Origin: Candidatus Nomurabacteria bacterium | Lineage (GTDB): Bacteria; Patescibacteriota; Minisyncoccia; Phycocordibacterales; UBA9973 | DNA length: 64,000 bases | Assembly (NCBI GenBank): GCA_023267435.1 | Contig: JAHFNH010000001.1 | Coordinates: 80,253-144,252 of the forward strand | Direction: 5' to 3' | Shown here: positions 1 to 64,000 of the stretch, piece after piece | How the letters are laid out: each line of letters starts with the position of its first letter | Position numbering within the stretch: the stretch's first letter is position 1 | The notes under the pieces: model-generated | What the model was told of the DNA's origin: nothing | Seen by the model: only the letters and a program-made list of their open reading frames with translations | Databases searched by the model: none | Made by a program: the position numbers and the translations under genes

Positions 1-2228
1 AAGACAAGAAAGAAGAAATAATAAAACTGGAAGAAGAACTTGAATATTTTTTTAATTTTATTCCAGATATGCTGTCTATCAGCTCGGCAGACGGATACTT
101 CAAAAAAGTAAACAAAGAATGGGAGCGAGTTTTAGGCTATACGGAAAAAGAATTGTTGGCGAAGCCATTCATAAATTTCATCCACCCAGATGATGTGCAA
201 CCAACACTTGATATTATCGCTAAACAAGCTGTTAAATCAAACGTCCTAAATTTTATAAATCGTTATCGTGCCAAAGATGGATCTTACAAATGGTTTGAAT
301 GGACATCGGCGCCCGCAAAACAAAATGGAACGATATATGCCGTGGCCCGTGATATCACTAGTCGCAAATTAATAGAAATAGAGATCGTTCAAAAGAATCG
401 CATGTTACGAATATTGAGTAACATAAATCAACTATTAATTCATGCTAAAGATGAATCTTCATTATTAACGGAAGCTTGTCGTATTATCAACGAAATTGCA
501 GAATATCGGATGTTGTGGATAGGTTTTAAAGAAAATGACAAGAAAAAATCAATCAAACCGGTCGCTGTTATCGGTTTCGAATCCGGCTTTATTGAGTCTA
601 TACATCCAACATGGGAAGATGATGAAAACGGACATATTCCGGCTGGTATAGCAATACGCACAGGAAAAATGTTCATCTCTCAAGATATTTCTTTAGAATC
701 CTTTCCGGGCCATTGGAAAAATATTGCTTTGGAACACGGATATAACTCCGTCATTTCTTTTCCATTAAAAAACGGCGATCAAACCTTTGGCAGCCTTACT
801 ATCTTTGGCGATAAGAAAAATCATTTTTCTGAAGATGAAATAAAAATTTTGGACGAATTAGCGAATGACTTGGCTTTCGGAATTATTTCTTTACGAACAA
901 TTTCTGAACGCAAAGCACTAGAAACTGAATTACTGAAAGCAAGTGCTGACAGATATAAAGCGCTTTTCCTATCTTCCCGTGATGCTATCATGACGCTTGA
1001 ACCGCCGTCTTGGAAATTCACTTCTGGCAATCCTGCAACTATTAAAATGTTTCAAGCAAAAAATGAAGGTGATTTTCTAAACCACGAACCTTGGATTTTG
1101 TCTCCAGAATTTCAGTTGGACGGAAGCCGTTCAGATGAAAAAGCAAAGGCTATGATAAACCACGCGATGGAAAAAGGAACAAATTTATTTGAATGGACAC
1201 ACAAAAGATTGAACGGCGAAGAATTTCCAGCGGAAGTTTTACTGTCAAAAGTTCAACAAAATGGGAATTCCTATCTTCATGCCGTTGTCAGAGATATAAC
1301 CGAACGTAAAAAAATGGAAGAAAAATTAAAAGAATATGCGGAAGAGAAATTCAAGGCTATTTTTGATAATACATTGGATGGAATTCTCATAGCAGATGTG
1401 AAGACGAAAAGCCTTTACCTCGCTAACCCTGCACTTTGCAAAATGGTCGGCTATTCTCTTGAAGAAATTCAAAAAATGAATATTGCAAATATTCACCCGA
1501 AGGAAAACTTACCATATGTCATGGATAAATTTGAAAAACAAGTACGAGAAGAAATTAAGATGGCAGAAAATATTCAAGTTAAAAAGAAGGATGGTGGTCT
1601 TATTTATTGCGATATTAGTGCATCCCCAATAACACTATATGGGAAGAAATACCTTTTGGGTATTTTTAGGGATATTTCTGAACGCAAAAAAATGGAAGAC
1701 AATCTTCTTAAAAGCGAAAAGCATTACAAAGAAGCTCAACGAATAGGGCGTGTGGGCAGCTGGGAGTGGAACATAGCAACCGATACCATCATTTGGTCTG
1801 AGGAGTATTACGAACTTGTCGGTTTTGATCCAAAAAAATCTCCGCCAAATTACGCAGAGCATTTAAAAGTTTACACTCTCGAGAGCCAAGCACGATTAGA
1901 TGCTGCCGTAAAACACCAAACTAAAACTGGCCAGCCATACGAAGTCGATTTAGAATTTGTTAACCCTAAAAGTCCAACTCGATGGATTACAGCCCGCAGT
2001 GAAACTGTGTATGACGATAAGGGAAAAATTATCGGATTACGCGGAACAGCGCAAGATATTTCTTTGCGCAAAAAGGAAGAAGAAGATTTAAGAAAAACAA
2101 AAGAAAAATTACAACAAGAAATCATTGAATTGGAGAGATTTCAATCACTCGCCGTGCATCGAGAGCTGAAGATGGTTGAATTGAAAAATAAAATTAAAGA
2201 GCTCGAAGAAAAACTATTCGTAAAATAA
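1..2228 (+). CDS. Multi-domain PAS/GAF sensor protein, 5'-partial. The reading frame is open to the window start and there is no kinase or other output domain.
   Basis: Four PAS/PAC-like blocks (e.g. RDITSRK, VVRDITERK, FRDISERK, AQDISLRK) and a GAF-like block, followed by a C-terminal coiled coil. The frame upstream of the first ATG at 69 has no stop codon back to position 3. Confidence 0.7.
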   Translation, partial: DKKEEIIKLEEELEYFFNFIPDMLSISSADGYFKKVNKEWERVLGYTEKELLAKPFINFIHPDDVQPTLDIIAKQAVKSNVLNFINRYRAKDGSYKWFEWTSAPAKQNGTIYAVARDITSRKLIEIEIVQKNRMLRILSNINQLLIHAKDESSLLTEACRIINEIAEYRMLWIGFKENDKKKSIKPVAVIGFESGFIESIHPTWEDDENGHIPAGIAIRTGKMFISQDISLESFPGHWKNIALEHGYNSVISFPLKNGDQTFGSLTIFGDKKNHFSEDEIKILDELANDLAFGIISLRTISERKALETELLKASADRYKALFLSSRDAIMTLEPPSWKFTSGNPATIKMFQAKNEGDFLNHEPWILSPEFQLDGSRSDEKAKAMINHAMEKGTNLFEWTHKRLNGEEFPAEVLLSKVQQNGNSYLHAVVRDITERKKMEEKLKEYAEEKFKAIFDNTLDGILIADVKTKSLYLANPALCKMVGYSLEEIQKMNIANIHPKENLPYVMDKFEKQVREEIKMAENIQVKKKDGGLIYCDISASPITLYGKKYLLGIFRDISERKKMEDNLLKSEKHYKEAQRIGRVGSWEWNIATDTIIWSEEYYELVGFDPKKSPPNYAEHLKVYTLESQARLDAAVKHQTKTGQPYEVDLEFVNPKSPTRWITARSETVYDDKGKIIGLRGTAQDISLRKKEEEDLRKTKEKLQQEIIELERFQSLAVHRELKMVELKNKIKELEEKLFVK

Positions 2229-2234
2229 ATTAAG

Positions 2235-2528
2235 TTATTTCACTGTCTTTTCTTCTCCCCAAATGCCATCTTTTTTATTGTAGATAAACACAATTCTTTT
2301 TTTAATATCAATTCCTATTGGCGCTGGTGCATCACCAGCCTTGAGCCAAACATTTTCATTGCTATCAGTAACTACTGTAACTTTGCCATCTTTAGAAAGA
2401 TTCTCGAAATCATAAATCAACGTCAAACTTTGCGAAGCAGGTTCCTTCCAACCGCTTTCAGTGAAGACAGTTTTCATTTCTTTTTTTGATTTTCTCTGCA
2501 AAATATCTACTAGTTCAAGTCCTGACAT
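2235..2528 (-). CDS. Hypothetical protein
   Basis: 97-aa ORF with no recognisable motif. Confidence 0.3.
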   Translation of the reverse strand: MSGLELVDILQRKSKKEMKTVFTESGWKEPASQSLTLIYDFENLSKDGKVTVVTDSNENVWLKAGDAPAPIGIDIKKRIVFIYNKKDGIWGEEKTVK

Positions 2529-2636
2529 AAAATTTATGTGTTATTAATTAATGCTGAAATTATATCATCAATCTGTGTCTATGTAAAAAATAAGTCTTTT
2601 GTGATATACTCTTTTTTACATAAGTTAAATTAATAT

Positions 2637-3053
2637 ATGAGATCTCTTTTATTTCATTGTAAAGATTTTGGTTCGGTAATAACTGGTCTTTCTACAAGAC
2701 CAGAGAATATTGTTCATGGAGATATTTTAGATGAAAAACAATCATCTCATGATTGCATTCTCGCTTTTGTCACAATTGAAAAAGGTGATACGATAGAAAA
2801 ATCATCAAAACTTACACAAGAAATACTTAAATTTTGTAAAGACACAAACCATAATAATGTTTTTCTTTGTCCTTTCGCTCATCTTTCAAATAATCTCGCT
2901 CCAGCAAAAGAAGCCATAATTGTTTTGGAAAAGATTGTTAGTGAATTAAAAAATTCTGATGTTCATCTGACTGAGGGACACTTTGGCTCAGACAAAGAGT
3001 TACTAATTCACCTCTTTGGTCATCCAGGTAATGCAAGATATCGAGAATTTTAA
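2637..3053 (+). CDS. Free-standing archaeal-type ThrRS editing domain-like protein (tRNA-Thr_ED / DTD-like fold)
   Basis: Blocks MRSLLFHCKDFG, ILAFVTIEKGD, NVFLCPFAHLSNNLA and GHPGNA resemble the archaeal ThrRS N-terminal editing domain as I recall it. At 138 aa the size also fits. Confidence 0.4.
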   Translation: MRSLLFHCKDFGSVITGLSTRPENIVHGDILDEKQSSHDCILAFVTIEKGDTIEKSSKLTQEILKFCKDTNHNNVFLCPFAHLSNNLAPAKEAIIVLEKIVSELKNSDVHLTEGHFGSDKELLIHLFGHPGNARYREF

Positions 3054-3666
3054 AAATTCTTATTCATCAAATTTTGATATAATTAAGCACATGACTTTTA
3101 CAAATTTAGCTATATTAATTTTTGCTTCAGCGTCATACTTAATAGGTTTTTGGGCAATTTTAAAAAAAGGGTATCGTCCAAATCTATTTACGCGTGTTGT
3201 TTTTCTTTGTTTGGCTTTAAATAATCTTGCCAGTGTTATTAAATTAGATAATCAATATTCTACCCTTGTACTCGCATGGGTTACATTTCTTGGTTCATTG
3301 TTAATATTTTTTGGATCAATTTTATTTAAAGGTGAACGCCTTTGGAGTAAAAACGAAACTGTTTCAACAGTTCTTTTAATAATCAGTTTCCTTTTTTGGA
3401 TTTTTACTGATATTCCTTTAATTAATCTCTCAATAGGGTTAATTACACATCTTTTAGGTTCTCTGCCGACAGTTGTTCGTGTGATCAAAAAACCAGAGAG
3501 TGAAAATATTCCATTTTGGCTACTCTTTGCAATCGCAAGTATTATTACATTACTTTCTACACATAGTGGAAATATAAAGGACTATTTGTTTGCAATTTAT
3601 TTCTGTATTTTTGATAGTGCAATGACTATTCTTGCATTTAGAAAATATTTAACTAAAAAAGCTTAG
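3016..3666 (+). CDS. Polytopic membrane protein. The true start may be an internal Met near 3091.
   Basis: About six hydrophobic segments. The 5' end overlaps the upstream ORF. Confidence 0.4.
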   Translation: MVIQVMQDIENFKNSYSSNFDIIKHMTFTNLAILIFASASYLIGFWAILKKGYRPNLFTRVVFLCLALNNLASVIKLDNQYSTLVLAWVTFLGSLLIFFGSILFKGERLWSKNETVSTVLLIISFLFWIFTDIPLINLSIGLITHLLGSLPTVVRVIKKPESENIPFWLLFAIASIITLLSTHSGNIKDYLFAIYFCIFDSAMTILAFRKYLTKKA

Positions 3667-3713
3667 TATTCAAAAAACTAATTCCAACTGTATTTTAAAT
3701 CAGCAGAAGATTT

Positions 3714-4511
3714 TTAAAATTTTAAAACTTCAAAAATATTTTTATCGTAATTCCATTGAACGGTAACATCATCTGATATATCCTTTTCATCGTTACTTAC
3801 CAGATTTACCATAAAAGAATCTTTATCTGTTGTTGAAATTTTATATCCATAAAAATTAGAAGTAACAGGAATTTCTGTGTCTTTGTTAATTTGATTAAAA
3901 AAACCTTTATCGTTTATTTCGTAAAATAAAATGTTTTTTCCGTCAATTTCCTTTACAACATAGATATTAGAAAATATATTTTTACCTATATCCACATAAG
4001 ATACATATATACTTCCAATAAGATCTTTCTCATCAAATAAATTATCTAACCAAACAGCTTCTCTCCCATCTATTATAATTTTAGGGTCTGGTTGCCAAAT
4101 AGACATAATAATCCTATCTTGTGCACATTTTATTAGTTCTGAATTTATTTCTTGTATAAATTTACCACCTTTCTTTATTCTCTTTTCCATTATAAATGGT
4201 CCATAGTTTGCTTGTATATAATTGTGATCCTCGATTACTTCCTGAAGCTTTTTTGCATCTAAATTATTAACAGAAATAGGTATTCCATTTACTTCATTTA
4301 TCTCAACTGCTTCCCACTCGCTTTCAGGAAATAATGATGAATTCACTTGTTCTAATAATCTTAAACATTCCGAAGGTTTGTTTGTGTAACCATCTTCTTT
4401 TACCCTAAGATGTTTATCTTGTAAGATAAAAACAAAAGTAATAATAAAAAGAATTAATACGAAAATCGAAGAAATTATCTTTCCAAGGTCTTTATTTGAA
4501 ATATTTTTCAT
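3714..4511 (-). CDS. N-terminally membrane-anchored hypothetical protein, candidate second immunity/accessory protein for the RHS toxin
   Basis: N-terminal TM (IISSIFVLILFIITFVFIL). Lies downstream and co-directional with the RHS gene. Confidence 0.4.
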   Translation of the reverse strand: MKNISNKDLGKIISSIFVLILFIITFVFILQDKHLRVKEDGYTNKPSECLRLLEQVNSSLFPESEWEAVEINEVNGIPISVNNLDAKKLQEVIEDHNYIQANYGPFIMEKRIKKGGKFIQEINSELIKCAQDRIIMSIWQPDPKIIIDGREAVWLDNLFDEKDLIGSIYVSYVDIGKNIFSNIYVVKEIDGKNILFYEINDKGFFNQINKDTEIPVTSNFYGYKISTTDKDSFMVNLVSNDEKDISDDVTVQWNYDKNIFEVLKF

Positions 4512-4971
4512 ATTCAGATTCTATGACTGTCATATCCACTTTTAGTGGATCTTTTTTTCCATCAAATAAAATCACTCCCCAATCATTCAAATTAATTTTT
4601 TCTCTATCTATTATAATTTTTTCTCCACTATCTTTTGTAAATTCTATATATCTTTTAATAGTAAAAATAGTTTTAATATTTTGTTTATTTAAAAAATTCC
4701 ATGCCAATTTCTGATAATACTGGGAATCAGCGACATATTCTTCGAGCCCTTTTCCATTTTCCTTGTTCATTTTATTAACCTCTGTTTCATTGGGTCCCAA
4801 AAACACTCCAACAATACCGTTTATCTGCAATGTATCATCTAAAGAACTTTGATTTTGAGTTTGATTATTTATAATATTGTTTTTTATATTTGTATTTAAT
4901 AAATAACCGAATAAGATTATTAATAAAATTGGTATAATTATTTTTATTATTTTTTTTGATTCAAGTTTCAT
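4492..4971 (-). CDS. N-terminally membrane-anchored hypothetical protein, candidate immunity protein
   Basis: Start MKLESKKIIKIIIPILLIILFGYLL lies 4 nt after the RHS stop (TAA-TAAT-ATG). Signal/TM anchor followed by a soluble domain. Confidence 0.45.
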   Translation of the reverse strand: MKLESKKIIKIIIPILLIILFGYLLNTNIKNNIINNQTQNQSSLDDTLQINGIVGVFLGPNETEVNKMNKENGKGLEEYVADSQYYQKLAWNFLNKQNIKTIFTIKRYIEFTKDSGEKIIIDREKINLNDWGVILFDGKKDPLKVDMTVIESEYEKYFK

Positions 4972-4975
4972 ATTA

Positions 4976-7900
4976 TTAATTTTGTAAAATATTAAATCTT
5001 CGTAAATATTCATTAGGATTATGTTGATAAAGGCCATTGTCTATATGAACACCATCTACTCTATTAAAATCACCACCCCATCGAAGTCCGGAGTCATTTC
5101 TAACATCTCCAACAAAACCTTGAACTGGGTTTGGTAAAGAATTAAAACCTGAATTTAAACACGAGCTACCACACATAATATCTTTGTTATTATTTTTATA
5201 TTGAATATTTACATCAACAGCAGTACCAACATAATGAGCTGAATTTTCAGTAACTTCACCTTGTTTATGGTAAACATCTCCTGGTATTGGATCTCCTTTA
5301 ATTCTAACTCCAGAACTTTCTATTTGTAATTTTACATCATTTTTACCAGCATATTGATTCAATCTATTGAGATCTTTAGTAAAATCCACAGGTACTTTAT
5401 TTGTTGAATTAAGAAAATTGTTTCCTTTATAATTCACTAATGTAGTGCCAGAATCAGAAGTTGAAGTTTTTTGCCCAGATAAAACAGTTTGAGTCGAACC
5501 CTTACTAAGGAAAGAGTTAATCGAATTCAAAAAAGATTTTATTGCTGAAAGAACTGCTATTTTTCCACTTGGATCTTTCATATTCACCGGATTGTCTCTA
5601 GCATAACTATAACTGTTTTGCTGTTGAGGATCAAGAAGAAGTTCCTGTGGCAATTGCCAAAACATCGAATCTTGACTGATGAATTGCCCAACACCAGCTT
5701 TATAATATCTGGCATTTAGATAATCCAATCCCGTATCGGTATCATAAACCTGCCCGATATATTGCCTCTGAGTATTATATGTTCCTGAAGAAATTCTTTG
5801 ACTGCCGAATGGGAAATAATCCAAAAGCTGAACGCTTGTGCCAGTGGTGTTTGAAACGACATTCGTCGAACCTAAATGATCCGTATGCACATAATACGGA
5901 GTCACCACACCACCGACTGTTTCAACAGTTGCGACAAGCTGATCACCAATATAAATACTTTTAGTTTTTTTAGTTCCGTCCGTATTGTAGAAATTATTTG
6001 GATAATAAGTATTTACACTTCCCTTTTGCATTCTCACGCGATTGCCGGCATTGTCGTATTGATAAACTAGTGTGATTGAATTTTGCACTGGCTGAGCAAT
6101 AGGAGATCTGGAATTCGACAAGTTCACATTCTTTGTCACTTGAACTAACTCATTTTTATAATTCCAAGTATTTATGATAGTTCCGTCAGTTAATAAATTT
6201 CCATTTTTATCATAGGTATTCGTCACGCTATTTATCGAGGTAGCAGCATGAGGGTTCGCATAATTTGTGCCGGTGTTACCCTGATAAAGGTAATTTCCAA
6301 CATCAGATTTATTTAAAATATTTCCAACTGCATTATAAGTGAAATTCTGAGTGTAAGGTGTCTGACCTGCCGGCACACCCGTGGCAAAAGCTACAACTAA
6401 ACGATTCAAGTCATCATAAGCATACACGACATTTTTCGTGGCACTAGTATTTGAAGTATCGATAATTTGAATAATATTATTATCCATATCATACGTGTAA
6501 ACAATATTCTGTAAACTTATTCCATTTCCATTTGTTGTAAACTTATTACTCAAACGATACATTTGTGATGCATTATAAGTATTTGTGGTAGTGGTACCAT
6601 TTGCATAATTAATCACTGCGACCTGATTCATTGGAGAATAATCAATATTAGAAATAACATTCGTGAACGAGCCAGCATTTTCTTTACGCTCGATTTGATT
6701 CAAAAGTCCGGCAGTGTTAAATGTATATCGCACTTGAGCATTATCCGGGTAAGTCATTATAGTTACATTTCCCTGCTCGTCGTATACATAAGAAGTTACA
6801 AAAATATTGCTATTTATCGTCTTGGTTTCGCTGGTAATATTTCCATTTGAGTCATAAGTATATGAAATATTGGCACCGGACGGCATCACAATTCCACAAA
6901 TTTTACTGATACCATTCGTGCAAGAATCATAGAAATAAGAAATTTCTGTGCCTGTCGCACCGGTATAATTTTCTGTCAGCATGCGGTTAAGAACATCAAA
7001 AGTATAATTTGTTGTTTTAGCTTCCGGACTAACAGATTGTGTCATATTCCCCGCATTATCATAAGCATATGTCCATATGCCGAAAGTCGTATCGCCAGGA
7101 GTGTGTAAATCTTCGGCTGTTAATCTGCGTCCAAGTCCATCATAAGTAAAGTTGCGAACATTACTCAATGCATCGGTAATATTTTTTACTTTGCCATTTA
7201 AATTCCAAGAATATGCCGTTGTGTAAGTCGAGCCTGAATTATGTTCATCTACTCGAATTAAATTTCCACGCGCGTCACTGTATGTATCTTTTATTTTTCC
7301 GCGCGGATCAGTCACGGATATTTTCCAGAGATTGTAAACATAACTTGTCGTTCCGACAGAATTTACTGAGTTCAACACACGACCCATTGGATCATATATA
7401 TATATTGTGTAGAGAGAAACATTTGTATTTGGAAAAGTTTTTACTAATCCAGTTCCAGTGTAAGGCAAAGATTGTTTTTGAATCATTCCGAGATTGTTAT
7501 AGACATAATCGCTCACGTTAAAATTGTTTGATGTTTCAGTTTCCTTTCTGTTTTGAATAATTCTTCCCAATCCATCGAAGTATTGATATGTGTCGACAGA
7601 ATTTGAGGCATTCAGATAATCTGTTTTATGAATAGAAACCGCACCGGCAATGTCTGTGTAAACATATGCTGTTTTTGTGACAAGAATTGAAGGTGTGATT
7701 AGGTCAGGAACTTTTTCCACAAGCACTCGGTCGAGTCCGTCATATTCTGTCTTGTAAACAAAACCATTTTGATCAGTTATTTGTTTTGGCTTACCGAGCG
7801 AATAATTATATAAATAATTCACAGAGTGGTTGAGCGCATCAGTGACAGTGGCGGGATATAAATGGTACGAATCATAAGAATAAGAAGTCACATGGCCATT

Positions 7901-10900
7901 CTCATCAGTCAACGAAACGACATTGCCATAAACTCCGTCATAAGATTTTTGCGTGTTTACAAAAGTTATGCCAGTCAGCCATTTTTCTATTTTGGTTTGA
8001 TTGCCCAGGCCGACAGAACCCAGCGCCAGTCTGTCGTAATAATTGCGAGTTTCATTCACTTTCGCCCCATTCTGGTCAAACACTGTATCATCATACGGCA
8101 AGCCAGTGACATTGTTGCCAGTGTTTGCAATATACAAAATATTTTCAATTGATTTATCAGAACCAATATCGGTAAATGAACCATCGGTATTTGCCGTCAC
8201 CTCTCCCCAACTAGTTTTTTGAATTAAATTTCCATAAACGTTGTCGTAAGAATATTCTTCAGCTGTGTCTCGGTGACTACTAGTGCCATCATAAGTCAGC
8301 GCAGTCGTGCTAGTAAGTTTTACAAATTTATTGCCATTGCCTAAATCATAATCATCCCATTTATTTACAACAACCGAATACAAGTTGGTAGAACTGTCAG
8401 TTTTCTCTATCCTGTATGGTTGTCCGATTTTCCATTCGTCATCATTATATTCTCCATGAGAAGAATCTGTGCCGATCCCAGTATGATAATACGTCGCAGT
8501 TGTATTTCCAGCCGGATCTGTTTCAATCACTTTATTAAAACCGGCAAATTTTCTGTCGGTACTGCCGTTGAAAAAATACGATCCTCCTTGATAACTATAT
8601 GTGGTCGTTCCAGTATTTCCGTTTCCATCATTAGTGGTGATTTGATATGTTGTTGGCAAATTAAGCGGTAGACTTGGATTCAAGAGGTTCCCATTTCCAT
8701 CTTTATAGTGATTGCTCATTTTATAAGTAACATTTGTTTGCCCGCCGGTTGGAAGCGTGATAGAGGCAAGCAAGTCTACCGGAAGGGTTGTTTTATTAAA
8801 AAACACATTATTAGTTATATGATTAGTAATACCATCAAAATAATTACCTTGATTTAGAATATCCGCCTGACCATCACCGTTTGCATCAAATAGCAGTCCG
8901 GGATTTAAATCAATATAGTCATTTATTCCCAAGTTAGCACCCGTATTCCAATTAATATCCCAAACCCAGCTATGTCCCTGGTTGATATACACCTTAAGAT
9001 TGGTACAACTTGCGCCACAAGCTCCACCAAGTTGATATGGGTAAAGAATATCAACCAAACCATCGCCATTGATATCTTGAAAAATTTCCCGATTAAAAAC
9101 ATTTCCATTTTGAGTACGAGTTAAAATAATAAAATCTGAAGGAAGAGTGTAACTGGAATCTAAAACCCAACCTGTACCTGTATTTAAATAAACTGACTGA
9201 AACATTCCAGAGGGTTGTGCGGGTGGCACTCCGTAAGTTGATTTGATTATGTCAGCCAAACCATCACCATTCACATCAGCAAACACTTGGTCATTCAAAA
9301 ATTCTGGACTTGCAAAAGTCTGACCTACAGAAGCATTATATGTGCTGAAGTTAGAGCCCGTATCCCATGCAATACTCGTCGTCACAGGTGATGGCCAGAC
9401 AGAAACATCTTTAATATAATCAGAAAAACCATCGCCGTTTAAGTCGGCAACAGCCTGCGGATAACTAAAAGGAGGATTCCAACTTGGGTTCGCAGTCCAG
9501 CCTGAACCATTATTAAGATATGAAGCTTGAGCTCCCCAAGATGAATAAGGGTCGTTACGAACCATATCGTTCAACCCGTCACCATTCACATCTATAACTT
9601 TCGTACTAGCATCTCCCCAACCGTTGTTGTCATGCCGAGCAATCCATATATCGGAAGGAACCGAACGAGAAGTGTCCAATTGCCAGTTGTCAGATGATGG
9701 ATGATATAAATATATTCCCTTTGCAGAATTATAATAATAATCAACATTATTCCATGCTTGAATTAAATCAGTGTAACCATCGCCGTTCACATCGGCTGGG
9801 ATGGTTCCATTATGCGTATCAATAGGGATATATGTTGAACTTTGATTTGAAGGAGTAAAGCCAGAAGTGCCTTGTGTATATGAAAAAGAAGTTGCAGGCA
9901 AAGTCGTCACAGTACCATTAGTGTCTTGACCGGACTCTATTATACTTGAGAGCAAAGAGCGATTGGTATTAGTGCCAGCTATATAATTGAAAACATATTT
10001 CGAAGTCCAAGTGCCATTAACTTTCACATCGATCTCATTGATTAAATAATTGGTGGTACTTGGGAATCCAGCCGCCGCCGACATCATCGCATCAGATCGT
10101 GAAGAACTTCTCAAAAAATCAATTTCAAAAATACCACTACTTGCGGAGTGATTGGAATACGTTATTGTTGCAGGATATATTTGACTGGAATTTTTGTAAT
10201 AAGTGTAAGATATGAAATTTCCATTCGTGTCTTGCACGCTCTCCAGCATCCATTTGTAAACATGAGAAAAATTATTCGGATCATCCTGCCTTGTATTTGT
10301 ATTCGTTCCAAAAGTATAAATCGTTCCTGTCTTATCTGTAACCGTCCACATATTGCTACTAAAACTATATTTCAAAAAATCTCCTTTTTCTATTTTAGAG
10401 GCATAAGTACCGCCAGAAACATTTACCAAGTCCCCTGACAAACTGGAAGAAAAATAATTATCTGTAAATAAAGTGTTGGTGCCTTTTTTATTCACTCTTT
10501 GAATGTAAGGAATATTCATTGACCAGCCATATCCGAAAACACTATCTTGAATTAAATTTTGACTGTTGTACTGAAGAGATAAATTCGGCTGCGTATTATT
10601 GCGACCAGGTGGAACGGCAATAGTATAACTGTAAACCAATGCCCCAGTCGAAGGATCTGTTTGGGCAATACTTTTTTTAACATTAGCATACTCGTTTGTT
10701 TGATTCATTGGGCTGACAGTGGGATTGGGACTTTTATTTTTTTCAACAGTAGGTGTTAGTGTGTCTTCACTGGAAATAGTTCCTCCACTTGGTGCATCTT
10801 TTTTTATTGCAGAAATATTGTCTGTCGCTGTCACTTTTGCATTTATATCTTTCGCTGATAAATCAGGTAGAGCAACATCAGTAGTGTTCGTATCTGAAAC

Positions 10901-11053
10901 ATTACTTGATGGCGCACTTTTAGTACCATCTGTTTTAACAGAAGCATCTTGCGCGAAAGTTATAGGCGTGAGAGAAATAAAAAAACCTAAAACAAGAAAG
11001 AAAACTACAGCTCTAACTAACACTAACGAACATAAAAATTTCTTTATATTCAT
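4976..11053 (-). CDS. Giant secreted SpvB/FG-GAP/RHS-repeat polymorphic toxin (Tc-toxin BC-like) with a C-terminal M15/LAS zinc-peptidase-like toxin domain
   Basis: N-terminal signal peptide and SpvB-like block PNLSLQYNSQ..GYGWSMNIPYIQR. Six DxNGDGxxD FG-GAP/VCBS motifs and many YD/RHS repeats (YTYDGLGRR, YAYDNAGNMT, YQYDNAGNRV). RHS core YYVHTDHLGSTN...YYKAGVGQFISQD and autoproteolysis-type motif NMKDPSGK. The tail has SAHYVGTAVD and LRWGGDF..DGVHID. Confidence 0.85.
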   Translation of the reverse strand: MNIKKFLCSLVLVRAVVFFLVLGFFISLTPITFAQDASVKTDGTKSAPSSNVSDTNTTDVALPDLSAKDINAKVTATDNISAIKKDAPSGGTISSEDTLTPTVEKNKSPNPTVSPMNQTNEYANVKKSIAQTDPSTGALVYSYTIAVPPGRNNTQPNLSLQYNSQNLIQDSVFGYGWSMNIPYIQRVNKKGTNTLFTDNYFSSSLSGDLVNVSGGTYASKIEKGDFLKYSFSSNMWTVTDKTGTIYTFGTNTNTRQDDPNNFSHVYKWMLESVQDTNGNFISYTYYKNSSQIYPATITYSNHSASSGIFEIDFLRSSSRSDAMMSAAAGFPSTTNYLINEIDVKVNGTWTSKYVFNYIAGTNTNRSLLSSIIESGQDTNGTVTTLPATSFSYTQGTSGFTPSNQSSTYIPIDTHNGTIPADVNGDGYTDLIQAWNNVDYYYNSAKGIYLYHPSSDNWQLDTSRSVPSDIWIARHDNNGWGDASTKVIDVNGDGLNDMVRNDPYSSWGAQASYLNNGSGWTANPSWNPPFSYPQAVADLNGDGFSDYIKDVSVWPSPVTTSIAWDTGSNFSTYNASVGQTFASPEFLNDQVFADVNGDGLADIIKSTYGVPPAQPSGMFQSVYLNTGTGWVLDSSYTLPSDFIILTRTQNGNVFNREIFQDINGDGLVDILYPYQLGGACGASCTNLKVYINQGHSWVWDINWNTGANLGINDYIDLNPGLLFDANGDGQADILNQGNYFDGITNHITNNVFFNKTTLPVDLLASITLPTGGQTNVTYKMSNHYKDGNGNLLNPSLPLNLPTTYQITTNDGNGNTGTTTYSYQGGSYFFNGSTDRKFAGFNKVIETDPAGNTTATYYHTGIGTDSSHGEYNDDEWKIGQPYRIEKTDSSTNLYSVVVNKWDDYDLGNGNKFVKLTSTTALTYDGTSSHRDTAEEYSYDNVYGNLIQKTSWGEVTANTDGSFTDIGSDKSIENILYIANTGNNVTGLPYDDTVFDQNGAKVNETRNYYDRLALGSVGLGNQTKIEKWLTGITFVNTQKSYDGVYGNVVSLTDENGHVTSYSYDSYHLYPATVTDALNHSVNYLYNYSLGKPKQITDQNGFVYKTEYDGLDRVLVEKVPDLITPSILVTKTAYVYTDIAGAVSIHKTDYLNASNSVDTYQYFDGLGRIIQNRKETETSNNFNVSDYVYNNLGMIQKQSLPYTGTGLVKTFPNTNVSLYTIYIYDPMGRVLNSVNSVGTTSYVYNLWKISVTDPRGKIKDTYSDARGNLIRVDEHNSGSTYTTAYSWNLNGKVKNITDALSNVRNFTYDGLGRRLTAEDLHTPGDTTFGIWTYAYDNAGNMTQSVSPEAKTTNYTFDVLNRMLTENYTGATGTEISYFYDSCTNGISKICGIVMPSGANISYTYDSNGNITSETKTINSNIFVTSYVYDEQGNVTIMTYPDNAQVRYTFNTAGLLNQIERKENAGSFTNVISNIDYSPMNQVAVINYANGTTTTNTYNASQMYRLSNKFTTNGNGISLQNIVYTYDMDNNIIQIIDTSNTSATKNVVYAYDDLNRLVVAFATGVPAGQTPYTQNFTYNAVGNILNKSDVGNYLYQGNTGTNYANPHAATSINSVTNTYDKNGNLLTDGTIINTWNYKNELVQVTKNVNLSNSRSPIAQPVQNSITLVYQYDNAGNRVRMQKGSVNTYYPNNFYNTDGTKKTKSIYIGDQLVATVETVGGVVTPYYVHTDHLGSTNVVSNTTGTSVQLLDYFPFGSQRISSGTYNTQRQYIGQVYDTDTGLDYLNARYYKAGVGQFISQDSMFWQLPQELLLDPQQQNSYSYARDNPVNMKDPSGKIAVLSAIKSFLNSINSFLSKGSTQTVLSGQKTSTSDSGTTLVNYKGNNFLNSTNKVPVDFTKDLNRLNQYAGKNDVKLQIESSGVRIKGDPIPGDVYHKQGEVTENSAHYVGTAVDVNIQYKNNNKDIMCGSSCLNSGFNSLPNPVQGFVGDVRNDSGLRWGGDFNRVDGVHIDNGLYQHNPNEYLRRFNILQN

Positions 11054-11125
11054 GCAATAAATTATTAGCTATAATAATGTTGTCTTTATTGTAAACAAAC
11101 AAAAAACAAAAAGGAAACATGGGGT

Positions 11126-11764
11126 GTGAATAAACACAAAATATGCCATAATAACTACATGAAAAGCATAGAATCAATTTGTATATTTGGAGACAGCACC
11201 GCTTGGGGAGCCTGGGATTTTGAAAAAGGCGGATGGGTCAATCGCCTATGGCTTCACGTCGGAAAAAGAAATGAGAACTATGTGAAAATTTATAATCAAA
11301 GCATTTCCGGCGGAACAACTGAAACAATCCTCGCTCGTTTTGAAAATGAAGCGAAAATTAGAAATGCTGATGCGATAATATTTCAAACTGGCGGAAATGA
11401 TGCAGCGTATGAACATACTCCTGGAAATTATTTAGTCCAACCAGAAAAATTCAAAGAGAATATAGAAGAGATAATCAAAAGAGCAAAAAATATTACAGAA
11501 AATATAATTTTCATGGATTTGAAAAACTGCGACGAACCAAAAACAACCCCTGTGTCATGGATTGATATATATTACACAAACGACAATATTAAAAAATACA
11601 GCGACATAATGAAAGAAGTTTGTGAGAAAAATAATGTTCCCTTCTTAGATATCGGATTATTAGAAAATTCTGATTTTGATGACGGTCTGCATCCCAACGC
11701 ATCCGGTCACGAGAAAATTTTTGAAAAAGTAAAAGAATTCTTAATTTCTAAAAAATGGATTTAA
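11126..11764 (+). CDS. SGNH/GDSL-family hydrolase (esterase/lipase)
   Basis: ICIFGDSTAWG (GDS block) and DGLHPN (DxxH block). The start may be the Met at 11159. Confidence 0.75.
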   Translation: MNKHKICHNNYMKSIESICIFGDSTAWGAWDFEKGGWVNRLWLHVGKRNENYVKIYNQSISGGTTETILARFENEAKIRNADAIIFQTGGNDAAYEHTPGNYLVQPEKFKENIEEIIKRAKNITENIIFMDLKNCDEPKTTPVSWIDIYYTNDNIKKYSDIMKEVCEKNNVPFLDIGLLENSDFDDGLHPNASGHEKIFEKVKEFLISKKWI

Positions 11765-11772
11765 AATAAAAA

Positions 11773-11805
11773 CACTCGCAAGGATAGTCCTTGCGAGTGT
11801 TTTTT
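11773..11805 (+). terminator. Rho-independent terminator hairpin
   Basis: cactcgcaagga-tagt-ccttgcgagtg followed by a T-run. Confidence 0.55.
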
Positions 11806-11817
11806 ATAGAATAAAAC

Positions 11818-12096
11818 TTATTTAGAATCTTCTTTGAAACACTTGTTCCAGAAGAAAGCCATAAACCAACCAAAAAGATAACCAACAATAAAAGTTACAA
11901 TAATGAGTCCAAGAGCTTTAAATAAATTAAAAGGCAATATTACCATCGGCATACTAATCATGTGTAAATCAAGAATAAAATTCATCAATGCTTGAGCTAC
12001 TCCTAAAGCAACTAAGATACTCCAAACTAAATGAAAAGAACCGATAAGCAAACCAAAAGTCAAAGCTGTTTTATTTTTATTTATTTGCATATTCAT
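11818..12096 (-). CDS. Small membrane protein
   Basis: Three hydrophobic segments, 92 aa. Confidence 0.35.
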   Translation of the reverse strand: MNMQINKNKTALTFGLLIGSFHLVWSILVALGVAQALMNFILDLHMISMPMVILPFNLFKALGLIIVTFIVGYLFGWFMAFFWNKCFKEDSK

Positions 12097-12170
12097 AAAT
12101 TAATTTTTAATTAAGCTTATAATAGTTAAATTATAACATAACAGAAATTACAAGGACCATCCCTGCTGAA

Positions 12171-12602
12171 CTAGTGATTGTAATAACCAATTATAAAAAC
12201 ACCAAATATTACAATAATTCCTCCCACAACAGTCGAAATAGTTATATTATTTCTAAATAAAAGATAACTAAAAAGAGCAATAAATACCGGATATGAAAGC
12301 TCAATAAGACTAGACAGCACGGCATTTTTTGCAACAATAGCAGAACCAATACTAAATTCCGCTATTACAAGAGTTACAATTCCACCTAGGACATAAAGAA
12401 GAGTTCTTTTAGATGAAATTATTTCAATAAAATCAGATTTAATTGAATTATTAAAATAAGCAATCAATAACGATATTAAAAATACAACAAAAGACGCAAT
12501 TGCCAAATAAGAATACAAAGATATTTTTTTATATATCTCTTCATTTAGAACATAACCTATTCCCCAAAACAATGACGCGCTAATCGCAAATAAAATCCAC
12601 AT
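12171..12602 (-). CDS. EamA/DMT-like small transporter
   Basis: Four hydrophobic helices with a WGIGYV-type EamA motif. Confidence 0.45.
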   Translation of the reverse strand: MWILFAISASLFWGIGYVLNEEIYKKISLYSYLAIASFVVFLISLLIAYFNNSIKSDFIEIISSKRTLLYVLGGIVTLVIAEFSIGSAIVAKNAVLSSLIELSYPVFIALFSYLLFRNNITISTVVGGIIVIFGVFIIGYYNH

Positions 12603-12617
12603 AAGAACATACTAACA

Positions 12618-14375
12618 TTAAACTTCTTCTGGTAAAAATCCTCCGGCTTGCATGTGCCACAAATTGGCATACTTTCCATTCTTTTTTAATAATTCCTCAT
12701 GCGTGCCGTCTTCAATAATCTTGCCATTTTCAAGAAAGATAATTCTATCCATGAATTGCAAAGTGGAAAGGCGGTGAGCTATTGCTATCACAGTTTTGTT
12801 TTGCATCAGAACTTTGAGTGCTGTTTGCACTTTTGCCTCACTGTCGCTATCGAGTGCGCTTGTGGCTTCATCGAGAATGAATAACGGACTGTTTTTTAGA
12901 ATTGCCCGAGCAATAGCAACTCTCTGTCTTTGCCCACCAGAAAGCTTCACTCCGCGCTCCCCGACAATGGTGTCATAACCTTTCGGCAATGTCTGAATAA
13001 ATTCATCTGCGTATGCCATTTTTGCCACTTCTATTATTTTTTCTCTCGGAACTTCCAGTGATCCATACTGAATATTTTCTGCGATGGTCGTATGGAAAAG
13101 AGAGGTATCTTGAGAAATAAAAGAAATATGTGAACGAAGAGATTCTTGAGTTATTTCCGAAATATCAAGGCTATTGATAATTATTTTTCCTTCTTGCGGA
13201 TCAAAAAATCTAAGCAGTAAATTTATCAAGGTTGTCTTCCCTACTCCGCTCAAGCCGACAATGCCAATCTTTTGTTTTGGTGGAATAATTAAAGAAAAAT
13301 GATCCAGAATATTTTTGTTTTCATTGTAAGTAAAACTGACATCCTGATAAATAACATCAACTGTGTCCCATTTGTTTACGATATGATTCTTGCCGTCATT
13401 CACGGAAGGTTCAACCAAAAGATCTTTAAGCACTTGGGAACATTCACTATAATTTCTAGTAAATTCTGAAAGGCTGTTTCCTGCATTGTAAACATAACTT
13501 ATTATCTTTAAACCGACGCCCGATATGAGCACCATCTCACCTATACTGATGAGTCCATGATTATATCCTCGAGCGGTTAGAATAATAAAAGCACATCCAA
13601 GCAAAACTGCCGAAACTCCCTGATACAGATAAACTAACACAAACCATTTACCCATGCTCAACTGTGAGTGATATTCTTTGTCGATTTGATTGTATATCCG
13701 CTGTTGATCAAAATCCCTGCTATACACTTTCACGGATGAAATATTAGTATAAATATCTACGAGTGCTCCGGTAGTGTTAGAACTGTCTTCCGCAAACATT
13801 TCTGCATATAAATTTATTTTTTTAATAAATGGACGAATTCCGACAATAAAGACAATCACCCACACAACAATCGCGAGACCAAGAGGTGGATACACGAGAG
13901 TCATTGTAACCATACTGATAACTACCAGCACGATGTTATCAATAAAATTATTCGTGACATTGTTTTTCATCGATTCAAGAGTATCTGCCGCGGTGCTTAT
14001 TTTGTGAGAAATTTGTCCAGCAAATCTATCGGCAAAATAACCAAAGGAAAGCTTCGAAGTATGAGCAAAAAGATATTTTTTAACATTTCGCCTAATACGA
14101 GAACTGACAGTGACTTCCAGCACATGGCCAATGCGATAAGAAAATTCATTGGTAAACAATGTAATAACAAGAAGTATTGTAAGTATTTTTACGTTGCCAT
14201 TGCCGGCATTTAAAGCATCAATAATCTTTCCTAAAAAATACGAAATGCCTATTGAGGTAAAAGTTCCTATGCCGTAAAACAAGCTGTTCAAAAGTATCCA
14301 TTTTATTTCTTTGGAATTAGTGGCTAGAAAAAACTTTAACGGATTATTATAATTTTCAGATTTTATTTTGTTCAT
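12618..14375 (-). CDS. ABC transporter permease/ATPase fusion (MsbA-like exporter)
   Basis: N-terminal 6-TM domain. Walker A GLSGVGKTT, signature LSGGQRQRVAIARA, Walker B ILDEATSALD. Confidence 0.85.
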   Translation of the reverse strand: MNKIKSENYNNPLKFFLATNSKEIKWILLNSLFYGIGTFTSIGISYFLGKIIDALNAGNGNVKILTILLVITLFTNEFSYRIGHVLEVTVSSRIRRNVKKYLFAHTSKLSFGYFADRFAGQISHKISTAADTLESMKNNVTNNFIDNIVLVVISMVTMTLVYPPLGLAIVVWVIVFIVGIRPFIKKINLYAEMFAEDSSNTTGALVDIYTNISSVKVYSRDFDQQRIYNQIDKEYHSQLSMGKWFVLVYLYQGVSAVLLGCAFIILTARGYNHGLISIGEMVLISGVGLKIISYVYNAGNSLSEFTRNYSECSQVLKDLLVEPSVNDGKNHIVNKWDTVDVIYQDVSFTYNENKNILDHFSLIIPPKQKIGIVGLSGVGKTTLINLLLRFFDPQEGKIIINSLDISEITQESLRSHISFISQDTSLFHTTIAENIQYGSLEVPREKIIEVAKMAYADEFIQTLPKGYDTIVGERGVKLSGGQRQRVAIARAILKNSPLFILDEATSALDSDSEAKVQTALKVLMQNKTVIAIAHRLSTLQFMDRIIFLENGKIIEDGTHEELLKKNGKYANLWHMQAGGFLPEEV

Positions 14376-15570
14376 TTTTTTTATTAAAATTAAAATAAAT
14401 TACGGCGAAAATAATGCTGATTACTGCTAATACAGAAAGAGTGATACGCATGCTTGATAAGTCTATCATGATACCTAAAACAATCGGTCCGGTGATTTCT
14501 GCTACTTGCGACACACCTTCAAATGCTCCGCTCAATGTGCCAATGTGTTCTTTCGGAACCGCAAGCGTTATTTCCCTATCAACTGATAGGCCTAACAATT
14601 GAAGACATGAACCAATCAAAAATACTAAAACCAACTGCGCTGGAAATATTGGAATAAAAGCAAGGAGAAATAAGAAAACTGTTAAAAATCCACATGTCCA
14701 AAATATTGTGTGTTTATATTTATCGGCAATTAAACCAAGAGGAGAACTAAATAAAGCCGGAAAAGCTGCAAAACCAGTTAGTAAAACAATTTGCCAAAGA
14801 CTTTGGTGTTGAGTAAAAGCATAAATAGGAATAAAAAACTCTCCGACTGTGGCTGTTATATCAATAAACAAATAAAATACTGCAAGCCAGCGTACGTTCC
14901 TGCCCCAAGAAATAATTGTTTTGAAAAAACTTCCATAAGAACCGAAAACTGAGAGACGAGCTTCTTTGGTAAGAGATGAAGCAGTCAGTCCATCCGGTAG
15001 TTTGCGCACGAAATAAATCGCAATGAGCGAAGTCGGAGCAATCATTAAAAATAAATAATGAATAGGAATATATCGTACAAGTATCGCACTAATGAAAATA
15101 GCCACGAGCCACCAGAAATTTGCCAATGAATCCATATATCCGAATGAAGTAGCAATATTTTCGGGCTTAGCGTGAGTGCGCACATAAGTAGCTCGTCCGA
15201 CACCATCGAGAGCATAAGCAACGCCGTTGATAATACGCGCACAAACAATGAAAGCAATAACCCCAAATACTCCAGCGGAAAAATAACTGATACTGATAAA
15301 TGGATACAACAATAATGAAACAATCAAAAGTTTCTTACTGGCGATATTGTCAGCGAGCCAAGACACCATTGGAAGTGAAAGCAAAAATACAACTCCATAA
15401 ATAGAACGCAATAAACCTGTCTCAGCATAAGTGTGAGCGAAAGAGAAAAGGAAAATAGGCAAAAATGCCTCAGCAAACCCCCAACCGAACCAGCGGATAG
15501 ATGTGGCGATAGATATAAGTCGCACTCCTTCTTCAATATTTGGATTAAAAAGTTTAAAAAATTTCTTCAT
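14356..15570 (-). CDS. MFS transporter
   Basis: About 12 TM segments, 404 aa. Confidence 0.7.
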   Translation of the reverse strand: MKKFFKLFNPNIEEGVRLISIATSIRWFGWGFAEAFLPIFLFSFAHTYAETGLLRSIYGVVFLLSLPMVSWLADNIASKKLLIVSLLLYPFISISYFSAGVFGVIAFIVCARIINGVAYALDGVGRATYVRTHAKPENIATSFGYMDSLANFWWLVAIFISAILVRYIPIHYLFLMIAPTSLIAIYFVRKLPDGLTASSLTKEARLSVFGSYGSFFKTIISWGRNVRWLAVFYLFIDITATVGEFFIPIYAFTQHQSLWQIVLLTGFAAFPALFSSPLGLIADKYKHTIFWTCGFLTVFLFLLAFIPIFPAQLVLVFLIGSCLQLLGLSVDREITLAVPKEHIGTLSGAFEGVSQVAEITGPIVLGIMIDLSSMRITLSVLAVISIIFAVIYFNFNKKNEQNKI

Positions 15571-15603
15571 ATAAATGATTACTCAACTTGGTCATTTTAG
15601 CAT

Positions 15604-15650
15604 ATTTGTGATATTGTTTGGTTAGAAATTCAATTGTTGTCTAACTAAAA
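15604..15650 (+). promoter_or_regulatory. Copy 1 of the shared promoter/operator module (TGTGATATTGTTTGGTTAGA..TCTAACT)
   Basis: -10-like TATTGT with a TTAGA-n13-TCTAA inverted repeat, 15 nt upstream of the ATG at 15661. Confidence 0.5.
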
Positions 15651-15660
15651 ACTTAATAAA

Positions 15661-16149
15661 ATGTTCACATACAAAGAAATCGAAAAATCCTGTAAACGAC
15701 TGGGAATCGATACAGAAAAAAGAGGTAAAAATCCTTTTGCTTTGGCTAAAACAATTTACGCCAAAGATAAATCCGCGAACCTAAAAGAGCTAGGGTTCCC
15801 TGAAAAGGAAAAGGTTCAAATTGAAAAAATTGGCAAACTGATTAATAATTTATTTTCCCAACTCACATTTCCACGTTCTTTTAATTTAACAACCGAAGAA
15901 GGTAAATTAGAAAAAGAGATGGATGATAAAATAAGTAAATTTTTACCAACCGCATGTCTTAGCCAAAAAGAGTGGCTTCAATCTGGAGCTCAAAAAGCTT
16001 CACTAAATGTTTCAGATTTTTCTTTGGATTCAGGTATTGTTTATGAACTAGATAAAGAAAAAGTTAAAGCTATGAAAGATATGCACGATAGTGGTCCACG
16101 ATATGTCCGTCTTAATAGAGGTGGTCACAATAGAAGATTTGGTGGATAA
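15661..16149 (+). CDS. Hypothetical protein
   Basis: 162 aa, preceded by a copy of the shared promoter module. Confidence 0.4.
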   Translation: MFTYKEIEKSCKRLGIDTEKRGKNPFALAKTIYAKDKSANLKELGFPEKEKVQIEKIGKLINNLFSQLTFPRSFNLTTEEGKLEKEMDDKISKFLPTACLSQKEWLQSGAQKASLNVSDFSLDSGIVYELDKEKVKAMKDMHDSGPRYVRLNRGGHNRRFGG

Positions 16150-16217
16150 ATTATTAATAAAAAAGACTGAAAAAATTCAGTCTTTTTATTTTACCTAAAC
16201 TCAAAACGAGATTTGCA

Positions 16218-16688
16218 CTATCTAAGCAATTTATACATATAGTATCTGGGATAATCTAATCCTTTTAATTCGGAAAATAATTTCATCCCTATTTTTTCAT
16301 AAAAAACTTTTGATTCCCCTGTGGCAAGCATAACGACTTTCTTCTTCCATCGTTTTTTAATTTCACAGAACAATCCTTTCATAAAAATTGTTCCCAGACC
16401 TTTCCCTTTATATTCCGGTTTTACCGCAAGGTATTCGATTGATACCACTGAAGAAGTGTATTCATCTTGCTTTATTCGCGCAGATGCAAACAATTTTCCA
16501 TCCTTATACAACCCATAGACAATACCTTTGTCTAAATCCGGAGAAACACTAAGACTGTTAGCAATAAATCCGAGCATTAATTTTTTATAATTTTTCTTAT
16601 TAGACGGACCTGATAAATAGGAAAGTTCAACAATTTCATCTATTGAAGTTGTTGGAGTTATGATTTTAACATCGAATTTTGTTTTCAT
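16218..16688 (-). CDS. GNAT family N-acetyltransferase
   Basis: Motif A-like VSIEYLAVKPEYKGKGLGT. Confidence 0.7.
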   Translation of the reverse strand: MKTKFDVKIITPTTSIDEIVELSYLSGPSNKKNYKKLMLGFIANSLSVSPDLDKGIVYGLYKDGKLFASARIKQDEYTSSVVSIEYLAVKPEYKGKGLGTIFMKGLFCEIKKRWKKKVVMLATGESKVFYEKIGMKLFSELKGLDYPRYYMYKLLR

Positions 16689-16754
16689 TTGTCTATATTT
16701 ATTTAGTTAGAACTATGTTTATTTCTAGTTTCAGACTATCAACAAACCATTTAC

Positions 16755-16836
16755 AAGTCAACATACTTGTGATATTGTTTGGTTAAATAAATTCCTGAAA
16801 AATAATCGAGCAATAGCTCATTAAAAACTTAAAACC
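16755..16836 (+). promoter_or_regulatory. Copy 2 of the shared promoter module, plus the 5'UTR block CGAGCAATAGCTCATTAAAAA
   Basis: AAGTCAAC-n6-GTGATATTGTTTGGTTA. The UTR block recurs at 32966. Confidence 0.45.
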
Positions 16837-17412
16837 ATGCTGATACTTAAAAAATTTCCTGAAATTAAGGATTGGGCACTGGATATAATGTCTAATACCC
16901 TACAATTTGAAACCGAACTTCCATATGAGTTGGGTCTAATCAAACAAACTTCGTTATTTGTTAAAAAAACAATTAGATTAAAAATTATAAGAAACCAATT
17001 TTATTGGGGAACTTTAGGTTACGACAATACAATAACCATTGTAGAGAGATTGGAAGGTTGGCAAAAGCTTCAAACAATTGGGCATGAAGTAGGACATGTT
17101 CTTGTTGATCATCACAACGACTTATACTGCTTGAAAGAACACCGTACAAAAGAATCTTTCCTGATTGATAAGGAAACGGGTAAAGAATTTATCGAAAATT
17201 GGCACGTTGAACTGGAGAAACAGGCGCAGGTATATTATCCTCCAACAGATTTTCGTTCCAGAGAAAATATAGTTGAAATATTATGCGATGAGATAGGAAT
17301 TTATTTTACTCAAAGAGTAAATAAGTTTAATAATCTTGAGTGTTATAGGGAAATTTGTCCTGACCAGCTACTTCTCTTTTCTGATGATGTTTTAAAAGCT
17401 CTTAAAAAATAA
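16837..17412 (+). CDS. HExxH motif protein, possible ImmA/IrrE-like zinc metallopeptidase
   Basis: IGHEVGHVLVDHH. 191 aa. No partner HTH gene seen. Confidence 0.35.
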   Translation: MLILKKFPEIKDWALDIMSNTLQFETELPYELGLIKQTSLFVKKTIRLKIIRNQFYWGTLGYDNTITIVERLEGWQKLQTIGHEVGHVLVDHHNDLYCLKEHRTKESFLIDKETGKEFIENWHVELEKQAQVYYPPTDFRSRENIVEILCDEIGIYFTQRVNKFNNLECYREICPDQLLLFSDDVLKALKK

Positions 17413-17485
17413 TTTAAGAGCTTTTTTATTTCCTTGCCCATTACAACATTCACAAAAATAAAAAAACCTGAATTTACTCAGGTTC

Positions 17486-17641
17486 TTAAATACGCAAATC
17501 AATTATTCCAAAAATTGCTAATAATAACACTGTAAAGGAAAAAACAGCTGAAATTATTGCAAAATAAAAGGAGCTGTTTAAAATAATTCGTTCAACTAAT
17601 GTTTGCTCGTATTCAGTATACTCATTTTTAAAAGTCTTCAT
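17486..17641 (-). CDS. Small (51 aa) single-TM protein, below the ORF-track threshold
   Basis: MKTFKNEYTEYEQTLVERIILNSSFYFAIISAVFSFTVLLLAIFGIIDLRI. A terminator hairpin (aacctgagtaaattcaggtt plus T-run) follows the stop on the minus strand. Confidence 0.3.
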   Translation of the reverse strand: MKTFKNEYTEYEQTLVERIILNSSFYFAIISAVFSFTVLLLAIFGIIDLRI

Positions 17642-17699
17642 TTTATTTAAGTTTTTAATTTTTAGAACTCCGTTTATTATCTATCCCTATACTACTATC

Positions 17700-17781
17700 A
17701 AATCTTTGACCTGTCAACGCATTTATGATATTGTTTGGTTAGAAATTTTGTTATTGTCTAACTCTCTAAATACCTTGAAAA
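17700..17781 (+). promoter_or_regulatory. Copy 3 of the shared promoter/operator module
   Basis: TTGACCTGTCAA palindrome, TGATATTGT, GGTTAGAAATTTTGTTATTGTCTAACT. Confidence 0.5.
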
Positions 17782-18195
17782 ATGAAAAATCTAACTATTT
17801 TATTAGACCCAGCATATACTCTTGACTGGCGCGTGCTATTTATTTTCATAATTTTTTTTATCATTGCAATGTTTCTTATAAAGAGAACAATAGACAAGTC
17901 GTCTAAAACAGTTATCATTGAACCTGACAAAACCCTTCAACTTCAGGAGCTTCTTCTTAAAAGAACTATCATTGTTTTAAGAACAGACAGGAAATTACCA
18001 ATTGTTCAATATATTGAAGATTACCAAGAAGGTCTTAACACGGGAATGTTTGCTAATACATTTTATCTTGATAATTACGGTGAAGATAAATTATTAGAAG
18101 GAAAAACGTACGACATCGAATCAACCGGCAAAGGACAAATTCGATCATTGCGACAAGTTTCAATGTTGATTTGCGAAGATTTTATTGTGCATTAG
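17782..18195 (+). CDS. Hypothetical N-terminal TM protein
   Basis: 137 aa with TM segment WRVLFIFIIFFIIAMFLI. Confidence 0.4.
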   Translation: MKNLTILLDPAYTLDWRVLFIFIIFFIIAMFLIKRTIDKSSKTVIIEPDKTLQLQELLLKRTIIVLRTDRKLPIVQYIEDYQEGLNTGMFANTFYLDNYGEDKLLEGKTYDIESTGKGQIRSLRQVSMLICEDFIVH

Positions 18196-18238
18196 TTAAA
18201 AAATCAAAAAACCAATCACTATATAGTGGTTGGTTTTT

Positions 18239-18454
18239 TTATTTTTCTATAAATCTAAACCTTGGAATTTGTTTTCCTTCAACTTCTACATTTTCTAAAA
18301 ACATTTTCAATGGTCTAACCCATAAATCATTTTCACCATACAAAGCGCGGTAAACAACCAACTCTTCTAGAGTTTCACTGTGTTTAGCCACACCAATGAC
18401 TTCATATTGTTTGCCTTTATAATGTTCGTATTTCCCTAATTTTATTTTAGGCAT
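18239..18454 (-). CDS. DUF1653-family small protein
   Basis: GKYEHYKGKQYEVIGVAKHSETLEELVVYRALYG...WVRPLKMF matches my recollection of the DUF1653 consensus. Confidence 0.55.
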   Translation of the reverse strand: MPKIKLGKYEHYKGKQYEVIGVAKHSETLEELVVYRALYGENDLWVRPLKMFLENVEVEGKQIPRFRFIEK

Positions 18455-18460
18455 AAATTT

Positions 18461-18988
18461 TTATTTTATTTGATCCACCTTTTTTAAAATTCCCACTCGT
18501 TTCAATATCCGCAAAGCACAATCTCTCACTTCTTTATGTTTGCTGGATGAAGCTGTGCATTCCTCTATAACGTAAGTGAAAAATCCAAGATCAAAAGATT
18601 CATAAGCCGTAGCTAAAACACAATCATCTGTATCACACCCGACAATATGAATTTCTTCAATTCCCTTTTCTTTTAAAATTGAAAGTATATTTGGGTTGCC
18701 TTTAAAAACCGACTTGGTTTCTTTTTCTACCTTTACGTAATTCTTGTCTTTTAAAAGCTCAGTGATTTCAGGCACAGTGTAAAAATTTTCGTCTTTAGGA
18801 CAAACCCAATCTGTCTGTTTATTCCAAAGAGAATTTTTCTCTGCATGAAAAAGAGATTCAATATAAAGATCATAAGGAACATTTTTTATAAGTTCCACAA
18901 TAGCAGGAATTACAAAACTACTATTTTCTTTAACAAATGCCGGTTGCACATCCACTATTATCAATGCTTTCTTTTTTATGTTTTCCAT
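18461..18988 (-). CDS. Isochorismatase-family cysteine hydrolase (nicotinamidase-like)
   Basis: ALIIVDVQPAF and IVGCDTDDCVLATA. Confidence 0.8.
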   Translation of the reverse strand: MENIKKKALIIVDVQPAFVKENSSFVIPAIVELIKNVPYDLYIESLFHAEKNSLWNKQTDWVCPKDENFYTVPEITELLKDKNYVKVEKETKSVFKGNPNILSILKEKGIEEIHIVGCDTDDCVLATAYESFDLGFFTYVIEECTASSSKHKEVRDCALRILKRVGILKKVDQIK

Positions 18989-19007
18989 TTTTATATTACT
19001 TCAAATT

Positions 19008-19454
19008 TCATAAATAAAGTTGAAATACCTTACACTCACCACCAGATTCGTCTTTTGTTATTCTACGCAATATCCATCCATTTCTTAAAAGGAATTCCTC
19101 AATTATGGCGTTATCTGTACAAGTTAGAACGATCTTTTCTTTTTGATTTTTAAGAAATTCAATGCGTTTTTCATATAAGGTTTTATAAATACCCTGTTTT
19201 CGATATTCTGGTAAAACAACAGCATCTGCAAGCCATGGTAAACCATTATCAATGTTATCTGGACTTGCAACTCTAGTAATACTTCCAAAACCCACCAGCT
19301 TATCTTTTTCAAAACAACCAATAATATAATCAGCTTTTTTAAGTTCACTCCATGCATCAACTGGATAATCCAAACCCCAAGAATATTCTTGAATCATTTG
19401 AGCGCATTCTTTAGCTTCTGGTTCTGTTGTAGATATTTCCCTGTAATTAAACAT
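19008..19454 (-). CDS. GNAT family acetyltransferase
   Basis: VVLPEYRKQGIYKTLYEKRIEF. Confidence 0.55.
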   Translation of the reverse strand: MFNYREISTTEPEAKECAQMIQEYSWGLDYPVDAWSELKKADYIIGCFEKDKLVGFGSITRVASPDNIDNGLPWLADAVVLPEYRKQGIYKTLYEKRIEFLKNQKEKIVLTCTDNAIIEEFLLRNGWILRRITKDESGGECKVFQLYL

Positions 19455-19459
19455 AATTT

Positions 19460-20734
19460 TTATTTAAACTCCTGAATTTTATTTGATACCAAAGTCACCA
19501 CTCCTTTATCAAACATTGTTGGGACAATATTTTCTGGTGATAAGTCGGTAACATAGTCTGCAAGTGCTTGTGCTATTGCACTGAACATTTCTATTTTAAA
19601 TTGTGGAATATTTGCTTCAAGCATTCCTTTGAAGGCTCCGGGAAAAACAAGAGAATTATTTATCTGATTTGGAAAATCACTACGACCAGTGGCTATAATA
19701 AATGCACCGGCAGATTTCGCAACATCCGGCATTATTTCTGGAGTTGGGTTTGCGAGTCCGAAAATGACCGGCTTCTCTGCCATTGTCTTCACCATCTCTT
19801 GCGTCAGCACTCCGGGTTTTGATAAACCAATAAAAATATTTGCGCCTTTCACAGCATCGGCAAGACTTCCCTCTTTTGCATCTGCGACACTGCCATTTAA
19901 CAATTCTATTTTTTCTGGAGTTAAATCAGCTCTATCTTTATGAATGATTCCTTTACTGTCACAAAAAATAATATTTTTTACTCCGTACACTAAAAGAAGT
20001 CTCGCAGTCGCGACGCCGGCGGCACCAATACCACTGATCACCACTTTTACTTCTTCTTTTGATAAGTTTAGAAGTTTCAAAGAATTAATCACTGCTGAAA
20101 GAGTCACAGTCGCGGCACCCCATTGATCATCATGCATGACTGGAATATTTAATTCTTTGCGTAAACGAGATTCTATTTCAAAACATCTAGGAGCAGAAAT
20201 ATCTTCTAAATTAATTCCCCCGAAAACTGGCGCTATTTGCTTCACAGCTTTGATGATTTCTTCAGTATCTTGAGTGTCTAGGCAGATTGGAAAAGCATCC
20301 ACACCCGCGAATTCTTTAAATATTGCTGCTTTTCCTTCCATGACAGGTATCGCTGCCAAAGCACCAAGGTTTCCAAGCCCTAAAATAGCGGAACCGTCGG
20401 AAACAATAGCGACAGTATTTCTTTTTAATGTGTATTCGCGAGCTAAAGATGGGTCACGAGCGATTTCTCTAGAGACTTCAGCTACCCCGGGGCTATAAGC
20501 CAAAGAAAGAGCCTCTCGAGAATCGAGTTTTACCTTGCTAATTGTCTCTAATTTTCCACGAAATTCTTTGTGTAATTCCAGTGATTTTTTGTATATGTCA
20601 TTATTCATTTTTTCATTATACTCCCAATCTAAATTTGTGTAAAAATTGTCCCGATAAGGCATTACAGAGCTTCGTAAAATGAAGATGGCTTTGACAAAAG
20701 AGTTGACGAATTTTATTTTATCTAAAAATTTCAC
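19460..20734 (-). CDS. maeB: NAD(P)-dependent malic enzyme (short form)
   Basis: LSLAYSPGVAEVSREI, VAIVSDGSAILGLGNLG, PVMEGKAAIFKEFAGVDAFPICLD. Confidence 0.85.
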   Translation of the reverse strand: MKFLDKIKFVNSFVKAIFILRSSVMPYRDNFYTNLDWEYNEKMNNDIYKKSLELHKEFRGKLETISKVKLDSREALSLAYSPGVAEVSREIARDPSLAREYTLKRNTVAIVSDGSAILGLGNLGALAAIPVMEGKAAIFKEFAGVDAFPICLDTQDTEEIIKAVKQIAPVFGGINLEDISAPRCFEIESRLRKELNIPVMHDDQWGAATVTLSAVINSLKLLNLSKEEVKVVISGIGAAGVATARLLLVYGVKNIIFCDSKGIIHKDRADLTPEKIELLNGSVADAKEGSLADAVKGANIFIGLSKPGVLTQEMVKTMAEKPVIFGLANPTPEIMPDVAKSAGAFIIATGRSDFPNQINNSLVFPGAFKGMLEANIPQFKIEMFSAIAQALADYVTDLSPENIVPTMFDKGVVTLVSNKIQEFK

Positions 20735-20843
20735 AAGGCTACTTTTCTAAAGTATAATTAACCAACTGTCGCAAAAAAAATATGAGACAGTTATAAAAAT
20801 TTTTTTAGTTTTCTTAAAATTTATTAATAATATTTTCAATAAC

Positions 20844-23147
20844 ATGGATAAAGAAAAAAAAGGCGCAATTACCAAAAAAAATACCAAGAAATACAAACAA
20901 TTGGATCAAATCCAGAAACGTGATGGCATGATTGTGCCTTTTGATGAGACTCGCATTACCCATGCGATCATGAAAGCTATGAGCATGTCTGACGAAGGCA
21001 GTGAAGCTGATGCGGAGATGGTTATGGATGACGTAGTAGACGCTCTTTTGGCTCTAAAAAAGGAACAAGGAGGTAAAAACTTCGTTCCCCAAGTAGAAAC
21101 CATCCAAGATCTTATTGAAAATAAATTAATTGCCTCAAATTTCGCTAAAACAGCCAAGCATTTCATTCTTTATCGAACAGAACGCACCACTTTGCGCCAG
21201 AAAATAGGTTTTGTTCCAGAAAAAGTCAAAGAACTTGTCACTGAAAGTAAAAAATATTTTAGAAACCCATTAGCTGAATTCGTTTACTACCGATCTTATG
21301 CTCGATGGATCCCTGAAGAAGGACGTCGAGAGACTTGGATCGAGACAGTCGATCGTTATATCGACTTCATGCGTGAAAATATGGGTTCCAAAATAACCGA
21401 AACTGAGTACAAAGAAGTTCGCGAAGCAATACTTAGACAAGAAGCTATGCCTTCAATGCGTTTATTGCAATTCGCGGGTAAAGCAGCCAACAGAACAAAC
21501 GTCTGCGCTTATAACTGTTCATTCATCTCTCCAAAATCTTTCCAAGACTTCGCTGAAATAATGTATATCTCTATGTGCGGTACTGGTGCCGGCTGGTCTG
21601 TCGAAAGTGAAAATATCCAAGCTCTTCCTCAAATCAAAAAACAAACTGGTAAAAAACTTCCTGACTACGTTATTCCTGACAGTAAAGAAGGTTGGGCAGA
21701 TGCTTTCAGCTTCGCATTGAAAACATGGTTCGAAGGTAATGATGTTGTTTTTGATTACTCTCTGATTCGTCCAGCTGGTGCAAGATTAAAAACAATGGGA
21801 GGCAAAAGTTCTGGACCAGAACCGCTTCGTTCATTAATCGACTTTTCTCGTGAGAGAATTATTCGAAAGCAAGGCAGACACTTAACCAACCTAGATGCGC
21901 ACGACATCATCTGCAAGATCGGTGAATGTGTCGTCGCTGGAGGTGTCCGACGCAGTGCGATGATTTCTCTTTCTGATTTAGATGACGATGCTATTCGTGA
22001 TTCTAAAAAAGGAGCTTTTTATGTAAATGAAGGACAAAGAATGCTCGCAAACAATTCTGCTGTTTATAATTCCAAACCATCCACTCAAGAATTTTTGGAT
22101 GAATGGACTGCTCTTGTAAAAAGTGGCAGTGGAGAAAGAGGTATTTTCAACCGTGGTGGACTCGCAAAAACATTACCTAAACGTCGACTAGCTCAATTTA
22201 AAGATGGCCAGTATCCATCTTGGGGAACAAACCCATGTGGAGAAATTATTCTGCAATCAAAACAATTCTGTAACTTGAGTGAAGTTGTCGCCCGAGCCGA
22301 CGATACCGAGGAAACTCTTTTGAAAAAAGTTCGTATTGCGACAATTATCGGAACGTATCAATCATCCCTTACTTATTTCCCTTACCTTTCCAAGGAATGG
22401 AAAAAGAACTGTGAGAAAGAAAGACTACTCGGAGTATCAATCACAGGGCAATGGGATTCTGGCTTGGTTCGAGAAGCAAAAATACTTGAGAAATTAAAAA
22501 ATACATCTATTGAAGTAAATAAAAAATACGCCAAGCGTTTCGGAATCGGACAATCAACCTGTATCACCTGCGTGAAGCCATCTGGAACAGTCTCTCAGAC
22601 TGTTGATTGTGCATCTGGCATGCATCCTCGCCATGCTCCGTACTATATTCGCCGCGTTCGTATTTCTGCTACCGATACTCTTTTTAAAATGTTGAAAGAT
22701 CAAGGCATGCCTTTTTATCCAGAAGTAGGACAGACAGTAGAAAATGCTTCGACCTATGTTTTAGAATTCCCTGTCAAAGCTCCTGAAGGTGCAATCTGCA
22801 AAGATGACATCAGCGCATTGCGACAACTCGAACACTGGAAGGTTGTTAAACAGCATTACACTGAACACAATCCTTCTGTGACTATCTCTGTCGGAGAAGA
22901 TGAATGGATCACTGTTGCCAACTGGGTTTATGAAAATTGGGATCTTGTCGGAGGACTTTCTTTCCTTCCCCGTTCCAACCATGTCTACCAGCTCGCTCCT
23001 TATGAAGCTATCACTAAAGAAAAATATGAAGAGATGCTCATGAAAGTAGATTGTCTCGATTTCTCTAAGATCGTCACTTACGAAACTGTCGACGAAACAG
23101 AATTGAAAAAAGAACTTGCTTGCGTCGGTGGTGTGTGTGAAATTTAA
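20844..23147 (+). CDS. nrdJ: Ribonucleotide reductase, probably class II adenosylcobalamin-dependent (NrdJ-like), with an N-terminal ATP-cone
   Basis: ATP-cone MIVPFDETRITHAIMKAM, active-site region NPCGEII, C-terminal redox pair CVGGVCEI. No nrdB is present and a PduO-type adenosyltransferase lies next door. Confidence 0.65.
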   Translation: MDKEKKGAITKKNTKKYKQLDQIQKRDGMIVPFDETRITHAIMKAMSMSDEGSEADAEMVMDDVVDALLALKKEQGGKNFVPQVETIQDLIENKLIASNFAKTAKHFILYRTERTTLRQKIGFVPEKVKELVTESKKYFRNPLAEFVYYRSYARWIPEEGRRETWIETVDRYIDFMRENMGSKITETEYKEVREAILRQEAMPSMRLLQFAGKAANRTNVCAYNCSFISPKSFQDFAEIMYISMCGTGAGWSVESENIQALPQIKKQTGKKLPDYVIPDSKEGWADAFSFALKTWFEGNDVVFDYSLIRPAGARLKTMGGKSSGPEPLRSLIDFSRERIIRKQGRHLTNLDAHDIICKIGECVVAGGVRRSAMISLSDLDDDAIRDSKKGAFYVNEGQRMLANNSAVYNSKPSTQEFLDEWTALVKSGSGERGIFNRGGLAKTLPKRRLAQFKDGQYPSWGTNPCGEIILQSKQFCNLSEVVARADDTEETLLKKVRIATIIGTYQSSLTYFPYLSKEWKKNCEKERLLGVSITGQWDSGLVREAKILEKLKNTSIEVNKKYAKRFGIGQSTCITCVKPSGTVSQTVDCASGMHPRHAPYYIRRVRISATDTLFKMLKDQGMPFYPEVGQTVENASTYVLEFPVKAPEGAICKDDISALRQLEHWKVVKQHYTEHNPSVTISVGEDEWITVANWVYENWDLVGGLSFLPRSNHVYQLAPYEAITKEKYEEMLMKVDCLDFSKIVTYETVDETELKKELACVGGVCEI

Positions 23148-23170
23148 TAGATATAATCTATAAAATAAAA

Positions 23171-23728
23171 ATGCTATACACTAGAAAAGGAGATGATGGC
23201 ACAACTAAAACATTCGGATGTGATCAAAGAATTTCTAAAAGTGGGGCTATAGCTGAAGCACTAGGATCTCTCGATGAAATAAATTCTTTTCTGGGACTCG
23301 TAAAAATAAAAGCAAATAAAATTTCCTTTGTCTTGCCAACAGGGGAAATTTTGCTTCCAGAAACAATAAACCAAATCCAGCAAGACCTTTTTATTATTCA
23401 AGCCGAGCTGGCTGGCGCAGAAAAAACTATTTCAGAAGAGAAAGTAAAATGGCTGGAAGATATAATAAATGGCATAGAAAAAATACTTCCTCCGATTAAA
23501 ACATTTTTTGTCTCCGGTGGCACTGAACTCGCAACATTATCAGACATCGCTCGCACTATCACCCGCCGAGCTGAAAGACGAGTCGTCGGTGTATCAGAAG
23601 AAAAAATTCAACCTGTCAGCAAAAACACTCTCGCCTATTTAAATCGCCTATCAAGTATTCTCTATGCCTTTGCTCGTGTTTCAAATCACATAGCTGGTAT
23701 TGTAGAAGAATCACCAAAATATTCTTAA
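23171..23728 (+). CDS. PduO-type ATP:cob(I)alamin adenosyltransferase
   Basis: MLYTRKGDDGTT N-terminal signature of the Cob_adeno_trans family. Confidence 0.8.
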   Translation: MLYTRKGDDGTTKTFGCDQRISKSGAIAEALGSLDEINSFLGLVKIKANKISFVLPTGEILLPETINQIQQDLFIIQAELAGAEKTISEEKVKWLEDIINGIEKILPPIKTFFVSGGTELATLSDIARTITRRAERRVVGVSEEKIQPVSKNTLAYLNRLSSILYAFARVSNHIAGIVEESPKYS

Positions 23729-23799
23729 GAATAGAAATTTGATTGAAATTGAAGTTTTTTGTCGCATTTACAATGCAGTTATTGTATAATTTATAATAT

Positions 23800-24252
23800 A
23801 TGAAGATCGAATGGCAGGCACCAGAGTATGAAGATAAAAAGAGAAGCATTGATTGGTTTTGGGCGCTCGGCATCATCGTCGTTGCAGGCTCTATAACCTC
23901 GATTATTTTTGGTGATTATTTTTTTGCCATACTTCTAATCTTGGGTGGATTAATGCTTGGATTTTTCGCAACCCAAAAACCTGGAATGGTCACCTATGAA
24001 ATGACTGAAAAGGGAATAAAAATAAATACGGAATTTTATCCTTTCAAAAATATGAAATCTTTCTGGATTCAGATGGAGCCAAAGTTTATTCTCTTTATAA
24101 AAATAGACCGTTTCTTTATGCCAATTATTTCCATGCCAATAGAAATGGATAAAGCTGAAGAAATAAATAAATTAATGATAGAAAATAACATTCCCGAGGA
24201 AGAAATGAAACCACATATGTCTGAAAACATAATGGACAATCTGGGATTCTAA
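23800..24252 (+). CDS. Hypothetical membrane protein
   Basis: Two TM segments, 150 aa. Confidence 0.4.
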   Translation: MKIEWQAPEYEDKKRSIDWFWALGIIVVAGSITSIIFGDYFFAILLILGGLMLGFFATQKPGMVTYEMTEKGIKINTEFYPFKNMKSFWIQMEPKFILFIKIDRFFMPIISMPIEMDKAEEINKLMIENNIPEEEMKPHMSENIMDNLGF

Positions 24253-24308
24253 ATTTTAGCCTAACTTGGACTTTTTTCAAAAAACTGCTAATGTGTAATT
24301 GTTCGAAT

Positions 24309-24380
24309 GCCCTCATAGTTTAATGGATAGAATGCGAGCTTGCGGAGTTTGCGATCCAGGTTCGATTCCTGGTGAGGGCA
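24309..24380 (+). tRNA. tRNA-Arg, anticodon GCG (manual fold)
   Basis: Acceptor GCCCTCA/TGAGGGC, anticodon stem CGAGC/GTTTG with loop TTGCGGA, T-arm CCAGG-TTCGATT-CCTGG. CCA is not encoded. Confidence 0.75.
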
Positions 24381-24428
24381 CATGTTATAATGGCTTTATT
24401 ATAAAAGTAATTTTAAATACTAATTTTT

Positions 24429-24899
24429 ATGCAAAACAATTCATATAAGAAAAAGCCTCTTTGGCAATGGATAGTGATTTATGTAGTAATTGCCGCAATT
24501 TTATACGGTTTAGTATATTATTTCTTTTTTATGAAAAAAAATACTTATACTCAAACAAACACGCAAGTATACCAGCAAACACAATCAGAAAATAATTCCA
24601 ATTCTCCAACCACCTCAATAAACACACCAAACAACACATCTATATTAAACAATACCTATATACTAATTAAAAATTTTAAATTTTCTCCTAATACAGTCAC
24701 TATTCATAAAGGTGATTCTGTAACCTGGACAAACGATGACTCTATGTCTCACACTGTCACAGGAGACACGAGTGGTCCTGCCAGCTCCGCTATCAGTAGT
24801 GGAAGTGCGTATAGTTATACTTTCACAAAGACAGGCACTTTCCCCTATCATTGCTCAATACACCCCTCAATGAAAGCGACAATTGTCGTAACTGAATAA
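24429..24899 (+). CDS. Membrane-anchored cupredoxin (plastocyanin/amicyanin-like blue copper protein)
   Basis: N-terminal TM and low-complexity linker. Type-1 Cu ligand motif YHCSIHPSMKATIVV. Confidence 0.7.
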   Translation: MQNNSYKKKPLWQWIVIYVVIAAILYGLVYYFFFMKKNTYTQTNTQVYQQTQSENNSNSPTTSINTPNNTSILNNTYILIKNFKFSPNTVTIHKGDSVTWTNDDSMSHTVTGDTSGPASSAISSGSAYSYTFTKTGTFPYHCSIHPSMKATIVVTE

Positions 24900-24900
24900 A

Positions 24901-25620
24901 ATGGAAGAAACTTTTCCAATGCGTATAAATAAATACTTGGCGTGGAAAAAGATTTCCACTCGCCGAGGTGCCGACAAGCTTATTGAAGATAAGCAGGTTT
25001 TTATTAATGGCAAACTAGCTGCTCTGGGCAGTAAAGTAAAAGAAACCGATAAAGTAGAAGTAAAAGGAAATAAGAATCAAAAAACTTATGTTTATTATGC
25101 TTACAATAAACCAATCGACGTCATAACTCATTCCCCTCAGAACGGTGAAGAAGATATTAAAGAAAATATAAGGGGCACCGGTCTGCCAGATGATGTCTTT
25201 CCTATTGGTAGACTCGACAAAGCTTCACATGGATTAATGATCCTGACGAATGACGGCAGAATTACGGATCAATTATTGAATCCAAAATATGTTCACGAAA
25301 AAGAATACGTTGTAAAAACTTCCAATAAACTCCGCTCCAACTTCAAACAAAAAATGGAAGCCGGAGTAAATATCGAAGGATACACTACCAAACCTTGTAA
25401 AGTTACAATCATAAATGATTTCACTTTTAGAATAACTCTAACCGAAGGCAAGAAACATCAAATCCGCAGAATGTGTTCGGCTCTCTTTCAAGAAGTCGCA
25501 GACCTAAAACGCGTTAGGTTTATGAATATCAAACTTGGCACCCTAAAACCAAAAGCATTTAGAAAAATCGAAGGTGAAGAACTAAAATCTTTCTTAGATC
25601 CAATACTAAAACAAAATTAA
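24901..25620 (+). CDS. Pseudouridine synthase, RsuA/RluB family
   Basis: S4-like N-terminus and catalytic GRLDKASHGLMILTNDG. Confidence 0.8.
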   Translation: MEETFPMRINKYLAWKKISTRRGADKLIEDKQVFINGKLAALGSKVKETDKVEVKGNKNQKTYVYYAYNKPIDVITHSPQNGEEDIKENIRGTGLPDDVFPIGRLDKASHGLMILTNDGRITDQLLNPKYVHEKEYVVKTSNKLRSNFKQKMEAGVNIEGYTTKPCKVTIINDFTFRITLTEGKKHQIRRMCSALFQEVADLKRVRFMNIKLGTLKPKAFRKIEGEELKSFLDPILKQN

Positions 25621-25684
25621 AAATAAAAAAGACCTACTAATATATTTATATATCAATAGGTCCGTTATTTTTTAATAAAAAAAT

Positions 25685-26110
25685 TTATTCAAGAAGAAGA
25701 AGCCAATTTGTAGGAAATTCGAGTTCTATCAAAGAGACAAGCGTATGAAATGTGATTGTTTTTTCAATCTCATGACACCATAATTCATGGTGTTGATACT
25801 CAAATCTTTCTTTCCATTCTTTTTTTGACTTAGCAGTTCCTACAATAGCCGAAGATGGAGCATAAGATAATCCAATTATTGATTCTCTTAAATCGAACAA
25901 ATCTTTTTTCATATTAAAAAATATATACCCCATAGGCTTTTTATTGATAGCAACGAACACGGTTACACTATTGCGAGTTTTCCTGTACTGAAGAAGGAGT
26001 TTGTAAGGTCCAAATTCAATTTCAGAAGTAACAATGGGCGTATAATAAATTTGCTTATTGTTAGGCTCAGACTCTTGTCTGTTTTCTAACCAAATAATTT
26101 TTTTATTCAT
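25685..26110 (-). CDS. Hypothetical protein
   Basis: 141 aa, no motif. Confidence 0.35.
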   Translation of the reverse strand: MNKKIIWLENRQESEPNNKQIYYTPIVTSEIEFGPYKLLLQYRKTRNSVTVFVAINKKPMGYIFFNMKKDLFDLRESIIGLSYAPSSAIVGTAKSKKEWKERFEYQHHELWCHEIEKTITFHTLVSLIELEFPTNWLLLLE

Positions 26111-26193
26111 TTTTTTGTTTTTAAAGAAGGGTTTTAATTTTGCGTTTATTTGTCATAACAATAGCAATTATTTTTTAGTTTGTCAACACTGGT

Positions 26194-27681
26194 CTATTTC
26201 TCCAAATCCAATACTTCATCAATTCTAATTTGTTTTACGAATTCGGGGACGTGAGAGACAAGGATCATCGCGCCTTGGTACTTATCTAATGCTTCAGCTA
26301 TTATCGGTAAATGACGGAAATTTATATGGTTGGTCGGCTCGTCTAAAATAAGTAGTCCTGGCTTTTGGAGGACAAGACGAGCAAAGGCTACAAGCCCCTT
26401 CTGCCCTTCAGACAGACTACCGATGCGAGTACGGATAAATTCTCCGGTTATTAAAAATCCCGCAGCTATCGAGCGCATTCTTTCTTCATCTAATTTTTCT
26501 CCACCTTCGAGCATCGCGCTCGCGAGAGATTGATACACAGTGTCATCGAAATTAAGAGTAGAAAAATCTTGTCGGTAATAACCAATTCTGATTCCCTCTT
26601 TCACTGTCTCACCTTCGGATTTACCGGAAGCTAATTTTTCTAGTAATGTGCTTTTACCGATACCATTCGGACCAGTTAAAAGTAAATGCTGATTTTTCTT
26701 CAAAGAAATATATGCCTTCTTTTTTATTATTTTATGTTTCTTTGGATCTGCGATAGAAAAAGAATTAATACTAAATATCTCACCGATCATGTCCGGCTGG
26801 GAAGGAATAGTAAAAGGTCGGATAGTTCTGTCTTCCTTGCGGACTTCCACAATATCTTCTTCGAGTTCTTCCGCCTTCTCACGCATGCGTCGTGCTACCA
26901 AGCGAAGCCGTCCTCCTTTATGCGCGAAGACATTCGCCTGATCTTTCTTGGCTTGGATTTCTTTTGCGAGCTGAGCATTCTTCATATTCTCTTTTTCTAC
27001 TCGCGCAGTAATATCTTTAACCACATTGAAATAGTTACCGACATACTGCTCGATCTTACGAGTATAAACATCAAGATAAAGAACTCCTTCCGTAAAAGCA
27101 TTCAAAAATTCTGCATCGTGAGAAATAACCAAAACTGTTTTTTTGTAATCTACTAGGAATTTAGTTAAGTGCGCAATGCCAGCTTTATCTAAGTTGTTTG
27201 TCGGCTCATCGAGCAAAAGCAAATCTGGATCTTGAATAAGAGCCGAAGCTAAAAGCAAACGTGCCTGCTGACCGCCGGAGAAAGTTTTAATTATTTTGTC
27301 GTGTACTTTTTCATGCCCTTTCAAATTTACCACTTCCAAAATATCATCTATCCTAACATCTATATCATAAACTTTTGCTGATGATTTATTTTGAAAACAT
27401 TTTTCGAAAAATTCTCTTACTGTCAGATCGAGTTCAGCACGCGGAATAACCTGTCGAGCTGAAGCGATTGTTAAACCTTTCACAATATTTATGATTCCAG
27501 ATTCTGGTTTATTTATACCTGAGATAAGCCCGAAGATGGTACTCTTACCGGCGCCGTTCTGGCCCATCAAAGTAAACTTCGCGCCACGGCGAATAGAAAA
27601 ACTAACCTCTTCTAAAATAGGTTTGTTTATACCGAACTCGAACGAGACATCGTCGAATCTGACTATAGTTTCCTGAGACAT
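26194..27681 (-). CDS. ABC-F family ATPase (two tandem ABC domains, EttA/Uup-like)
   Basis: Two Walker A motifs (GQNGAGKST, GPNGIGKST) and two signature motifs (LSGGQQARL, LSEGQKG). Confidence 0.85.
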   Translation of the reverse strand: MSQETIVRFDDVSFEFGINKPILEEVSFSIRRGAKFTLMGQNGAGKSTIFGLISGINKPESGIINIVKGLTIASARQVIPRAELDLTVREFFEKCFQNKSSAKVYDIDVRIDDILEVVNLKGHEKVHDKIIKTFSGGQQARLLLASALIQDPDLLLLDEPTNNLDKAGIAHLTKFLVDYKKTVLVISHDAEFLNAFTEGVLYLDVYTRKIEQYVGNYFNVVKDITARVEKENMKNAQLAKEIQAKKDQANVFAHKGGRLRLVARRMREKAEELEEDIVEVRKEDRTIRPFTIPSQPDMIGEIFSINSFSIADPKKHKIIKKKAYISLKKNQHLLLTGPNGIGKSTLLEKLASGKSEGETVKEGIRIGYYRQDFSTLNFDDTVYQSLASAMLEGGEKLDEERMRSIAAGFLITGEFIRTRIGSLSEGQKGLVAFARLVLQKPGLLILDEPTNHINFRHLPIIAEALDKYQGAMILVSHVPEFVKQIRIDEVLDLEK

Positions 27682-27860
27682 TGTTATAGACTATACTATT
27701 TAGCCTGAAATTGAAAGCTTTATCAAAAAATCTTTGACAAATATCTTGTTATGTACTACACTTGATAAGCAAAATAGGTCGTAACCCTAAAGGGTTCTAT
27801 GGGAGTCGATTTCTCGAAAAATACTTATCTTTGTAATTTAACACTTAACAAAAAAATTCA

Positions 27861-28058
27861 ATGACTGGTACAATCAAAAGATTAACCGATAAGGGATTTG
27901 GATTCATCACAGCAGAAGGACTAGCGAAAGATTTATTCTTTCACAGTAATTCTCTTGTAGGCGTAAGCTTCGATGAATTGCACGAAGGCGACGCTGTTTC
28001 CTTCGAAACAGAAGAATCTCCAAAAGGTTTGAATGCTGTGAACGTTCAACGCGCATAA
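27861..28058 (+). CDS. cspA: Cold-shock protein CspA family
   Basis: GTIKRLTDKGFGFITAEG and DLFFHSNSL RNP motifs. Confidence 0.9.
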   Translation: MTGTIKRLTDKGFGFITAEGLAKDLFFHSNSLVGVSFDELHEGDAVSFETEESPKGLNAVNVQRA

Positions 28059-28073
28059 TATTCAAAAACAAAA

Positions 28074-28100
28074 AACACCCCATCACTGGGGTGTTTTTTG
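28074..28100 (+). terminator. Rho-independent terminator after cspA
   Basis: aacacccca-tcac-tggggtgtt followed by T6. Confidence 0.6.
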
Positions 28101-28107
28101 TTTTAGT

Positions 28108-28371
28108 TTATTTATCTTGCGCCCAATCTTTTAATTCTTGATAATTCGCTTCTCCGCAAATCCATTTGCCTGATTTTGTATTATAAAAAAATGGCACGCC
28201 TCCACAAAATTCTTTGTCTATCTCCTCGAGTCTTTTTGCATTTTCTTCATTATGCCAAACCTCCAAAGCATCAACTTTTATTCCTTCTTCTTTTTCTAAT
28301 TTTTCAACGAGATTATGCATATCCACACAATGCGGACATTCTTCTCCATAAAATTCTAATAAGTGACTCAT
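28108..28371 (-). CDS. Thioredoxin-fold protein (glutaredoxin-like, CPHC active site)
   Basis: YGEECPHCVDM. Confidence 0.55.
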   Translation of the reverse strand: MSHLLEFYGEECPHCVDMHNLVEKLEKEEGIKVDALEVWHNEENAKRLEEIDKEFCGGVPFFYNTKSGKWICGEANYQELKDWAQDK

Positions 28372-28386
28372 AACTTTATTATATAA

Positions 28387-28418
28387 TAAAAAATCCTAAT
28401 TTAAAATTAGGATTTTTT
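28387..28418 (-). terminator. Rho-independent terminator downstream of rpsT
   Basis: aaaatcctaattt-taaa-attaggatttttt. Confidence 0.55.
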
Positions 28419-28424
28419 AAGAAA

Positions 28425-28676
28425 TTATTTTACTAATCTAGTTAAACGAGATTTCTTTCGAGCAGCTGTGTTTTTCTTGATAGCACCCTTTTGAGCGGCT
28501 TTGTCGATAGCTTTGTAAGCTTCTGAAAGCATTTTTTGTGCTCCAGACTTGTCTGTCTTTGAGATTTTATCAATTTTCTTGATAACTTCTTTCATTGTTC
28601 GCTTTCGGCGGTCATTAAAAGCCTTCTTGCGAAGAGAACCGCGGATCGCTTTTTTAGCTGATTGTGTTATAGGCAT
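28425..28676 (-). CDS. rpsT: 30S ribosomal protein S20
   Basis: MPITQSAKKAIRGSLRKKAFNDRRK. The start was moved to the internal Met, which gives a typical 83-aa length. Confidence 0.8.
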   Translation of the reverse strand: MPITQSAKKAIRGSLRKKAFNDRRKRTMKEVIKKIDKISKTDKSGAQKMLSEAYKAIDKAAQKGAIKKNTAARKKSRLTRLVK

Positions 28677-28760
28677 AGATAGACAATACCAAAAATGCTT
28701 AAAAAACGCAACCCGCATCTTCGGCGGACATGCTTGCTTGGTATATGATATGATAAATAT

Positions 28761-29324
28761 ATGATTGGTAGTATAAAAGGAAAAATAATCTTAAAAACAG
28801 ACAAATTTCTAATAATAGAAACGAACGGAGTCGGATATAAAATAAGTGTCTCACCCGACATGTTATTGATGACTTTTAAAACAGGCGAGGAAATTTCCCT
28901 CTGGACTCACCTGCACATACGCGAAGATGCAATGGATCTTTATGGATTCAGAGACAGAAAAGAATTGGAGTTTTTTGAAATGCTTATTAGTGTTTCAGGT
29001 ATTGGACCAAGAAGCGGACTCACTATATTAGGTATAGCTCCAATTGAAACATTAAGAAAAGCGATCAGTACAAGCGACACTTCCTACCTCACAAAAATTT
29101 CTGGCATCGGACGAAAGACAGCTGAAAAAATAGTTATCGAATTGCGCGACAAAATGGGCGAAGATATTTCCGATACTTCCCTACAAGGAGAACTCGACGC
29201 ACTCGAAGCGTTAAAGGCATTGGGCTACTCTCAGTCCGAAGCACGTGAAGCATTAAAGAAAACTAAATCAGAAGACACTAATACAAAAATAAAAGAAGCG
29301 TTAAAAATTCTTGGAGGAAGATAA
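28761..29324 (+). CDS. ruvA: Holliday junction DNA helicase RuvA
   Basis: MIGSIKGKII..ETNGVGYKISV, HhH region GIGPRSGLTILG, C-terminal domain. Confidence 0.85.
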   Translation: MIGSIKGKIILKTDKFLIIETNGVGYKISVSPDMLLMTFKTGEEISLWTHLHIREDAMDLYGFRDRKELEFFEMLISVSGIGPRSGLTILGIAPIETLRKAISTSDTSYLTKISGIGRKTAEKIVIELRDKMGEDISDTSLQGELDALEALKALGYSQSEAREALKKTKSEDTNTKIKEALKILGGR

Positions 29325-30179
29325 TTATTTTCCAAAGAAATAATTTGTAATTCCTTTGGTGGTCAGACCAGCCATCGTTTTATAAGCTTGATGACGCGTG
29401 GAACTTTTGCGAAACATTTTTTCATAAATATAACCATATTCAACAAGAACTGAACTAGTATCAGGATTCAAGGTATCATTTGCCCCGAGGGCAATAAGTT
29501 TCTGATCCGGAACCATTCCACCTATTTCCTCTGGTAAAGTGCTTGATTGGTATTTTTTATGAAGCTGCGAAAAAATACTACCCGCTAATTTGGAGCTTTC
29601 TTTAGAATTAGCAAGTTGTCCGTCTGGCATATAAATAGTGAAACCTTTATATTCCCCTATTTTCCATTTTGTTGGGCGCGGATAATCATTGAAATGAAAA
29701 TGTATCACAGCATCCATTTTGTTTTCATCTACCCATTTATTTATTCCATACAATACGATAGACGTGTCTTTCGTTACTGAATTATGTATTACTGTTTCTT
29801 TTTGAACAAAACTACCAGTGGCAACTTTAGCCTGCATTTCTTGTTTAGCATTCTGCCTGAAAGAAATAATATCTTCTTTATGTTGTGAAAAATAATCGGC
29901 AAATTCTTTCGTGTAACCCGAACTGTCGCGAGTAATGTAAACCTCGAATCTTTTGTCTTTTTTTAGAAGATTATAAACCTGTGTAGCTAAAACTAGAGTC
30001 ATATTAGCCTCTTTTATATTTCCATATTGCGCTCCCCAAACTTCGTTGTCGTGACCTGGTACAAGCAATATTCTAATAGGTTCCACGGGTTTTGAAGTTG
30101 ATTTTGAAACAGGTGAAACTGCCTGTGTAAAAAATACAGGAATTAAAAAAGCTATCAGTATGAATAATATTTTCTTCAT
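29325..30179 (-). CDS. N-acetylmuramoyl-L-alanine amidase (Amidase_3-like) with N-terminal signal/TM
   Basis: ILLVPGHDNEVWGAQ, EVYITRD, MDAVIHFHFND and SSVLVEYGYI follow the Amidase_3 block pattern. Start taken at MKKILFILIAF. Confidence 0.55.
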   Translation of the reverse strand: MKKILFILIAFLIPVFFTQAVSPVSKSTSKPVEPIRILLVPGHDNEVWGAQYGNIKEANMTLVLATQVYNLLKKDKRFEVYITRDSSGYTKEFADYFSQHKEDIISFRQNAKQEMQAKVATGSFVQKETVIHNSVTKDTSIVLYGINKWVDENKMDAVIHFHFNDYPRPTKWKIGEYKGFTIYMPDGQLANSKESSKLAGSIFSQLHKKYQSSTLPEEIGGMVPDQKLIALGANDTLNPDTSSVLVEYGYIYEKMFRKSSTRHQAYKTMAGLTTKGITNYFFGK

Positions 30180-30196
30180 TGTAGTACAATAATACC

Positions 30197-31105
30197 ATGC
30201 CTGAGCTACCAGAAGTAGAGACGACAACCAGAGGCCTTCGCAAAGAAGTTGTCGGCCTTAAAATAAAAGACGTTTGGACGGATTTAAACACCAAAGACAA
30301 ACGTCAACATGATGCGGTTGCCAACCCGAAATATTTCACTATTTTTAAAAAAGAAGTTTTAGATAAAAAAATTATATCTGTCGAGAGGCAGGCTAAAAAT
30401 ATTTTAATAAATCTGACAGGAAACAAGACAATTTTAATCCATTTAAAAATGACTGGACACCTGCTTTATGGAAAGTATAAATATATCCTAAAAGAAAACA
30501 AATGGATTCCGGATGAAACCGGACCATTGCAAGACCCTTACAATAGATTTATACATTTTGTCTTTACCCTATCCGACAAAAAGTTTTTAGCTTTTTCAGA
30601 TGCGCGCAAATTCGGAAAAATAACTTTACTTGATACAAAAACAGCGCACGACTCAAGACACTTAAAAGATTTAGGGCCAGATCCACTGGCGAAAGATTTT
30701 AATTTAGAAAAATTCAAAGAAAGACTTTCGAAAAAGCAAAATGGAAAAATAAAAACAGTTTTAGTAGACCAAAGCGTGCTCTCCGGCATAGGAAATATTT
30801 ATTCTGACGAAATCCTTTGGTATGCTGGCATTCATCCGGAAAGAAAAGTACAAGATATAAAAGAAAATGAATTTAAAAAAATGTTTCAAGCAACAAAAGA
30901 AACTTTAACCAAAGGCATAAATTTCGGAGGAGATTCAATGTCGGACTACCGCAATATTTATGGCCTGCCTGGTAAATTTCAGCTTCATCACGAAGCGTAC
31001 CGACGGACTGGGGAAAAGTGTCGAAGGAAAGGTTGCAAAGGTGTTATAATGAGAAAAGTTATCAATAACCGGAGTGCACATTTTTGCTCCATTCATCAAA
31101 TTTAA
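30197..31105 (+). CDS. mutM: Formamidopyrimidine-DNA glycosylase
   Basis: MPELPEVETTTRGL N-terminus and C-terminal zinc finger CRRKGCKG..CSIHQ. Confidence 0.85.
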   Translation: MPELPEVETTTRGLRKEVVGLKIKDVWTDLNTKDKRQHDAVANPKYFTIFKKEVLDKKIISVERQAKNILINLTGNKTILIHLKMTGHLLYGKYKYILKENKWIPDETGPLQDPYNRFIHFVFTLSDKKFLAFSDARKFGKITLLDTKTAHDSRHLKDLGPDPLAKDFNLEKFKERLSKKQNGKIKTVLVDQSVLSGIGNIYSDEILWYAGIHPERKVQDIKENEFKKMFQATKETLTKGINFGGDSMSDYRNIYGLPGKFQLHHEAYRRTGEKCRRKGCKGVIMRKVINNRSAHFCSIHQI

Positions 31106-31108
31106 ATT

Positions 31109-31267
31109 ATGGCTTGGGATCACTTAAAATGGCTTATCTTTGTACTAATTGGACTTTGGTTCGTCTGGTTCTTTTCTGGCGGACCGCAGAGATTTGAAAA
31201 TAGTCAAAAACCTTTCATTAAACCACCTTCTCCAATAGACACAGGAGAATTTTACGGACCTAAATAA
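31109..31267 (+). CDS. Small (52 aa) single-TM protein, below the ORF-track threshold
   Basis: MAWDHLKWLIFVLIGLWFVWFFSGGPQRF... begins 3 nt after the mutM stop. Confidence 0.3.
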   Translation: MAWDHLKWLIFVLIGLWFVWFFSGGPQRFENSQKPFIKPPSPIDTGEFYGPK

Positions 31268-31374
31268 TATTCAGGATTTGTGATTTAGAAAACATTGCGC
31301 AGCGCGACGGCGCGAGCATAGCAAATTTTCAGCAGAAAATTATGTGTGTTTTATAAAATACAAATTCTGAATAT

Positions 31375-31896
31375 TTAAACACCTAAAATCCTAAACAATG
31401 CAATTCCTAAAGAAACAGAAACATTTAGTGATTCTTTCTTCCCTTTCATTGGTATCTCGGCAACAATGTCGCACTTCTTTAAAACATTTTTTGGTATTCC
31501 GGTAACTTCTGTGCCGACAATAAAGGCATTCCCTCCTCCTCGGCGGGCAGGTTTCTTATTTATTTTTACTTTTTTGTAATCAATAGAATTTTCTGCCTGC
31601 TCGATGGCAATAATTAAAAAACCTTCTCGTTTTAATTTCGTAATAAGTGGGAAAATCATTTTCTTTTGTTCCCAAGGTACGAATTCTTCCGCGCCCAAGG
31701 CAGACTTGGCTATATCTGTGCGCTTTCTACCGAAACGATCAAAGGGTGCGGGTGTATATCCAGTCAAATAAATCTTGGAAATACCAGCCGCGTCCGCTGT
31801 GCGGAACATAGCTCCCACGTTCTCGGTACTTCGAATATCATTTAATATTAAAACGTTTTCTGTGTATTTTTTACTAATGGGTTGATTTTTAGACAT
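31375..31896 (-). CDS. SpoU/TrmH-family RNA 2'-O-methyltransferase
   Basis: NVGAMFRTADAAGISKIYLTGYTP and VGTEVTGIPKNVLKKCDIVAEIPM. Confidence 0.75.
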   Translation of the reverse strand: MSKNQPISKKYTENVLILNDIRSTENVGAMFRTADAAGISKIYLTGYTPAPFDRFGRKRTDIAKSALGAEEFVPWEQKKMIFPLITKLKREGFLIIAIEQAENSIDYKKVKINKKPARRGGGNAFIVGTEVTGIPKNVLKKCDIVAEIPMKGKKESLNVSVSLGIALFRILGV

Positions 31897-31957
31897 ATTT
31901 CTTATACTATCATATACATGTCTGAAGGTCAGGCACTTTGTTTGAAAATATGTATTT

Positions 31958-32030
31958 GCGCCCGTAGCTCAGTCGGTAGAGCAGCTCCCTTTTAAGGAGA
32001 CGGTCGTTGGTTCGATTCCAACCGGGCGCA
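31958..32030 (+). tRNA. tRNA-Lys, anticodon UUU
   Basis: GCGCCCG acceptor, D-arm GCTCAGTCGGTAGAGC, anticodon loop CTTTTAA, T-arm GGTTCGATTCCAACC. Followed by a compound hairpin. Confidence 0.85.
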
Positions 32031-32095
32031 CAAAACGAGAATTTAACAAAAGCACCCTGCGGTGCTTTTGTTCGTTTTGTGCGAGCCACAGTCAT
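32020..32095 (+). terminator. Compound hairpin/terminator overlapping the tRNA-Lys 3' end
   Basis: Outer stem gcacaaaacga/tcgttttgtgc, inner stem aaaagcacc-ctgc-ggtgctttt. Confidence 0.5.
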
Positions 32096-32231
32096 ATTTT
32101 TTCAGCAGAAAAAATAGACGAGGCAGGGTTGTGAAAATTTTCTTTTGACGAAAAGAAAATTATTCCTGACCACAAAAAGATTCTTCCGAGCGACGGCGAG
32201 AAAATATTTGTGACCACAAAATATTTTGAGA

Positions 32232-32262
32232 AATAAAAAACCCCTTGAATTTCAAGGGGTTA
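32232..32262 (-). terminator. Terminator for the minus-strand gene 32275..32856
   Basis: ccccttgaa-ttt-caagggg with a T-run on the minus strand. Confidence 0.5.
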
Positions 32263-32274
32263 AATTAAGTACAA

Positions 32275-32856
32275 TCATGAACCAACATAACATATTTCTT
32301 TTCCAATAGGATGTCGTACACATCTTACAATATGTACACGAGATATTACGTCTTTTGAAAAACCGTTCATTTCCAAAAGTGTTTTCAAAGATTTTTTAGG
32401 AGTAAAAGATATGTCATTTACTTTAACAATGTCTGTTCTTTCTTTCCAATCTACTTCGTGCATCCAATCATAGAAACAATTTCTTACATAATGCTTATAA
32501 GCAAAATAACTTCTTGTGTCATCTCGTTCTCCTGCTTTGTATGGATTAAGAAGAACATTTTCAAGCAAATACATATCACCAGGTTTATAATCATCAAGAC
32601 GTTCTATTTTCCCCTGATATGTAAGTTCAATTTCACGAGTATTATCGTAATTACTCAAAACATCTTTCATGAGTTCCATAAAACTTATATTTCTTAAAAA
32701 AGATTGTTTCTTCTCTAGATCAATCCCGAGTAAAATAAAATAATAAGAAAGTGGTTCTTCGCTAGATGGAATGTGTAATACTTTTACATTTAAAGAATCA
32801 GAAAATAAATCTGTTCTCTCCTTAAGTTGATCTAGAATATTTTTTTCTATATTCAT
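32275..32856 (-). CDS. Hypothetical protein
   Basis: 193 aa, no motif. Confidence 0.4.
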   Translation of the reverse strand: MNIEKNILDQLKERTDLFSDSLNVKVLHIPSSEEPLSYYFILLGIDLEKKQSFLRNISFMELMKDVLSNYDNTREIELTYQGKIERLDDYKPGDMYLLENVLLNPYKAGERDDTRSYFAYKHYVRNCFYDWMHEVDWKERTDIVKVNDISFTPKKSLKTLLEMNGFSKDVISRVHIVRCVRHPIGKEICYVGS

Positions 32857-32904
32857 TTTTCTATAGTATTTGATTGTTTAAGGACTCTGTTTATTTCCTC
32901 AACA

Positions 32905-33001
32905 CAATATCACAAAAACATTGACGAGTCAATAAATATTTGGTATTGTCTGGTTAGACATTTCTGATAACTAACCGAGCCTAGCTCATTAAAAAATAAA
33001 A
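32905..33001 (+). promoter_or_regulatory. Copy 4 of the shared promoter/operator module (TTGACGAGTCAA, TATTGT, GGTTAGACATTTCTGATAACTAACC)
   Basis: 40 of 41 nt identical to the copy at 34432 (ATCACAAAAACATTGACGAGTCAATaAATNTTTGGTA). Confidence 0.55.
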
Positions 33002-33979
33002 ATGGAAACAAAACCTAAACTTAAATTGTATGAGAAATTAACCTCAGCGTTATATTTCTTGCATTATGATGTAACTTCACAGGTTCTTTCTTTTTTCATA
33101 CATAAGTCTTGTGTAGAAAATTTAGAAAAACTAGCTGAAGGTAATAATCTTCTTGAGATTTATAAAAATAAGTATTTTCCTGAACAAACCTCTTACACAA
33201 GTTACCTTAAAACTGTTCATGGTTTTAATGATTGTGGTAAGGTTGAGGGAATATTTGGTAATTTCTTAAAAATTTCTTTTAAACTTTTACCCCTTTACAC
33301 TTTTACTGAAGAAATATGTTCGGAATGTAAAGGAACTGGCAAGCACAATGTTTTTGATTTGAATTGTAATCAATGTCATGGAACAAAAAAAGAATTAGTT
33401 TTCAATAGAGAACCATTACTTGCAATAACCAATACAATTTCTTTATTACTTGCTCTCTTAGATTGTTATATAGCAATCTACGAATCAGATTCGTCTTTTG
33501 AAGAAAAATACACTGAGTCACTATATGTAATACGAACAATTACAGAACGTGACATGAATGGTCATGCAATGGGCGGATCTATGAGTGGTTTTTTTAAAAA
33601 AGCTATTGAGGATTATTTTAATCACAGTGTTTCTGCCGGCAAATCTTATAAATCTATTAGTGGAGAGTCTGTTTGTTGTGAACAAGTTGAAAAAGATATG
33701 GAACAAACATACAAAATGTTAATGGCTAATCCTTTCGCAACTAAATCAGATTTACATTCAATAACAGCTCTTGTAAGAGATGGGGGTTTCTTTTACCTAG
33801 AAACTAATGGGACTAATGGATGTAACTTTTATACATCCAATCAGGGAATGAATACATATTGGTATAAAGGAAAAGATAAAGGTTTACCAATTTCTTGTCA
33901 CAATGTTGATGGTCCTTTACAACAAATCATATTACTGATTGGTTTAGCAAGATTAAGTGAAGATATTATTTTGTCCTAA
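33002..33979 (+). CDS. Hypothetical protein with a DnaJ-type CxxCxGxG zinc-finger pair
   Basis: CSECKGTGK and CNQCHGTKK. Confidence 0.4.
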   Translation: METKPKLKLYEKLTSALYFLHYDVTSQVLSFFIHKSCVENLEKLAEGNNLLEIYKNKYFPEQTSYTSYLKTVHGFNDCGKVEGIFGNFLKISFKLLPLYTFTEEICSECKGTGKHNVFDLNCNQCHGTKKELVFNREPLLAITNTISLLLALLDCYIAIYESDSSFEEKYTESLYVIRTITERDMNGHAMGGSMSGFFKKAIEDYFNHSVSAGKSYKSISGESVCCEQVEKDMEQTYKMLMANPFATKSDLHSITALVRDGGFFYLETNGTNGCNFYTSNQGMNTYWYKGKDKGLPISCHNVDGPLQQIILLIGLARLSEDIILS

Positions 33980-34078
33980 TTTTTAAAGCACTACTTATTG
34001 TAGTGCTTTTTATTTCCCCCCTACATCGCCTTAAAGAAATTAAAACAAAAAAAGAAGTATTTCTACTTCTTTTAATTC

Positions 34079-34384
34079 TTAACTTGTAACTTTTGCCAAA
34101 ACTTCCATTAAAGTATCAAAACTGTAATTTAGACAAACTTCCATATCCTTTATACAATCTTTTTCTTCAGCAGGATTATTAAGAAATTCTTCTTTAAAGT
34201 ACTTTTTTGATGCATAGTTTTTTTCTGTGCCTACAGAATTTCTAATTTCTTTGCAAAAATTTTTGTAAAGTTTTGGTCCAAGTACCTGTGCGATTTCTGT
34301 ATTTATAGAAACAGAATGTATTAATTTTCTATTATAATGAAAATGTATCTTTCCAGCGAGTTTAAAAGCTTCTTTAGTTAACAT
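34079..34384 (-). CDS. Hypothetical protein
   Basis: 101 aa. Terminator aagaagta-tttc-tacttctt downstream. Confidence 0.35.
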   Translation of the reverse strand: MLTKEAFKLAGKIHFHYNRKLIHSVSINTEIAQVLGPKLYKNFCKEIRNSVGTEKNYASKKYFKEEFLNNPAEEKDCIKDMEVCLNYSFDTLMEVLAKVTS

Positions 34385-34429
34385 GTTTTTATTTTTTAGA
34401 GTTAAACAACAATTATATTTTCAAATAAA

Positions 34430-34524
34430 CCATATCACAAAAACATTGACGAGTCAATGAATGTTTGGTAATGTAACAACAGAACATCGCTATTTAAAAT
34501 AAAATCTCACTAAAAATAAAACAA
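34430..34524 (+). promoter_or_regulatory. Copy 5 of the shared promoter module plus a conserved 5'UTR (..TCTCACTAAAA..)
   Basis: ATCACAAAAACATTGACGAGTCAATGAATGTTTGGTAATGT. Confidence 0.55.
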
Positions 34525-34872
34525 ATGAAAAATAAGTATATTTGGTTAGTTGTCCACAAATGGGGCAAAAACCTAGAAAAAATAACCGGTAGTTTAGTTC
34601 TTACAGAGACTACCGACATTTCAGAATTAAAGAAGGTCTATTCAAGTGGAAATGCCCCTACTGCATATATGGAAGGCGATAAAACATTTGTAAAACTTCT
34701 AAATGAAAAAAGAGAATTAAACAAAAAGGGAGATATTCTTTTCAATGAAAACATACTGGAACTAGATTCACTAAATATCTTGTCTGAAGCTCTTGTAAAA
34801 TTTTTGAATCCAAAAAAGGAATGGGTATTAGTACACCAAAAAACAATTGTTCTAAGAAAAAACAAAAAATAG
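34525..34872 (+). CDS. Hypothetical protein
   Basis: 115 aa. Terminator aaacgttgcat-aaaa-tgcaacgtttt follows at 34884..34912. Confidence 0.4.
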   Translation: MKNKYIWLVVHKWGKNLEKITGSLVLTETTDISELKKVYSSGNAPTAYMEGDKTFVKLLNEKRELNKKGDILFNENILELDSLNILSEALVKFLNPKKEWVLVHQKTIVLRKNKK

Positions 34873-34929
34873 AACTTTATCAAAAAACGTTGCATAAAAT
34901 GCAACGTTTTTTATTTTTTATTTCGGTGT

Positions 34930-35454
34930 TTACCTCATCACCTCTCCAACAGCTTCATCTTCAAGATCTTTATCCGCATCTGCTTTAGTGATGTGTATGC
35001 GTCCGTCGATATGATTTGGCGGAGCGTAGACTGTATATATTTTCAGTGAACTCGTGCCTGTATTTATAAAATTATGTTTTGTACCCGGTGGCACCACGAC
35101 GACATCCCCTGCGCTGATAGGACTTTCCTTTCCATCTAAAACTGCTTTACCGACACCACTTAAAAAGAACAAGGTCTGTTCGGTGTATTTATGCGTTTCT
35201 TCGCCGACTTCCCCACCTGGCGGAATATCCATGACGACGAGCTGGCTTCTCGTGCCGGTAAAAAGAACTTTTCTAAAATATGTATTTTTCTCTACTTCAT
35301 TCACTATGTTTGTTGTATAAGGCATATGAGCTTTGCTACTTATTAATAATAATTCACTATTTTGTTTATTTTGATAAAAGTAAATTGTTCCAACTAAGGC
35401 AGCAATCAAAACCAGTACAACTAAAATCAAATGCCATTTTTTAAGTTTTTCCAT
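34930..35454 (-). CDS. Membrane-anchored cupin-domain protein
   Basis: N-terminal TM. Cupin_2-like GEETHKY..FFLSG.G......ISAGDVVVVPPGTKHNF. Confidence 0.65.
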   Translation of the reverse strand: MEKLKKWHLILVVLVLIAALVGTIYFYQNKQNSELLLISSKAHMPYTTNIVNEVEKNTYFRKVLFTGTRSQLVVMDIPPGGEVGEETHKYTEQTLFFLSGVGKAVLDGKESPISAGDVVVVPPGTKHNFINTGTSSLKIYTVYAPPNHIDGRIHITKADADKDLEDEAVGEVMR

Positions 35455-35499
35455 AATATGTTTATTATAACACTATCACCTAAAGTTTGGTGATATAAC

Positions 35500-35610
35500 T
35501 TTTACAAAAACATTGACGGGTCAACAAATCTTTGGTAAAGTAACAAAAAGATTGCGTTGTTTGAAAAATTAACAAATTCACTGAATATTCTCACTAAAAC
35601 AATAAATAAA
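35500..35610 (+). promoter_or_regulatory. Copy 6 of the shared promoter module plus 5'UTR
   Basis: TTACAAAAACATTGACGGGTCAACAAATCTTTGGTAAAGT. UTR homologous to copy 5. Confidence 0.55.
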
Positions 35611-36015
35611 ATGAAAAAGAAAATTGAAATTTGGAAAAGACAAAGAATTATATTCTTGATCTTGGGTATTATTATCACAGTAGTATCACTGTATTTTTTA
35701 CTCAAAAGTGAAACTGGATTGCCCTTATATCCTATTTCAGGAATGATTTTAGGGGCTATTATTGCTTTTGGCTGTGCTGTACATCTTGTCTTAGGATATC
35801 CTGTCCTACAACGAAAAGGCTTCAATACCAACCAGGAAATAAAAACATTGTCTTTGTTTAAAAAAGAGGAAATAGGAGGAGTAACTTTGTATGTTTATGA
35901 AATAGAAATCAAAATCCTCAATAAGGAAGAAACTTTCTTGCTTGAAGATACTGTTTGTTTAAAAATCGGTGATTCATATATACTGACAGTAGATAAAAAA
36001 TGGGCTCAAAAATAA
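35611..36015 (+). CDS. Hypothetical membrane protein. The start is taken at MKKKIEIWKRQ rather than the ORF-track start at 35557.
   Basis: Two TM segments. Terminator ccttgca-gaaa-tgcaggg plus T-run follows at 36023..36046. Confidence 0.4.
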   Translation: MKKKIEIWKRQRIIFLILGIIITVVSLYFLLKSETGLPLYPISGMILGAIIAFGCAVHLVLGYPVLQRKGFNTNQEIKTLSLFKKEEIGGVTLYVYEIEIKILNKEETFLLEDTVCLKIGDSYILTVDKKWAQK

Positions 36016-36052
36016 AAAATGTCCTTGCAGAAATGCAGGGATTTTTTATTTC

Positions 36053-36700
36053 CTAAAAAGCCTTTAGTAAAAACTGCTCAAAAGCAGATTCGTCGTCCAA
36101 GCCAGCCTTGCGAGACTCTGGTAAAAGATATGATATTTTTGAAGCAAAGTTTTTTAACTCTTCTTCTTTGAATTTTCTGAAGTTCTTTTTCAAAATCATG
36201 TCTTTTGCTTTCCAAAAAAGAATACCAATAAGCTCTTCCATTCCTACCCCTTTATCCATCGCTTGTCTGAAATAAATCCAAAGATTTAATTTGTCTCTGT
36301 CTTCAAAAGCATACGCCAAAAGAAAACTATTAAACTTCTCTTTTTTCTCTTTTGGTAATTCAAAAATATTTAATTCAGCTCGAGCCTTCTTGAAAGCGTC
36401 TAGTACCGGCTTATTTAACTTACCTTCTAAAAAGATAAAGGAGTTACCAGATTTTTCCATAAATTCTAATTTTTCCAAAACTAAATCTAAGGTTTCTTCT
36501 CGTTCAAAAATATTTGTATACACCACCGCACACTTAGTAAAAAAAAGTCCCGCACCAGAATAAAAGCTCTCCATCTGCATCGGATTGAAATCGTTTTTGC
36601 CAATAAAAAAAGTCTCTATGCCTTTTGGCAGAGACTTTAAAAATTTCTCATAAGAAGCATGCTTGGTCTTAGCATCATCACCAGCAAAAAGATAAATCAT
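36053..36700 (-). CDS. Possible short DNA polymerase III delta subunit (HolA-like)
   Basis: N-terminus IYLFAGDDAKTKHASYEKFLKSLP resembles the HolA N-terminus. Weak. Confidence 0.35.
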   Translation of the reverse strand: MIYLFAGDDAKTKHASYEKFLKSLPKGIETFFIGKNDFNPMQMESFYSGAGLFFTKCAVVYTNIFEREETLDLVLEKLEFMEKSGNSFIFLEGKLNKPVLDAFKKARAELNIFELPKEKKEKFNSFLLAYAFEDRDKLNLWIYFRQAMDKGVGMEELIGILFWKAKDMILKKNFRKFKEEELKNFASKISYLLPESRKAGLDDESAFEQFLLKAF

Positions 36701-36703
36701 AAA

Positions 36704-37231
36704 TTAGAATCGGACTGATTTTTTATATTCTAGGTACGGAGCGCCGTATTTATCAGCTAGCATAACTTCTTCCATTTTAGTAAAAATTAGTTTCGTAACT
36801 AGAAAAGAAAGCACAGTAAATAAAATTATAAAAGTGGCATTCATCACAAGTCCAAAACCTAACATCAAAAGGAAAAGGCCTAAGTGAGTCGGAATTCTAG
36901 TAAAACAATAAGGACCGCTGCAAAAAGATTCCTTAGTTAATGTTTCTTTCTTTAAATTTCTAGAAGTTGTCTGAGCCCAAAAAATCAAACAAGTAGACAA
37001 AACAATAATCACAGCACCGACAGGCACTAAAGTGGACTGTTCAAATAACTTTCGTGGAAAAAGAAAATCAAAAAATATGCCGAACAAAAGTGCTAAGAAA
37101 TAAATAGTATATGATTGCGCAAGTATCGTGTGAACACTTGTTTTTTGGGCAACTTTCGCACCCATTGAGTGTCCCTCTGCTTCTTCTTGTTTAGTTGAAT
37201 GCATACGAGTCCTATTATACCATACAAACAA
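36704..37231 (-). CDS. ICMT/PEMT-family membrane methyltransferase-like protein
   Basis: Multi-TM with C-terminal EEVMLADKYGAPYLEYKKSV matching the EExxLxxxFGxxYxxYxxxV family motif. Confidence 0.5.
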   Translation of the reverse strand: MFVWYNRTRMHSTKQEEAEGHSMGAKVAQKTSVHTILAQSYTIYFLALLFGIFFDFLFPRKLFEQSTLVPVGAVIIVLSTCLIFWAQTTSRNLKKETLTKESFCSGPYCFTRIPTHLGLFLLMLGFGLVMNATFIILFTVLSFLVTKLIFTKMEEVMLADKYGAPYLEYKKSVRF

Positions 37232-37242
37232 GGCAAAGTGAA

Positions 37243-39666
37243 CTATTTAACTTCCCCAAAGTTATCCCCAGCTCCAGAATGCACTTCCAGAGGAACGTCA
37301 GTTTTAAAATGCAAATATGACCTTGATAATACTGATTCCATTGCGTTTAATATGATTTTTTCAGCTTTAACCAGAACATTTTCTTCTATCTCATACACAA
37401 GCTCATCGTGGATTTGCAGAACTAGATGCACTTTATCCAATAAACCAGCTTCTTTTAAGTCTTCATAACTATAACGAATAGCTAATTTAATGAGATCGGC
37501 AGCAGTCCCCTGCAGAGGCGCATTAGTCGCAGTGCGTTCTGCCATCTTTTGTAAAAAAGGAATTCTGGATTTAATATTTGGAAAATATCTTTTTCTGCCA
37601 AACAAAGTCTCAGTGTATGCATTTTTTGTCGCGATAGACTTCACTTCTTCTAGATAATCCCGCACGCCAGAAAATTGATTGAAATAATTATCATAAAACT
37701 TCTGAGCCTCGGCAAGTGTGCTATTTAAATTTTTCCTTAAACTAGTAACGCCCATGCCGTAAATAATACCGAAGTTTATCACCTTCGCTCGGCGACGCAT
37801 TTCATGATCAACTTTTTCTATTGGCACACCAAACACAAACGAAGCGACACCCGCATGAATATCTTTTTTCTCACGAAAAATCTGTGTCATTTTTTTATCA
37901 CCTGAAAGAATCGCTGCAACACGAAGCTCAATCTGACTATAATCAAAAGCTGCGAGCTTGTATCCTTTTTGTGCAACAAATCCTCCGCGAATTCTCCTGC
38001 CGAGCTCTGATTTGATCGGTAAGTTTTGTAAGTTTGGATCCTGAGAAGAAAATCTTCCAGTTGTCGTGCCGTTCTGCAAAAACTTTGCGTGAAGCCTGTT
38101 GTCTTCAGTAGTCATTTTCGGAATCACATCAATGTAAGTCGAAAGAAGTTTTTGCAATTCTCGATAAGCCATTATTTCTTTTATAATTGGGTTATCTTCT
38201 TCCAGTTCTTCTAGAACAGAAATCTTCGTAGAGAAAGATCCGCTCGCGCCTTTTTTCTTATTTGTCTTTATTCCCATTTTTTCAAATAGCACTTCGGCTA
38301 ATTGTTTCGGGGAGTTTATATTAAATTCTGTGCCCGCCATTTCATATATTTTTTTTGTTAACTTATCTAATTCAACATGATATTCAGCTGAGAGTTTTTC
38401 AAAATATTTTTTATCTACCAATATTCCATGATCCTGCATTTCTTTCACTATCGGCATTATGGGTTTTTCAACCTCTTCAAAAACAAGTGAAAGTTTTTCA
38501 TCGTGCAGTTTCTTAAAAATATATTCATGCGCCTCTTTAAAAGAGCTCGTCTTGGCATAAAACAAAATATCATCCAATGACGGATTGGTCATATCAGAAT
38601 TGATCAACCATAGAGCAATAGAAGCTTCTTGGAGCTGTTCTGGGTCTACATTCTCATTATTCTCCGGTAAAGGATTCTTAGAGTCGTGGGTCCCCTGTCC
38701 TAGGTCTCCGAGGGCGAAGGCTCCGGAATCCTTTACCGGAGAATTATTAACATTAAAAAAACTTCTCAATCTTGCCAGTAAACTCCTAAATTCAAATTCA
38801 GAAAACATAACTTCTACTTTTTTCAAATCTGCTGATTCCCAAAAAGTTTTTTCTGGAAGTTTAAAATCTACCGGAGCGTCAGTTCGAATCTTGGCTAACA
38901 CTTTTGAAAACTCCGCTTCTTCTTCATTGTTTTTTATTAGTTCAATAATTCTCGGTTTGATGCCGGCTTTAATAAAAGCTTCTGGTTCCTTTTTAATTTT
39001 TTTATAAATTTCTTCAATGCTTCCAAAGTTTACAATCAAATCAGTCGCAGTCTTTTCACCAATGCCTTTGATGCCGATAATATTGTCAGAAGTATCACCG
39101 CGCAGACCTTTGTAATCCGGCAAAAGTTTCGGCTCAAAACCAAACCTCTCTTTCATTTTTTCTTCGTCGTATAGGATAGTGTCATTAATTCCTTTCTTTA
39201 AAGTAAACACCTGCACTTTTTTACCGTCGACAAGTTGCATTGTATCCATATCACCGGATGCAATAATTATATTTATACTTTTATCATTTTTTAATTTTTC
39301 AACAATCGTTCCCAATACATCGTCTGCTTCGAAACCCGGCGCATCGTAAATAGGAATATTAAAAGCTTCGAAAATATTACGGGAACTTTTTAACTGTGAA
39401 ACTAATCCTTCATCTGTTTTCGCTCGGCCGGCTTTGTATGCATCGTAAGCTTCATGTCGAAAAGTTTTTTGTGGCAAATCATAACAAGCCACAATATAAT
39501 CCGGCTTCAAGTCAGTAATTATTTTCATCAACATTGTCGACAATCCATAAAGTGCACCAGTCGGTTCACCCTTGGAAGACATAAACTCTGGCAAAGCATG
39601 ATATGCACGATGAATTATCGCATGAGAATCGAGCAACACTAATGTTTTAGGTTTTATACTTGCCAT
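37243..39666 (-). CDS. polA: DNA polymerase I
   Basis: 5'-3' exonuclease N-terminus (LVLLDSHAIIHRAYHA). Polymerase motifs DYSQIELR and QIHDELVYE. Confidence 0.9.
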   Translation of the reverse strand: MASIKPKTLVLLDSHAIIHRAYHALPEFMSSKGEPTGALYGLSTMLMKIITDLKPDYIVACYDLPQKTFRHEAYDAYKAGRAKTDEGLVSQLKSSRNIFEAFNIPIYDAPGFEADDVLGTIVEKLKNDKSINIIIASGDMDTMQLVDGKKVQVFTLKKGINDTILYDEEKMKERFGFEPKLLPDYKGLRGDTSDNIIGIKGIGEKTATDLIVNFGSIEEIYKKIKKEPEAFIKAGIKPRIIELIKNNEEEAEFSKVLAKIRTDAPVDFKLPEKTFWESADLKKVEVMFSEFEFRSLLARLRSFFNVNNSPVKDSGAFALGDLGQGTHDSKNPLPENNENVDPEQLQEASIALWLINSDMTNPSLDDILFYAKTSSFKEAHEYIFKKLHDEKLSLVFEEVEKPIMPIVKEMQDHGILVDKKYFEKLSAEYHVELDKLTKKIYEMAGTEFNINSPKQLAEVLFEKMGIKTNKKKGASGSFSTKISVLEELEEDNPIIKEIMAYRELQKLLSTYIDVIPKMTTEDNRLHAKFLQNGTTTGRFSSQDPNLQNLPIKSELGRRIRGGFVAQKGYKLAAFDYSQIELRVAAILSGDKKMTQIFREKKDIHAGVASFVFGVPIEKVDHEMRRRAKVINFGIIYGMGVTSLRKNLNSTLAEAQKFYDNYFNQFSGVRDYLEEVKSIATKNAYTETLFGRKRYFPNIKSRIPFLQKMAERTATNAPLQGTAADLIKLAIRYSYEDLKEAGLLDKVHLVLQIHDELVYEIEENVLVKAEKIILNAMESVLSRSYLHFKTDVPLEVHSGAGDNFGEVK

Positions 39667-39738
39667 AAAATTGATTATACTCCCAATTTCTTAGATTGTA
39701 ATCAATCTGTAGAAATTGCAGTCCCTTTAGGGGGCATT

Positions 39739-40191
39739 TTATATATGCTTTATTTTAAAGCTTCGATGCCCTTCTTTGGTGTGTTTAATTGAAATTTTGT
39801 GATGCTTTTTCGGCATAGCTTTTTTAACATTCTCTGGCCATTCGATAAAAACCAAATGTTCCGGATTTGAAATAATTTCTTTCCAGCCTAAATTTAAAAG
39901 TTCTTGTGCATTTTTTAATCTGTAAGCATCTAGGTGAAACATGTTTTTAAAAATTTTATGTTTCAAAGAGTAGCGCTTCATAATCACAAAAGTCGGACTG
40001 TTTACTTTTCTTTTTATTTTTAAAATCTTTGAAATAGCTTGGGTAAACGTCGTCTTGCCCGTGCCTAAATCCCCAGACAAACCAACTACACACGCAGATT
40101 TTGAAACCTTAGATCCTAAAATTTTTTCCAGAAATTCCTTCGCTATTTTTTCTGTCTCTTTTTGACTTTTTGAAACTATTTTATTTATCAT
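39739..40191 (-). CDS. tsaE: tRNA t6A biosynthesis ATPase TsaE (YjeE)
   Basis: VGLSGDLGTGKTTFTQ P-loop. Start chosen at the internal Met (MINKIV) so that it does not overlap the upstream terminator at 40211..40250. Confidence 0.7.
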   Translation of the reverse strand: MINKIVSKSQKETEKIAKEFLEKILGSKVSKSACVVGLSGDLGTGKTTFTQAISKILKIKRKVNSPTFVIMKRYSLKHKIFKNMFHLDAYRLKNAQELLNLGWKEIISNPEHLVFIEWPENVKKAMPKKHHKISIKHTKEGHRSFKIKHI

Positions 40192-40210
40192 ATATTTTAA
40201 TTTTAACACA

Positions 40211-40250
40211 AAAAAAATAGCCCCAGAATTTTCTAGGGCTATTTCGATCA
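40211..40250 (-). terminator. Rho-independent terminator for the gene 40259..41239
   Basis: Minus strand atagccctag-aaaattc-tggggctat followed by T8. Confidence 0.55.
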
Positions 40251-40258
40251 ATTTATCA

Positions 40259-41239
40259 CTATCTTCCTCTACCAGGATTACAAGGTGCTGGTCTGTCACA
40301 ATGAGGTGCTTTAAATGTTCCACTGCCTACTGTGTAAGGGCCGTAACCTCTATACATCATAGGATCATGATTCCATCCAGAGTGTAAAATTAAAATTCTG
40401 GGTTGAAAGTGGTTAAATCTATAAACATCTTCATTAACAGTTCCGCTTCCTGCAAAATAACCGCCGTGAGGTTTAGATTCTGATTTAGGTTCTGGTTCAG
40501 ACTGTTTGATTTTAGACGCATAGTCCGGCAAAGTATTTGGAAAATAAACTGTGTCATTCCGGACATAAAATTTATTAATGGTTGTGTCGGTGTGAATAGT
40601 CACAGAAGAACTTCTTATAGTGTCAGGCTTTGCAAAGTTAGGCTTAACAGCAACAGGTTTGATTGCCGGAATAGAATCTTCCGGAATAGAAGTATTTTTC
40701 ACAGGAACAAATTTCGGATTACGGTGATCAATTAAAGTATTGCAACAACGTCTGGCAATGATCGATCTTTTTGGAAACGGATTTCCATTTTTATCAGTCC
40801 ATCCTAAATATTTAGTTACATCTAAAATAAGAACTGGTTCATCACCGAGAACTTTTCCAATACGAACTTTATAAGAAGGACGTTCTAAATAAATAACAGT
40901 ACGATCTTTGGTAATGTAAGCCACTGATACTTCTCCTGTTGACCAATTATCACAACCTATTTCAGTTGCATTTTTTAAAAGGAAAACCATGTAACCTAAA
41001 GTAATTTTTCCATCAGGGATAAATACATTCCAACCATCTTGGTCGGCAGTACCCTGAAGATCAGACAAAACTGCATTTGGTATTGCCATACCTCTTGTTG
41101 TATTAGTAACAGTGTCAATTATTTCTTTTTTAGAATATCCGCAGTCCTTGTGTTGTGCGGCAAATGGAAGCTTTCCGCTTTGAGCGAAGCAACCAATCCC
41201 CACACACAGTGTGAGTAGAAGTGATATTATTTTTTTCAT
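40259..41239 (-). CDS. Secreted/lipoprotein-like hypothetical protein
   Basis: Signal peptide MKKIISLLLTLCVGIGC, Cys-containing, Pro/Lys-rich C-terminal half. Confidence 0.45.
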   Translation of the reverse strand: MKKIISLLLTLCVGIGCFAQSGKLPFAAQHKDCGYSKKEIIDTVTNTTRGMAIPNAVLSDLQGTADQDGWNVFIPDGKITLGYMVFLLKNATEIGCDNWSTGEVSVAYITKDRTVIYLERPSYKVRIGKVLGDEPVLILDVTKYLGWTDKNGNPFPKRSIIARRCCNTLIDHRNPKFVPVKNTSIPEDSIPAIKPVAVKPNFAKPDTIRSSSVTIHTDTTINKFYVRNDTVYFPNTLPDYASKIKQSEPEPKSESKPHGGYFAGSGTVNEDVYRFNHFQPRILILHSGWNHDPMMYRGYGPYTVGSGTFKAPHCDRPAPCNPGRGR

Positions 41240-41392
41240 ATGTCAAAGAGTTTTAGAGTTTATATTATATGATTTTCTGTATATTCTGTTCTGCACCAAG
41301 TATATCACCTTTTGATATAAAAGTCAACCCCTACCCTATATACCTATATAGCAAAGAATCCTTTGTTTTAAAGACAAAATGAGGTATGATTC

Positions 41393-43096
41393 TTGGTAAT
41401 GGCATTATTTGATGAAGAAAAACAAAATAAACAGCTGGATGACTTGCACAAGCAAGAAGAAGAACAGTTGGTGGCAGTTTTAGCCGAATCAAAATATGGA
41501 TTGCCTTATGTGGATTTATCCCGTATTGGCGTAGACAATGAAGCACTCCGAGCTATAGACGAACAAGGTGCGCGTGAAATGAAAGTCGCACCCTTTAAAC
41601 TTTCCGGAAAAAATATTTTTATAGCCGTCCGCGCGCCCTCAGAAGAACTTTTAGGAAGTTTGAAAGAAGACATGGAAAGAAAAGATTTAATTCCTACTTT
41701 TTACATGGCGTCATTAGCCAGCTTAAATAAAGTTTGGGACAGATATAAGGAAATTTCACTAGCTGAAAGCTCAAAAATCGGAGGAATAGATATTTCCGGA
41801 GAAATTTTAGCAGAGACGGCAAAAGACATACAGAAAATGCAGGATATTGAAAAACTAATAACCGAAGCATTAGAAGGAAAACAAATCCATAAAATATCTC
41901 ACATTCTTGAAATAATACTCGCGGGTGCTATCGCAATCAAAGCTTCTGACATACACATCGAACCAGAAGAAGACCGCGGAAGACTCCGACTCAGGCTCGA
42001 TGGTGTTCTCCAAGATGTAATGTTTTTCGGAATGGATATCTATCACCTTCTCAACTCTCGTATTAAACTTCTTTCTGGAATGAAGCTGACTTCAAAAATA
42101 GCACAAGACGGACGCTTTAGTATTATGGAAAAAAACGAAGAAATAAGTATTCGTACTTCGCTTATTCCAGGTTCATACGGTGAATCAATCGTTATGCGTA
42201 TCTTGGATCCGAAATCCATTCAGCATGAATTAGAAGAAATGGGAATTGAACCATTCCTTTTTTCAATAATTCAGCAAGAAATAGCCAAGCCAAACGGTTT
42301 GATCTTGGTGACTGGTCCGACTGGTTCCGGAAAAACGACGACTCTTTATGCCTTTCTGCGCAAGATATATTCTTCGGAAATAAAGATAATCACCATTGAA
42401 GATCCTGTCGAATATCATTTAGCCGGTATAACTCAGACCCAAACAGATTCAAAAAAGGGATACACTTTCTTAGAAGGTTTACGCTCAGCTCTTCGCCAGG
42501 ACCCAGACGTGGTGATGGTCGGAGAAATCCGCGACGCGGAAACAGCCAAGATCGCAGTGGAATCTGCTTTGACGGGTCACTTGGTTTTCTCAACACTTCA
42601 CACCAACAATGCCGCTGGTGTTATTCCCCGTCTGATCGACCTTGAAGTTAATCCAAAAATAATGGTCTCAGCTTTATCTCTCTCAATAGCTCAGCGTCTC
42701 GTGCGTAAATTGTGCGAATTTTGCAAAAAAGAAAAAACTCCCACTGAAATGGAAGCTAAGAGTTTAAAACTTGTATTGGATAGTATAAAAGAAGAAGGAA
42801 AAGATTTATCGAAATATAATATAGATCCAAATGCGACATTTAAAATATTTGTAGCTGTCGGTTGTGAAAAATGTAACATGACAGGTTACCACGGCAGAGT
42901 TGGTATCTTTGAAGCTATTAAAACAGACGAAGCAATCGAAAAAATAATTCCATTAAATCCCAGCGAGCGCGAAATAAAAAAAGTTGCGCGAACACAAGGA
43001 ATACTTTCTATGCGCCAAGACGGCGTAGTGAAAATCTTAAATGGTGTTACTTCAATAGAAGAAGTGCAAAGTGTTGTTGATTTGAACGAAGAATAA
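41393..43096 (+). CDS. pilB: Type IV pilus/type II secretion assembly ATPase (PilB/GspE family)
   Basis: GSPII_E N-domain, Walker A GPTGSGKTTT, Asp/His boxes, tetracysteine CEKCNMTGYHGRVG. Confidence 0.85.
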   Translation: MVMALFDEEKQNKQLDDLHKQEEEQLVAVLAESKYGLPYVDLSRIGVDNEALRAIDEQGAREMKVAPFKLSGKNIFIAVRAPSEELLGSLKEDMERKDLIPTFYMASLASLNKVWDRYKEISLAESSKIGGIDISGEILAETAKDIQKMQDIEKLITEALEGKQIHKISHILEIILAGAIAIKASDIHIEPEEDRGRLRLRLDGVLQDVMFFGMDIYHLLNSRIKLLSGMKLTSKIAQDGRFSIMEKNEEISIRTSLIPGSYGESIVMRILDPKSIQHELEEMGIEPFLFSIIQQEIAKPNGLILVTGPTGSGKTTTLYAFLRKIYSSEIKIITIEDPVEYHLAGITQTQTDSKKGYTFLEGLRSALRQDPDVVMVGEIRDAETAKIAVESALTGHLVFSTLHTNNAAGVIPRLIDLEVNPKIMVSALSLSIAQRLVRKLCEFCKKEKTPTEMEAKSLKLVLDSIKEEGKDLSKYNIDPNATFKIFVAVGCEKCNMTGYHGRVGIFEAIKTDEAIEKIIPLNPSEREIKKVARTQGILSMRQDGVVKILNGVTSIEEVQSVVDLNEE

Positions 43097-43425
43097 AAAC
43101 TCAAAGATTTATAATTTATGTTTTTGAAAAATTGGCAATAAAAAAAGCACTAATCTCTAAACAATCCTTTCAAAGCTAAGCTTCGAAAGTAACAACTTCT
43201 TGAAGGATGGCCCCCGCGAACTAATAAAAGTGCCGAAACGTCCTACGCAAAATTGTATAACCGATGGCTGATTGCTTAGAGATTAATGCCTTCTTAAAAA
43301 GTAAACATCAAACTCACAAAAACTATTATACTATATTCAAAACCAAGTAAATGTTACAATGTGGATATAACAGTGGATACTGTGTTAACAATGTAACGAT
43401 TAGAGTATAGCATACTACTAAACCA

Positions 43426-44436
43426 ATGTCAAGTGAAAAAGATAAAGAAATAAAGGATATCCCTGAAGAATCTTACCTAGACAAGACCTTGCGTCCTTCA
43501 CGCTGGGAGGATTATATTGGCCAAAAACATATAAAAGACAACGTAAAAATACTTTTAAGGGCAGCTCTAGAACGTGGTCACACTCCTGAACATCTACTTT
43601 TTTATGGACCTCCAGGCTTAGGAAAAACTACACTGGCGCACCTTATAGCGAAAGAAACCGGCCGACAAATGAAGATAACTTCTGGTCCTGCCATTGAAAA
43701 AGTTGGGGATTTGGCTTCTATTTTAACCAACCTTGCCCCTGGGGATATTATCTTTATCGATGAAATTCACCGCTTAAATAAAATGGTGGAAGAAGTTCTT
43801 TATCCAGCCATGGAATCCGGTGTGCTTGATATCATCATCGGAAAGGGTCCATCAGCTCGCACTATTCAGCTTGATCTACCACCCTTCACACTTATCGCAG
43901 CTACCACCCGTGTAGCCATGGTGTCTTCCCCTCTTCGTTCACGTTTCTCTGGAGGAGTATTTAGGTTGGAATTTTATACAAATGAAGAGATCGCAGAAAT
44001 CATCCGACGCTCCAGTAAACTTTTAGAAACAGAACTTGAAGAAGAAGCTTTAGCGGAAATAGCAAAAAGAAGTAGATTCACACCCCGTACTGCGAATTAC
44101 TTTTTAAAAAGAGCCCGCGATTATGCTCAAGTAAATAAAAAAAGTTTAGATAAAGAAACAGTCAAAAGAGCTTTAGACATGCTTTCGATCGACGAGATCG
44201 GACTCAATGCTTCAGATAGAAAATTCTTGGAAGTGTTAATTGAAAAATTTAATGGTGGACCAGTCGGCTTGAAAACAATCGCAGCCGCACTCTCCGAAGA
44301 AGAAGCTACTGTCGAAGAAGTTATCGAACCATATCTAATCCAACTCGGACTTATCGAACGCACACCTAAAGGCAGAACTGCCAATAAAAAAGCTTACGAA
44401 CATATGGGTTTTGATTTTATCGACAAACAGGATTAA
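43426..44436 (+). CDS. ruvB: Holliday junction helicase RuvB
   Basis: GPPGLGKTTLAHLIA and DEIHRL. Confidence 0.9.
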   Translation: MSSEKDKEIKDIPEESYLDKTLRPSRWEDYIGQKHIKDNVKILLRAALERGHTPEHLLFYGPPGLGKTTLAHLIAKETGRQMKITSGPAIEKVGDLASILTNLAPGDIIFIDEIHRLNKMVEEVLYPAMESGVLDIIIGKGPSARTIQLDLPPFTLIAATTRVAMVSSPLRSRFSGGVFRLEFYTNEEIAEIIRRSSKLLETELEEEALAEIAKRSRFTPRTANYFLKRARDYAQVNKKSLDKETVKRALDMLSIDEIGLNASDRKFLEVLIEKFNGGPVGLKTIAAALSEEEATVEEVIEPYLIQLGLIERTPKGRTANKKAYEHMGFDFIDKQD

Positions 44437-44479
44437 ATTAAAATTATATTAGAGTTAGTTTTTATAATTTCAAATATTT

Positions 44480-45016
44480 ATGAGTCATTCACAATGGGAA
44501 AAGAAAAAACTAAAAAAAGCAGCCAACGGCAAAGATACACATAAAATCTTTACAAAGATGGTGCGTTTAATAATGTCTGAAGCAAAAAAATGTAATGGAG
44601 ACCGAAACTCTGACGGACTCAAAGCGGCCATAGTAAAAGCAAAAGGAGTGAGCCTTCCGTCTGATAATATTGATCGAGCGATAAAAAAAGCGAGTGAACC
44701 ATCTCTACAAATGGACAATATTACCTATGAAGCTTACGGTCCAGGCGGAGTTGGAATTATCATCGAAACACTAACAGACAGTAAAAACAGAACAGCTCAA
44801 AACATAAAACATATTCTTTCTGAGAAAGGTTCTAGTTTGGCTGGTATCGGTTCAGTCGTCTGGGCTTTTCAAAAAGAAATCTCACCTGAAGGAGTCGTCT
44901 GGAAACCGACTACCACCGTCTCACCTTCTCTAGAAGAACTGGAACTTCTGGAAAAGTTAATAGACAACTTAGAAGAAAATGATGATGTGCAAGAAGTGTA
45001 TACTAATGCGGAATAA
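44480..45016 (+). CDS. yebC: YebC/PmpR-family regulator (shortened form)
   Basis: MSHSQWEKKKLKKAANGKDTHKIFTKMVRLI corresponds to the canonical HSKWANIKHRK..FTKL N-terminus. Confidence 0.75.
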   Translation: MSHSQWEKKKLKKAANGKDTHKIFTKMVRLIMSEAKKCNGDRNSDGLKAAIVKAKGVSLPSDNIDRAIKKASEPSLQMDNITYEAYGPGGVGIIIETLTDSKNRTAQNIKHILSEKGSSLAGIGSVVWAFQKEISPEGVVWKPTTTVSPSLEELELLEKLIDNLEENDDVQEVYTNAE

Positions 45017-45031
45017 TGTTAAAATTCTCTT

Positions 45032-45508
45032 ATGCGTATTTTAGGAATTGATCCAGGATTTGAGAGACTCGGCGTCGCAGTGCTTGAGAAAAATAAAGGT
45101 GATAAAAAAGAGAAAGTGCTTTTTTCGGAATGCTTCAAAACTTCCGCTAGTTTAGAATTTTCAAAAAGACTTCTTTTAATCGGAAAAGAAGTTCGAAGAG
45201 TAATAAAAGAATATAAGCCGGAAGTTTTATCTATCGAGACTTTATTTTTAACTACCAACCATAAAACAGTTATGTATGTCGCCGAAGCGCGCGGAGTCGT
45301 CATTTATGAATCCGTTGATGCGGGCCTAAAAATATTCGAAGCTTCCCCACCCCAAATTAAAATAGCCACCACTGGATACGGAAAAGCAGATAAAGACCAG
45401 GTAATGAAGATGGTTAAAATACTCGTTGATATAGACAAATCAAAACATTCAGACGATGAATTAGATGCTATTGCTATAGCTCTCACAGCTTTCGCGCATA
45501 TTAGATAA
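45032..45508 (+). CDS. ruvC: Holliday junction resolvase RuvC
   Basis: MRILGIDPGFERLGVAV. Confidence 0.85.
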   Translation: MRILGIDPGFERLGVAVLEKNKGDKKEKVLFSECFKTSASLEFSKRLLLIGKEVRRVIKEYKPEVLSIETLFLTTNHKTVMYVAEARGVVIYESVDAGLKIFEASPPQIKIATTGYGKADKDQVMKMVKILVDIDKSKHSDDELDAIAIALTAFAHIR

Positions 45509-45633
45509 AAACTTATCCACAGCTTTATTTTTTGAGTATTGCCAAAGTTTTTGATATTTGGTACAAAATATAAATCTAAAAAATAGTTTGTTTATTAATA
45601 GGTCGGTTTTAAAAATTTAAAAAATAAAAAAAG

Positions 45634-45783
45634 ATGGACGACGAAGAATCAATAGAAGAAAAGAGTTTCAGAACCAGTGATCTTGATGATGAAACCTTTA
45701 GTGATGATATAGATCCACTAGAGCCATTAGAAGGAGTTACTGATTTTGGTCTGGACGAAGAAGAAACAGAAAAAGATATGTAA
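45634..45783 (+). CDS. Small acidic protein (49 aa), below the ORF-track threshold
   Basis: MDDEESIEEKSFRTSDLDDETFSDDIDPLEPLEGVTDFGLDEEETEKDM, immediately followed by a strong terminator. Confidence 0.3.
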   Translation: MDDEESIEEKSFRTSDLDDETFSDDIDPLEPLEGVTDFGLDEEETEKDM

Positions 45784-45787
45784 TTAA

Positions 45788-45822
45788 AAAAATCCCCCGA
45801 CTCAGGTCGGGGGATTTTTGTT
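45788..45822. terminator. Bidirectional rho-independent terminator (small acidic ORF on +, tyrS on -)
   Basis: aaatcccccgac-tcag-gtcgggggattt flanked by A/T runs. Confidence 0.6.
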
Positions 45823-47022
45823 TTATATTATCTTTATAAATCTTCTCTTACCTATCTTGTACACTCCGGGAATCGCCATTATTTTAAAATCAGTAATTTT
45901 CTCTTCACTATGTTCAATTAATCTTTTAACTGCACCTTCATCAACAAGCCTGCGCCATTCACTCTTTGATGCTACGATTTTATTTTCAAATAAAACATCC
46001 ACCATTAATTCTCCTGTTTTATGTTTTACTTCTTCTATATCATCTGGAATTTCTTTTTTTTGAAAAGTATTAACGAAATTTTCTTGGGCTTCTTTTGCTT
46101 TTTTCTCTCCGTGATAAATTTTTACAATTTCTTCAGCTAGTTTCATTTTAAAATCTTTTGGATTTACACCATCTTGCATTTGTTTTTCAAAATCTTTTAT
46201 TTGTTCCAAGGAAACATCAGTACAGAGTTCAAAGCCTTTCAGAATTAAAGAATCGGTCCAGCTCATAACTTTACCAAACATTTCATTTGGCTTATCTTCA
46301 AAAGAAACCATATTGCCTTCTGTCTTGCCCATCTTTTTTCCAGAATTATCTTCTAGAAGTTTCATGGCTACGACAGATTTGTCTTTTTTTAATATTTCAG
46401 AAACTAACTCTCTTCCCATTAACATATTAAATGTTTGATCATTTCCACCCACCTCAACATCAACATTCATCGCGACACTGTCATAGCCTTGCATCAATGG
46501 ATACATAAACTCATGAATAAAGATTGGCTTGCCTTCTTGATTTCTACGGGCAAACATATCTCGTTTTAACATCTGATCGACTGTAACTCTTGAGGCAAGA
46601 TTTAAAACATCTTCAAAATTCATTTTCGCAAGCCATTTAGAATTAAATTTAAATTGCGCTTTATTTACACCAGTAAATTTTAAAAATTTTGAAGCTTGTT
46701 TTTTATATTTTTTTAAATTTCCCAGAACTTCTTTTTTTGTGAGCTGTTTTCGTGCTGCCATTTTATCAGTCGGGTCTCCAATCATTGCTGTAAAATCTCC
46801 CATCAATAAAATAACTTCATGACCTAAATCTTGAAATTGCTTTAATTTCATTAAGGGAATAGCGTGACCCATATGCAGAGTCGGACCAGTCGGATCTATT
46901 CCTAAATAAACTTTAAGCTTCTTACCTGAAAGAAGCTTTTGTTCCAAAGTCTCTTTGACGAAGATATTTTCAACTCCTCTCTCGAGTACGTTTTGAATTT
47001 TTTCATCCTTGCTTATTTTCAT
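45823..47022 (-). CDS. tyrS: Tyrosyl-tRNA synthetase
   Basis: HIGH-type LHMGHA, KMSKS-type KMGKT, C-terminal S4-like domain, about 400 aa. Confidence 0.8.
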   Translation of the reverse strand: MKISKDEKIQNVLERGVENIFVKETLEQKLLSGKKLKVYLGIDPTGPTLHMGHAIPLMKLKQFQDLGHEVILLMGDFTAMIGDPTDKMAARKQLTKKEVLGNLKKYKKQASKFLKFTGVNKAQFKFNSKWLAKMNFEDVLNLASRVTVDQMLKRDMFARRNQEGKPIFIHEFMYPLMQGYDSVAMNVDVEVGGNDQTFNMLMGRELVSEILKKDKSVVAMKLLEDNSGKKMGKTEGNMVSFEDKPNEMFGKVMSWTDSLILKGFELCTDVSLEQIKDFEKQMQDGVNPKDFKMKLAEEIVKIYHGEKKAKEAQENFVNTFQKKEIPDDIEEVKHKTGELMVDVLFENKIVASKSEWRRLVDEGAVKRLIEHSEEKITDFKIMAIPGVYKIGKRRFIKII

Positions 47023-47061
47023 ATAATGGATTATAACATGTTTTCTGCTATGATTAATATC

Positions 47062-49578
47062 ATGAAGAAAATATTAAAAAATAAGCATTTAATGAAGAAC
47101 TTGGCATTATTTTTCGCTGGGGGTTTCATTATTTTGACCGGTGCATTGATTATCTTTATTTCTACCATCAGAATCCCTGATTTTCATTCTTTTGAAGATA
47201 GAAAAGTTATAAATTCTACTAAAATATACGATCACACTGGAGAAATTCTTTTGTACGATATTCACCAAGATGTGAAAAGAACAAATATACCATTCGAACA
47301 AATGGGTTCCAATATAAAAAATGCTACTGTCGCGATTGAAGATTCTGAATTTTATACTCATGGTGGAATACGAGTTACTTCCATTATCCGAGCGCTTCTT
47401 TCAAAATTATTTCATGTTGGAATAGGAGGCGGAGGTTCGACAATAACCCAACAGTTGGTAAAAAATACTCTTCTAACACAAAAAGTTAGCTATATTCGAA
47501 AAATCAAAGAATGGGTTTTGGCGATCAAAATAGATCGATCTATGCCTAAAGAAAAAATATTGGAATATTATTTAAATGAAATTCCTTATGGTGGAAATAT
47601 TTATGGAATAGAAGCAGCTAGTAAAACTTATTTCAATAAAGACGCTCAAGATCTGACATTAGCAGAATCAGCGTATCTAGCTTCTATCCCCCAATCTCCA
47701 ACCACACTTTCTCCTTATGGAAAAAATAAAGACAAACTAGAGAATCGAAAAAATTTAGTATTGTCTAGAATGAAAGATCTTAAATTCATCACAGTAGATG
47801 AATACAATAAAGCAAAAAGTGAAGTTGTGACTTTTCAACCACAAGCAACTGGTGGTATTAAAGCTCCTCATTTCATATTTTTTATAAAAGATTATTTAGA
47901 AAATAAATACGGCGCAGATATGGTGGAACAAGGTGGCTTAAAAGTGACCACCACTCTAAATTATGACTTACAACAAAAAGCAGAACAAATCGTAAAAGAA
48001 GGAGCTCTTCAAAATGAAAAAGATTGGAATGGTAGCAATGCTGGATTGGTAGCGATCGACCCTAAAACAGGACAAATTTTAACCATGGTCGGCTCACGAG
48101 ATTATTTCGATAAAAATATCGATGGAAATTTTAATATCGCGACAGCCACCCGACAGCCAGGTTCCTCTTTCAAGCCTTTTATTTACGCTACAGCCTTCAA
48201 CAAAGGCTTTACACCTAACTCTGTGCTCTTTGACTTACCAACAGAGTTTCAAACTACCTGTGACGCTTATGGCAAAGCATTACCAGGACATAATCAAAAA
48301 GATTGTTACAAACCAGATGACTATGATGGAAAATTCCGTGGACCGATGACCTTGCGTGATGCACTTGGACAATCAATCAACATTCCGGCTGTAAAACTAT
48401 TTTATCTAGTGGGACTGAAAGACGCATTAAAAACTGCCGAAGATATGGGCATCAGTACTCTTGGTGACTCAAGTCGTTATGGACTGACTTTGGTTATCGG
48501 AGGCGGAGAAGTAGAACTCTTAGATATAACTTCTGCTTATGGAGTTTTTGCTAATGAAGGTATTCGAAACCCAGCGACAGGAATTTTAAAAGTTGAAGAT
48601 TCAACTGGAAAAATTTTAGAAGAATTTACCCCAAACCCTCGAGAGGTTTTGCCAAAAAATACTGCTTTAACTATTTCTGATGTCTTGTCTGACAACACTG
48701 CACGCACGCCGACTTTCGGAGCGCATTCTGTATTACAAATCCCTGGCAAAGATGTCGCAGTGAAAACAGGAACCACTAACAGCAACAAAGACGCGTGGAC
48801 TGTCGGCTACACACCATCAATCGCCGTCGGTGTCTGGGCTGGAAACAATGACAATAAGCCAATGAAAAAAGGAGGTTCCGCCGTCGCAGGGCCTATTTGG
48901 AATAAATTCTTAATCGAAGCTATGAAAATATTACCAGATGAAAAATTTGAAAAACCAAACTTAGAAACAGATCCTCATGTGGTGAAACCAGTAATTCGTG
49001 GATTCTGGCAAGGAAATGAAAATTTCTTTATTGATAAAATTTCTGGAAAATTGGCGACTGCTAATACTCCTAAGGAAACAAAAGTAGAAAAAGTAATAAC
49101 GAACGTGCATTCAATTCTTTACTGGGTGGATAAAAAAGATATCATGGGTCCACCTCCAACCGACCCAACTAATGATTCTCAATTTAGTCATTGGGAAATT
49201 CCAGTGCAAAATTGGTGGGCAAAAAATAGTGCTAATTATCCAAAGATAACTTTGGCTGATAAACCAACTGCCTTAGACGATGCGCATACTGACGCCAATA
49301 AACCTGTCGTGGCAATCACAATACCAGACACAACCACTACCTACCCTGCTAATCAAAAAATAACATTGGGACTTTCCAGTACTGGACATTTCCCATTGCA
49401 AAAAATAGATATCTTTATTAATGATGTTTATTTAGGAACTTCTAAAACACCAATTAATTTCTCTTTCACTCCATCCGAACTCGACAACCTAAAAGAAACA
49501 AATGAAATAAAAATTATCTCCTACGACACTGCGTATAACAGCAGTGAAACTACTTCTACTTTTAATGTAAGTCAATAA
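47062..49578 (+). CDS. Class A penicillin-binding protein (glycosyltransferase plus transpeptidase, PBP1A-like)
   Basis: GT51 motifs EDSEFYTHGGI and GGSTITQQL. TPase SxxK in ATRQPGSSFKP, and KTGT. The start is moved to MKKILKNK so that it does not overlap tyrS. Confidence 0.85.
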   Translation: MKKILKNKHLMKNLALFFAGGFIILTGALIIFISTIRIPDFHSFEDRKVINSTKIYDHTGEILLYDIHQDVKRTNIPFEQMGSNIKNATVAIEDSEFYTHGGIRVTSIIRALLSKLFHVGIGGGGSTITQQLVKNTLLTQKVSYIRKIKEWVLAIKIDRSMPKEKILEYYLNEIPYGGNIYGIEAASKTYFNKDAQDLTLAESAYLASIPQSPTTLSPYGKNKDKLENRKNLVLSRMKDLKFITVDEYNKAKSEVVTFQPQATGGIKAPHFIFFIKDYLENKYGADMVEQGGLKVTTTLNYDLQQKAEQIVKEGALQNEKDWNGSNAGLVAIDPKTGQILTMVGSRDYFDKNIDGNFNIATATRQPGSSFKPFIYATAFNKGFTPNSVLFDLPTEFQTTCDAYGKALPGHNQKDCYKPDDYDGKFRGPMTLRDALGQSINIPAVKLFYLVGLKDALKTAEDMGISTLGDSSRYGLTLVIGGGEVELLDITSAYGVFANEGIRNPATGILKVEDSTGKILEEFTPNPREVLPKNTALTISDVLSDNTARTPTFGAHSVLQIPGKDVAVKTGTTNSNKDAWTVGYTPSIAVGVWAGNNDNKPMKKGGSAVAGPIWNKFLIEAMKILPDEKFEKPNLETDPHVVKPVIRGFWQGNENFFIDKISGKLATANTPKETKVEKVITNVHSILYWVDKKDIMGPPPTDPTNDSQFSHWEIPVQNWWAKNSANYPKITLADKPTALDDAHTDANKPVVAITIPDTTTTYPANQKITLGLSSTGHFPLQKIDIFINDVYLGTSKTPINFSFTPSELDNLKETNEIKIISYDTAYNSSETTSTFNVSQ

Positions 49579-49651
49579 AAAAGACCCTTCAAAACTTTTT
49601 AAGTTTCAAAGGGTCAAAGATTCAAAGTATCTAAAACAAAAGTGAAAAATT

Positions 49652-50293
49652 TCAGTTGCGGAAGAAGGACCTACCGCCAGCATCCCACTCACCCACAGGA
49701 TCGAAGTCATACACGTCCACGTGCCAACCGTCATCACGCAGGCGCACGTGCACCTTGCAAAGGCCGCCTTTCTTATTTCTAACCCAGAAAAGATTTGCTT
49801 GGCCATTATCTTTAAGAAGTTTTTCTCCTTTAACAATATGGCGTTCACAAATTTGTTTTATATGGGCGAAATCAACTTCTTTATAAATACCACCGGTTTT
49901 TGCATCACCAACAATATTTTCTTCTTTAATGTCTTCGGTGAATTCATAACTCGCCAACTCTACTTCTGGAGAATTTTTTACTTCACTGTCAAACCAGTTG
50001 AAAATATCACCATCAACATAACCAAAGATTCCACCTTTATCTTTGGTTTTGAAAAAATCTTTAATGTTGAAAGAAGCAGTAGCTTCTAAAGAAACACTAG
50101 AGACAACTTTTTTCAATCTTCCAAATAAGGTTTGTGCTTCGCCCAAGAATTTTTGCAAAGCGCCTTCATTCATGTTCACAAGTTTTTTGAGAGCCTTGCG
50201 AAGTAATTCACTCTTGTCGGCCTTATGGCCAATGTCTGCGATAAGTCTCCAACCACTTTCGATCGAAACTTTTTCGGTGTTGTTTGTTTTCAT
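49652..50293 (-). CDS. Hypothetical protein
   Basis: 213 aa, no motif. A hairpin follows at 49584..49620. Confidence 0.4.
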   Translation of the reverse strand: MKTNNTEKVSIESGWRLIADIGHKADKSELLRKALKKLVNMNEGALQKFLGEAQTLFGRLKKVVSSVSLEATASFNIKDFFKTKDKGGIFGYVDGDIFNWFDSEVKNSPEVELASYEFTEDIKEENIVGDAKTGGIYKEVDFAHIKQICERHIVKGEKLLKDNGQANLFWVRNKKGGLCKVHVRLRDDGWHVDVYDFDPVGEWDAGGRSFFRN

Positions 50294-50471
50294 TTTGCAC
50301 CAAGTATTTAATTATTAAATAACAAATTTGAGTTTCTTTGGGTAAGGCAGACTCATAATCCCTATTTACATATTATATACCCTTTTAAGCAAAAAGTCAA
50401 GGTTAATAAATCTTTATTTATAAGGTTATTTTACACACACGAAAGCAATTCCTCCGTATGCTATATGTTTA

Positions 50472-50729
50472 TTATCTAAAACCCTGCGGAGATTTTTTGC
50501 CCAACAATTCTTCTAGTTTATTAAAGATTTTTTCTTTCTTTAACAGAATCTCGTTTTTGTAGACTGGTTTGATATTTAAATATATCGTGCCGTTTTTTAT
50601 GGTTATATCTTCAGATTTTATTTGCACTCCGATTGCTTCCGAAATAACACTGCGAATCGTATCTTTTTGTGCCTCACCTAAGGACAGAAGATTTTGAAAC
50701 TTTAAAAGTAAATCTTTAATCTCAATCAT
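50472..50729 (-). CDS. DUF721 (DciA/RemB-like) small protein
   Basis: IKNGTIYLNIKPVYKNEILLKKEKIFNKLEEL fits the DUF721 pattern (DGTLyv.v.s..w.qEL......I..kLN). Located next to dnaN/dnaA. Confidence 0.45.
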   Translation of the reverse strand: MIEIKDLLLKFQNLLSLGEAQKDTIRSVISEAIGVQIKSEDITIKNGTIYLNIKPVYKNEILLKKEKIFNKLEELLGKKSPQGFR

Positions 50730-50761
50730 ACATTTTACCCTGAGGCCTTGCCTAAGGCATT

Positions 50762-51859
50762 TTAACGATTCATCGGCATTATAAGGTAAAGGAATGAAGG
50801 ATCAGAAACTCCAGAAACAACTATCGGACTGGAAGCTTGATTAAATTTAATAGAAACGCTATCGGTGGTGATTGATTGAAAACAATCCAGGAAATATTTG
50901 TAATTAAAACCAAGTTCTACTTCTTCTCCAGTCAGTGCGGCGTCGAGTAAAGTTTTATTCTCTCCCACGTCGTTGTTTTGGGACGACAATTCAAAAATTT
51001 TCTCTTTTGGTCTGATACTCAAGTTCACTTGATTAAACTTGTCTGAGAAGATATTTGAGAGCTTAAGGGCATTCAGCAAATCTTGCTTCAACACCACTGC
51101 TTCAGTCTTTGATTCTTTAGGAAGGATCTGTCGATAATCAGGAAAAACTCCATCAATCACTCGAGAAGTTAAATAAGTATTATTAGAAGAAAATGAAATT
51201 TGATTTTTATTAAAACAAACCTTTATTTCACCAGAAATTTCTCCGAAAACTCTTAATATTTCAGGAACATTTTTAAAAGGAATAAGAATGCCTGGAATTT
51301 CTTCTAAATTTTTAATTTTTACTTTCTTTTCGGCGAGACGGAAAGAATCTGTTGAAACAAAAACTAAATTATCTTCATTGGAATATATATAAACACTGGA
51401 TATTTCAGGCTTTATATCGGAAACAGAGGAGCTATAATAAACAGATTTTATGCCGTCGATTAATTTTTTAGCGTCTATTTCAAATTCCTTACCAGAAACT
51501 AGTGGGATAGTTGGAAAATCATCATGCAGCTGACCTTTTAATTTAATCTTACTTTTCTTTGTTTTAATAATTATATTTCCTTCTTCTCCTTGAATAGAAA
51601 CATTTTCATTTTGAATAACATTTGAAAAAATACCGGATAATACTGATCCATGAATAGCAGCTACGCCTTCCTCTTCTATTTTCGCTGGGATTTCTATTTC
51701 AATACCGAGGCTTAAATTCGTCGCACGAAGTTTTAAAGACTTACCTGTTGCTGTAAAAAGAATTGAACTTAAAACAGGCAGAGTTAAATTCTTTCCAGTT
51801 ATTCTTTCAACTTGATTAATTGCATTTTTTATTTTTTCTATTTCGCATTCTAGTCTCAT
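50762..51859 (-). CDS. dnaN: DNA polymerase III beta sliding clamp
   Basis: 365 aa with three-domain clamp features. Immediately downstream of dnaA. Confidence 0.85.
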   Translation of the reverse strand: MRLECEIEKIKNAINQVERITGKNLTLPVLSSILFTATGKSLKLRATNLSLGIEIEIPAKIEEEGVAAIHGSVLSGIFSNVIQNENVSIQGEEGNIIIKTKKSKIKLKGQLHDDFPTIPLVSGKEFEIDAKKLIDGIKSVYYSSSVSDIKPEISSVYIYSNEDNLVFVSTDSFRLAEKKVKIKNLEEIPGILIPFKNVPEILRVFGEISGEIKVCFNKNQISFSSNNTYLTSRVIDGVFPDYRQILPKESKTEAVVLKQDLLNALKLSNIFSDKFNQVNLSIRPKEKIFELSSQNNDVGENKTLLDAALTGEEVELGFNYKYFLDCFQSITTDSVSIKFNQASSPIVVSGVSDPSFLYLIMPMNR

Positions 51860-52128
51860 ATGTTTATATCTTATATATTTAATTTATTAATACTATTAGT
51901 AGTGTTGATAAGTGTATAAGTATATTAAATGTTTATTTATATAATTATTTTTAATATTTTATTTTTACTTTATCCTGATAACTTTTTAACTTATTAACAT
52001 ACTTATTTAACATCTATTTTTATTACAATATTTATTCTTTATTTTTCCTTAACTTATTATCTACTTATAATTTTTTTATTAACAGTTTTATTTTATTTAT
52101 TATTTGTTTTTCACCTACTTATCAACAA
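51860..52128. promoter_or_regulatory. Putative oriC (AT-rich DUE flanked by inverted DnaA-box variants)
   Basis: TGTTGATAA at 51902..51910 and its reverse complement TTATCAACA at 52119..52127 bracket a roughly 200-nt spacer of over 80% AT. A third TGTTGATAA lies at 53541..53549 upstream of dnaA. Confidence 0.5.
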
Positions 52129-53472
52129 CTATTTAAACATAACTCGTATTTGTTCCAACTCTTGTACTAATTGCTGATCATTTTTTAAATCTTCTTTTAT
52201 CTTTAAATAAGAATGAATAACAGTCGTATGATCTTTTCCTCCTAATTTTTGCCCAATCAAAGGATATGAAACATTAAAATCTTCTCGAAGAATATACATC
52301 ACCACTTGTCGCGCTTTTACTATTTCTTTTCTTCTAGTTTTTTCATAAACTGATGCTTCTTCTAAGTTGTAATGGTTGGTAACTATCTTAACCACATCTT
52401 TTATGGCGACATTTTTCTTGGGTCGAATATTATTTTTAAGTAGATTTTTAACTTCTGGTAGTGTTAAAGGCCTATTTTTAAGGCGATATTGGCAAACAAT
52501 CGTATTAAGACTACCTTCAAGTTCTCTGATATTTCCTTGAATAGCTGAGGAAATATATTCCAAAATATCTTGATCTAAACCAATACCAAGCTCTCTTAAT
52601 TTAACTTTTAAAATTGCCAAACGAGACTCGTACTCTGGTTCAGAGACATCTACTATCATTCCTGCCGCAAAACGCGACTTGAGACGGTCTGCGAGCTCTG
52701 GGATGTGGTTTGGGTGCTTATCGGAAGAAAATATAATCTGCTTGTTACTTTCATAAAAAGTATTGAATGTATGAAAGAGTTCTTCTTGAATTTTTTCCAT
52801 CTTGCCGATGAATTGAATATCATCGATGATTAGAAGATCATACTTGCGATACTTTTCTTTAAAAGAATTTGCTTTGTTTCCTTGGAGAGAGTTAATAAAA
52901 TCAGTCGCAAATTTTTCCAATGTCATGTAATGCGCTTTTTTATTTGGATATTTTTCTTTAATAGAGTTTCCAACAGCCTGAATCAAGTGTGTCTTACCGA
53001 GTCCAGTGCTTCCATAAACAAAAAATGGATTATATTTTGTTCCTGGGTTTTCAATAATCGCCTGGGATGCGGCATAAGCGAGCTCATTGAAAGTACCGAC
53101 AATAAAAGAATCAAAGCGATAGCGTGGGTTTAAATTGTCTTCAGGGCTGATATATAAATCTTTTAGAGGTAATTCTTTGTTTATTTGAACTTCGTTTGTT
53201 TTAGGTGATTCTTGTCTGTCAGGTTCTATTTTAGTTATTACATATTCTACTGCACGCATTGTCTCATAACCGTCGGCGATGGTTTTTGAAATAAGTTTAT
53301 GGTATTTGGTTTTTAACCAATCGCGCACGAATTCATTTGGCACGGCGACATAAATAACACCTTCTTCTTCTTTTAATATAGATGTATTTTTAAACCAAGT
53401 GCTGAAGTTTGCCTTTGAAACGCCAGCTTCAATCTCCACTAAACAATTCTTCCAAAGTTGTTTTATATCCAT
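52129..53472 (-). CDS. dnaA: Chromosomal replication initiator DnaA
   Basis: AAA+ GSTGLGKTHL, Walker B LLIIDDIQF, C-terminal DNA-binding helix-turn-helix. Confidence 0.9.
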   Translation of the reverse strand: MDIKQLWKNCLVEIEAGVSKANFSTWFKNTSILKEEEGVIYVAVPNEFVRDWLKTKYHKLISKTIADGYETMRAVEYVITKIEPDRQESPKTNEVQINKELPLKDLYISPEDNLNPRYRFDSFIVGTFNELAYAASQAIIENPGTKYNPFFVYGSTGLGKTHLIQAVGNSIKEKYPNKKAHYMTLEKFATDFINSLQGNKANSFKEKYRKYDLLIIDDIQFIGKMEKIQEELFHTFNTFYESNKQIIFSSDKHPNHIPELADRLKSRFAAGMIVDVSEPEYESRLAILKVKLRELGIGLDQDILEYISSAIQGNIRELEGSLNTIVCQYRLKNRPLTLPEVKNLLKNNIRPKKNVAIKDVVKIVTNHYNLEEASVYEKTRRKEIVKARQVVMYILREDFNVSYPLIGQKLGGKDHTTVIHSYLKIKEDLKNDQQLVQELEQIRVMFK

Positions 53473-53603
53473 TGCTTCACATTATACTACCCCGTAAAGT
53501 TTAGGGAACTTCCAAAAACTTATTAACTATGTTTATAAACTGTTGATAAGTCTAAAACTTTTTATAAGTTGATTTATTTAAAATAATATTATAGAATGCC
53601 TTT

Positions 53604-53741
53604 ATGTCACAGACGTACCAACCCAACAAGAGAAAAAGAGCTAAATCTCATGGTTTTTTAGTTAGATCCAAGATCAAGACTGGCCAGAAGGTTCTTTTAC
53701 GCAGAAGAAGAAAAGGACGCGCACAGCTTTCCACTGTTTAA
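53604..53741 (+). CDS. rpmH: 50S ribosomal protein L34
   Basis: [45 protein letters not shown]. This ORF is not in the supplied track. Confidence 0.85.
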
Positions 53742-53747
53742 TTTTTT

Positions 53748-54068
53748 ATGCTTCCTAAAAAGAATAGAGCCGACAGAAAGGCAGTTGAGAAAATCTTCAA
53801 GGAAGGTAAGTTTATTAATTCTCAAAATTTAACGCTCAAATTTATAAAAAGTGATTCTGCTGTTCCGCAGATTTCCTTTATTGTGCCTAAAAGCGTTGCT
53901 AAGCTGGCTGTTAAAAGAAATTATTTAAGGCGATTAGGATATTCTGTCCTAGAAAAACACCTAAAAGAACTGCCACCCATTACAGGCGCGTTTGTTTTTA
54001 AAAAGTATCAAGATGATATTTCAATACTAGAAAATGAAATTAAAAACATTTTTAATAAACTTAATTAA
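53748..54068 (+). CDS. rnpA: RNase P protein component
   Basis: Follows rpmH. Basic N-terminus MLPKKNRADRK. Confidence 0.8.
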   Translation: MLPKKNRADRKAVEKIFKEGKFINSQNLTLKFIKSDSAVPQISFIVPKSVAKLAVKRNYLRRLGYSVLEKHLKELPPITGAFVFKKYQDDISILENEIKNIFNKLN

Positions 54069-54249
54069 TATTTACCAAAAATACATAGGTCCCATTAAAA
54101 GGCCCAGTTGTGTGTTTTATCCTACTTGTTCAGAATATACCAAAAAAGCTATAGAAAAATATGGTGGTTTAAAAGGTATATATTTAGCTTTTCGACGCAT
54201 TTTGCGTTGTCACCCTTGGCAAAAAAACAGGATTGATCCTGTGAAATAG
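54034..54249 (+). CDS. yidD: Membrane protein insertion efficiency factor YidD
   Basis: YQKYIGPIKRPSCVFYPTCSEY. Confidence 0.8.
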   Translation: MKLKTFLINLINIYQKYIGPIKRPSCVFYPTCSEYTKKAIEKYGGLKGIYLAFRRILRCHPWQKNRIDPVK

Positions 54250-54366
54250 TTTTAGCCCAGCCCTAAAGGTTTTCGCCTGCGGGCACTGGCTTCGTTTTGT
54301 CCGCCAGAAAATTTTTAGGGCTGGGCTTTCCTTTGCATTTCCTGGCTTTTCGTATAGAATGGGAGG

Positions 54367-55095
54367 ATGCATTACCTTTGGGACACTATTTTATATAAGC
54401 CTTTTGTAAATATCTTAGCGCTTTTGGTTTCATTTATACCTGGAGGAGACGTTGGGTTTGCGGTTATTATCCTTACTTTACTTGTTAAAACAGCTCTCAT
54501 TCCCCTTTCCCAGCGTTCTATTGAAAGTCAGGCTAAAATGAAACTCTTGGAGCCTGAAATGAAGAAAATAAAGACCGGTGGCGCTACTAAAGAAGAACAA
54601 GCCAAGCAAACAATGGAGCTTTATAAAAAATATAAAACAAACCCTTTTTCCGGGTGTCTCTTGGTTTTAATTCAAATACCGATAATTTTAGCTCTTTATT
54701 ACGCTTTTTATAAAGGTATAAAATTTGACGGAGGCCTGCTTTACTCATTTGTTCATATTCCAGCAAAAATAAATATGGTTTTCATTGGATTGGTAGATCT
54801 GGGGCAAAAAAGCTTAGTGCTAGCTATACTCGCTGGTGTCTCTCAATTCTTACAAGCACACTATATGCCAAAATCTTTACCATCTTCTTCATCTGACAAA
54901 AGTTCTTTCCAGGAAAGTTTCGCTCAAAGTATGCAGATGCAGATGAAATATTTTCTTCCGATTCTAATTGTTTTCATTGCTTACAGAATTTCTGGAGTAG
55001 TTGCATTATATTGGATTACCAGTAATATGTTTACTGTGGTTCAGCAGATTTATGCCAGTAAAAAGAAAGGTCATTTAGAATTAATGATTCAATAA
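54367..55095 (+). CDS. yidC: YidC/Oxa1-family membrane insertase (short form)
   Basis: Five TM segments. PLSQRSIESQAKMKLLEPEMKKI and YWITSNMFTVVQQ. Confidence 0.8.
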   Translation: MHYLWDTILYKPFVNILALLVSFIPGGDVGFAVIILTLLVKTALIPLSQRSIESQAKMKLLEPEMKKIKTGGATKEEQAKQTMELYKKYKTNPFSGCLLVLIQIPIILALYYAFYKGIKFDGGLLYSFVHIPAKINMVFIGLVDLGQKSLVLAILAGVSQFLQAHYMPKSLPSSSSDKSSFQESFAQSMQMQMKYFLPILIVFIAYRISGVVALYWITSNMFTVVQQIYASKKKGHLELMIQ

Positions 55096-55110
55096 TAAAA
55101 ACATAAAAAT

Positions 55111-55593
55111 ATGAACAAAACAGAAATACAAAATTTAATTAAAGAATTGATCGAAAATATGAATGTTTCCGTGAAGGAAATTACAGTCTCCCAAGAAGAT
55201 GGTTCCAATACTGTTTGGTACTCAGTGAGTGTTTCTGAACCGCATCTTTTTACTTCACGAGAAGGTGAAGCTCTTTCTTCTTTGAATCATTTGGTCAGGA
55301 GAATTATTGAATCTAAGACGCTAGTAGAGGCAGGAGTGGAAAGTGTGAACACACCTATTTTAATTGATATTGGGGATTTTCAGAAAAAGAGAGTGGATAA
55401 TATTAAAGCAGTTGCTCATATGATGGCTGAACGCGCTAGGTATTTCAAATCAAATATAGAGATAGATCCAATGTCTGCTTTTGATCGACGTATTGTGCAT
55501 GATTTTCTATCAAGTTCTACAGATCTAAAAACAGAATCCACTGGTTTCGGTCCTTCTCGCCGAGTGGTTATAAAATATATTGGAGGAATATAA
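55111..55593 (+). CDS. jag: Jag/KhpB RNA-binding protein (KH plus R3H)
   Basis: R3H-like FDRRIVHDFL. Its position after yidC is canonical. Confidence 0.7.
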   Translation: MNKTEIQNLIKELIENMNVSVKEITVSQEDGSNTVWYSVSVSEPHLFTSREGEALSSLNHLVRRIIESKTLVEAGVESVNTPILIDIGDFQKKRVDNIKAVAHMMAERARYFKSNIEIDPMSAFDRRIVHDFLSSSTDLKTESTGFGPSRRVVIKYIGGI

Positions 55594-55600
55594 AAATTTT

Positions 55601-57448
55601 TTATTTATCTTGGGCGACACATTGATCGTATAAACTCTTTCTTAGAGGAGCTTCTTTTTGTGTAAATGCATCATTGCCATTACAGCTTCCGGATGTATAC
55701 ATTCTAAAAGTTCCTTCTATACTTCCGCATAGTTTATAGACTTTAGTCATATATTCTGATGCTACTAAAATATCTGTTGTATTATTATTTAATAAGTCTT
55801 TTGGAAAAATGGTGGTTGTGTTGGGTACAGTTGTAACTGTAATACCTTTATTATAATTAGCTCCTTTAGTTGAACCACTTGGGAAAAATGTAACACCAAA
55901 AAGTCCGACTGAATGAGAAAATCTCCAGTCTAAACCAAGATCATTCGCACTTGAGTTTAATTGATCGTTGTTTAGGAAAGAATGGTCCGTAATTTTTGGA
56001 TCAGTGCTATTTCCTGCTGGAAAACTTGTGCCATCGAATTTTTTACCTGACGCAATAAAATCTTTTCTAGATGGAACACCTGCAGATGGAACATTTTCAT
56101 CATGGCCAATGAGCCCTGTGACACCTCTAGATTCTCTTTGAATTGCCACTTGCAATAGACAGTGTGGAATATTGTATTCTTGTTTTACTGCGATAGTTTT
56201 TATTTGATCATAAAAGCTTGTTCTTTGGAAAGCTGTATCTGTTCCTTGTGTTTGAGAGAGGTTGTAATTATTTCCAGATGAATCAAATACCACTGACGCA
56301 TCATTTATCCCACTCAAACTCACATCTAGTAGTTGAGGATTAATAGTATTCAATAAAACATAAGAACCAAGTGCAATCAAAAGTCCAAAGATAGCATTAC
56401 CAATCCTTTTTCTACCTTCTTCTTTAGAAGTCATTAATTCACTAGTCACATACTCTATTCCACCTATTACTATCATTACAAAAGATAATACAGCACATAA
56501 TCCGATGAATATTCGAATCATTGTATTAAAATACTTACCAAAAACATTACCTTGAGTAGAATCAATGATTGTTATAGTATTTCCTCCTCCTGTTCCCTCA
56601 CCTGCCTTTGTTGGTAGTGGAGCAAGGAGTTGATATGTAGTGTCTGAATTGGGTGGAGGTAGAGTAACGGGTGTTATTTCAACTTGTACTTTTTTAGGGC
56701 TGAAGGTTTTAACAGTAGTGCTACAAACTTTATCAAAAGTATTTTCAGCACAGGCTGTATAGTAATACATTGTGCCTTCCACCATATTCTGCCCCTTATA
56801 TTTTTCTATAGAATTTTTGAAATCTATAGAAGCTTGGTTGTAATTTTCATCTCCATATAAACTATTTAGAGTCTTATGTGTTGTTTCAGCATCTAAATTA
56901 GCACTACTCAATCCATATTTAAACCACACAGTCACAGGATTCTTATTATTCTGCACCGTTCCTACCAACGTAGCACCTAAACCAGTTAGATTAATTATAT
57001 CTTTTGTATATACAGTCGGTGGTCTGCTTTCACTGATGACATGAGTTCCACCACCACTCGTATCAAAATCATCTTGAAACAATCGAACAACTTTATTATC
57101 GGGATACACACCTTCTATTCTATAAGTAAATAAATGCATGGATGCGGTGTATGGAAAAAGGTTTGTTGAATATGCAAAAGTAAGAGGCGCTGTACTTGCT
57201 GGGTCATATGATATATCAAGTTGTTTTGAAAATAATGCTGTTGTGTGATCTTTCTGATATATATATAGATAATAATAAACTGGTACTGGTTCTGTTAAAG
57301 AATCAATAACAACATGACCATTAACAGAGAAGGTTGTTCCCGTTATATCTGTTTTGTCGACTATTACATGCGCAGCCGCCTTAGCCTGAGATGCAATAAA
57401 AAAAGCAGAGATGATGAGCGTTAAGAATATGTATTTTAGGGTTTTCAT
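55601..57448 (-). CDS. Secreted single-TM cell-wall hydrolase paralog A, with a C-terminal lysozyme/SLT-like domain (T4SS-associated, VirB1/CwlT-like)
   Basis: Signal peptide and internal TM (IRIFIGLCAVLSFVMIVIGGI). C-terminal VAIQRES... and ..EYMTKVYKLCG..RMYTSGS resemble SLT blocks. The central 758 bp is identical to paralog B. Confidence 0.5.
   Translation of the reverse strand: MKTLKYIFLTLIISAFFIASQAKAAAHVIVDKTDITGTTFSVNGHVVIDSLTEPVPVYYYLYIYQKDHTTALFSKQLDISYDPASTAPLTFAYSTNLFPYTASMHLFTYRIEGVYPDNKVVRLFQDDFDTSGGGTHVISESRPPTVYTKDIINLTGLGATLVGTVQNNKNPVTVWFKYGLSSANLDAETTHKTLNSLYGDENYNQASIDFKNSIEKYKGQNMVEGTMYYYTACAENTFDKVCSTTVKTFSPKKVQVEITPVTLPPPNSDTTYQLLAPLPTKAGEGTGGGNTITIIDSTQGNVFGKYFNTMIRIFIGLCAVLSFVMIVIGGIEYVTSELMTSKEEGRKRIGNAIFGLLIALGSYVLLNTINPQLLDVSLSGINDASVVFDSSGNNYNLSQTQGTDTAFQRTSFYDQIKTIAVKQEYNIPHCLLQVAIQRESRGVTGLIGHDENVPSAGVPSRKDFIASGKKFDGTSFPAGNSTDPKITDHSFLNNDQLNSSANDLGLDWRFSHSVGLFGVTFFPSGSTKGANYNKGITVTTVPNTTTIFPKDLLNNNTTDILVASEYMTKVYKLCGSIEGTFRMYTSGSCNGNDAFTQKEAPLRKSLYDQCVAQDK
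56295..57052. repeat. 758-bp perfect direct repeat, copy 1
   Basis: Base-for-base identical to 59448..60205 on visual alignment. Coding in both copies. Confidence 0.8.
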
Positions 57449-57485
57449 CTTTCTTGCTATGTACTTTTTTAAAACACAAATAGAA

Positions 57486-58844
57486 CTATTTTAAATTCAA
57501 CTTCCAAAGATAAGAATCTTTTTTGTTTACAAAAAATAAATAATTTTCACCATCATCCAAAGCAAGTTTAGTACCGTCCATATCTTCCCCGCCTACTACT
57601 GCAGCTGGATCAGAAATCATTGTTGCATTATTATTTGTCGCCTCTATTTTCCAAAGTTCATCTGAGAACGAAACTTGTCCTTGATACCAATCATCTGGAT
57701 ATTGTCCCTGGTCAACAAATTTTGGTACGGAACAATATACAATATCGCTATTTTTACCCCAAACGCATTTTTCTGGAAGAGTTTTTAAACCAAGAAGGCT
57801 AGAACTTTTAGTATCTACATTGTAAATATAAAGAGATAAGTTGTTGTTGTTATAAAGGATTAATTTCCCATTTGGACTGGTGAGGGTAGTGAGTCCGTTT
57901 ATACCACCGAGAATTTTATTAAAATCTTTTTTATCTGGGTTGATCGCATACATATAACCGGGAACATTAGCAGAAGGTTTAGTGGTAAGAGTGATCATTT
58001 TGTCGTTTGGCCATTGAGACAACCATTCTGTGAAAGGAGAATTAAATATTTGGGATTTTTTGTCACCCAATGAACCGGAAGTTATGCCTACTGTGCCATC
58101 TCCAACTTTAAAGAGATAGAATATTTTTGAAGCATCTGGAGAAACGCTCAAGTCTGAAATATTTTCCGGCAAGAAAGATCCTTTTATTTCAGTATCTGTC
58201 GTAGTGTCTCCGCCTAATATCTGTTTTGGCAAGCTACCAATAAAAGTTTCTATTGTTTTGTCGTCTGTTTTTAAATAGCGCATTACCACAGACTCTCCTT
58301 TAGCTCCAAAAAATGCTTCATGCACTATTGGAATAACTGTTGTGGTGAAATTACGCTCGTCTATTTTATCGGCAAGTGTTTGGTAAATATTTCCTGTTGC
58401 TCTGTCTACATATCTGACAGCCGGTATAAATTCAGTTGGAGGTGGTGTTGGTTTTACCGGAGCCGTTTTTCCTTTTTTGGTTGTTGTAGTAGTGGTTGCA
58501 GTATCAGGCGCGGCGGTGACAGTTATTGATGCTTCTTTAAATCTTTCTTGCATAAATACTCCAAAGCCTGCGATCGGCATAGTTGAAACCTTAACCATAT
58601 TTGCCTTAGATGCTTCTATTATTGGTGCTTTTTCAAATCCTGAAATATTGGCTGGGGCTGTCGGTTCAGCTGTTTTTGGAGCTGTACTTTTTAGAAATGG
58701 AAAAAATTGAGAGACAAAATTTATCCCCTGTGTGCCTGTTGTTGGGGCTGGTGTACTACTTTTGAAAAAATAGGAAAATCCAAAACTAATGGCTAGTATA
58801 GCTACAATGATAATTATTAAAAGTGTTAAATTTCTTTTTGTCAT
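57486..58844 (-). CDS. Membrane-anchored protein with a Thr/Pro-rich linker and a beta-propeller-like (TolB/PD40-like) domain
   Basis: N-terminal TM, TATTTTTKKGKTAPVKPTPPPT linker, repeated S.DG.K/L.Y.. strands. Confidence 0.4.
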   Translation of the reverse strand: MTKRNLTLLIIIIVAILAISFGFSYFFKSSTPAPTTGTQGINFVSQFFPFLKSTAPKTAEPTAPANISGFEKAPIIEASKANMVKVSTMPIAGFGVFMQERFKEASITVTAAPDTATTTTTTKKGKTAPVKPTPPPTEFIPAVRYVDRATGNIYQTLADKIDERNFTTTVIPIVHEAFFGAKGESVVMRYLKTDDKTIETFIGSLPKQILGGDTTTDTEIKGSFLPENISDLSVSPDASKIFYLFKVGDGTVGITSGSLGDKKSQIFNSPFTEWLSQWPNDKMITLTTKPSANVPGYMYAINPDKKDFNKILGGINGLTTLTSPNGKLILYNNNNLSLYIYNVDTKSSSLLGLKTLPEKCVWGKNSDIVYCSVPKFVDQGQYPDDWYQGQVSFSDELWKIEATNNNATMISDPAAVVGGEDMDGTKLALDDGENYLFFVNKKDSYLWKLNLK

Positions 58845-58852
58845 ATTTTTTT

Positions 58853-60601
58853 TTAAATTCTCTTAAAATGGTTTATTATTTTTCCATATTTACTAATGAT
58901 ATTAAAAATAGTGAATGCTTGTCCAGAGCTTCTGCCGTTGTGAGCTGCTGTTGATTCAGCAGCTTTTCCACCTCCAATATAAACAAAAGCATGACCTACA
59001 GATGTTCCAGGTGTGCCTGTGGTCCAACCAACAACATCTCCTGGTTTAAGTGCTTGTCCATTTAAAACAGTTTCACCATTTGCTTCAGTTTGCGTTGTGA
59101 TTGTTTCTAATCCTGTGCCTGTGCTGAATGCCATACCAGAACTTCCTCCAGGAGGATTTAATCCGGCGCATTCCAAAACATAATCAACAAAACCAGTGCA
59201 ATCAAGACATATTGTGCCAGTCGGACAAAAACTACTGCAGGCTATATTATTATCACACATTTTTGTGTCTGAAGGGTAAGGAGCTGGACCGCCCTTGCCG
59301 CCAAAACGATAAGTCACCTTGCCGTTTAGACTATTTACAATCTCAGCTATTCTAGCTGATCCACCAGCTTTGGGACAAACGATTCCTGTCGGAGGAGTAA
59401 AATTTAATGACACAGGCGAATTCGTGAATCCACCACTGTTAGTTATCGACGCATCATTTATCCCACTCAAACTCACATCTAGTAGTTGAGGATTAATAGT
59501 ATTCAATAAAACATAAGAACCAAGTGCAATCAAAAGTCCAAAGATAGCATTACCAATCCTTTTTCTACCTTCTTCTTTAGAAGTCATTAATTCACTAGTC
59601 ACATACTCTATTCCACCTATTACTATCATTACAAAAGATAATACAGCACATAATCCGATGAATATTCGAATCATTGTATTAAAATACTTACCAAAAACAT
59701 TACCTTGAGTAGAATCAATGATTGTTATAGTATTTCCTCCTCCTGTTCCCTCACCTGCCTTTGTTGGTAGTGGAGCAAGGAGTTGATATGTAGTGTCTGA
59801 ATTGGGTGGAGGTAGAGTAACGGGTGTTATTTCAACTTGTACTTTTTTAGGGCTGAAGGTTTTAACAGTAGTGCTACAAACTTTATCAAAAGTATTTTCA
59901 GCACAGGCTGTATAGTAATACATTGTGCCTTCCACCATATTCTGCCCCTTATATTTTTCTATAGAATTTTTGAAATCTATAGAAGCTTGGTTGTAATTTT
60001 CATCTCCATATAAACTATTTAGAGTCTTATGTGTTGTTTCAGCATCTAAATTAGCACTACTCAATCCATATTTAAACCACACAGTCACAGGATTCTTATT
60101 ATTCTGCACCGTTCCTACCAACGTAGCACCTAAACCAGTTAGATTAATTATATCTTTTGTATATACAGTCGGTGGTCTGCTTTCACTGATGACATGAGTT
60201 CCACCTGTGACACTTGTATCAAAATTATTACCCGGAGAGTTTAAGAAAACAGGAGGCGGAGTGTTGTTGTAGTAAACCCCTATTATTTTATAAGTAAATA
60301 AATGTTTTGTTGAAGTAAACTGGCTTATGTTTATTGAGTAATGAAACGTAAGAGTTTGAGGATCAATAGTAATCGGACTGCTTTGTATTAATGGTGCTGA
60401 TTTTCCTTGTTCATACAGAAAAAAAAAGTAATTCATTGGCATTTGCTGTATTGGGAAAGCCATAACCTTACCATCTATTGCTATAGTTGTGCCAGTTATG
60501 TCTTGTTTAGTTATGTCTATAGCGATTGTGGCTTTAGCCGGAGATGCAATAAAAAAAGCAGAGATGATGAGCGTTAAGAATATGTATTTTAGGTTTTTCA
60601 T
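58853..60601 (-). CDS. Secreted single-TM cell-wall hydrolase paralog B with a C-terminal NlpC/P60 endopeptidase domain
   Basis: LDCTGFVDYVLECAG (Cys nucleophile block) and GDVVGWTTG..GHAFVYIGG (His block). Shares the identical middle region and a near-identical signal peptide with paralog A. Confidence 0.6.
   Translation of the reverse strand: MKNLKYIFLTLIISAFFIASPAKATIAIDITKQDITGTTIAIDGKVMAFPIQQMPMNYFFFLYEQGKSAPLIQSSPITIDPQTLTFHYSINISQFTSTKHLFTYKIIGVYYNNTPPPVFLNSPGNNFDTSVTGGTHVISESRPPTVYTKDIINLTGLGATLVGTVQNNKNPVTVWFKYGLSSANLDAETTHKTLNSLYGDENYNQASIDFKNSIEKYKGQNMVEGTMYYYTACAENTFDKVCSTTVKTFSPKKVQVEITPVTLPPPNSDTTYQLLAPLPTKAGEGTGGGNTITIIDSTQGNVFGKYFNTMIRIFIGLCAVLSFVMIVIGGIEYVTSELMTSKEEGRKRIGNAIFGLLIALGSYVLLNTINPQLLDVSLSGINDASITNSGGFTNSPVSLNFTPPTGIVCPKAGGSARIAEIVNSLNGKVTYRFGGKGGPAPYPSDTKMCDNNIACSSFCPTGTICLDCTGFVDYVLECAGLNPPGGSSGMAFSTGTGLETITTQTEANGETVLNGQALKPGDVVGWTTGTPGTSVGHAFVYIGGGKAAESTAAHNGRSSGQAFTIFNIISKYGKIINHFKRI
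59448..60205. repeat. 758-bp perfect direct repeat, copy 2
   Basis: See copy 1. The offset is 3153 bp. Confidence 0.8.
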
Positions 60602-60602
60602 A

Positions 60603-61589
60603 CTAGAAATTCATATTGATTTCTTTCTCTAAACTCTGAAAAAGAGTTTGGATATTTTTGACAGAGATATTTATTTTAGCTGATCCGGATTTTCCACTTT
60701 CTGGTTTGATTGATAGGATATTTTTTGGATCTGGTGTTTGGAGTGGTGCTCCGTTTAAGGACCAGTCAAAAACAAGATTGTCTGAAGTTATATCTTTGGG
60801 TGAAAAGAAATATGGTTCGGCGACAAGTATCTCACCATTTGGATTTATTGTGAAAAAATTACCTAATGAATTTTCCCATTTTGTGCCGAGAGACAAGTCT
60901 TTTTCATAAAATATTATTTTTGGAATTGAAGTGCGTAGATTTATACTACCGGAAACACTTGTGTTGCCAGTGATATCTGATATAGCTACTTCAATGTTAT
61001 TACTCTTTTCTAAGTAGTTATTTTTGAAAATAAAATAACTCTTTCCCCATCCGGAAGAATTAGGCTGGCCATTCCCGTCTTTAGTCCAGGTATAAGACAG
61101 ATTACTGGCACTTGATTTTCCAATTGAAGTCATTAAGTTTGGCATTGCTACTACTTTGAAAGTTCCCTGGCTTGGAACCAATGCTTTTCCTTTGTAAAAA
61201 GGTGGAACATATGAATCTGGAGCTTCCCATAACATATCTACTTCTGTGGGTGTTATGGTTATTGTTTTTACAATATTTTGTCCATCCAATGTATTCATTC
61301 TCACACTCAAAACTGAAGATGAGCCCACATCACCTGTATTGAAAGAAAAAGTTTTTTTACCGATTCCTGAAAGGGTTTCTTTGTTGTTCATTGACCAAGA
61401 AATATTTGCTTTATCTAGATTAACTGCGAAGCTACTCAAGGTGGCATTTACGCTTTGATTGGGAGCTGGATAGGTCGGATTTATGGTTAAAGCGACATCG
61501 GTATTCTGCACTTGCGCAAAAGCTGTTCCATAAAAAGCACCGAATAAAATTACTGTAACGATTATTGATTTTTTAATCAAATTTATCAT
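60603..61589 (-). CDS. Secreted beta-rich hypothetical protein (T4SS cluster)
   Basis: Signal peptide IIVTVILFGAFYGTAFA. 328 aa. Confidence 0.4.
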   Translation of the reverse strand: MINLIKKSIIVTVILFGAFYGTAFAQVQNTDVALTINPTYPAPNQSVNATLSSFAVNLDKANISWSMNNKETLSGIGKKTFSFNTGDVGSSSVLSVRMNTLDGQNIVKTITITPTEVDMLWEAPDSYVPPFYKGKALVPSQGTFKVVAMPNLMTSIGKSSASNLSYTWTKDGNGQPNSSGWGKSYFIFKNNYLEKSNNIEVAISDITGNTSVSGSINLRTSIPKIIFYEKDLSLGTKWENSLGNFFTINPNGEILVAEPYFFSPKDITSDNLVFDWSLNGAPLQTPDPKNILSIKPESGKSGSAKINISVKNIQTLFQSLEKEINMNF

Positions 61590-61629
61590 AAGGTTACTTA
61601 TATTGTAACATTTTATAATTTTTTTATCC

Positions 61630-63471
61630 TTAGTGGGATATTTCTTTTTCTGCTTCCAAGTCTTGCTTAGCTTTTTTGATAGATAGGATTTGAGAAGGGT
61701 CGGAAGTAATGATCTGGTCTTCGGTATATGAGGAGATTATTTTAATCGCCACATGCTTTAAACCCGCAAAGAAGATACCTTCTCCTACTCCAGATTCTAG
61801 AAGTAGGTATTTTTCTTCGTCTGTCAGGTTGAATGTCTTTTGCAAGACATCGATAGTAGATGGAGATTGTTTTAAGAGAAGTTGAATAGAAGAGTTGGTA
61901 ACGATCGGTACGCCGTAGGGGGACTTCATAAAGTCAGCCGCGTCTTGAGTGATCGTCGAAAGTCCAAGATAATATTTTCTACCTCTTTTAGCAATAGAAT
62001 AAAGGAATGAAGCGGTGTCTTCTGATTTCATCATCCACCATGCCTCATCCACGACCAATAAGCGCTTTTTTAAATTTTTACGCACAGCATTCCAGATATA
62101 GTGTGTGACGATATACATCGCGATCGGCTTCAATTCATCTTCCATGTCGCGTACAGAAAACACAACGAACTTTTTATTGATATCAACATTCGAAGGTTTG
62201 TTTAAGAATGTAGACCAAGAACCTCGAGTGTATTTTATAAGTCTTTGCACCACTGAATCACTTCCGTCCATTCCAGAAAGAACCATTTCAAAATCTGAAA
62301 GAAGTGGAGGTTCGATATTTGAGAAGTCTGAGTCTGGTGTGATGTCTTTTATGGCGTAAGTTTCTGAAATAGCGCGGTCCACCATTGAATCTTCTTCAGG
62401 AGTTAGCCCACCCAACATCAATCGGAAAAGCCCGACGAGGTTGATGATATTTGAACGAAGAACATCCTCAGCAGTTTCGTCTTCACGCGGTATCGGCAAG
62501 TCAAAAGGATTGATATGGTGATCTGAAGAAAGAGAAATATTAAAATATCTTCCGCCGACAGCTTCAGCGAGGTACTCGTATTCCCTTTCCGGATCGATCA
62601 CAATGACATCTATGTCAAACATCAAAGATCTTAGGATTTCCAATTTTGTCGCATAAGATTTTCCTGAACCAGACTTTGCGAAAGTTACAGAGTTATAATT
62701 TTCAAGCGAGAAACGATCAAAGATAACCAAACTAGAATTGTGTCTGTTTACGCCATAAAGTATTCCTTTGTCTGAAGTTAAGTCGAAAGAAACGAATGGA
62801 AAAATACTGGAAAGCGGTTCGGAATTTAATTTCTGGTGGACCGACAAGATATCATTTCCGATCGGAATAACGCTTTTAAATCCATCGTCCTGCTGGAAAA
62901 GAGCCGGCTTAATATAAATAAGTTTTGATTCCAGCATTGATTTGATTTCATTTTCAACTTTAAAGAGCTCTAATTCGTTGTCGGCATAAACTGTAATATA
63001 AACTCCAACATCAAACATTTTTTCCTGTGCTTGCATCAAATTATCGCGAAGACCCTCCAAATCTTGAAAGGCTGTGTCGAGCATTGGGTCGCGCACCATA
63101 CCTTTCGATTCTCGAGCAGAAATCTGACTTTGCACTTCTGCTACTTTTTTCTGGAATTGCCTCAAAGCGAGCGAAGTATCTATCGGATGGATAAAAATAG
63201 AAACATCAAATATTTTATCCAAATTTATGATGGGTGAAAACCAATTGTCTGTCAGAAATCTCGGATAAGATATTATAAAAAATGTTCGAGCAATTTTATC
63301 TCCTAAATTTATAGATTTAGGCTCTATTTTTAAGGCTGACGGCGCGATGACATCTTGGAGTTCTAGGGTCGCTGACTCGTAAATTTCTTCAGGAAGAACA
63401 GCTAAAACAGAAGCACTAGCGGTGCTTTCTGAAGTTTTCTTTTTTCCGAATAATGTATCAAAAAAAGCCAT
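61630..63471 (-). CDS. VirB4-family type IV secretion/conjugation ATPase (Gram-positive TcpF/PrgJ/ConE-like)
   Basis: Walker A AKSGSGKSYATK and Walker B with the family-typical LLVVDEAWWMM. 613 aa. Confidence 0.65.
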   Translation of the reverse strand: MAFFDTLFGKKKTSESTASASVLAVLPEEIYESATLELQDVIAPSALKIEPKSINLGDKIARTFFIISYPRFLTDNWFSPIINLDKIFDVSIFIHPIDTSLALRQFQKKVAEVQSQISARESKGMVRDPMLDTAFQDLEGLRDNLMQAQEKMFDVGVYITVYADNELELFKVENEIKSMLESKLIYIKPALFQQDDGFKSVIPIGNDILSVHQKLNSEPLSSIFPFVSFDLTSDKGILYGVNRHNSSLVIFDRFSLENYNSVTFAKSGSGKSYATKLEILRSLMFDIDVIVIDPEREYEYLAEAVGGRYFNISLSSDHHINPFDLPIPREDETAEDVLRSNIINLVGLFRLMLGGLTPEEDSMVDRAISETYAIKDITPDSDFSNIEPPLLSDFEMVLSGMDGSDSVVQRLIKYTRGSWSTFLNKPSNVDINKKFVVFSVRDMEDELKPIAMYIVTHYIWNAVRKNLKKRLLVVDEAWWMMKSEDTASFLYSIAKRGRKYYLGLSTITQDAADFMKSPYGVPIVTNSSIQLLLKQSPSTIDVLQKTFNLTDEEKYLLLESGVGEGIFFAGLKHVAIKIISSYTEDQIITSDPSQILSIKKAKQDLEAEKEISH

Positions 63472-63522
63472 TCTTATTAGTTTATTATAACTTAAAAATC
63501 AAAAAGCTGAAAGCTAAAATCA

Positions 63523-63927
63523 TTAGTTAGTTTTTTCCAGCTCTATTTTACCCTCTATTTCTCCGGGGTTGAACACTTTATAGAAGACTTCCACGACTTC
63601 TTCTGTTCCCAATTGGACGGATTTTATACCGCAACGGGAAAGCCCTTGCTGGATGACACTGACTCTCTGCTCCAACTGAGATCTTTTTTCTTCAAAATCA
63701 GTCTGTTCTGCAGCTTTTATTTCCTCTCTGCTTCTTTTTGAAAAAAATCCTTTAAATATCCCCGAGTCTGTTTTAAAAGATACGGGAGTGTAAGGCACGA
63801 CCACAAAAAAACTTTTAGTCATTATACTGACTGATTCAGTGAAGTTTTTAATAAAGTCTATATACTCTCTTGTTTGAAGTTTGAGTAAGGGTTCTGTCTG
63901 CACTTTCATTCTGTTTTCTAAAAGCAA
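63523..63927 (-). CDS. Hypothetical protein upstream of the VirB4-like gene
   Basis: 134 aa. The operon on the minus strand presumably continues beyond the window end. Confidence 0.35.
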   Translation of the reverse strand: MLLENRMKVQTEPLLKLQTREYIDFIKNFTESVSIMTKSFFVVVPYTPVSFKTDSGIFKGFFSKRSREEIKAAEQTDFEEKRSQLEQRVSVIQQGLSRCGIKSVQLGTEEVVEVFYKVFNPGEIEGKIELEKTN

Positions 63928-64000
63928 AAGATAAGGCCTGATGTCGAGCTTTCTGGATTGGACGGATATTTGAATAGAAAAATCTATAGTATTTAAAAAT

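Follow-up and report, generated by a model that had tools for sequence, protein, structure and literature searches.

Why should neighbouring genes with unrelated products share near-identical upstream sequences? The question was raised by a stretch of 64,000 nt from a Candidatus Nomurabacteria bacterium (hereafter the window), in which a first-pass annotation had described a block recurring before the ORFs at 15661, 16837 and 17782 and had pointed to a common regulator or a mobile promoter cassette rather than gene duplication. We consider it probable that the three blocks belong to a family of reused ("mobile") bidirectional promoter-leader cassettes, ~90-150 bp long, and form their right-hand arms. 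The repeated block is mostly ordinary promoter machinery, and the unusual part is the recycled package of ~140 bases.

Copies of the block and their gene neighbourhood

The recurrence was borne out by exact copies of a 16-mer, TGATATTGTTTGGTTA, on the plus strand at 15609-15624, 16770-16785 and 17726-17741. The 20-mer of the first-pass annotation was exact in copies 1 and 2, and copy 3 (TATGATATT...) had one mismatch. A fourth copy was located at 32941, with related modules at 34446 and 35513. With up to three mismatches allowed, the 64-kb window held six matches, versus 1.8 expected, and none of 100 shuffles reached six, which rules out a chance origin of the repeated block. The three-mismatch matches at 35946 and 49350 lie inside coding sequence and were treated as chance, not as family members. 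Within 15-36.5 kb, the cassette modules were the top repeat families. Their best 50-nt windows had 41 (c1-c3), 43 (c4-c6) and 41 (c6-c7) identical positions out of 50, whereas shuffles averaged 27 and never exceeded 29. Module pairs involving c2 reached just 34-38 of 50.

The family is larger than the three copies first described. Homologous cassettes were found in six divergent intergenic regions, five of them with a palindrome, and all six are confined to two islands (A and B) that vary between strains. The three genes are also not consecutive, as had been thought, since the minus-strand genes at 16218-16688 (GNAT156) and 17486-17641 (tm51) are interleaved with them and start from the same intergenic regions in the opposite direction.

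In island A, module c1 (15571..15660) separates the minus-strand MFS transporter gene MFS404 from hyp162 on the plus strand (15661..16149; intrinsic terminator 16160-16187). The latter encodes a 162-aa orphan protein with only four known protein clusters and no Pfam family match. Module c2 (16689..16836) lies between GNAT156, a GNAT acetyltransferase gene (16218..16688, minus strand), and HExxH191 (16837..17412, plus strand; terminator 17394-17425), named for its HExxH metal-binding motif. The sole outside match of HExxH191 was a weak one to the phage family phrog_87 (metalloprotease). An exhaustive search of 1.84 billion proteins gave two close clusters and five representative clusters for its family, and its AlphaFold model was set aside because of a pLDDT of 38.7. 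Module c3 (17642..17781) is flanked by tm51 (17486..17641, minus strand; terminator 17487-17462), a 51-aa hydrophobic ORF (membrane protein), and by tm137 (17782..18195, plus strand; terminator 18206-18239), whose 137-aa product has a transmembrane helix at its N-terminus and matched no family.

The downstream proteins had been called unrelated to each other, and an all-against-all BLASTP of the island proteins indeed gave no significant match. Among the three plus-strand products, one carries HEVGH and one an N-terminal hydrophobic helix. Searches of the cargo proteins against Pfam, NCBIfam and PDB sequences were empty, and most island proteins were without a family. Defence or phage annotation was found for none of them, apart from the weak phrog_87 match. 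A phage origin of the cassette was rejected, as viral contigs contained the palindrome-plus-(-10) pattern only once, in an unrelated match. A shorter pattern, TGRTATTGTYTGGTTARA, gave 63 single matches there, which were noise-like and were dropped.

Predicted promoter anatomy and the operator hypothesis

The shared block, TGTGATATTGTTTGGTTAGA, is predicted to consist of the extended -10 of the P arm, six discriminator bases, the start site and the beginning of the UTR. In sigma-70-type terms, it contains a TG-extended -10 (TGnTATTGT), the six next bases and the predicted start. Judged by its sequence, the TTGACnnGTCAA palindrome is a pair of abutting -35 hexamers belonging to predicted divergent promoters (TTGACn|nGTCAA). 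A full cassette would thus be made of two back-to-back sigma-70-type promoters. Each side would have a 17-bp spacer, a TG-extended -10 (TGnTAnn[G/C]T) and a predicted start A ~7 nt further on, followed by an A/U-rich 5' UTR of 40-75 nt without a Shine-Dalgarno sequence. From the letters of the window we infer both promoter activity and the positions of the transcription starts.

The series TTGACn, 17 nt, TGnTAnnnT was present in both arms of c2, c3, c4 and c6 and in the plus arm of c7. The palindrome noted earlier in copies 2 and 3 was recovered in both. It is perfect in c3 (TTGACCTGTCAA, 17706-17717) and has one mismatch in c2 (TTTACAAGTCAA, 16750-16761). In c2, a bidirectional cassette, the plus arm has TG at 16770-16771, the -10 at 16773-16778 and the predicted +1 at 16785. 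On the minus strand, the -35 TTGACT (16761-16756) and the -10 TGaTAGTCT (hexamer 16738-16733) form the predicted promoter of GNAT156. The plus arm of c3, likewise bidirectional, has TG at 17726-17727, the -10 at 17729-17734 and the predicted +1 at 17741; its minus arm (-35 TTGACA, 17717-17712; -10 TAGTAT, 17694-17689) is the predicted promoter of tm51.

Module c1 has no -35 palindrome. On the plus strand it carries a -35-like TGGTCA (15589-15594), weaker by the criteria for a sigma-70-type extended -10 promoter (TTGACA-like -35, spacer of 17±1 bp, -10 TAnnnT with TG at -15/-14), with a 17-nt spacer before TG. The extended -10 (TG 15609-15610, TATTGT 15612-15617) and the predicted +1, A 15624, follow. 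TGcTAAAAT on the minus strand (15602-15594) is a candidate promoter of the MFS gene.

The three modules of island B have the same layout. Module c4 (32857..33001, both strands; palindrome TTGACGAGTCAA, 32921-32932) has the plus arm TGgTATTGTCTGGTTAGA (32941-32958), directed through a P-type leader to hyp325 (325 aa), and the minus arm TGaTATTGT (32912->32904), directed through an M-type leader to hyp193 (193 aa). Module c6 (34385..34524, both strands; palindrome 34446-34457) has TGgTAATGT in its plus arm and TGaTATGGT in its minus arm. Module c7 (35455..35610) has the palindrome TTGACGGGTCAA (35513-35524) and the plus arm TGgTAAAGT.

The 17-nt spacing recurred among matches from Patescibacteria. 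Of 19 palindrome sides that the search had left unselected, 13 carried TAnnnT at precisely this distance, 11 of the 13 with TG; other spacings from 10 to 25 occurred at most twice each. In other phyla, the unselected side had a -10 at 17 nt in only 1 of 36 cases. A position table of 48 unique half-modules placed TG at -15/-14, showed the +1 as A in 34 of the 48, and contained an A-rich stretch over +2 to +6 as well as the partner promoter's TG in mirror image; TG and the G at -8 are biased on the selected arms because the collection scans demanded part of the motif. The generic sigma-70 pattern was not enriched over shuffles of this AT-rich DNA (15 versus 14.2 expected, 17 versus 18), so the argument rests on exact spacing, TG, symmetry and conservation. 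A Bacteroidota-type promoter (TAnnTTTG) was discarded, as the spacing, read directly from the sequence, does not fit.

An operator is the obvious other reading of such symmetry. A dimeric regulator could bind the TTGACnnGTCAA palindrome, or the repeat at the start site (TTGGTTAGA-n13-TCTAACYAA), and co-regulate the island genes. We regard this as unlikely. The palindrome does occur exclusively with a 2-nt centre: TTGAC-k-GTCAA was found four times with k=2, and the remaining k values between 0 and 15 gave none. It is, however, fully explained as a pair of -35 hexamers with a -10 exactly 17 nt from each. For typical helix-turn-helix dimers, half-sites whose centres are 7 bp apart are spaced too tightly.

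The start-site repeat was reported from copies 1 and 3 as TTAGA-n13-TCTAA, and we retrieved both pairs of arms (15622-15626/15640-15644 and 17737-17741/17755-17759). In c1, the repeat TTGGTTAGA...TCTAACCAA extends to 9 bp (TTGGTTAGA 15618-15626, TCTAACTAA 15640-15648) and is perfect in the ortholog L121. In the c7-type subfamily (TGGTAAnGT -10), a 7-8-bp inverted repeat with compensatory changes brackets the -10. Both speak for a regulator. Against it, TTAGA-n13-TCTAA is limited to c1 and c3, absent from c2 and deprived of its left arm in the ortholog L126, the gap between GGTTAG and CTAAC varies (13 nt in c4, 14 nt in L121, 15 nt in c1 and c3), and inverted repeats were not enriched across the 48 half-modules. 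A DNA-binding domain was found in none of the island proteins.

Conservation exceeds the known needs of RNA polymerase contact, as in the spacers (e.g., CACAAAAACA), the TTGGTTA discriminator and the CTAACC box. Such conservation of spacer and discriminator beyond the promoter hexamers is what a regulator would predict, and an additional factor or a role in RNA may lie behind it.

Leaders and two proposed gene classes

Is the cassette simply the general promoter of this organism? The -35 and -10 parts do fit the local sigma-70-type consensus, and the same promoter pattern was seen at other leadered genes of the window (e.g., 41327, 43432, 26186 and 50400, minus strand). A general promoter motif is expected upstream of most genes, but the block occupied only six intergenic regions in 64 kb. 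A half-module profile run over the window returned just the 11 known halves in these six regions. As no further copies were found, the cassette is not the general promoter.

A leaderless-type arrangement, with a TATAAT-like hexamer 6-13 nt before the ATG and no -35, was seen in about 17 of 59 genes. Shine-Dalgarno sequences were nearly absent (6 of 60 gene starts). Terminators followed every island gene (9 versus 1.2 expected, 10 versus 1.5). If the cassettes work as proposed, this would point to an organism with two gene classes, leaderless housekeeping genes and leadered, cassette-driven accessory genes. The cassettes lie between divergent accessory genes, mostly orphans, each ending in an intrinsic terminator.

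Two leader types, M on one side and P on the opposite side, would complete the cassette. When seven oriented modules from five sources were aligned, both leaders were common to them and conserved up to the ATG. The P-type leader of c2 has a hairpin (GAGC-AATA-GCTC, ~16807-16820), then TTAAAAACTTAAAACC and the ATG at 16837; on the minus strand, the M-type leader of c2 reaches the ATG of GNAT156 at 16688. The M-type leader of c3 (AACGGAGTTCTAAAAATTAAAAACTTAAATAAA) reaches the ATG of tm51 at 17641. In c4, the P-type leader contains GGTTAG/CTAACC and GAGC-CTA-GCTC. The leader of c1, A/U-rich and without structure, runs from the predicted +1 to the ATG at 15661. The minus leader of c6 (34395-34441) was 79% complementary to the plus leader of c1. 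These leaders would serve translation in an organism lacking Shine-Dalgarno sequences.

The leaders also suggest a different primary element, a conserved cis-acting RNA in the 5' UTR that acts in stability, processing or ribosome recruitment to leadered mRNAs, with the promoter being incidental. Several features agree with it. Hairpin 2 of the P leader stays in place after the AACC box while its stem comes in four versions (GAGC/GCTC, AGCC/GGCT, GAGCC/GGTTC and GAACT/AGTTC), and wherever it has a wobble pair, this reads G-U on the sense strand. Folding of the c2 leader was more stable than that of shuffles (z = -1.97), conservation of the M and P leaders between genomes continues to the ATG, and the scarcity of Shine-Dalgarno sequences fits as well.

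However, the block that raised the question lies mostly upstream of +1, and in c1 and c3 the leaders have no hairpin 2 and, counted from the predicted +1, no structure. In Rfam, no family matched; only two tRNAs passed the gathering scores in the window, and nothing credible appeared in 15400-18300 at E values up to 5. The independent sequences were too few for a covariation test. An RNA leader as the primary element thus seems improbable to us, slightly more so than an operator. TTAGA-n13-TCTAA was also considered as an RNA hairpin (hairpin 1). Its extended stem would have -8 to -10 kcal/mol, but the 5' arm starts directly after the -10, upstream of the predicted +1, and so cannot be in the mRNA; the stem is also lost in L126.

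Probable reuse across genes and genomes

The bidirectional promoter-leader cassette, which we favour, would have been copied or recombined before unrelated genes, giving a shared expression signal without paralogy. Comparison with relatives was consistent with such promoter reuse. In L121, other genes occupy the place of the segment with c2 and c3. L109/L116 have a shorter, different island B that retains a module core 92-94% identical to c6, against only 77-81% identity in the flanking genes. In L127, the module before the hyp162 ortholog is of the c2/c4 type, not the c1 type. The same oriented cassette was also found in related Minisyncoccia and in other Patescibacteria genomes, before different genes. 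Of the two origins offered by the first-pass annotation, the promoter cassette therefore held up, with homologous modules before unrelated genes, variable segments, the swap in L127 and the copies in other genomes on its side, and gene duplication did not. The common regulator lost ground, given that the palindrome is explained as a -35 pair, the TTAGA repeat is unconserved and no DNA-binding protein was found in the islands.

A miniature mobile element, MITE- or Correia-like, with outward promoters and transposing into intergenic regions, is the least likely explanation that we considered, and a very unlikely one. As expected of such an element, the module is roughly palindromic, multi-copy and intergenic, with copies at non-orthologous sites and in distant genomes that share no other nucleotide similarity with the window. 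However, similarity between the left and right arms is limited to the promoter elements, and the module has two distinct, oriented leaders instead of terminal inverted repeats. One insertion could be resolved. It spans 583 bp (35470-36052) relative to L109 and comprises c7, tm134 (134 aa) and its terminator, that is, a whole promoter-gene-terminator unit, and has no target-site duplication. Empty-site polymorphism of the module alone was not seen. For the cassette, we infer the way in which copies spread; no transposase, target-site duplication or integrase was seen.

Several known systems resemble the cassette in part. Classical back-to-back divergent promoters usually include a regulator gene and its operator. 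Like them, the cassette promoters point in opposite directions out of a short intergenic region; unlike them, they come with no regulator gene and are repeated before many unrelated gene pairs. Putative mobile promoters are highly similar upstream sequences before non-homologous genes of one genome, shared also by distant taxa (Matus-Garcia, Nijveen and van Passel 2012; PMC3575422). The cassettes are similar in that three module pairs have at least 80% identity over 50 nt, in a region that here includes the -10 and leader, and in that the downstream genes are not paralogs by BLASTP of the island proteins. They differ in being two-way, with abutting -35s, two leader types, a -10 and the whole 5' UTR, and in being tied to variable orphan-gene islands in Patescibacteria. 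The survey of putative mobile promoters covered positions -150 to -50, and the cassette architecture is not described there (PMC3575422). Correia, ERIC and REPIN-type repeats are multi-copy and intergenic and can supply promoters to neighbours (cited in PMC3575422), whereas the cassettes showed neither terminal inverted repeats nor target-site duplications, nor any insertion of the module alone.

In -10-symmetry bidirectional promoters, a shared -10 has starts on opposite strands beside or within it (Warman, Grainger et al.; PMC12825309). The cassette likewise has a short pseudo-symmetric sequence and predicted divergent transcription, and RNA polymerase binding modes may compete on it. In the cassette, by contrast, the symmetric element common to both promoters is the -35 pair, and each promoter owns its -10. 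This pair sits between two distinct -10 hexamers, which are 46 bp apart; the predicted starts are ~72 bp from each other.

Transcription signals of Patescibacteria have hardly been characterised, and a literature search for promoters of this group (candidate phyla radiation) found no paper. If the cassettes work as proposed, they would represent a compact bidirectional architecture distinct from the shared -10 type of E. coli, and a marker of variable, orphan-rich islands in reduced genomes. They would also exemplify promoter reuse, with promoter, UTR and start-codon context travelling as one expression signal that is not tied to the genes. A wider version is speculative, and we give it little weight. 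Here, a portable two-way cassette would be phylum-wide in Patescibacteria and its palindromic -35 pair would admit RNA polymerase in one orientation at a time, so that flanking genes are expressed on an either/or basis. The leaders would enable translation of leadered mRNAs where Shine-Dalgarno sequences are otherwise lacking and most mRNAs are leaderless, and recombination between genomes would capture or give birth to lineage-specific orphan genes in the variable islands, a promoter-borne recruitment of genes.

The repeated block and its gene neighbourhood

The block TGATATTGTTTGGTTA, whose recurrence the first-pass annotation had reported, has exact plus-strand copies at 15609, 16770 and 17726, and the ORFs at 15661, 16837 and 17782 begin 37-52 nt downstream of these copies. 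With three mismatches allowed, six matches were found against 1.8 expected, and 0 of 100 shuffles reached six. The observation holds, and the family has more members than initially reported. At 32941, ahead of the ORF at 33002, there is a fourth copy, TGGTATTGTCTGGTTAGA, and an independent ranking by a repeat finder placed the modules as the top repeat families in 15-36.5 kb. Copies 1 and 3 have the TTAGA-n13-TCTAA inverted repeat. The TTGACnnGTCAA palindrome, described for copies 2 and 3, was perfect in copy 3 and one base off in copy 2. Its perfect instances are at 17706, 32921, 34446 and 35513, and c1 (copy 1) has none.

The three downstream genes had been called consecutive, which they are not. 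A GNAT acetyltransferase gene (GNAT156, 16218-16688) and a gene for a 51-aa hydrophobic protein (tm51, 17486-17641), both on the minus strand, are interleaved among them, and every module therefore occupies a divergent intergenic region. The module-adjoining proteins are indeed unrelated to one another, and mostly have no family match, in the window and in relatives. The product of the gene after c1, hyp162, has 4 protein clusters. HExxH191, encoded after c2, has 2 close clusters, with 5 representative clusters among 1.84 billion proteins. Intrinsic terminators follow every island gene and are strongly enriched (9 vs 1.2 expected, 10 vs 1.5 expected). The 325-aa orphan after c4 (33002-33979, plus strand) has a weak match (E 4e-4) to a DnaJ-type CxxCxGxG zinc-finger segment at residues 102-129.

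Proposed two-way promoter architecture and leaders

Read at the sequence level, the palindrome is two abutting, back-to-back -35 hexamers (TTGACn joined to nGTCAA), because in c2, c3, c4 and c6 its reverse strand carries TTGACn, 17 nt and TGnTAnnnT, the mirror image of the plus-strand signals. In the window, where TTGAC pentamers number only 56 on both strands together, TTGAC-k-GTCAA occurs four times at k=2 and at no other k from 0 to 15. The TGATATTGTTTGGTTA block comprises the extended -10 of the P arm, the next six bases, the predicted start and the opening bases of the UTR. In c1, direct reading gave TGcTAAAAT (minus strand, 15602-15594) as candidate promoter of the MFS transporter gene.

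Among 19 unique Patescibacteria cases, 13 had TAnnnT at exactly 17 nt on the side of the palindrome unselected by the search pattern, 11 of them with TG; four of the 13 are modules matched on both strands, and 9/15 remain once those are removed. Other spacings from 10 to 25 nt never exceeded two cases in Patescibacteria, and the 17-nt arrangement was seen in 1/36 cases from other phyla. This spacing argues most strongly for the palindrome as part of a two-way promoter and not a separate operator. Across 48 unique half-modules (single arms), the only features conserved throughout the family were the -35 hexamer, TG at -15/-14, the -10 hexamer TAnn[G/C]T, a weak G at -3, A at +1, an A-rich +2 to +6 and the partner promoter's mirrored signals. 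On the arms that the search patterns selected, TG and position -8 are biased by that choice. TTGGTTAGA is therefore characteristic of a subfamily and not universal in the family.

Seven aligned modules, drawn from five sources (c2, c3 and c4 of the window; L127; L134; L132; L072), have two distinct leaders, one per side; the cassette is hence oriented. The M leader reads ...AAAC[G/A]GAGTTCTAAACAAT...ATAGAAAA-ATG; the P leader reads TTGGTTAGAAAT...CTAACC, an optional short hairpin, then TTAAAAA...ATG.

The c1 inverted repeat extends to TTGGTTAGA/TCTAACTAA, is perfect in L121 and has a predicted fold of -8 to -10 kcal/mol. Several observations speak against a function of this repeat. Its 5' arm begins right after the -10, outside the mRNA given a normal start site, and the GGTTAG-to-CTAAC gap ranges from 13 to 15 nt among c4, L121 and c1. 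The repeat is lost in L126 and absent from c2, and the c1 and c3 leaders were less structured from the predicted +1 than shuffles. No inverted-repeat enrichment was found over the whole module family. Hairpin 2 of the P leader kept its position with four different stems. The P-leader GC hairpin GAGC-n3/4-GCTC (16807-16820 and 32976-32988) was flagged as terminator-like on the opposite strand, and relatives have hairpins with different stems at this position. In the c7-type subfamily (TGGTAAnGT -10), a 5-8 bp inverted repeat brackets the -10 (35525-35560, 34458-34490, L066, L111, L102), with the middle base changing on both arms together (ATCTT/AAGAT, ATATT/AATAT, ATGTT/AACAT). The left arm of the repeat falls before the predicted start, and an mRNA hairpin therefore fails to explain it.

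A common regulator or a mobile promoter cassette had been proposed. The best-supported reading is the latter, as a family of reused bidirectional promoter-leader cassettes; a dedicated regulator and a functional UTR RNA are possible but less supported. Two sigma-70-type extended -10 promoters would stand back to back on the abutting -35 pair, each feeding a conserved leader that lacks a Shine-Dalgarno sequence. The cassettes would have been copied or recombined ahead of unrelated accessory genes, each ending in a terminator. The T-rich spacer of one promoter would form an A-tract immediately upstream of its partner's -35; such an A-tract resembles an UP element. At the palindrome two polymerases may be in competition, or local supercoiling may couple them.

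Probable cassette reuse in variable islands and other genomes

The MFS/c1/hyp162 arrangement is kept in L121, with an 81% identical MFS transporter and a c1 intergenic region about 89% identical by our own count, above the neighbouring genes. Two other genes there replace everything from the hyp162 terminator to the malic enzyme gene, namely GNAT156, c2, HExxH191, tm51, c3, tm137, the DUF1653 gene, the isochorismatase gene and a second GNAT gene. Upstream of the hyp162 ortholog of L127 (71% aa identity) is a c2/c4-type module; the L126 ortholog (64% aa identity) is preceded by TTGCCT-17-TAGAAT, with only the distal leader retained.

In the region 31958-36052, island B starts directly after tRNA-Lys (31958-32031). 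Loci L116 and L109 are syntenic with 24.9-38.7 kb of the window (77-81% nucleotide identity), and at island B have one module between a 61-aa ORF and a HAD-like protein in place of the window's genes; its 51-nt core is 92-94% identical to c6. The synteny places the organism within the Patescibacteria as a Minisyncoccia/Paceibacteria-type member. Compared with L109, c7, tm134 and a terminator form a 583-bp insertion (35470-36052) between the cupin gene and holA. A MITE-like element is possible but less supported; no target-site duplication was found at this insertion, and no integrase was seen in island B. The closest concept to the reused cassettes is that of putative mobile promoters, defined by 80% identity over 50 nt (PMC3575422), and three module pairs here reach this level. 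Bidirectional promoters of E. coli share the -10 and not the -35 (PMC12825309), whereas the modules share the -35 pair, so the architecture differs. We found no paper on Patescibacteria promoters.

The window was matched by a metagenomic contig (ENA ERZ27297709, Logan SRR14366756). The palindrome-plus-(-10) pattern was detected at 55 loci in species-representative genomes. All multi-match genomes were Patescibacteria: Minisyncoccia bin59 (JBAQFC01, 6 matches), Paceibacterota WB02no17_34_18 (JAVHNX01, 3 matches) and a MAG labelled Saccharibacteria (CAZUZG01, 4 near-identical copies). The CAZUZG01 MAG (loci L071, L072 and L120) has at least 4 module copies, nearly identical among themselves over about 50 nt, and its nucleotide-level similarity to the window is confined to the module. 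In the Firmicutes matches L074, L089, L113 (Paenibacillus) and L096, the TTGACnnGTCAA palindrome occurs 2-3 times within one promoter region (GTTGAYGYGTCAAC). This looks like a true operator array for some regulator, a different use of the palindrome.

Promoter parts and genome context

The motif could have been simply the housekeeping consensus, which holds for its parts and not for the whole. TTGACn-17-TGnTAnnnT also precedes other leadered genes (among examples, 41327, 43432, 26186, 50400 and 2587, all minus strand), so there is nothing unusual in the -35 and -10 parts. A profile from ten half-modules matched only the eleven known halves in 64 kb (E<1), and the module is restricted to 6 of about 16 divergent junctions, all within the two islands. 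A generic promoter scan gave no enrichment over shuffles in the AT-rich window DNA; exact spacing, TG, symmetry and conservation therefore carry the promoter case. The parts are ordinary, and their unusual, recycled arrangement is apparently lineage-typical.

A TATAAT-like hexamer lies 6-13 nt ahead of the ATG in about 17 of 59 genes, e.g. 45823-47022, 37243-39666 and 52129-53472 (minus strand) and 23800-24252 (plus strand); these have no -35 and often lack TG, which suggests leaderless mRNAs. Shine-Dalgarno-like sequences were near-absent (6/60 gene starts), and translation in this organism appears to be for the most part leaderless or Shine-Dalgarno-independent. A giant 2025-aa ORF (4976-11053, minus strand) carries SpvB, DUF6443, RHS/YD-shell and Peptidase_M15_4 domains; its predicted architecture is that of an RHS-type polymorphic toxin, an unusual cargo for a small Patescibacteria genome. 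The cold-shock-like 65-aa gene at 27861-28058 has a strong predicted TTGACA-17-TACACT promoter about 100 nt upstream (region 27734-28058), and its long leader contrasts with most genes in the window.

Follow-up and report, generated by a model that had tools for sequence, protein, structure and literature searches.

Putative two-way promoter and leader modules before unrelated small genes in two islands of a Candidatus Nomurabacteria genome

Why do closely similar promoter-like sequences stand before unrelated genes at two separate places of one genome? The window, that is, the whole stretch of 64,000 nucleotides analysed here, comes from a Candidatus Nomurabacteria bacterium (GCA_023267435.1, contig JAHFNH010000001.1, positions 80,253 to 144,252), and to our knowledge almost nothing is known about transcription control in bacteria of the candidate phyla radiation. 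An initial annotation had placed a promoter family next to tRNA-Lys, with copies near 32908, 34432 and 35502 that shared sequence and palindromes, and had linked it to a second island of the window. Our sequence comparison supports the modular reuse of promoter-plus-leader sequences, and each copy is probably a two-way promoter and leader module of about 150 bp, reused before unrelated small orphan genes. All promoters named below are predicted promoters, called as matches to the consensus.

The family has six copies in two islands. Copies 4, 5 and 6 of island 2 (palindromes at 32921, 34446 and 35513) are near-identical, and they do adjoin tRNA-Lys. The features of island 2 are as follows:

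31958 to 32031, plus strand: tRNA-Lys(UUU), conserved left border of island 2
32275 to 32903, minus strand: minus unit of copy 4
32275 to 32856, minus strand: 193-aa orphan gene, terminator at 32239 to 32261
32857 to 32903, minus strand: type C leader with core GAGTCCTTAAACAAT
32904 to 32949, both strands: two-way core of copy 4
32904 to 32909, minus strand: -10 TATTGT (reverse complement of these positions), TGA extension at 32910 to 32912
32921 to 32926 (plus, TTGACG) and 32927 to 32932 (minus, TTGACT): abutting -35 hexamers of copy 4
32941 to 32949, plus strand: TGG and -10 TATTGT of copy 4
32950 to 33001, plus strand: type A2 leader of copy 4, fold -9.7 kcal/mol, z -2.9
32952 to 32957 and 32971 to 32976, plus strand: inverted repeat GGTTAG / CTAACC in that leader
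32977 to 32980 and 32984 to 32987, plus strand: small hairpin GAGC / GCTC in that leader
33002 to 33979, plus strand: 325-aa protein, weak CxxCxGxG zinc-finger match
33985 to 34009: terminator after the 325-aa gene
34079 to 34428, minus strand: minus unit of copy 5, with a 101-aa orphan gene at 34079 to 34384
34385 to 34428, minus strand: type A1 leader, of the family of copies 1 and 3
34429 to 34474, both strands: two-way core of copy 5, palindrome at 34446 to 34457
34429 to 34434, minus strand: -10 TATGGT (reverse complement of these positions) with TGA extension
ending at 34474, plus strand: TGG TAATGT of copy 5
34475 to 34872, plus strand: plus unit of copy 5 with a 115-aa orphan gene, terminator at 34882 to 34912
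34475 to 34524, plus strand: short B-like leader of about 50 nt, unstructured
34930 to 35469, minus strand: cupin gene with its own TGTTATAAT promoter, conserved backbone outside the copy 6 cassette
35470 to 36052, plus strand: copy 6 cassette of 583 bp (promoter, gene, terminator)
35513 to 35524: palindrome of copy 6, left half decayed; plus -10 TAAAGT at 35536 to 35541
35542 to 35610, plus strand: type B leader of about 69 nt, 5' arm of the long hairpin lost
35611 to 36015, plus strand: 134-aa gene, two-TM-like, terminator at 36021 to 36042

Copies 1, 2 and 3 of island 1 (15589, 16750 and 17706) are relatives of these:

15589 to 16149, plus strand: copy 1, one-way, with a 162-aa orphan gene from 15661
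15609 to 15617, plus strand: TGA TATTGT of the copy 1 promoter, which has a degenerate -35 TGGTCA
15620 to 15626 and 15640 to 15645, plus strand: inverted repeat GGTTAGA / TCTAAC of copy 1
16218 to 17412, both strands: divergent pair of copy 2
16218 to 16688, minus strand: GNAT gene with type C leader
16733 to 16778: core of copy 2, TTTACAAGTCAA at 16750 to 16761, minus -10 TAGTCT, plus -10 TATTGT
about 16807 to 16820, plus strand: GAGC..GCTC in the type A2 leader of copy 2
16837 to 17412, plus strand: 191-aa HExxH protein
17486 to 18195, both strands: divergent pair of copy 3
17486 to 17641, minus strand: 51-aa ORF with type C leader
17689 to 17734: core of copy 3, palindrome at 17706 to 17717, minus -10 TAGTAT without TG, plus TGA TATTGT
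17782 to 18195, plus strand: 137-aa TM protein with type A1 leader

The common sequence and palindromes described for the three copies near tRNA-Lys were confirmed. The 21-mer ACAAAAACATTGACGAGTCAA occurred without mismatch at 32912 and 34437 and with one mismatch at 35504 (0.00 expected from the shuffled window), TTGACNNNTCAANNAATNTTTGGTA was matched exactly in each of copies 4, 5 and 6, and pairwise identity amounted to 91% over 46 nt (copies 4 and 5), 91% over 34 nt (4 and 6) and 88% over 43 nt (5 and 6). For copies 5 and 6, about 100 nt of common 5' UTR had been proposed; the similarity does extend over about 100 nt, but the leaders measure only about 50 and 69 nt, so that the promoter is included, and about 20 inserted nt interrupt it in copy 6. 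Furthermore, TTGACNNGTCAA was counted four times (17706, 32921, 34446 and 35513) against 0.12 expected, and the intergenic regions of copies 2 and 4 were aligned along all 151 nt compared, with 71.5% identity (E 5e-15). A profile made from island 1 only matched copy 4 (E 2e-8) and the minus strand of copy 5 (E 4e-6), and one made from island 2 only matched copies 3 and 2 with 13.5 bits, against 7.6 bits for the best of ten shuffled windows. Since a profile from either island alone finds the other island, the link between the islands is not circular. It could be argued that all this is the generic -35/-10 likeness of strong promoters in AT-rich DNA, as TATTGT and TGG are also found in the S20 promoter and TTGACA with TGnTAnnnT is general here. 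However, identity runs through spacers and leaders, as seen in the three occurrences of the 21-mer, in the 151-nt alignment and in cross-island profile scores well above those of shuffles. Generic likeness, the outcome that the initial annotation had itself named as fatal to its claim, is already refuted and deserves next to no credence.

The palindrome TTGACnnGTCAA is best read as two abutting -35 hexamers, one on each strand. An opposite-strand promoter was found in four of the six copies (2, 3, 4 and 5), where it faces a divergent gene and where the spacers of both the plus and the minus promoters are exactly 17 bp; ATCACAAAAACA is the reverse complement of the minus promoter's TGTGAT extended -10. 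All six plus promoters have the sigma-70-type extended -10 form (TTGACA-like -35, 17±1 bp, TGn, TAnnnT), with a weak -35 in copies 1 and 2. The minus promoters of copies 2, 4 and 5 have the same form, TGn extension included, and that of copy 3 is without TG. Copies 2 to 5 are back-to-back divergent pairs, with outward promoters and divergent genes. ORFs start 41-52 nt past the -10, and 69 nt past it at copy 6 (ATG 35611). In a generic promoter scan, plain hexamer matches in the AT-rich island DNA were not enriched over shuffles; a TG before the -10 was flagged at only four sites of island 2 (copies 4 and 6 plus, copies 4 and 5 minus), and in island 1 at the plus promoters of copies 2 and 3 and, within the 51-aa ORF, at two AATAAT sites that overlap. 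Because most copies are two-way, the minus-strand genes at 16218-16688, 17486-17641, 32275-32856 and 34079-34384 are part of the system. The earlier description of a promoter and leader family common to two islands was right as far as it went, and it had missed this minus-strand side.

Read in this way, a module would comprise two sigma-70-type extended -10 promoters back to back, whose abutting -35 hexamers form TTGACnnGTCAA, with TGnTAnnGT 17 bp out on either side and then a leader of 45-70 nt that has an A-rich start region in place of a Shine-Dalgarno sequence; the plus leader of copy 4 is indeed A-rich before ATG 33002, and a Shine-Dalgarno sequence is absent there. Each module would fire outwards into two monocistronic genes, each closed by a separate intrinsic terminator. 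Within one module, the start sites are predicted to be about 60 bp apart, so that two polymerases probably cannot share it simultaneously. The spacer of each promoter would also be the place of its partner's A-rich upstream (UP-like) element, and this overlap may explain the conservation of the spacers. The modules appear homologous, with the outer halves of at least four leader types paired variously at a common core, and would have been propagated with, or before, unrelated small orphan genes in low-GC variable islands of this Paceibacterota (Patescibacteria) genome and its relatives.

Comparison with other genomes points in the same direction. The scan of a genome collection demanded one promoter arm only, so the mirrored arm was an independent test. 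Among the matches listed, a mirrored TGnTAnnnT at 16-18 bp was present at 23 of 31 Patescibacteria palindromes (background 0.4%), loci picked by the pattern itself, so that these counts apply to the selected palindromes and not to whole-genome prevalence; outside Patescibacteria it was present at 4 of 83 sites among the matches listed. Nearly all Patescibacteria sites among these matches have outward-reading ORFs on either side, and at L008, L029, L104-3458 and L065, the side that lacks the mirrored -10 showed no outward ORF. Opposed extended -10 boxes showed a sharp distance peak at 34 bp with at least 25 pairs, most of them the very sites selected by the scan, and other bins mostly held 0-2. 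The same cores and leaders were found in the MAGs JAVHNX01 and JBAQFC01, before genes without blastp similarity. The 193-aa protein on the minus side of copy 4 has a homologue with 76% aa identity (191 aa) and the same leader in L104, and in JBAQFC01 this gene and leader stand at another locus, in a different contig context. Viral contigs scanned with the 21-mer core gave no matches. A metagenome scan with the island-2 pattern returned 24 loci, none related, which look like promoters of other lineages.

The initial annotation had taken the palindrome for an operator. It could be an operator (dyad CATTGACGAGTCAATG, possibly extended to CATTGACnnGTCAATG) at which a dimeric transcription factor jointly controls a regulon of accessory genes. 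This proposal is compatible with a two-way promoter, as the palindrome overlaps both -35 boxes and one bound protein would shut both directions. The palindrome is retained without a divergent partner at copy 6, L008, L029, L104-3458 and L004-9322, though inheritance of the module can explain such one-way relics; within a genome, several copies stand before genes of unrelated function, and the palindrome often runs on to CATTGACnnGTCAATG, with extended dyads in copy 5, L023, L004 and L104. Between species, the core is 92-94% identical and neighbouring coding DNA 75-81%, which an additional bound factor or a recent transfer could explain. However, none of the genes that flank the copies was found to encode a DNA-binding protein, the bases beside the 12-mer are weakly conserved across Patescibacteria, and the mirrored -10 boxes with their associated ORFs account for the dyad without any factor. 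We therefore regard an operator as rather unlikely, and abutting divergent -35 hexamers with mirrored -10 boxes 17 bp away explain the palindrome better. A different proposal is that the leader blocks are cis-acting RNA elements (stability hairpins, riboswitch-like or protein-binding) and that RNA function drives their conservation. In relatives, type B leaders form a long hairpin (z -3.8 to -6.3), where G-U pairs and two-sided changes preserve pairing; consensus folding of the four long leaders available was limited by the automatic alignment and by this small number. Similarly, L104 has GAGCC/GGTTC in place of the GAGC/GCTC hairpin, and the type C core GAGTYCTTAAACAAT also occurs in a MAG labelled Saccharibacteria. 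Against this, the plus leaders of copies 5 and 6 in the window are unstructured, and the hairpin arm is missing from copy 6. The left arm GGTTAGA lies between the -10 and the predicted start; as the distance from -10 to ATG is 5-9 nt at apparently leaderless genes, this arm would be mostly untranscribed. The leaders had no Rfam match: only two tRNAs reached gathering scores in the Rfam search, which returned nothing credible at relaxed thresholds. An RNA function as the driving force seems to us distinctly improbable.

The modules may also be, or ride on, a mobile element (promoter-bearing MITE, integron-like cassette or tRNA-linked island) that actively inserts promoter-gene-terminator units. 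The unit of copy 6 is a 583-bp indel relative to the syntenic relative L097: it lies between the cupin gene and a 215-aa gene called holA, and in L097 the cupin gene directly follows the neighbour called holA (for the 215-aa gene, the name is given by position, without a family match). Between relatives, the island adjoining tRNA-Lys has its content wholly replaced but retains the core, the minus gene of copy 4 and its leader stand at a different place in JBAQFC01 as noted above, and GC is 0.29-0.31 in the islands vs 0.35-0.39 in the flanks. On the other hand, no integrase, transposase or recombinase was matched among the copy-flanking genes or in the precomputed Pfam lists (called genes, about 6.8-44 kb of the window), the island has no att-like repeat of tRNA-Lys of at least 11 nt, the junctions of copy 6 have neither target-site duplication nor terminal inverted repeats, and the viral scan was without hits. 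The copy 6 indel consequently does not resemble a MITE or Correia-like element, and island 2, for want of integrase and tRNA 3'-end repeat, does not resemble a tRNA-linked integrative island. We hold active insertion by such an element to be very unlikely.

Within the two-way promoter and leader reading, at least four leader types (A1, A2, B and C) can be distinguished, which are paired differently at the core, and the scores of their clusters exceed every value of the shuffled null. Copy 5 also holds a leader of the island-1 type (A1), but on its minus side. Copy 4 had been said to carry the GGTTAGA-type repeat and the UTR block seen at 16801, and this proved correct: GGTTAG/CTAACC is present, and CGAGCCTAGCTCATTAAAAA matches CGAGCAATAGCTCATTAAAAA at 16806. 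The further claim, that segments were recombined between the islands, stands for the different leader combinations. It does not stand for a recent recombination event in this genome at copy 4, since the same combination of inverted repeat and GAGC hairpin is also found on the minus side of L104, a related MAG. The cargo was correctly described as unrelated: all-against-all blastp of the flanking proteins gave two matching pairs only, both between-genome homologues (the 193-aa minus protein of copy 4 with the 191-aa protein of L104, and the 61-aa ORFs of L097 and L117). PHROGs, PADLOC and NCBIfam provided sub-threshold hints only, the 191-aa protein being metalloprotease-like (HExxH) and the 325-aa protein having a DnaJ-type zinc finger. 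Nine terminators were predicted in each island vs 1.5-1.6 expected. The sequence TTTTTATTTCC, tried as a cassette boundary after the genes, is a generic terminator tail in this clade.

As read here, the modules belong to known kinds, back-to-back divergent promoters and promoter reuse. Back-to-back divergent promoters are a classical form of divergent gene organisation, for example PR/PRM of phage lambda. Here too, two sigma-70-type promoters point outward from one short intergenic region and their upstream regions overlap. Unlike in the classical cases, the -35 hexamers abut exactly and so form a 12-bp palindrome, both arms have an extended -10 and 17-bp spacers with predicted starts about 60 bp apart, and the whole unit is repeated and conserved across genes and genomes and is not known to have a repressor. 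In the bidirectional promoters of Warman and Grainger, the -10 is shared or overlapping and divergent starts are typically 18 bp apart, with 10 and 23 bp also common (PMC12825309 and its reference 16). The modules share with them a pseudo-symmetric sequence, predicted divergent transcription and an expected competition of two polymerase orientations. However, the two -35 elements flank the axis here, and there is a separate -10 for either direction, with the -10 hexamers 34 bp apart in place of one shared -10. Matus-Garcia, Nijveen and van Passel (2012; PMC3575422) counted upstream regions as putative mobile promoters when 50 nt or more of the stretch from -150 to -50 was at least 80% identical. 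Like them, the modules are very similar upstream regions before non-paralogous genes, common to related genomes and with no known mobile element attached; the best pair (91% over 46 nt) is nearly at that threshold, and 88% over 43 nt and 71.5% over 151 nt were also seen. Unlike them, the unit here points in two directions, extends through the leader to about 20 nt short of the ATG and has combinatorial halves. Correia elements, ERIC and REPIN, promoter-carrying miniature repeats (listed in PMC3575422), are likewise short repeated intergenic DNA that gives promoters to its neighbours, but terminal inverted repeats, target duplications and high copy number were not seen here. Our literature search, which was not exhaustive, found no account of an abutting -35 module architecture in Patescibacteria.

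A phylum-wide unit of Patescibacteria might even be imagined, in which a palindromic double -35 core carries swappable leaders A, B and C (some structured, and C in distant classes), orphan genes are exchanged "plug-and-play" by recombination at the core, and a factor that binds the dyad and/or the leaders controls the set; we consider this doubtful. If the modules work as read, start sites and divergent pairs could be annotated by a recognisable promoter architecture across thousands of uncultured genomes, variable accessory-gene islands would gain a marker, and compact strong two-way promoters and leaders might serve as genetic tools for these organisms. A practical lesson is that the other strand should be checked before a -35 palindrome is called an operator.

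Two further promoters of the window were noted. That of a 141-aa gene (25685-26110; TTGACA-17-TGCTATTGT) was tried as a seventh member and clusters with no leader type. The promoter of the S20 gene (28425-28676) also has TATTGT with the TGG extension, and promoters in this DNA generally take the form TTGACA with TGnTAnnnT.

Our searches bore out the placement, proposed in the initial annotation, of three copies of the promoter-plus-leader family beside tRNA-Lys (island 2: copies 4, 5 and 6 at 32921, 34446 and 35513). ACAAAAACATTGACGAGTCAA was located at 32912, 34437 and 35504 (the last with one mismatch) against 0.00 expected, all three copies matched exactly a longer pattern running through TTTGGTA, and TTGACNNGTCAA was found four times in the window against 0.12 expected. 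The GGTTAG..CTAACC repeat and the CGAGC..GCTCATTAAAAA block described for copy 4 were recovered there; the latter block recurs at 16806. The link with island 1 (copies 1, 2 and 3 at 15589, 16750 and 17706) holds in a non-circular test, in which the profile came from each island alone: the island-1 profile found copy 4 (E 2e-8) and the minus strand of copy 5 (E 4e-6), and the island-2 profile found copies 3 and 2 at 13.5 bits, shuffled windows giving at most 7.6 bits. The alignment of the copy 2 and copy 4 intergenic regions spans the whole 151 nt compared. Both islands are GC-poor (0.29-0.31).

A second promoter could be read on the minus strand at each of copies 2, 3, 4 and 5: TTGAC(T/A), exactly 17 bp, then TAGTCT, TAGTAT, TATTGT or TATGGT, respectively, with a TGn extension in three of the four. 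TTGACnnGTCAA therefore reads as two abutting -35 hexamers. The ATCACAAAAACA of the initial annotation proved to be the reverse complement of the minus promoter's TGTGAT extended -10 and spacer. Each minus promoter faces a divergent gene:
16218-16688, minus strand, GNAT gene facing copy 2
17486-17641, minus strand, gene facing copy 3
32275-32856, minus strand, gene facing copy 4
34079-34384, minus strand, gene facing copy 5

Copy 1 is one-way, with the start of an MFS gene (14356-15570) 18 nt away from its weak -35. The minus strand carries TGCTAAAAT (15594-15602) at the expected -35 place of this copy. It may act as promoter for the MFS gene, in which case copy 1, with -10 boxes only 12 nt apart, would count as a compressed divergent pair. 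The left arm of copy 6 is decayed, and the adjoining cupin gene retains its own TGTTATAAT box. A generic promoter scanner listed many hexamer matches, a number not above that of shuffles. Only four of its island-2 entries were flagged as having TG before the -10, all of them module arms, namely the plus promoters of copies 4 and 6 and the minus promoters of copies 4 and 5; in island 1 the flags fell on the plus promoters of copies 2 and 3 and on two overlapping AATAAT sites inside a 51-aa ORF. A further divergent intergenic region (2528-2637) has two extended -10 promoters (TGATATAAT minus, TGTGATATACT plus) without the abutting -35 palindrome.

Clustering of the leaders, taken from -10 to ATG and accepted above the shuffled-null maximum, gave four types (L-numbers are loci of the reference-genome scan, a to c separate modules within a locus, + and - the side):
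Type A1: copies 1+, 3+ and 5-, L082a-
Type A2: copies 2+ and 4+, L104b-
Type B: copy 6+, L008+, L082a+, L104a+, L104b+
Type C: copies 2-, 3- and 4-, L104c+, L082b+

Different pairs of leader types are joined at the cores:
Copy 2: left C, right A2
Copy 4: left C, right A2
Copy 3: left C, right A1
Copy 5: left A1, right B-like
L082a: left A1, right B
L104b: left A2, right B

Blastp among the flanking proteins found only two similar pairs: L104 encodes a homologue of the 193-aa protein on the minus side of copy 4, and the 61-aa ORFs at L097 and L117 match each other. Every cargo gene ends in a terminator of its own (9 per island vs ~1.5 expected); the tail TTTTTATTT was set aside as generic in the clade. 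The 191-aa cargo protein (16837-17412, plus strand) carries an HEVGH motif and weakly matches the phage metalloprotease phrog_87 (E 6e-4) and CapP of CBASS (E 2.5e-3); no partner repressor for it was evident.

We scanned 185,579 reference genomes with a pattern specifying one promoter arm only, which gave at least 112 loci. Patescibacteria were numerous among the matches listed (Paceibacterota, Nomurabacteria, Minisyncoccia, Saccharibacteria, Kerfeldbacteria and Daviesbacteria). Among these listed matches, a mirrored TGnTAnnnT lay 16-18 bp from the other hexamer at 23 of the 31 Patescibacteria sites (background 0.4%) but at just 4 of the 83 sites of other phyla, and outward-reading ORFs flanked nearly all the Patescibacteria sites on both sides; at the few without the mirrored -10, the ORF on that side was likewise absent. 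The spacing of opposed extended -10 boxes peaked sharply at 34 bp, most pairs being scan-selected sites, and three additional unselected pairs with a TTGAC-type core were at 33-34 bp. The mirrored -10, the flanking ORFs and the 34-bp peak together indicate, at the sequence level and for loci picked by a one-arm pattern, that the back-to-back design is a recurrent Patescibacteria architecture. At eight Elusimicrobia loci (L017, L012, L022, L025, L043, L085, L096, L099), TTGACAAGTCAA with TGCTATAGT leads into a conserved sequence (..ccataggcgacctcc..gaactcccc..), an arrangement present in many Elusimicrobia that probably serves as promoter for a conserved non-coding RNA. In Acidobacteriota (L056, L091, L115, L118, L094), TTGACTAGTCAA..TTGACTGGTAATGT precedes by 6-7 nt the ATG of a conserved gene; the repeated TTGAC half-sites and the short gap give the appearance of a gene that is leaderless and possibly autoregulated.

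Primary-sigma RNA polymerase would bind either arm of a module and, because the arms overlap, occupancy of the two would probably be mutually exclusive; competing occupancy has been discussed for other symmetric promoters (PMC12825309). Each spacer (e.g. ACAAAAACA) would sit at the position of the partner promoter's A-rich upstream element, which could account for its conservation without a regulator. The dyad, the 12-bp centre of the core, may also serve as an operator, since one-way sites retain it and some dyads are extended, but no dyad-binding protein was identified. The initial interpretation is partly supported: modular reuse stands, and an operator role is putative and probably secondary. 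As paired promoters, the modules would work like classical back-to-back divergent promoters and resemble 'promoter reuse' (PMC3575422). A Warman-type bidirectional promoter was rejected because that system has a shared -10, and MITE, integron cassette and known RNA leader were each rejected as the identity of the modules. In the literature searched, no paper was found to describe, for Patescibacteria, either these leader families or a double -35 core of palindromic form.

The source genome of the window is that of an uncultured Paceibacterota/Minisyncoccia (Patescibacteria) bacterium. Syntenic loci occur in the MAGs JAVHNX01 (Candidatus Paceibacterota WB02no17_34_18) and JBAQFC01 (Minisyncoccia MFD12003 bin59); four neighbouring genes were compared, and protein identity was ~80-87% for three of them and 55% for the fourth. 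The order at L097 is SpoU, tRNA-Lys, a 61-aa and a 206-aa gene diverging from one core, cupin, a 215-aa gene named holA for its position only, PEMT and PolA; in the same place, the window has three divergent pairs. Only the 51-nt core is retained (92-94% identity, vs 75-81% for adjacent coding DNA). Window 35470-36052 (copy 6 promoter, leader, 134-aa gene and terminator) has just 20 bp as its L097 counterpart (5331-5350). It is a clean indel of one cassette, lying between holA and cupin, with no target duplication evident. A hairpin, TATCACC-N8-GGTGATA (35474-35495), lies exactly at its left junction, abutting the cupin TGTTATAAT box, and may derive from a former left -10 region of the module. 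In JBAQFC01 the copy 4 minus gene, together with its type C leader, has different contig surroundings. A search of island 2 for repeats of the tRNA (11 nt or more) gave none, and no integrase or transposase families were found among genes flanking the copies or called around either island.

No Rfam family matched the leaders. In relatives, type B leaders are ~125 nt in length. The long hairpin in them is strong (z -3.8 to -6.3) and has a CUUCU..GGAGA-like apical stem; it includes G-U pairs, and some of its paired positions have changed on both sides with pairing kept:
L082:2237-2357, type B leader with long hairpin
L008:383-509, the same
L104:1528-1653, the same
L104:4924-5053, the same

Such leaders may be an undescribed cis-regulatory RNA before unrelated small genes. 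The copy 6 leader lacks the 5' hairpin arm, and the copy 5 and 6 leaders are both unstructured. Nearly identical forms of the type C core GAGTYCTTAAACAAT (AACGGAGTTCTTAAACAAT and similar) stand before unrelated genes in a Saccharibacteria-labelled MAG and in Paceibacterota relatives:
L023:~5480-5520, minus strand, type C leader
L104:3486-3532, type C leader
Window 32857-32903, minus strand, type C leader
Window 17642-17688, minus strand, type C leader

Deep conservation of the motif would explain this, as would a wrong label on that MAG.

Window-wide, Shine-Dalgarno sequences are largely absent before genes. A TATAAT-like box lies 5-9 nt 5' of the ATG at many genes (e.g. the minus-strand starts 37204, 39666, 47022, 53472 and 63471), which suggests widespread leaderless mRNAs. 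The GGTTAGA/TCTAAC repeat of copies 1, 3 and 4 begins directly after the -10. Its left arm would mostly be outside the transcript, judging by the -10-to-ATG gap of 5-9 nt at the genes that look leaderless; the repeat may be a DNA site, a short 5' stem or a relic.

Elsewhere in the window, a 2025-aa protein (4976-11053, minus strand) has SpvB, FG-GAP, DUF6443 and YD-shell/RHS-repeat hits and a weak Peptidase_M15_4 hit, and on these is a predicted polymorphic Rhs-type toxin; small genes downstream (3714-5037) could be immunity or orphan modules. The neighbouring minus-strand paralogues 55601-57448 and 58853-60601 share 300 nt at 100% identity (56295-56594 vs 59448-59747) and 71 nt at 96% at their starts (57378-57448 and 60531-60601), which suggests recent gene conversion or duplication.

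Follow-up and report, generated by a model that had tools for sequence, protein, structure and literature searches.

Type IV secretion systems (T4SS) of Patescibacteria have been described for S. epibionticum ML1 (SEML1_0006-0019; PMC10633639) and in a phylum-wide survey (PMC12102498). They combine an MPF_FATA-related VirB4 with a separate TrsD-like N-domain protein, the most abundant component in the survey (PMC12102498), and further comprise PrgI/VirB3, a large polytopic protein and PF18895 VirB2-like pilin domains (PMC10633639, PMC12102498). Peptidoglycan hydrolases are encoded directly downstream of virB4, a relaxase is absent, and dnaA/dnaN/rnpA are adjacent (PMC10633639, PMC12102498); location next to dnaA/dnaN was found across the class (PMC12102498). 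The locus analyzed here, part of a 64-kb stretch of DNA (64,000 nucleotides, termed the window), shares all of these features. The module corresponds to the origin-proximal system of Patescibacteria that was published in 2023-2025, so that the T4SS itself is already known; it is the one reported by Wang et al. 2023 (PMC10633639) and Quinonero-Coronel et al. 2025 (PMC12102498). For the hairpin-hydrolase fusion and the head polymorphism reported below, no discussion was found in the literature that could be searched.

The operon and its genomic setting

Six co-oriented minus-strand genes, separated by short gaps of 1-51 nt, fill positions 55601-64000 in the order TrsD-like gene, VirB4, g3, g4, g5 and g6. 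The TrsD/TraC-like gene, a stand-alone homologue of the VirB4 N-terminal domain, is cut by the window edge, and its 3' part (63523..64000, minus strand; ~158 codons) shows an uninterrupted frame between 63999 and the stop codon at 63523. The first-pass annotation had correctly noted that the operon leaves the window, but its "small upstream protein" is actually the C-terminal ~158 aa of a 215-aa protein. This fragment weakly matched VirB4 N-terminal regions (NCBIfam, 0.01-0.036) and TraC_F_IV. The full-length gene, found on an ENA contig, encodes 215 aa with PF26593 (TraC-like), and the protein is 85% identical to the 214-aa orthologue of locus L001.

The adjacent gene (61630..63471, minus strand) encodes a VirB4-family ATPase of 613 aa that lacks the N-terminal domain. 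It matched NF045971 ("VirB4-like conjugal transfer ATPase, CD1110 family") with 371 bits (cutoff 325), covering positions 183-733 of the 752 profile positions, as well as Pfam P-loop_TraG, AAA_10 and PF19044 (1.4e-23). The annotated motifs were recovered as Walker A (GSGKS at aa 268; 62656-62670, minus strand) and Walker B (DEAW at aa 475; 62038-62049, minus strand). In species genomes, the best 80 of 590 confirmed relatives are 76-93% identical to it. The following gene, g3 (60603..61589, minus strand), encodes a conserved 328-aa protein whose N-terminal signal-type hydrophobic segment agrees with the annotated secretion; no Pfam, NCBIfam or PDB profile matched. At about 73 of the 80 related loci, it comes directly after VirB4. 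The g5 product (57486..58844, minus strand; 452 aa) comprises an N-terminal TM anchor, a disordered Thr/Pro-rich linker and a seven-bladed beta-propeller. Its AF2 model (pLDDT 70.8) has a TM helix at aa 3-26 and is all-beta over aa 137-450, and a Foldseek search against the PDB yielded 1293 matches at E<=1e-3, with seven-bladed WD40/RACK1 propellers as the best (3e-10), in line with the anchored propeller noted earlier. Two of its 1509 homologues contain PG_binding_1.

The module adjoins jag/yidC/yidD/rnpA/dnaA/dnaN, which bears out its proposed chromosomal nature. Beyond the window edge, the upstream DNA holds a PrgI/VirB3 gene, which is present on the source contig and also in relatives, and a gene for a large polytopic protein. 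As had been noted, the window showed no relaxase or integrase: neither these families nor coupling-protein families were matched by the ORFs searched (those of >=399 aa and 10 further ORFs of 181-336 aa). These results support a chromosomal, Gram-positive-type (MPF_FATA-related) T4SS. The best explanation includes that the module is the distal half of a chromosomal, origin-proximal T4SS operon typical of Patescibacteria, in a Paceibacteria/"Nomurabacteria"-like organism. Its use is probably something other than plasmid transfer, as had been suggested; DNA uptake and host interaction, named as options at that time, stand as proposals. In addition, the same 64-kb window holds a gene for an RHS toxin whose head is an M15_4 peptidoglycan peptidase.

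Scaffold, heads and repeat of g4 and g6

The g4 protein (58853..60601, minus strand; 582 aa) consists of a signal peptide, a variable ectodomain (aa 21-132), a shared core (aa 133-385) containing a YxLLAPLP motif and a VirB2/T4SS_pilin hairpin, and an NlpC/P60 head. The g6 protein (55601..57448, minus strand; 615 aa) is built likewise: a signal peptide and a variable ectodomain precede the same core with its hairpin, and a predicted SLT-type head follows. The two proteins had been annotated as single-TM proteins, but hydropathy revealed a signal peptide and two TM helices in each (aa 306-336 and 349-370), which form a T4SS_pilin-type hairpin. On the minus strand, TM1, TM2 and the NPQLL motif are at 59609-59674, 59495-59548 and 59480-59494 in g4 and at 56456-56521, 56342-56395 and 56327-56341 in g6.

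With 15.0 bits (g4) and 16.4 bits (g6), both hairpins score under the PF18895 (T4SS_pilin) cutoff of 26.6. However, T4SS_pilin matched 61 of the 75 proteins encoded at the corresponding position in relatives (slot proteins) at E<=1e-3, and several orthologues pass the gathering cutoff with up to 34.8 bits. Identity between the window hairpin and those of orthologues is 35-71%, and the g4 hairpin reached 4e-41 against an HMM that was built from an alignment of both window proteins and orthologues and is thus not an independent test. The hairpin profile had no sequence match to a solved VirB2/pilin structure. Because the window hairpins are below the cutoff and no solved VirB2 was matched, the designation "VirB2-like" rests on Pfam families and orthology; the slot protein is labelled VirB2 in a published data set. 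In the best explanation, g4 and g6 are putatively both copies of the VirB2-like "pilin" gene of the operon. A phmmer search with the hairpin returned 13,128 cluster representatives at E<=1e-3; among the best 150 of these, 112 have at least 100 aa beyond NPxL, and among the top relatives the same head families recur, together with Amidase_2 and CHAP. With ectodomains of ~285 aa and heads of ~200-230 aa in proteins of the g4/g6 type, VirB2-type filament polymerisation is sterically doubtful.

The g4 head (58949-59311, minus strand) matched PF00877 with 30.2 bits (cutoff 23), and the catalytic Cys467 (DC(T/S)) and His537 (GH) are invariant in 13 orthologues, as expected for the NlpC/P60 domain annotated there. 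For the g6 head (55604-56293, minus strand; catalytic QRES at 56129-56140, minus strand), the annotated lysozyme/SLT-like identity was upheld via homologues, whereas the C-terminus itself had no direct Pfam or PDB match. Ten homologues are 35-57% identical to it, and those designated P0001-P0010 carry PF18895 and PF01464. Pfam SLT matched four of the 11 aligned members of the head family (best 2e-9), the catalytic E of the E-S motif is invariant in all 11, and hhalign paired the g6 QRES with the SLT E-S motif of the protein from locus L051. The model of this head has low confidence (pLDDT 64.6), and its top Foldseek matches are all lysozyme-like folds, but weak (E>=0.39). The g4 head is thus a predicted NlpC/P60 endopeptidase, and the g6 head a predicted, divergent SLT-type lytic transglycosylase.

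A direct repeat of 758 bp, absent from the first-pass annotation, forms the core of both genes (56295..57052 in g6, 59448..60205 in g4). Its copies are 100% identical, making aa 133-385 (253 aa) of the two proteins identical, and a second, short repeat (96%) covers the signal peptides (57378-57448 and 60531-60601). The repeat ends 45 nt past NPxL in the window, 47 nt in locus L075 and 55 nt in locus L072; in these three measured genomes, this places its end 15-18 residues beyond the conserved motif with which the hairpin closes. The same two-copy design, with repeats that are 97-100% identical, occurs in three other species, from other projects, and the two repeats measured there end at the same junction. 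Over 758 bp, the two scaffold copies of this genome have thus stayed identical. Gene conversion, or a recent duplication with subsequent head replacement, best accounts for the identical core. The proteins had been called separate paralogs, which is correct for the scaffold, including the paralogous N-terminus, but not for the heads, which are unrelated.

An exchangeable head in a fixed slot

Synteny was surveyed by tblastn at 80 loci, those of the best 80 of the 590 confirmed VirB4 relatives; because these are the closest relatives, the survey samples one clade. In 73 of the 76 loci having the region, a single scaffold gene with a single head was found. Although the heads turn over, the gene keeps its slot, flanked by g3 and g5 and directly downstream of VirB4, in about 73 of these 76 loci, and g5 is kept 3' of it in 67 loci of the survey.

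The heads span at least 8 Pfam families and form at least 17 clusters. Pfam assigned NlpC/P60 to 14 of the 75 slot proteins, VanY to 9, YkuD to 5, M15_4 to 3, SLT_2 to 2, and SLT and 3D to one each; unassigned types also occur. In 25 of the loci, VirB4 shares 88-93% identity with that of the window, and these contain about nine head classes. The N-terminal ectodomains are hypervariable as well, and the adhesin-type domains TIG, Big_1 and CBM_10 occur in orthologues. No free-standing pilin was detectable in the window or in ~20 kb around the 80 related loci, where the hairpin was found only fused to a hydrolase head. Orphan head cassettes were not found at the slot loci examined, nor was a variable immunity gene found 3' of the slot gene, where g5 follows tightly (8 nt past the end of g4 in the window), likewise in relatives. 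These results showed that the head is an exchangeable cassette in a fixed slot next to VirB4.

Putative role and comparison with known systems

The hairpin most likely serves to hold interchangeable peptidoglycan-cutting heads at the T4SS. We assign a probability of about 0.7 to the reading, based on sequence comparisons, that the module is a T4SS distal operon in which two VirB2-like hairpin proteins would bear such exchangeable heads. As VirB2 does in other systems, the hairpin would attach its enzyme to the membrane complex of the T4SS, and the cutting of glycan strands and peptide stems would thereby be concentrated where the machine must cross a cell wall. In Gram-positive conjugation systems, this role falls to membrane-anchored hydrolases of the VirB1 type (CwlT, PrgK, TraG), for which the proteins would stand in. 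The heads may act on the cell's own wall, on that of a host lived on, or on both. Against this reading, YkuD (L,D-transpeptidase fold) and VanY heads are not classic wall-opening enzymes; the head family may remodel peptidoglycan rather than open the wall. Both are typical wall-maturation enzymes, which would suit a generic membrane anchor for housekeeping autolysins of growth and division, with an incidental VirB4 adjacency; many members of the very large hairpin family may also sit outside T4SS loci. We consider this improbable, as the place of the gene is fixed despite the head turnover, the spacing is operon-like (1-40 nt), pilins with PF18895 are linked to the T4SS in S. epibionticum and essential there, and the published data set calls the slot protein VirB2. 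A tentative but more serious alternative is that VirB4 pulls the hairpin out of the membrane and extrudes it, so that heads displayed on a pilus-like structure or at its tip cut the wall of a host bacterium, the head type tracking host peptidoglycan chemistry and the two heads combining glycan and peptide cutting. The fast turnover of head classes among species with ~90% identical VirB4 is as expected for a host-facing part, and the hypervariable, adhesin-bearing ectodomains and the RHS toxin of the same window also count in its favor. The head repertoire is like that of peptidoglycan-targeting effectors of interbacterial systems, which points the same way. In S. epibionticum, moreover, the T4SS and pilins are essential for epibiotic growth (PMC10633639, PMC12857230). 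However, a variable immunity gene is absent, the enzymes are tethered beside the cell's own wall, the bulky fusions speak against filament assembly, no host is known for the organism of this window, and Gram-positive VirB1 homologues are likewise diverse, yet act on the donor's own wall (PMC12857230).

With regard to the origin of the arrangement, the first-pass annotation had proposed that a bifunctional CwlT/Orf14-type hydrolase was split into a muramidase gene and an endopeptidase gene. Both activities are indeed predicted beside an MPF_FATA-type VirB4, but we regard fission as quite unlikely. Products of fission would not have a paralogous N-terminus and a core identical over 253 aa in common, a single gene with a single head, taken from one of many families, is the rule in related species, the anchor is a two-helix pilin hairpin and thus differs from that of CwlT-type enzymes, no NCBIfam conjugation-hydrolase family matched, and a bifunctional ancestor is absent from the 80 loci. 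S. epibionticum keeps lysozyme and Cys-protease domains in one protein with no recorded PF18895 match; therefore, fused and unfused states belong to different lineages and architectures. One scaffold with unrelated heads, and a single gene in relatives, argue that the two-gene state arose by duplication and head replacement or gene conversion. It is very improbable that the two copies are an assembly artefact, i.e., a collapsed or chimeric repeat from mixed strains. A perfect 758-bp repeat is difficult for short-read assemblers, and public contigs break inside it (ENA and independent short-read contigs; Logan contig L081 matches window 57411-59477 with 100% identity and terminates 30 nt into the repeat). 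However, the unique junctions g3-g4N, P60-g5-g6N and SLT-jag were found in independent assemblies, therefore only this linear order is possible, and the two-copy design recurs in the three other species. Equally improbable is an integrated conjugative element with relaxase and integrase beyond the window edge, although the operon extends past that edge and the CD1110 ATPases to which VirB4 is related are of ICE type. The jag/yidC/rnpA synteny is repeated in the closest relative and the dnaA/dnaN neighborhood across the class, GC content is uniform, the 10 kb upstream on the source contig carry only PrgI, TrsD and unannotated large proteins, and the phylum data set has only 109 relaxases, 15 of them near virB4 (PMC12102498).

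S. epibionticum ML1 differs from the window in having six small free-standing pilin genes, whereas the window hairpin occurs only in hydrolase fusions, and separate large hydrolases, one with two lysozyme-like domains and a Cys protease. Published Patescibacteria pilin arrays have <=54% identity between copies, in contrast to 100% over 253 aa here (PMC12102498). Like CwlT (ICEBs1), Orf14 (Tn916), PrgK (pCF10) and TraG (pIP501), g4 and g6 would be membrane-tethered extracytoplasmic hydrolases in a VirB4 operon, with predicted SLT/muramidase and NlpC/P60/CHAP-type activities (PMC12857230). Unlike these proteins, which carry several enzymatic domains each, g4 and g6 have one head each, use a cleavable signal peptide, an ectodomain and a two-helix pilin hairpin, and belong to a type whose head family changes from species to species. 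To our knowledge, canonical VirB2/TrbC pilins are small and lack a catalytic domain. The slot proteins share with them a signal peptide followed by two hydrophobic helices with a short charged loop, and Pfam T4SS_pilin and, more weakly, TrbC match slot orthologues, but up to ~500 aa precede the hairpin and 150-340 aa follow it. As in polymorphic toxins (Rhs, CDI, T6SS Tae/Tge-type peptidoglycan effectors), a conserved delivery or anchoring module carries interchangeable C-terminal heads at one junction, here with peptidoglycan as the predicted target. In contrast to these toxins, the slot lacks an adjacent variable immunity gene and orphan head cassettes, and the scaffold in the window is a pilin hairpin of T4SS type, encoded in a chromosomal core operon.

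Components and chromosomal setting of the operon

Six co-oriented genes on the minus strand, separated by gaps of 1-51 nt, occupy window positions 55601-64000. The first-pass annotation had read them as a Gram-positive-type T4SS module with a VirB4-family ATPase. Both calls were right, but the system had already been published. The 613-aa ATPase (61630-63471) scored 371.4 bits (cutoff 325) against NCBIfam NF045971, the MPF_FATA-related model of VirB4-like conjugal transfer ATPases of the CD1110 family, and 83.7 bits (cutoff 25.8) against PF19044. The Walker A motif GSGKS is located at aa 268 and the Walker B motif DEAW at aa 475. The match to NF045971 starts at profile position 183 of 752. Therefore, the N-terminal VirB4 domain is absent from this polypeptide and is supplied by a separate TrsD/TraC-like gene upstream (63523-64000). 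The latter had been described as a small protein; however, its frame runs open to the window edge, so the apparent length of 134 aa was a truncation artefact, and on the source contig the gene encodes 215 aa and has a TraC-like Pfam match. Its protein has weak matches to VirB4 models in their N-terminal part, and we take it as the TrsD-type stand-alone VirB4 N-domain, as reported for the Patescibacteria phylum (PMC12102498).

A VirB4 scan of species-representative genomes yielded 590 confirmed relatives, of which the best 80 (76-93% identical) were taken; these were Paceibacteria/"Nomurabacteria"-type MAGs. A TrsD homologue was found beside virB4 in 76 of these best 80 loci. On the source contig, a gene encoding a 147-aa PrgI/VirB3 protein (PF12666) lies two genes upstream, outside the window, and its orthologue in the related locus L009 matched at 1.6e-9. 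An upstream protein of 900-950 aa in L009 and in L001, the locus of the closest relative, contains at least five hydrophobic segments and has no Pfam match. Because the upstream proteins of these two loci matched no Pfam family apart from PrgI, the name "VirB6-like" stays a guess based on topology.

Two further genes of the operon encode accessory proteins. The g3 protein (60603-61589; 328 aa) has a signal-type hydrophobic N-terminus and nothing further that was recognised; it belongs to no Pfam or NCBIfam family, and its profile matched nothing below E 0.07 among solved structures. For the g5 protein (57486-58844; 452 aa), an AF2 model was built from 37 homologues (pLDDT 70.8). In this model, the TM helix (aa 3-26) is followed by a disordered linker and then by a domain that is all beta. 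A Foldseek search of the PDB returned 1293 matches at E<=1e-3, headed by seven-bladed WD40/RACK1 propellers (3e-10), in agreement with the earlier description of an anchored propeller protein, while the g5 profile matched nothing below E 0.07 among the sequences of solved structures. A PG_binding_1 domain (PF01471) is present in two g5 homologues, P0122 and P0124; a wall-associated role would fit, and the domain hints that the g5 family contacts peptidoglycan.

The operon lies 2-5 kb from dnaA and dnaN, and the GC content is uniform in the window. No match to relaxase, integrase or T4CP families was obtained for the window ORFs of at least 399 aa and ten further ORFs of 181-336 aa, which agrees with the first-pass observation that the window holds no relaxase or integrase and extends it to the coupling protein. 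An integrated conjugative element was rejected, as core-gene synteny is kept and mobility genes were not found in the window. Three additional features of the region were observed. A PilB-type T2SSE ATPase (377 bits; 41393-43096, plus strand) is encoded about 12 kb from the operon, so that type IV pilus and T4SS genes are both located near the replication origin. A stand-alone Amidase_3 gene (29325-30227, minus strand), encoding an N-acetylmuramoyl-L-alanine amidase, is a candidate housekeeping autolysin distinct from the enzymes of the T4SS. A 91-nt intergenic element (31275-31365) recurs with 89% identity at positions 10304-10394 of L001, in the gap from g5 to jag. Rfam gave no match for it. 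The element forms a long closed stem that encloses two hairpins (z = -5.5), one stem carrying a compensatory GCGC-to-GGCC change, and may be an undescribed small RNA.

Two paralogous scaffolds with different heads

The genes g4 (58853-60601) and g6 (55601-57448) had been annotated as encoding single-TM secreted hydrolases. Hydropathy analysis revealed three hydrophobic segments in each protein, that is, a signal peptide and a hairpin, overlooked before, of two TM helices (aa 306-336 and 349-370) joined by a short charged loop. Against T4SS_pilin (PF18895), the hairpins of g4 and g6 scored 15.0 and 16.4 bits, below the gathering cutoff of 26.6. However, orthologues at the same place downstream of VirB4 and g3 (hereafter, the slot) exceeded it in the loci L001 (33.9), L031 (34.8) and L073 (33.9). 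The family was matched at E<=1e-3 by 61 of 75 slot proteins, several above the gathering cutoff, which speaks for the sub-threshold matches of the window proteins. The score for the TrbC pilin family (25.1) was below its cutoff of 27.9, and the hairpin-family profile had no match among solved structures. Given the large fusions, it is doubtful that the hairpin proteins polymerise into a pilus.

The two proteins are identical at aa 133-385 and about 40% identical at aa 21-132, whereas their heads, the putative peptidoglycan-active domains following the hairpin, are unrelated. At the DNA level, they share a 758-bp direct repeat of 100% identity (56295-57052 and 59448-60205), which had also escaped the first reading, and a second repeat of 71 nt over the signal peptides (96% identical). 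Such a repeat could stem from an assembly artefact, but this was rejected on the basis of independent contigs and of the same design in other species. A Logan contig (SRR14366756) is 100% identical to window 57411-59477 and ends 30 nt inside the repeat, and ENA contigs of the same sample break off within it, both to either side of g5 and in g4. The unique junctions between g3 and the g4 N-terminus, through the P60 head, g5 and the g6 N-terminus, and between the SLT head and jag fit the window order alone. Furthermore, the loci L072, L075 and L078 of other species contain two or three scaffold copies with repeats that are 93-100% identical between at least two copies, and L075 has the same order as the window (hairpin with a 3D head, g5, hairpin with a P60 head). 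The core was probably kept identical by gene conversion, or else it goes back to a recent duplication after which a head was replaced. In L078, two tandem T4SS_pilin hairpins are encoded by a single ORF (13885-15303) and a second hairpin gene follows at 15358-16143; the DNA identity among the three copies of the hairpin is 75-100%.

The C-terminal NlpC/P60 domain of g4 (PF00877) was confirmed with 30.2 bits (cutoff 23), and across 13 orthologues neither the catalytic Cys (DCT) nor the His (GH) varies. For the lysozyme/SLT-like head of g6, the C-terminus had no direct Pfam match, a search of solved structures was empty at E<=10, and the family profile matched nothing below E 0.07 among them. 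Ten database homologues of the head were 35-57% identical, several of them with Pfam SLT and/or T4SS_pilin. SLT (PF01464) was matched by 4 of 11 aligned members (best 2e-9), the window protein not being among them. The Glu of the QRES motif is invariant in the aligned members, and in hhalign QRES lay opposite the catalytic E-S motif of a head that clearly belongs to SLT. As the AF2 model of the head was weak (pLDDT 64.6) and its top Foldseek matches, all lysozyme-like, were insignificant (E>=0.39), we assign it with moderate confidence to a divergent SLT-type domain; this assignment does not draw on the fold matches.

Exchange of heads among relatives

The gene order TrsD, VirB4, g3, hairpin gene and g5 is kept in nearly all of the best 80 loci. 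With a hairpin HMM, 73 of 76 loci proved to have a single hairpin gene, and within about 20 kb the HMM revealed no pilin that stands alone. In L001, the slot gene encodes a YkuD head and is present once, and jag, yidC and rnpA follow directly. Head-less slot genes of 170-199 aa, in which the signal peptide and the hairpin are followed by no more than 66 aa, occur in L023 (4798-5346), L028 (3669-4265) and L066 (6743-7252).

The post-hairpin regions group into at least 17 sequence clusters. Pfam heads in the 75 slot proteins were NlpC/P60 (14), VanY (9), YkuD (5), Peptidase_M15_4 (3), SLT_2 (2), SLT (1) and 3D (1); a further cluster of 13 members has the pattern HxxxxxxD...HxH, which is suggestive of an M15-like fold. 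About nine head classes are interspersed among the 25 loci with VirB4 proteins 88-93% identical to that of the window. The repeats of the paralogues end 45 nt (window), 47 nt (L075) and 55 nt (L072) after the codons of NPxL, the motif closing the hairpin, which indicates a common junction for head exchange. The N-terminal ectodomain of the window proteins had no match in the best 80 loci, and thus this end of the protein is also variable.

Beyond these loci, a phmmer search among 1.84 billion cluster representatives matched the 124-aa hairpin to 13,128 of them at E<=1e-3. In 112 of the 150 best matches, the protein runs on past NPxL for 100 residues or more (median 172), and Pfam analysis of 122 of the 150 revealed the same head families as well as Amidase_2 and CHAP.

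Possible roles and comparison with known systems

In the first-pass annotation, the two proteins were interpreted as a split version of CwlT, the fused hydrolase of ICEBs1. This interpretation was not upheld, because g4 and g6 are paralogous scaffolds with different heads rather than complementary halves, and because single-head genes are the rule in relatives. No fused ancestor was seen in the best 80 loci; the relatives hold single heads of varied family. The T4SS as a whole is already known, and what replaces the split hydrolase is a fusion of pilin hairpin and hydrolase with polymorphic heads. In the mechanism with the best support, exchangeable peptidoglycan-active heads would be tied to the T4SS by a VirB2-like hairpin. 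The tethered heads would cut glycan and peptide locally at the T4SS, a function comparable to that of the VirB1 enzymes that Gram-positive systems anchor in the membrane (PMC12857230).

The wall on which the heads act may be that of the host or that of the cell itself. A host-facing role is favoured by the rapid turnover of heads and ectodomains as well as by the RHS toxin with an M15_4 head that is encoded in the same window, whereas remodelling of the cell's own wall is favoured by the tethering of the heads beside that wall and by the lack of an immunity gene at the slot. A bolder version of the host-facing role, to which we assign a probability of only about one in five, is that the T4SS "pilin" of this large Paceibacteria clade serves not as a structural filament subunit but as a delivery scaffold for interchangeable peptidoglycan-cutting heads that open the host wall. 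VirB4 and TrsD would then pull out the hairpin and expose both the head and the variable adhesin-like ectodomain at the contact site. The head type would be fitted to the wall chemistry of the host by cassette exchange at the junction after NPxL, and the genome of the window, its two scaffold copies kept identical by gene conversion, would use a glycan cutter and a peptide cutter together. If true, this would be the first concrete mechanism for the essentiality of the T4SS in episymbiotic Patescibacteria.

In a large Paceibacteria clade, the sole recognisable VirB2-like element of the operon is fused to peptidoglycan-active enzymes that are swapped between close relatives, which suggests that breaching or remodelling of a wall is central to what the machine does. 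Isolated heads, the hairpin-only variants of L023, L028 and L066 and the natural two-head genomes are testable reagents. The results also correct automated annotation, as in published tables a protein that one profile names "VirB2" is named NlpC/P60 by a second profile.

What the T4SS does in Patescibacteria has been called "completely unknown", yet the system is essential for epibiotic growth (PMC11665869). Wang et al. 2023 (PMC10633639) described an atypical T4SS with essential pilins needed for the epibiotic growth of S. epibionticum. Quinonero-Coronel et al. 2025 (PMC12102498) reported a clade of MPF_FATA-related VirB4 proteins that spans the phylum and is accompanied by TrsD, PrgI and VirB2-like pilins; relaxases were few, and dnaA was close by. 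The operon studied here resembles that system, with TrsD beside virB4, PrgI nearby and dnaA close, and relaxase and T4CP were not found in the window. In Table S3 of that study, such a protein is labelled "VirB2" and its cluster Pfam is PF00877; the pilin-hydrolase fusion is not discussed in its main text, nor was it found in the other papers searched.

With polymorphic toxin systems, the slot proteins share variable C-terminal heads, a conserved scaffold and a fixed junction. They differ in that no cognate immunity gene lies directly downstream; instead, the conserved g5 follows within 8 nt, and the relatives are alike. The window also encodes a 2025-aa protein (4976-11053, minus strand) with SpvB, FG-GAP and RHS-repeat regions and, at its C-terminus after a DPSG motif, a Peptidase_M15_4 peptidoglycan peptidase domain (aa 1935-2004). 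The protein resembles an RHS polymorphic toxin whose head would target the wall. Two small downstream ORFs (4492-5037 and 3714-4511) have no family match and could be immunity genes. The M15_4 head of the 2025-aa protein showed no BLASTP similarity to the pilin-fused heads at E<=0.01.

In contrast to CwlT and its Tn916 counterpart Orf14, glycosidase and NlpC/P60 or CHAP domains are not combined in one polypeptide; each protein has one head, a signal peptide and a two-TM hairpin as anchor. In S. epibionticum ML1, peptidase and lysozyme homologues are encoded just downstream of virB4 (PMC12102498), and SEML1_0006 unites two lysozyme-like domains and a Cys protease in one protein. The six pilins of ML1 are small and free, and its multi-domain hydrolases are proteins of their own, whereas in the window hairpin and head are joined in one protein.
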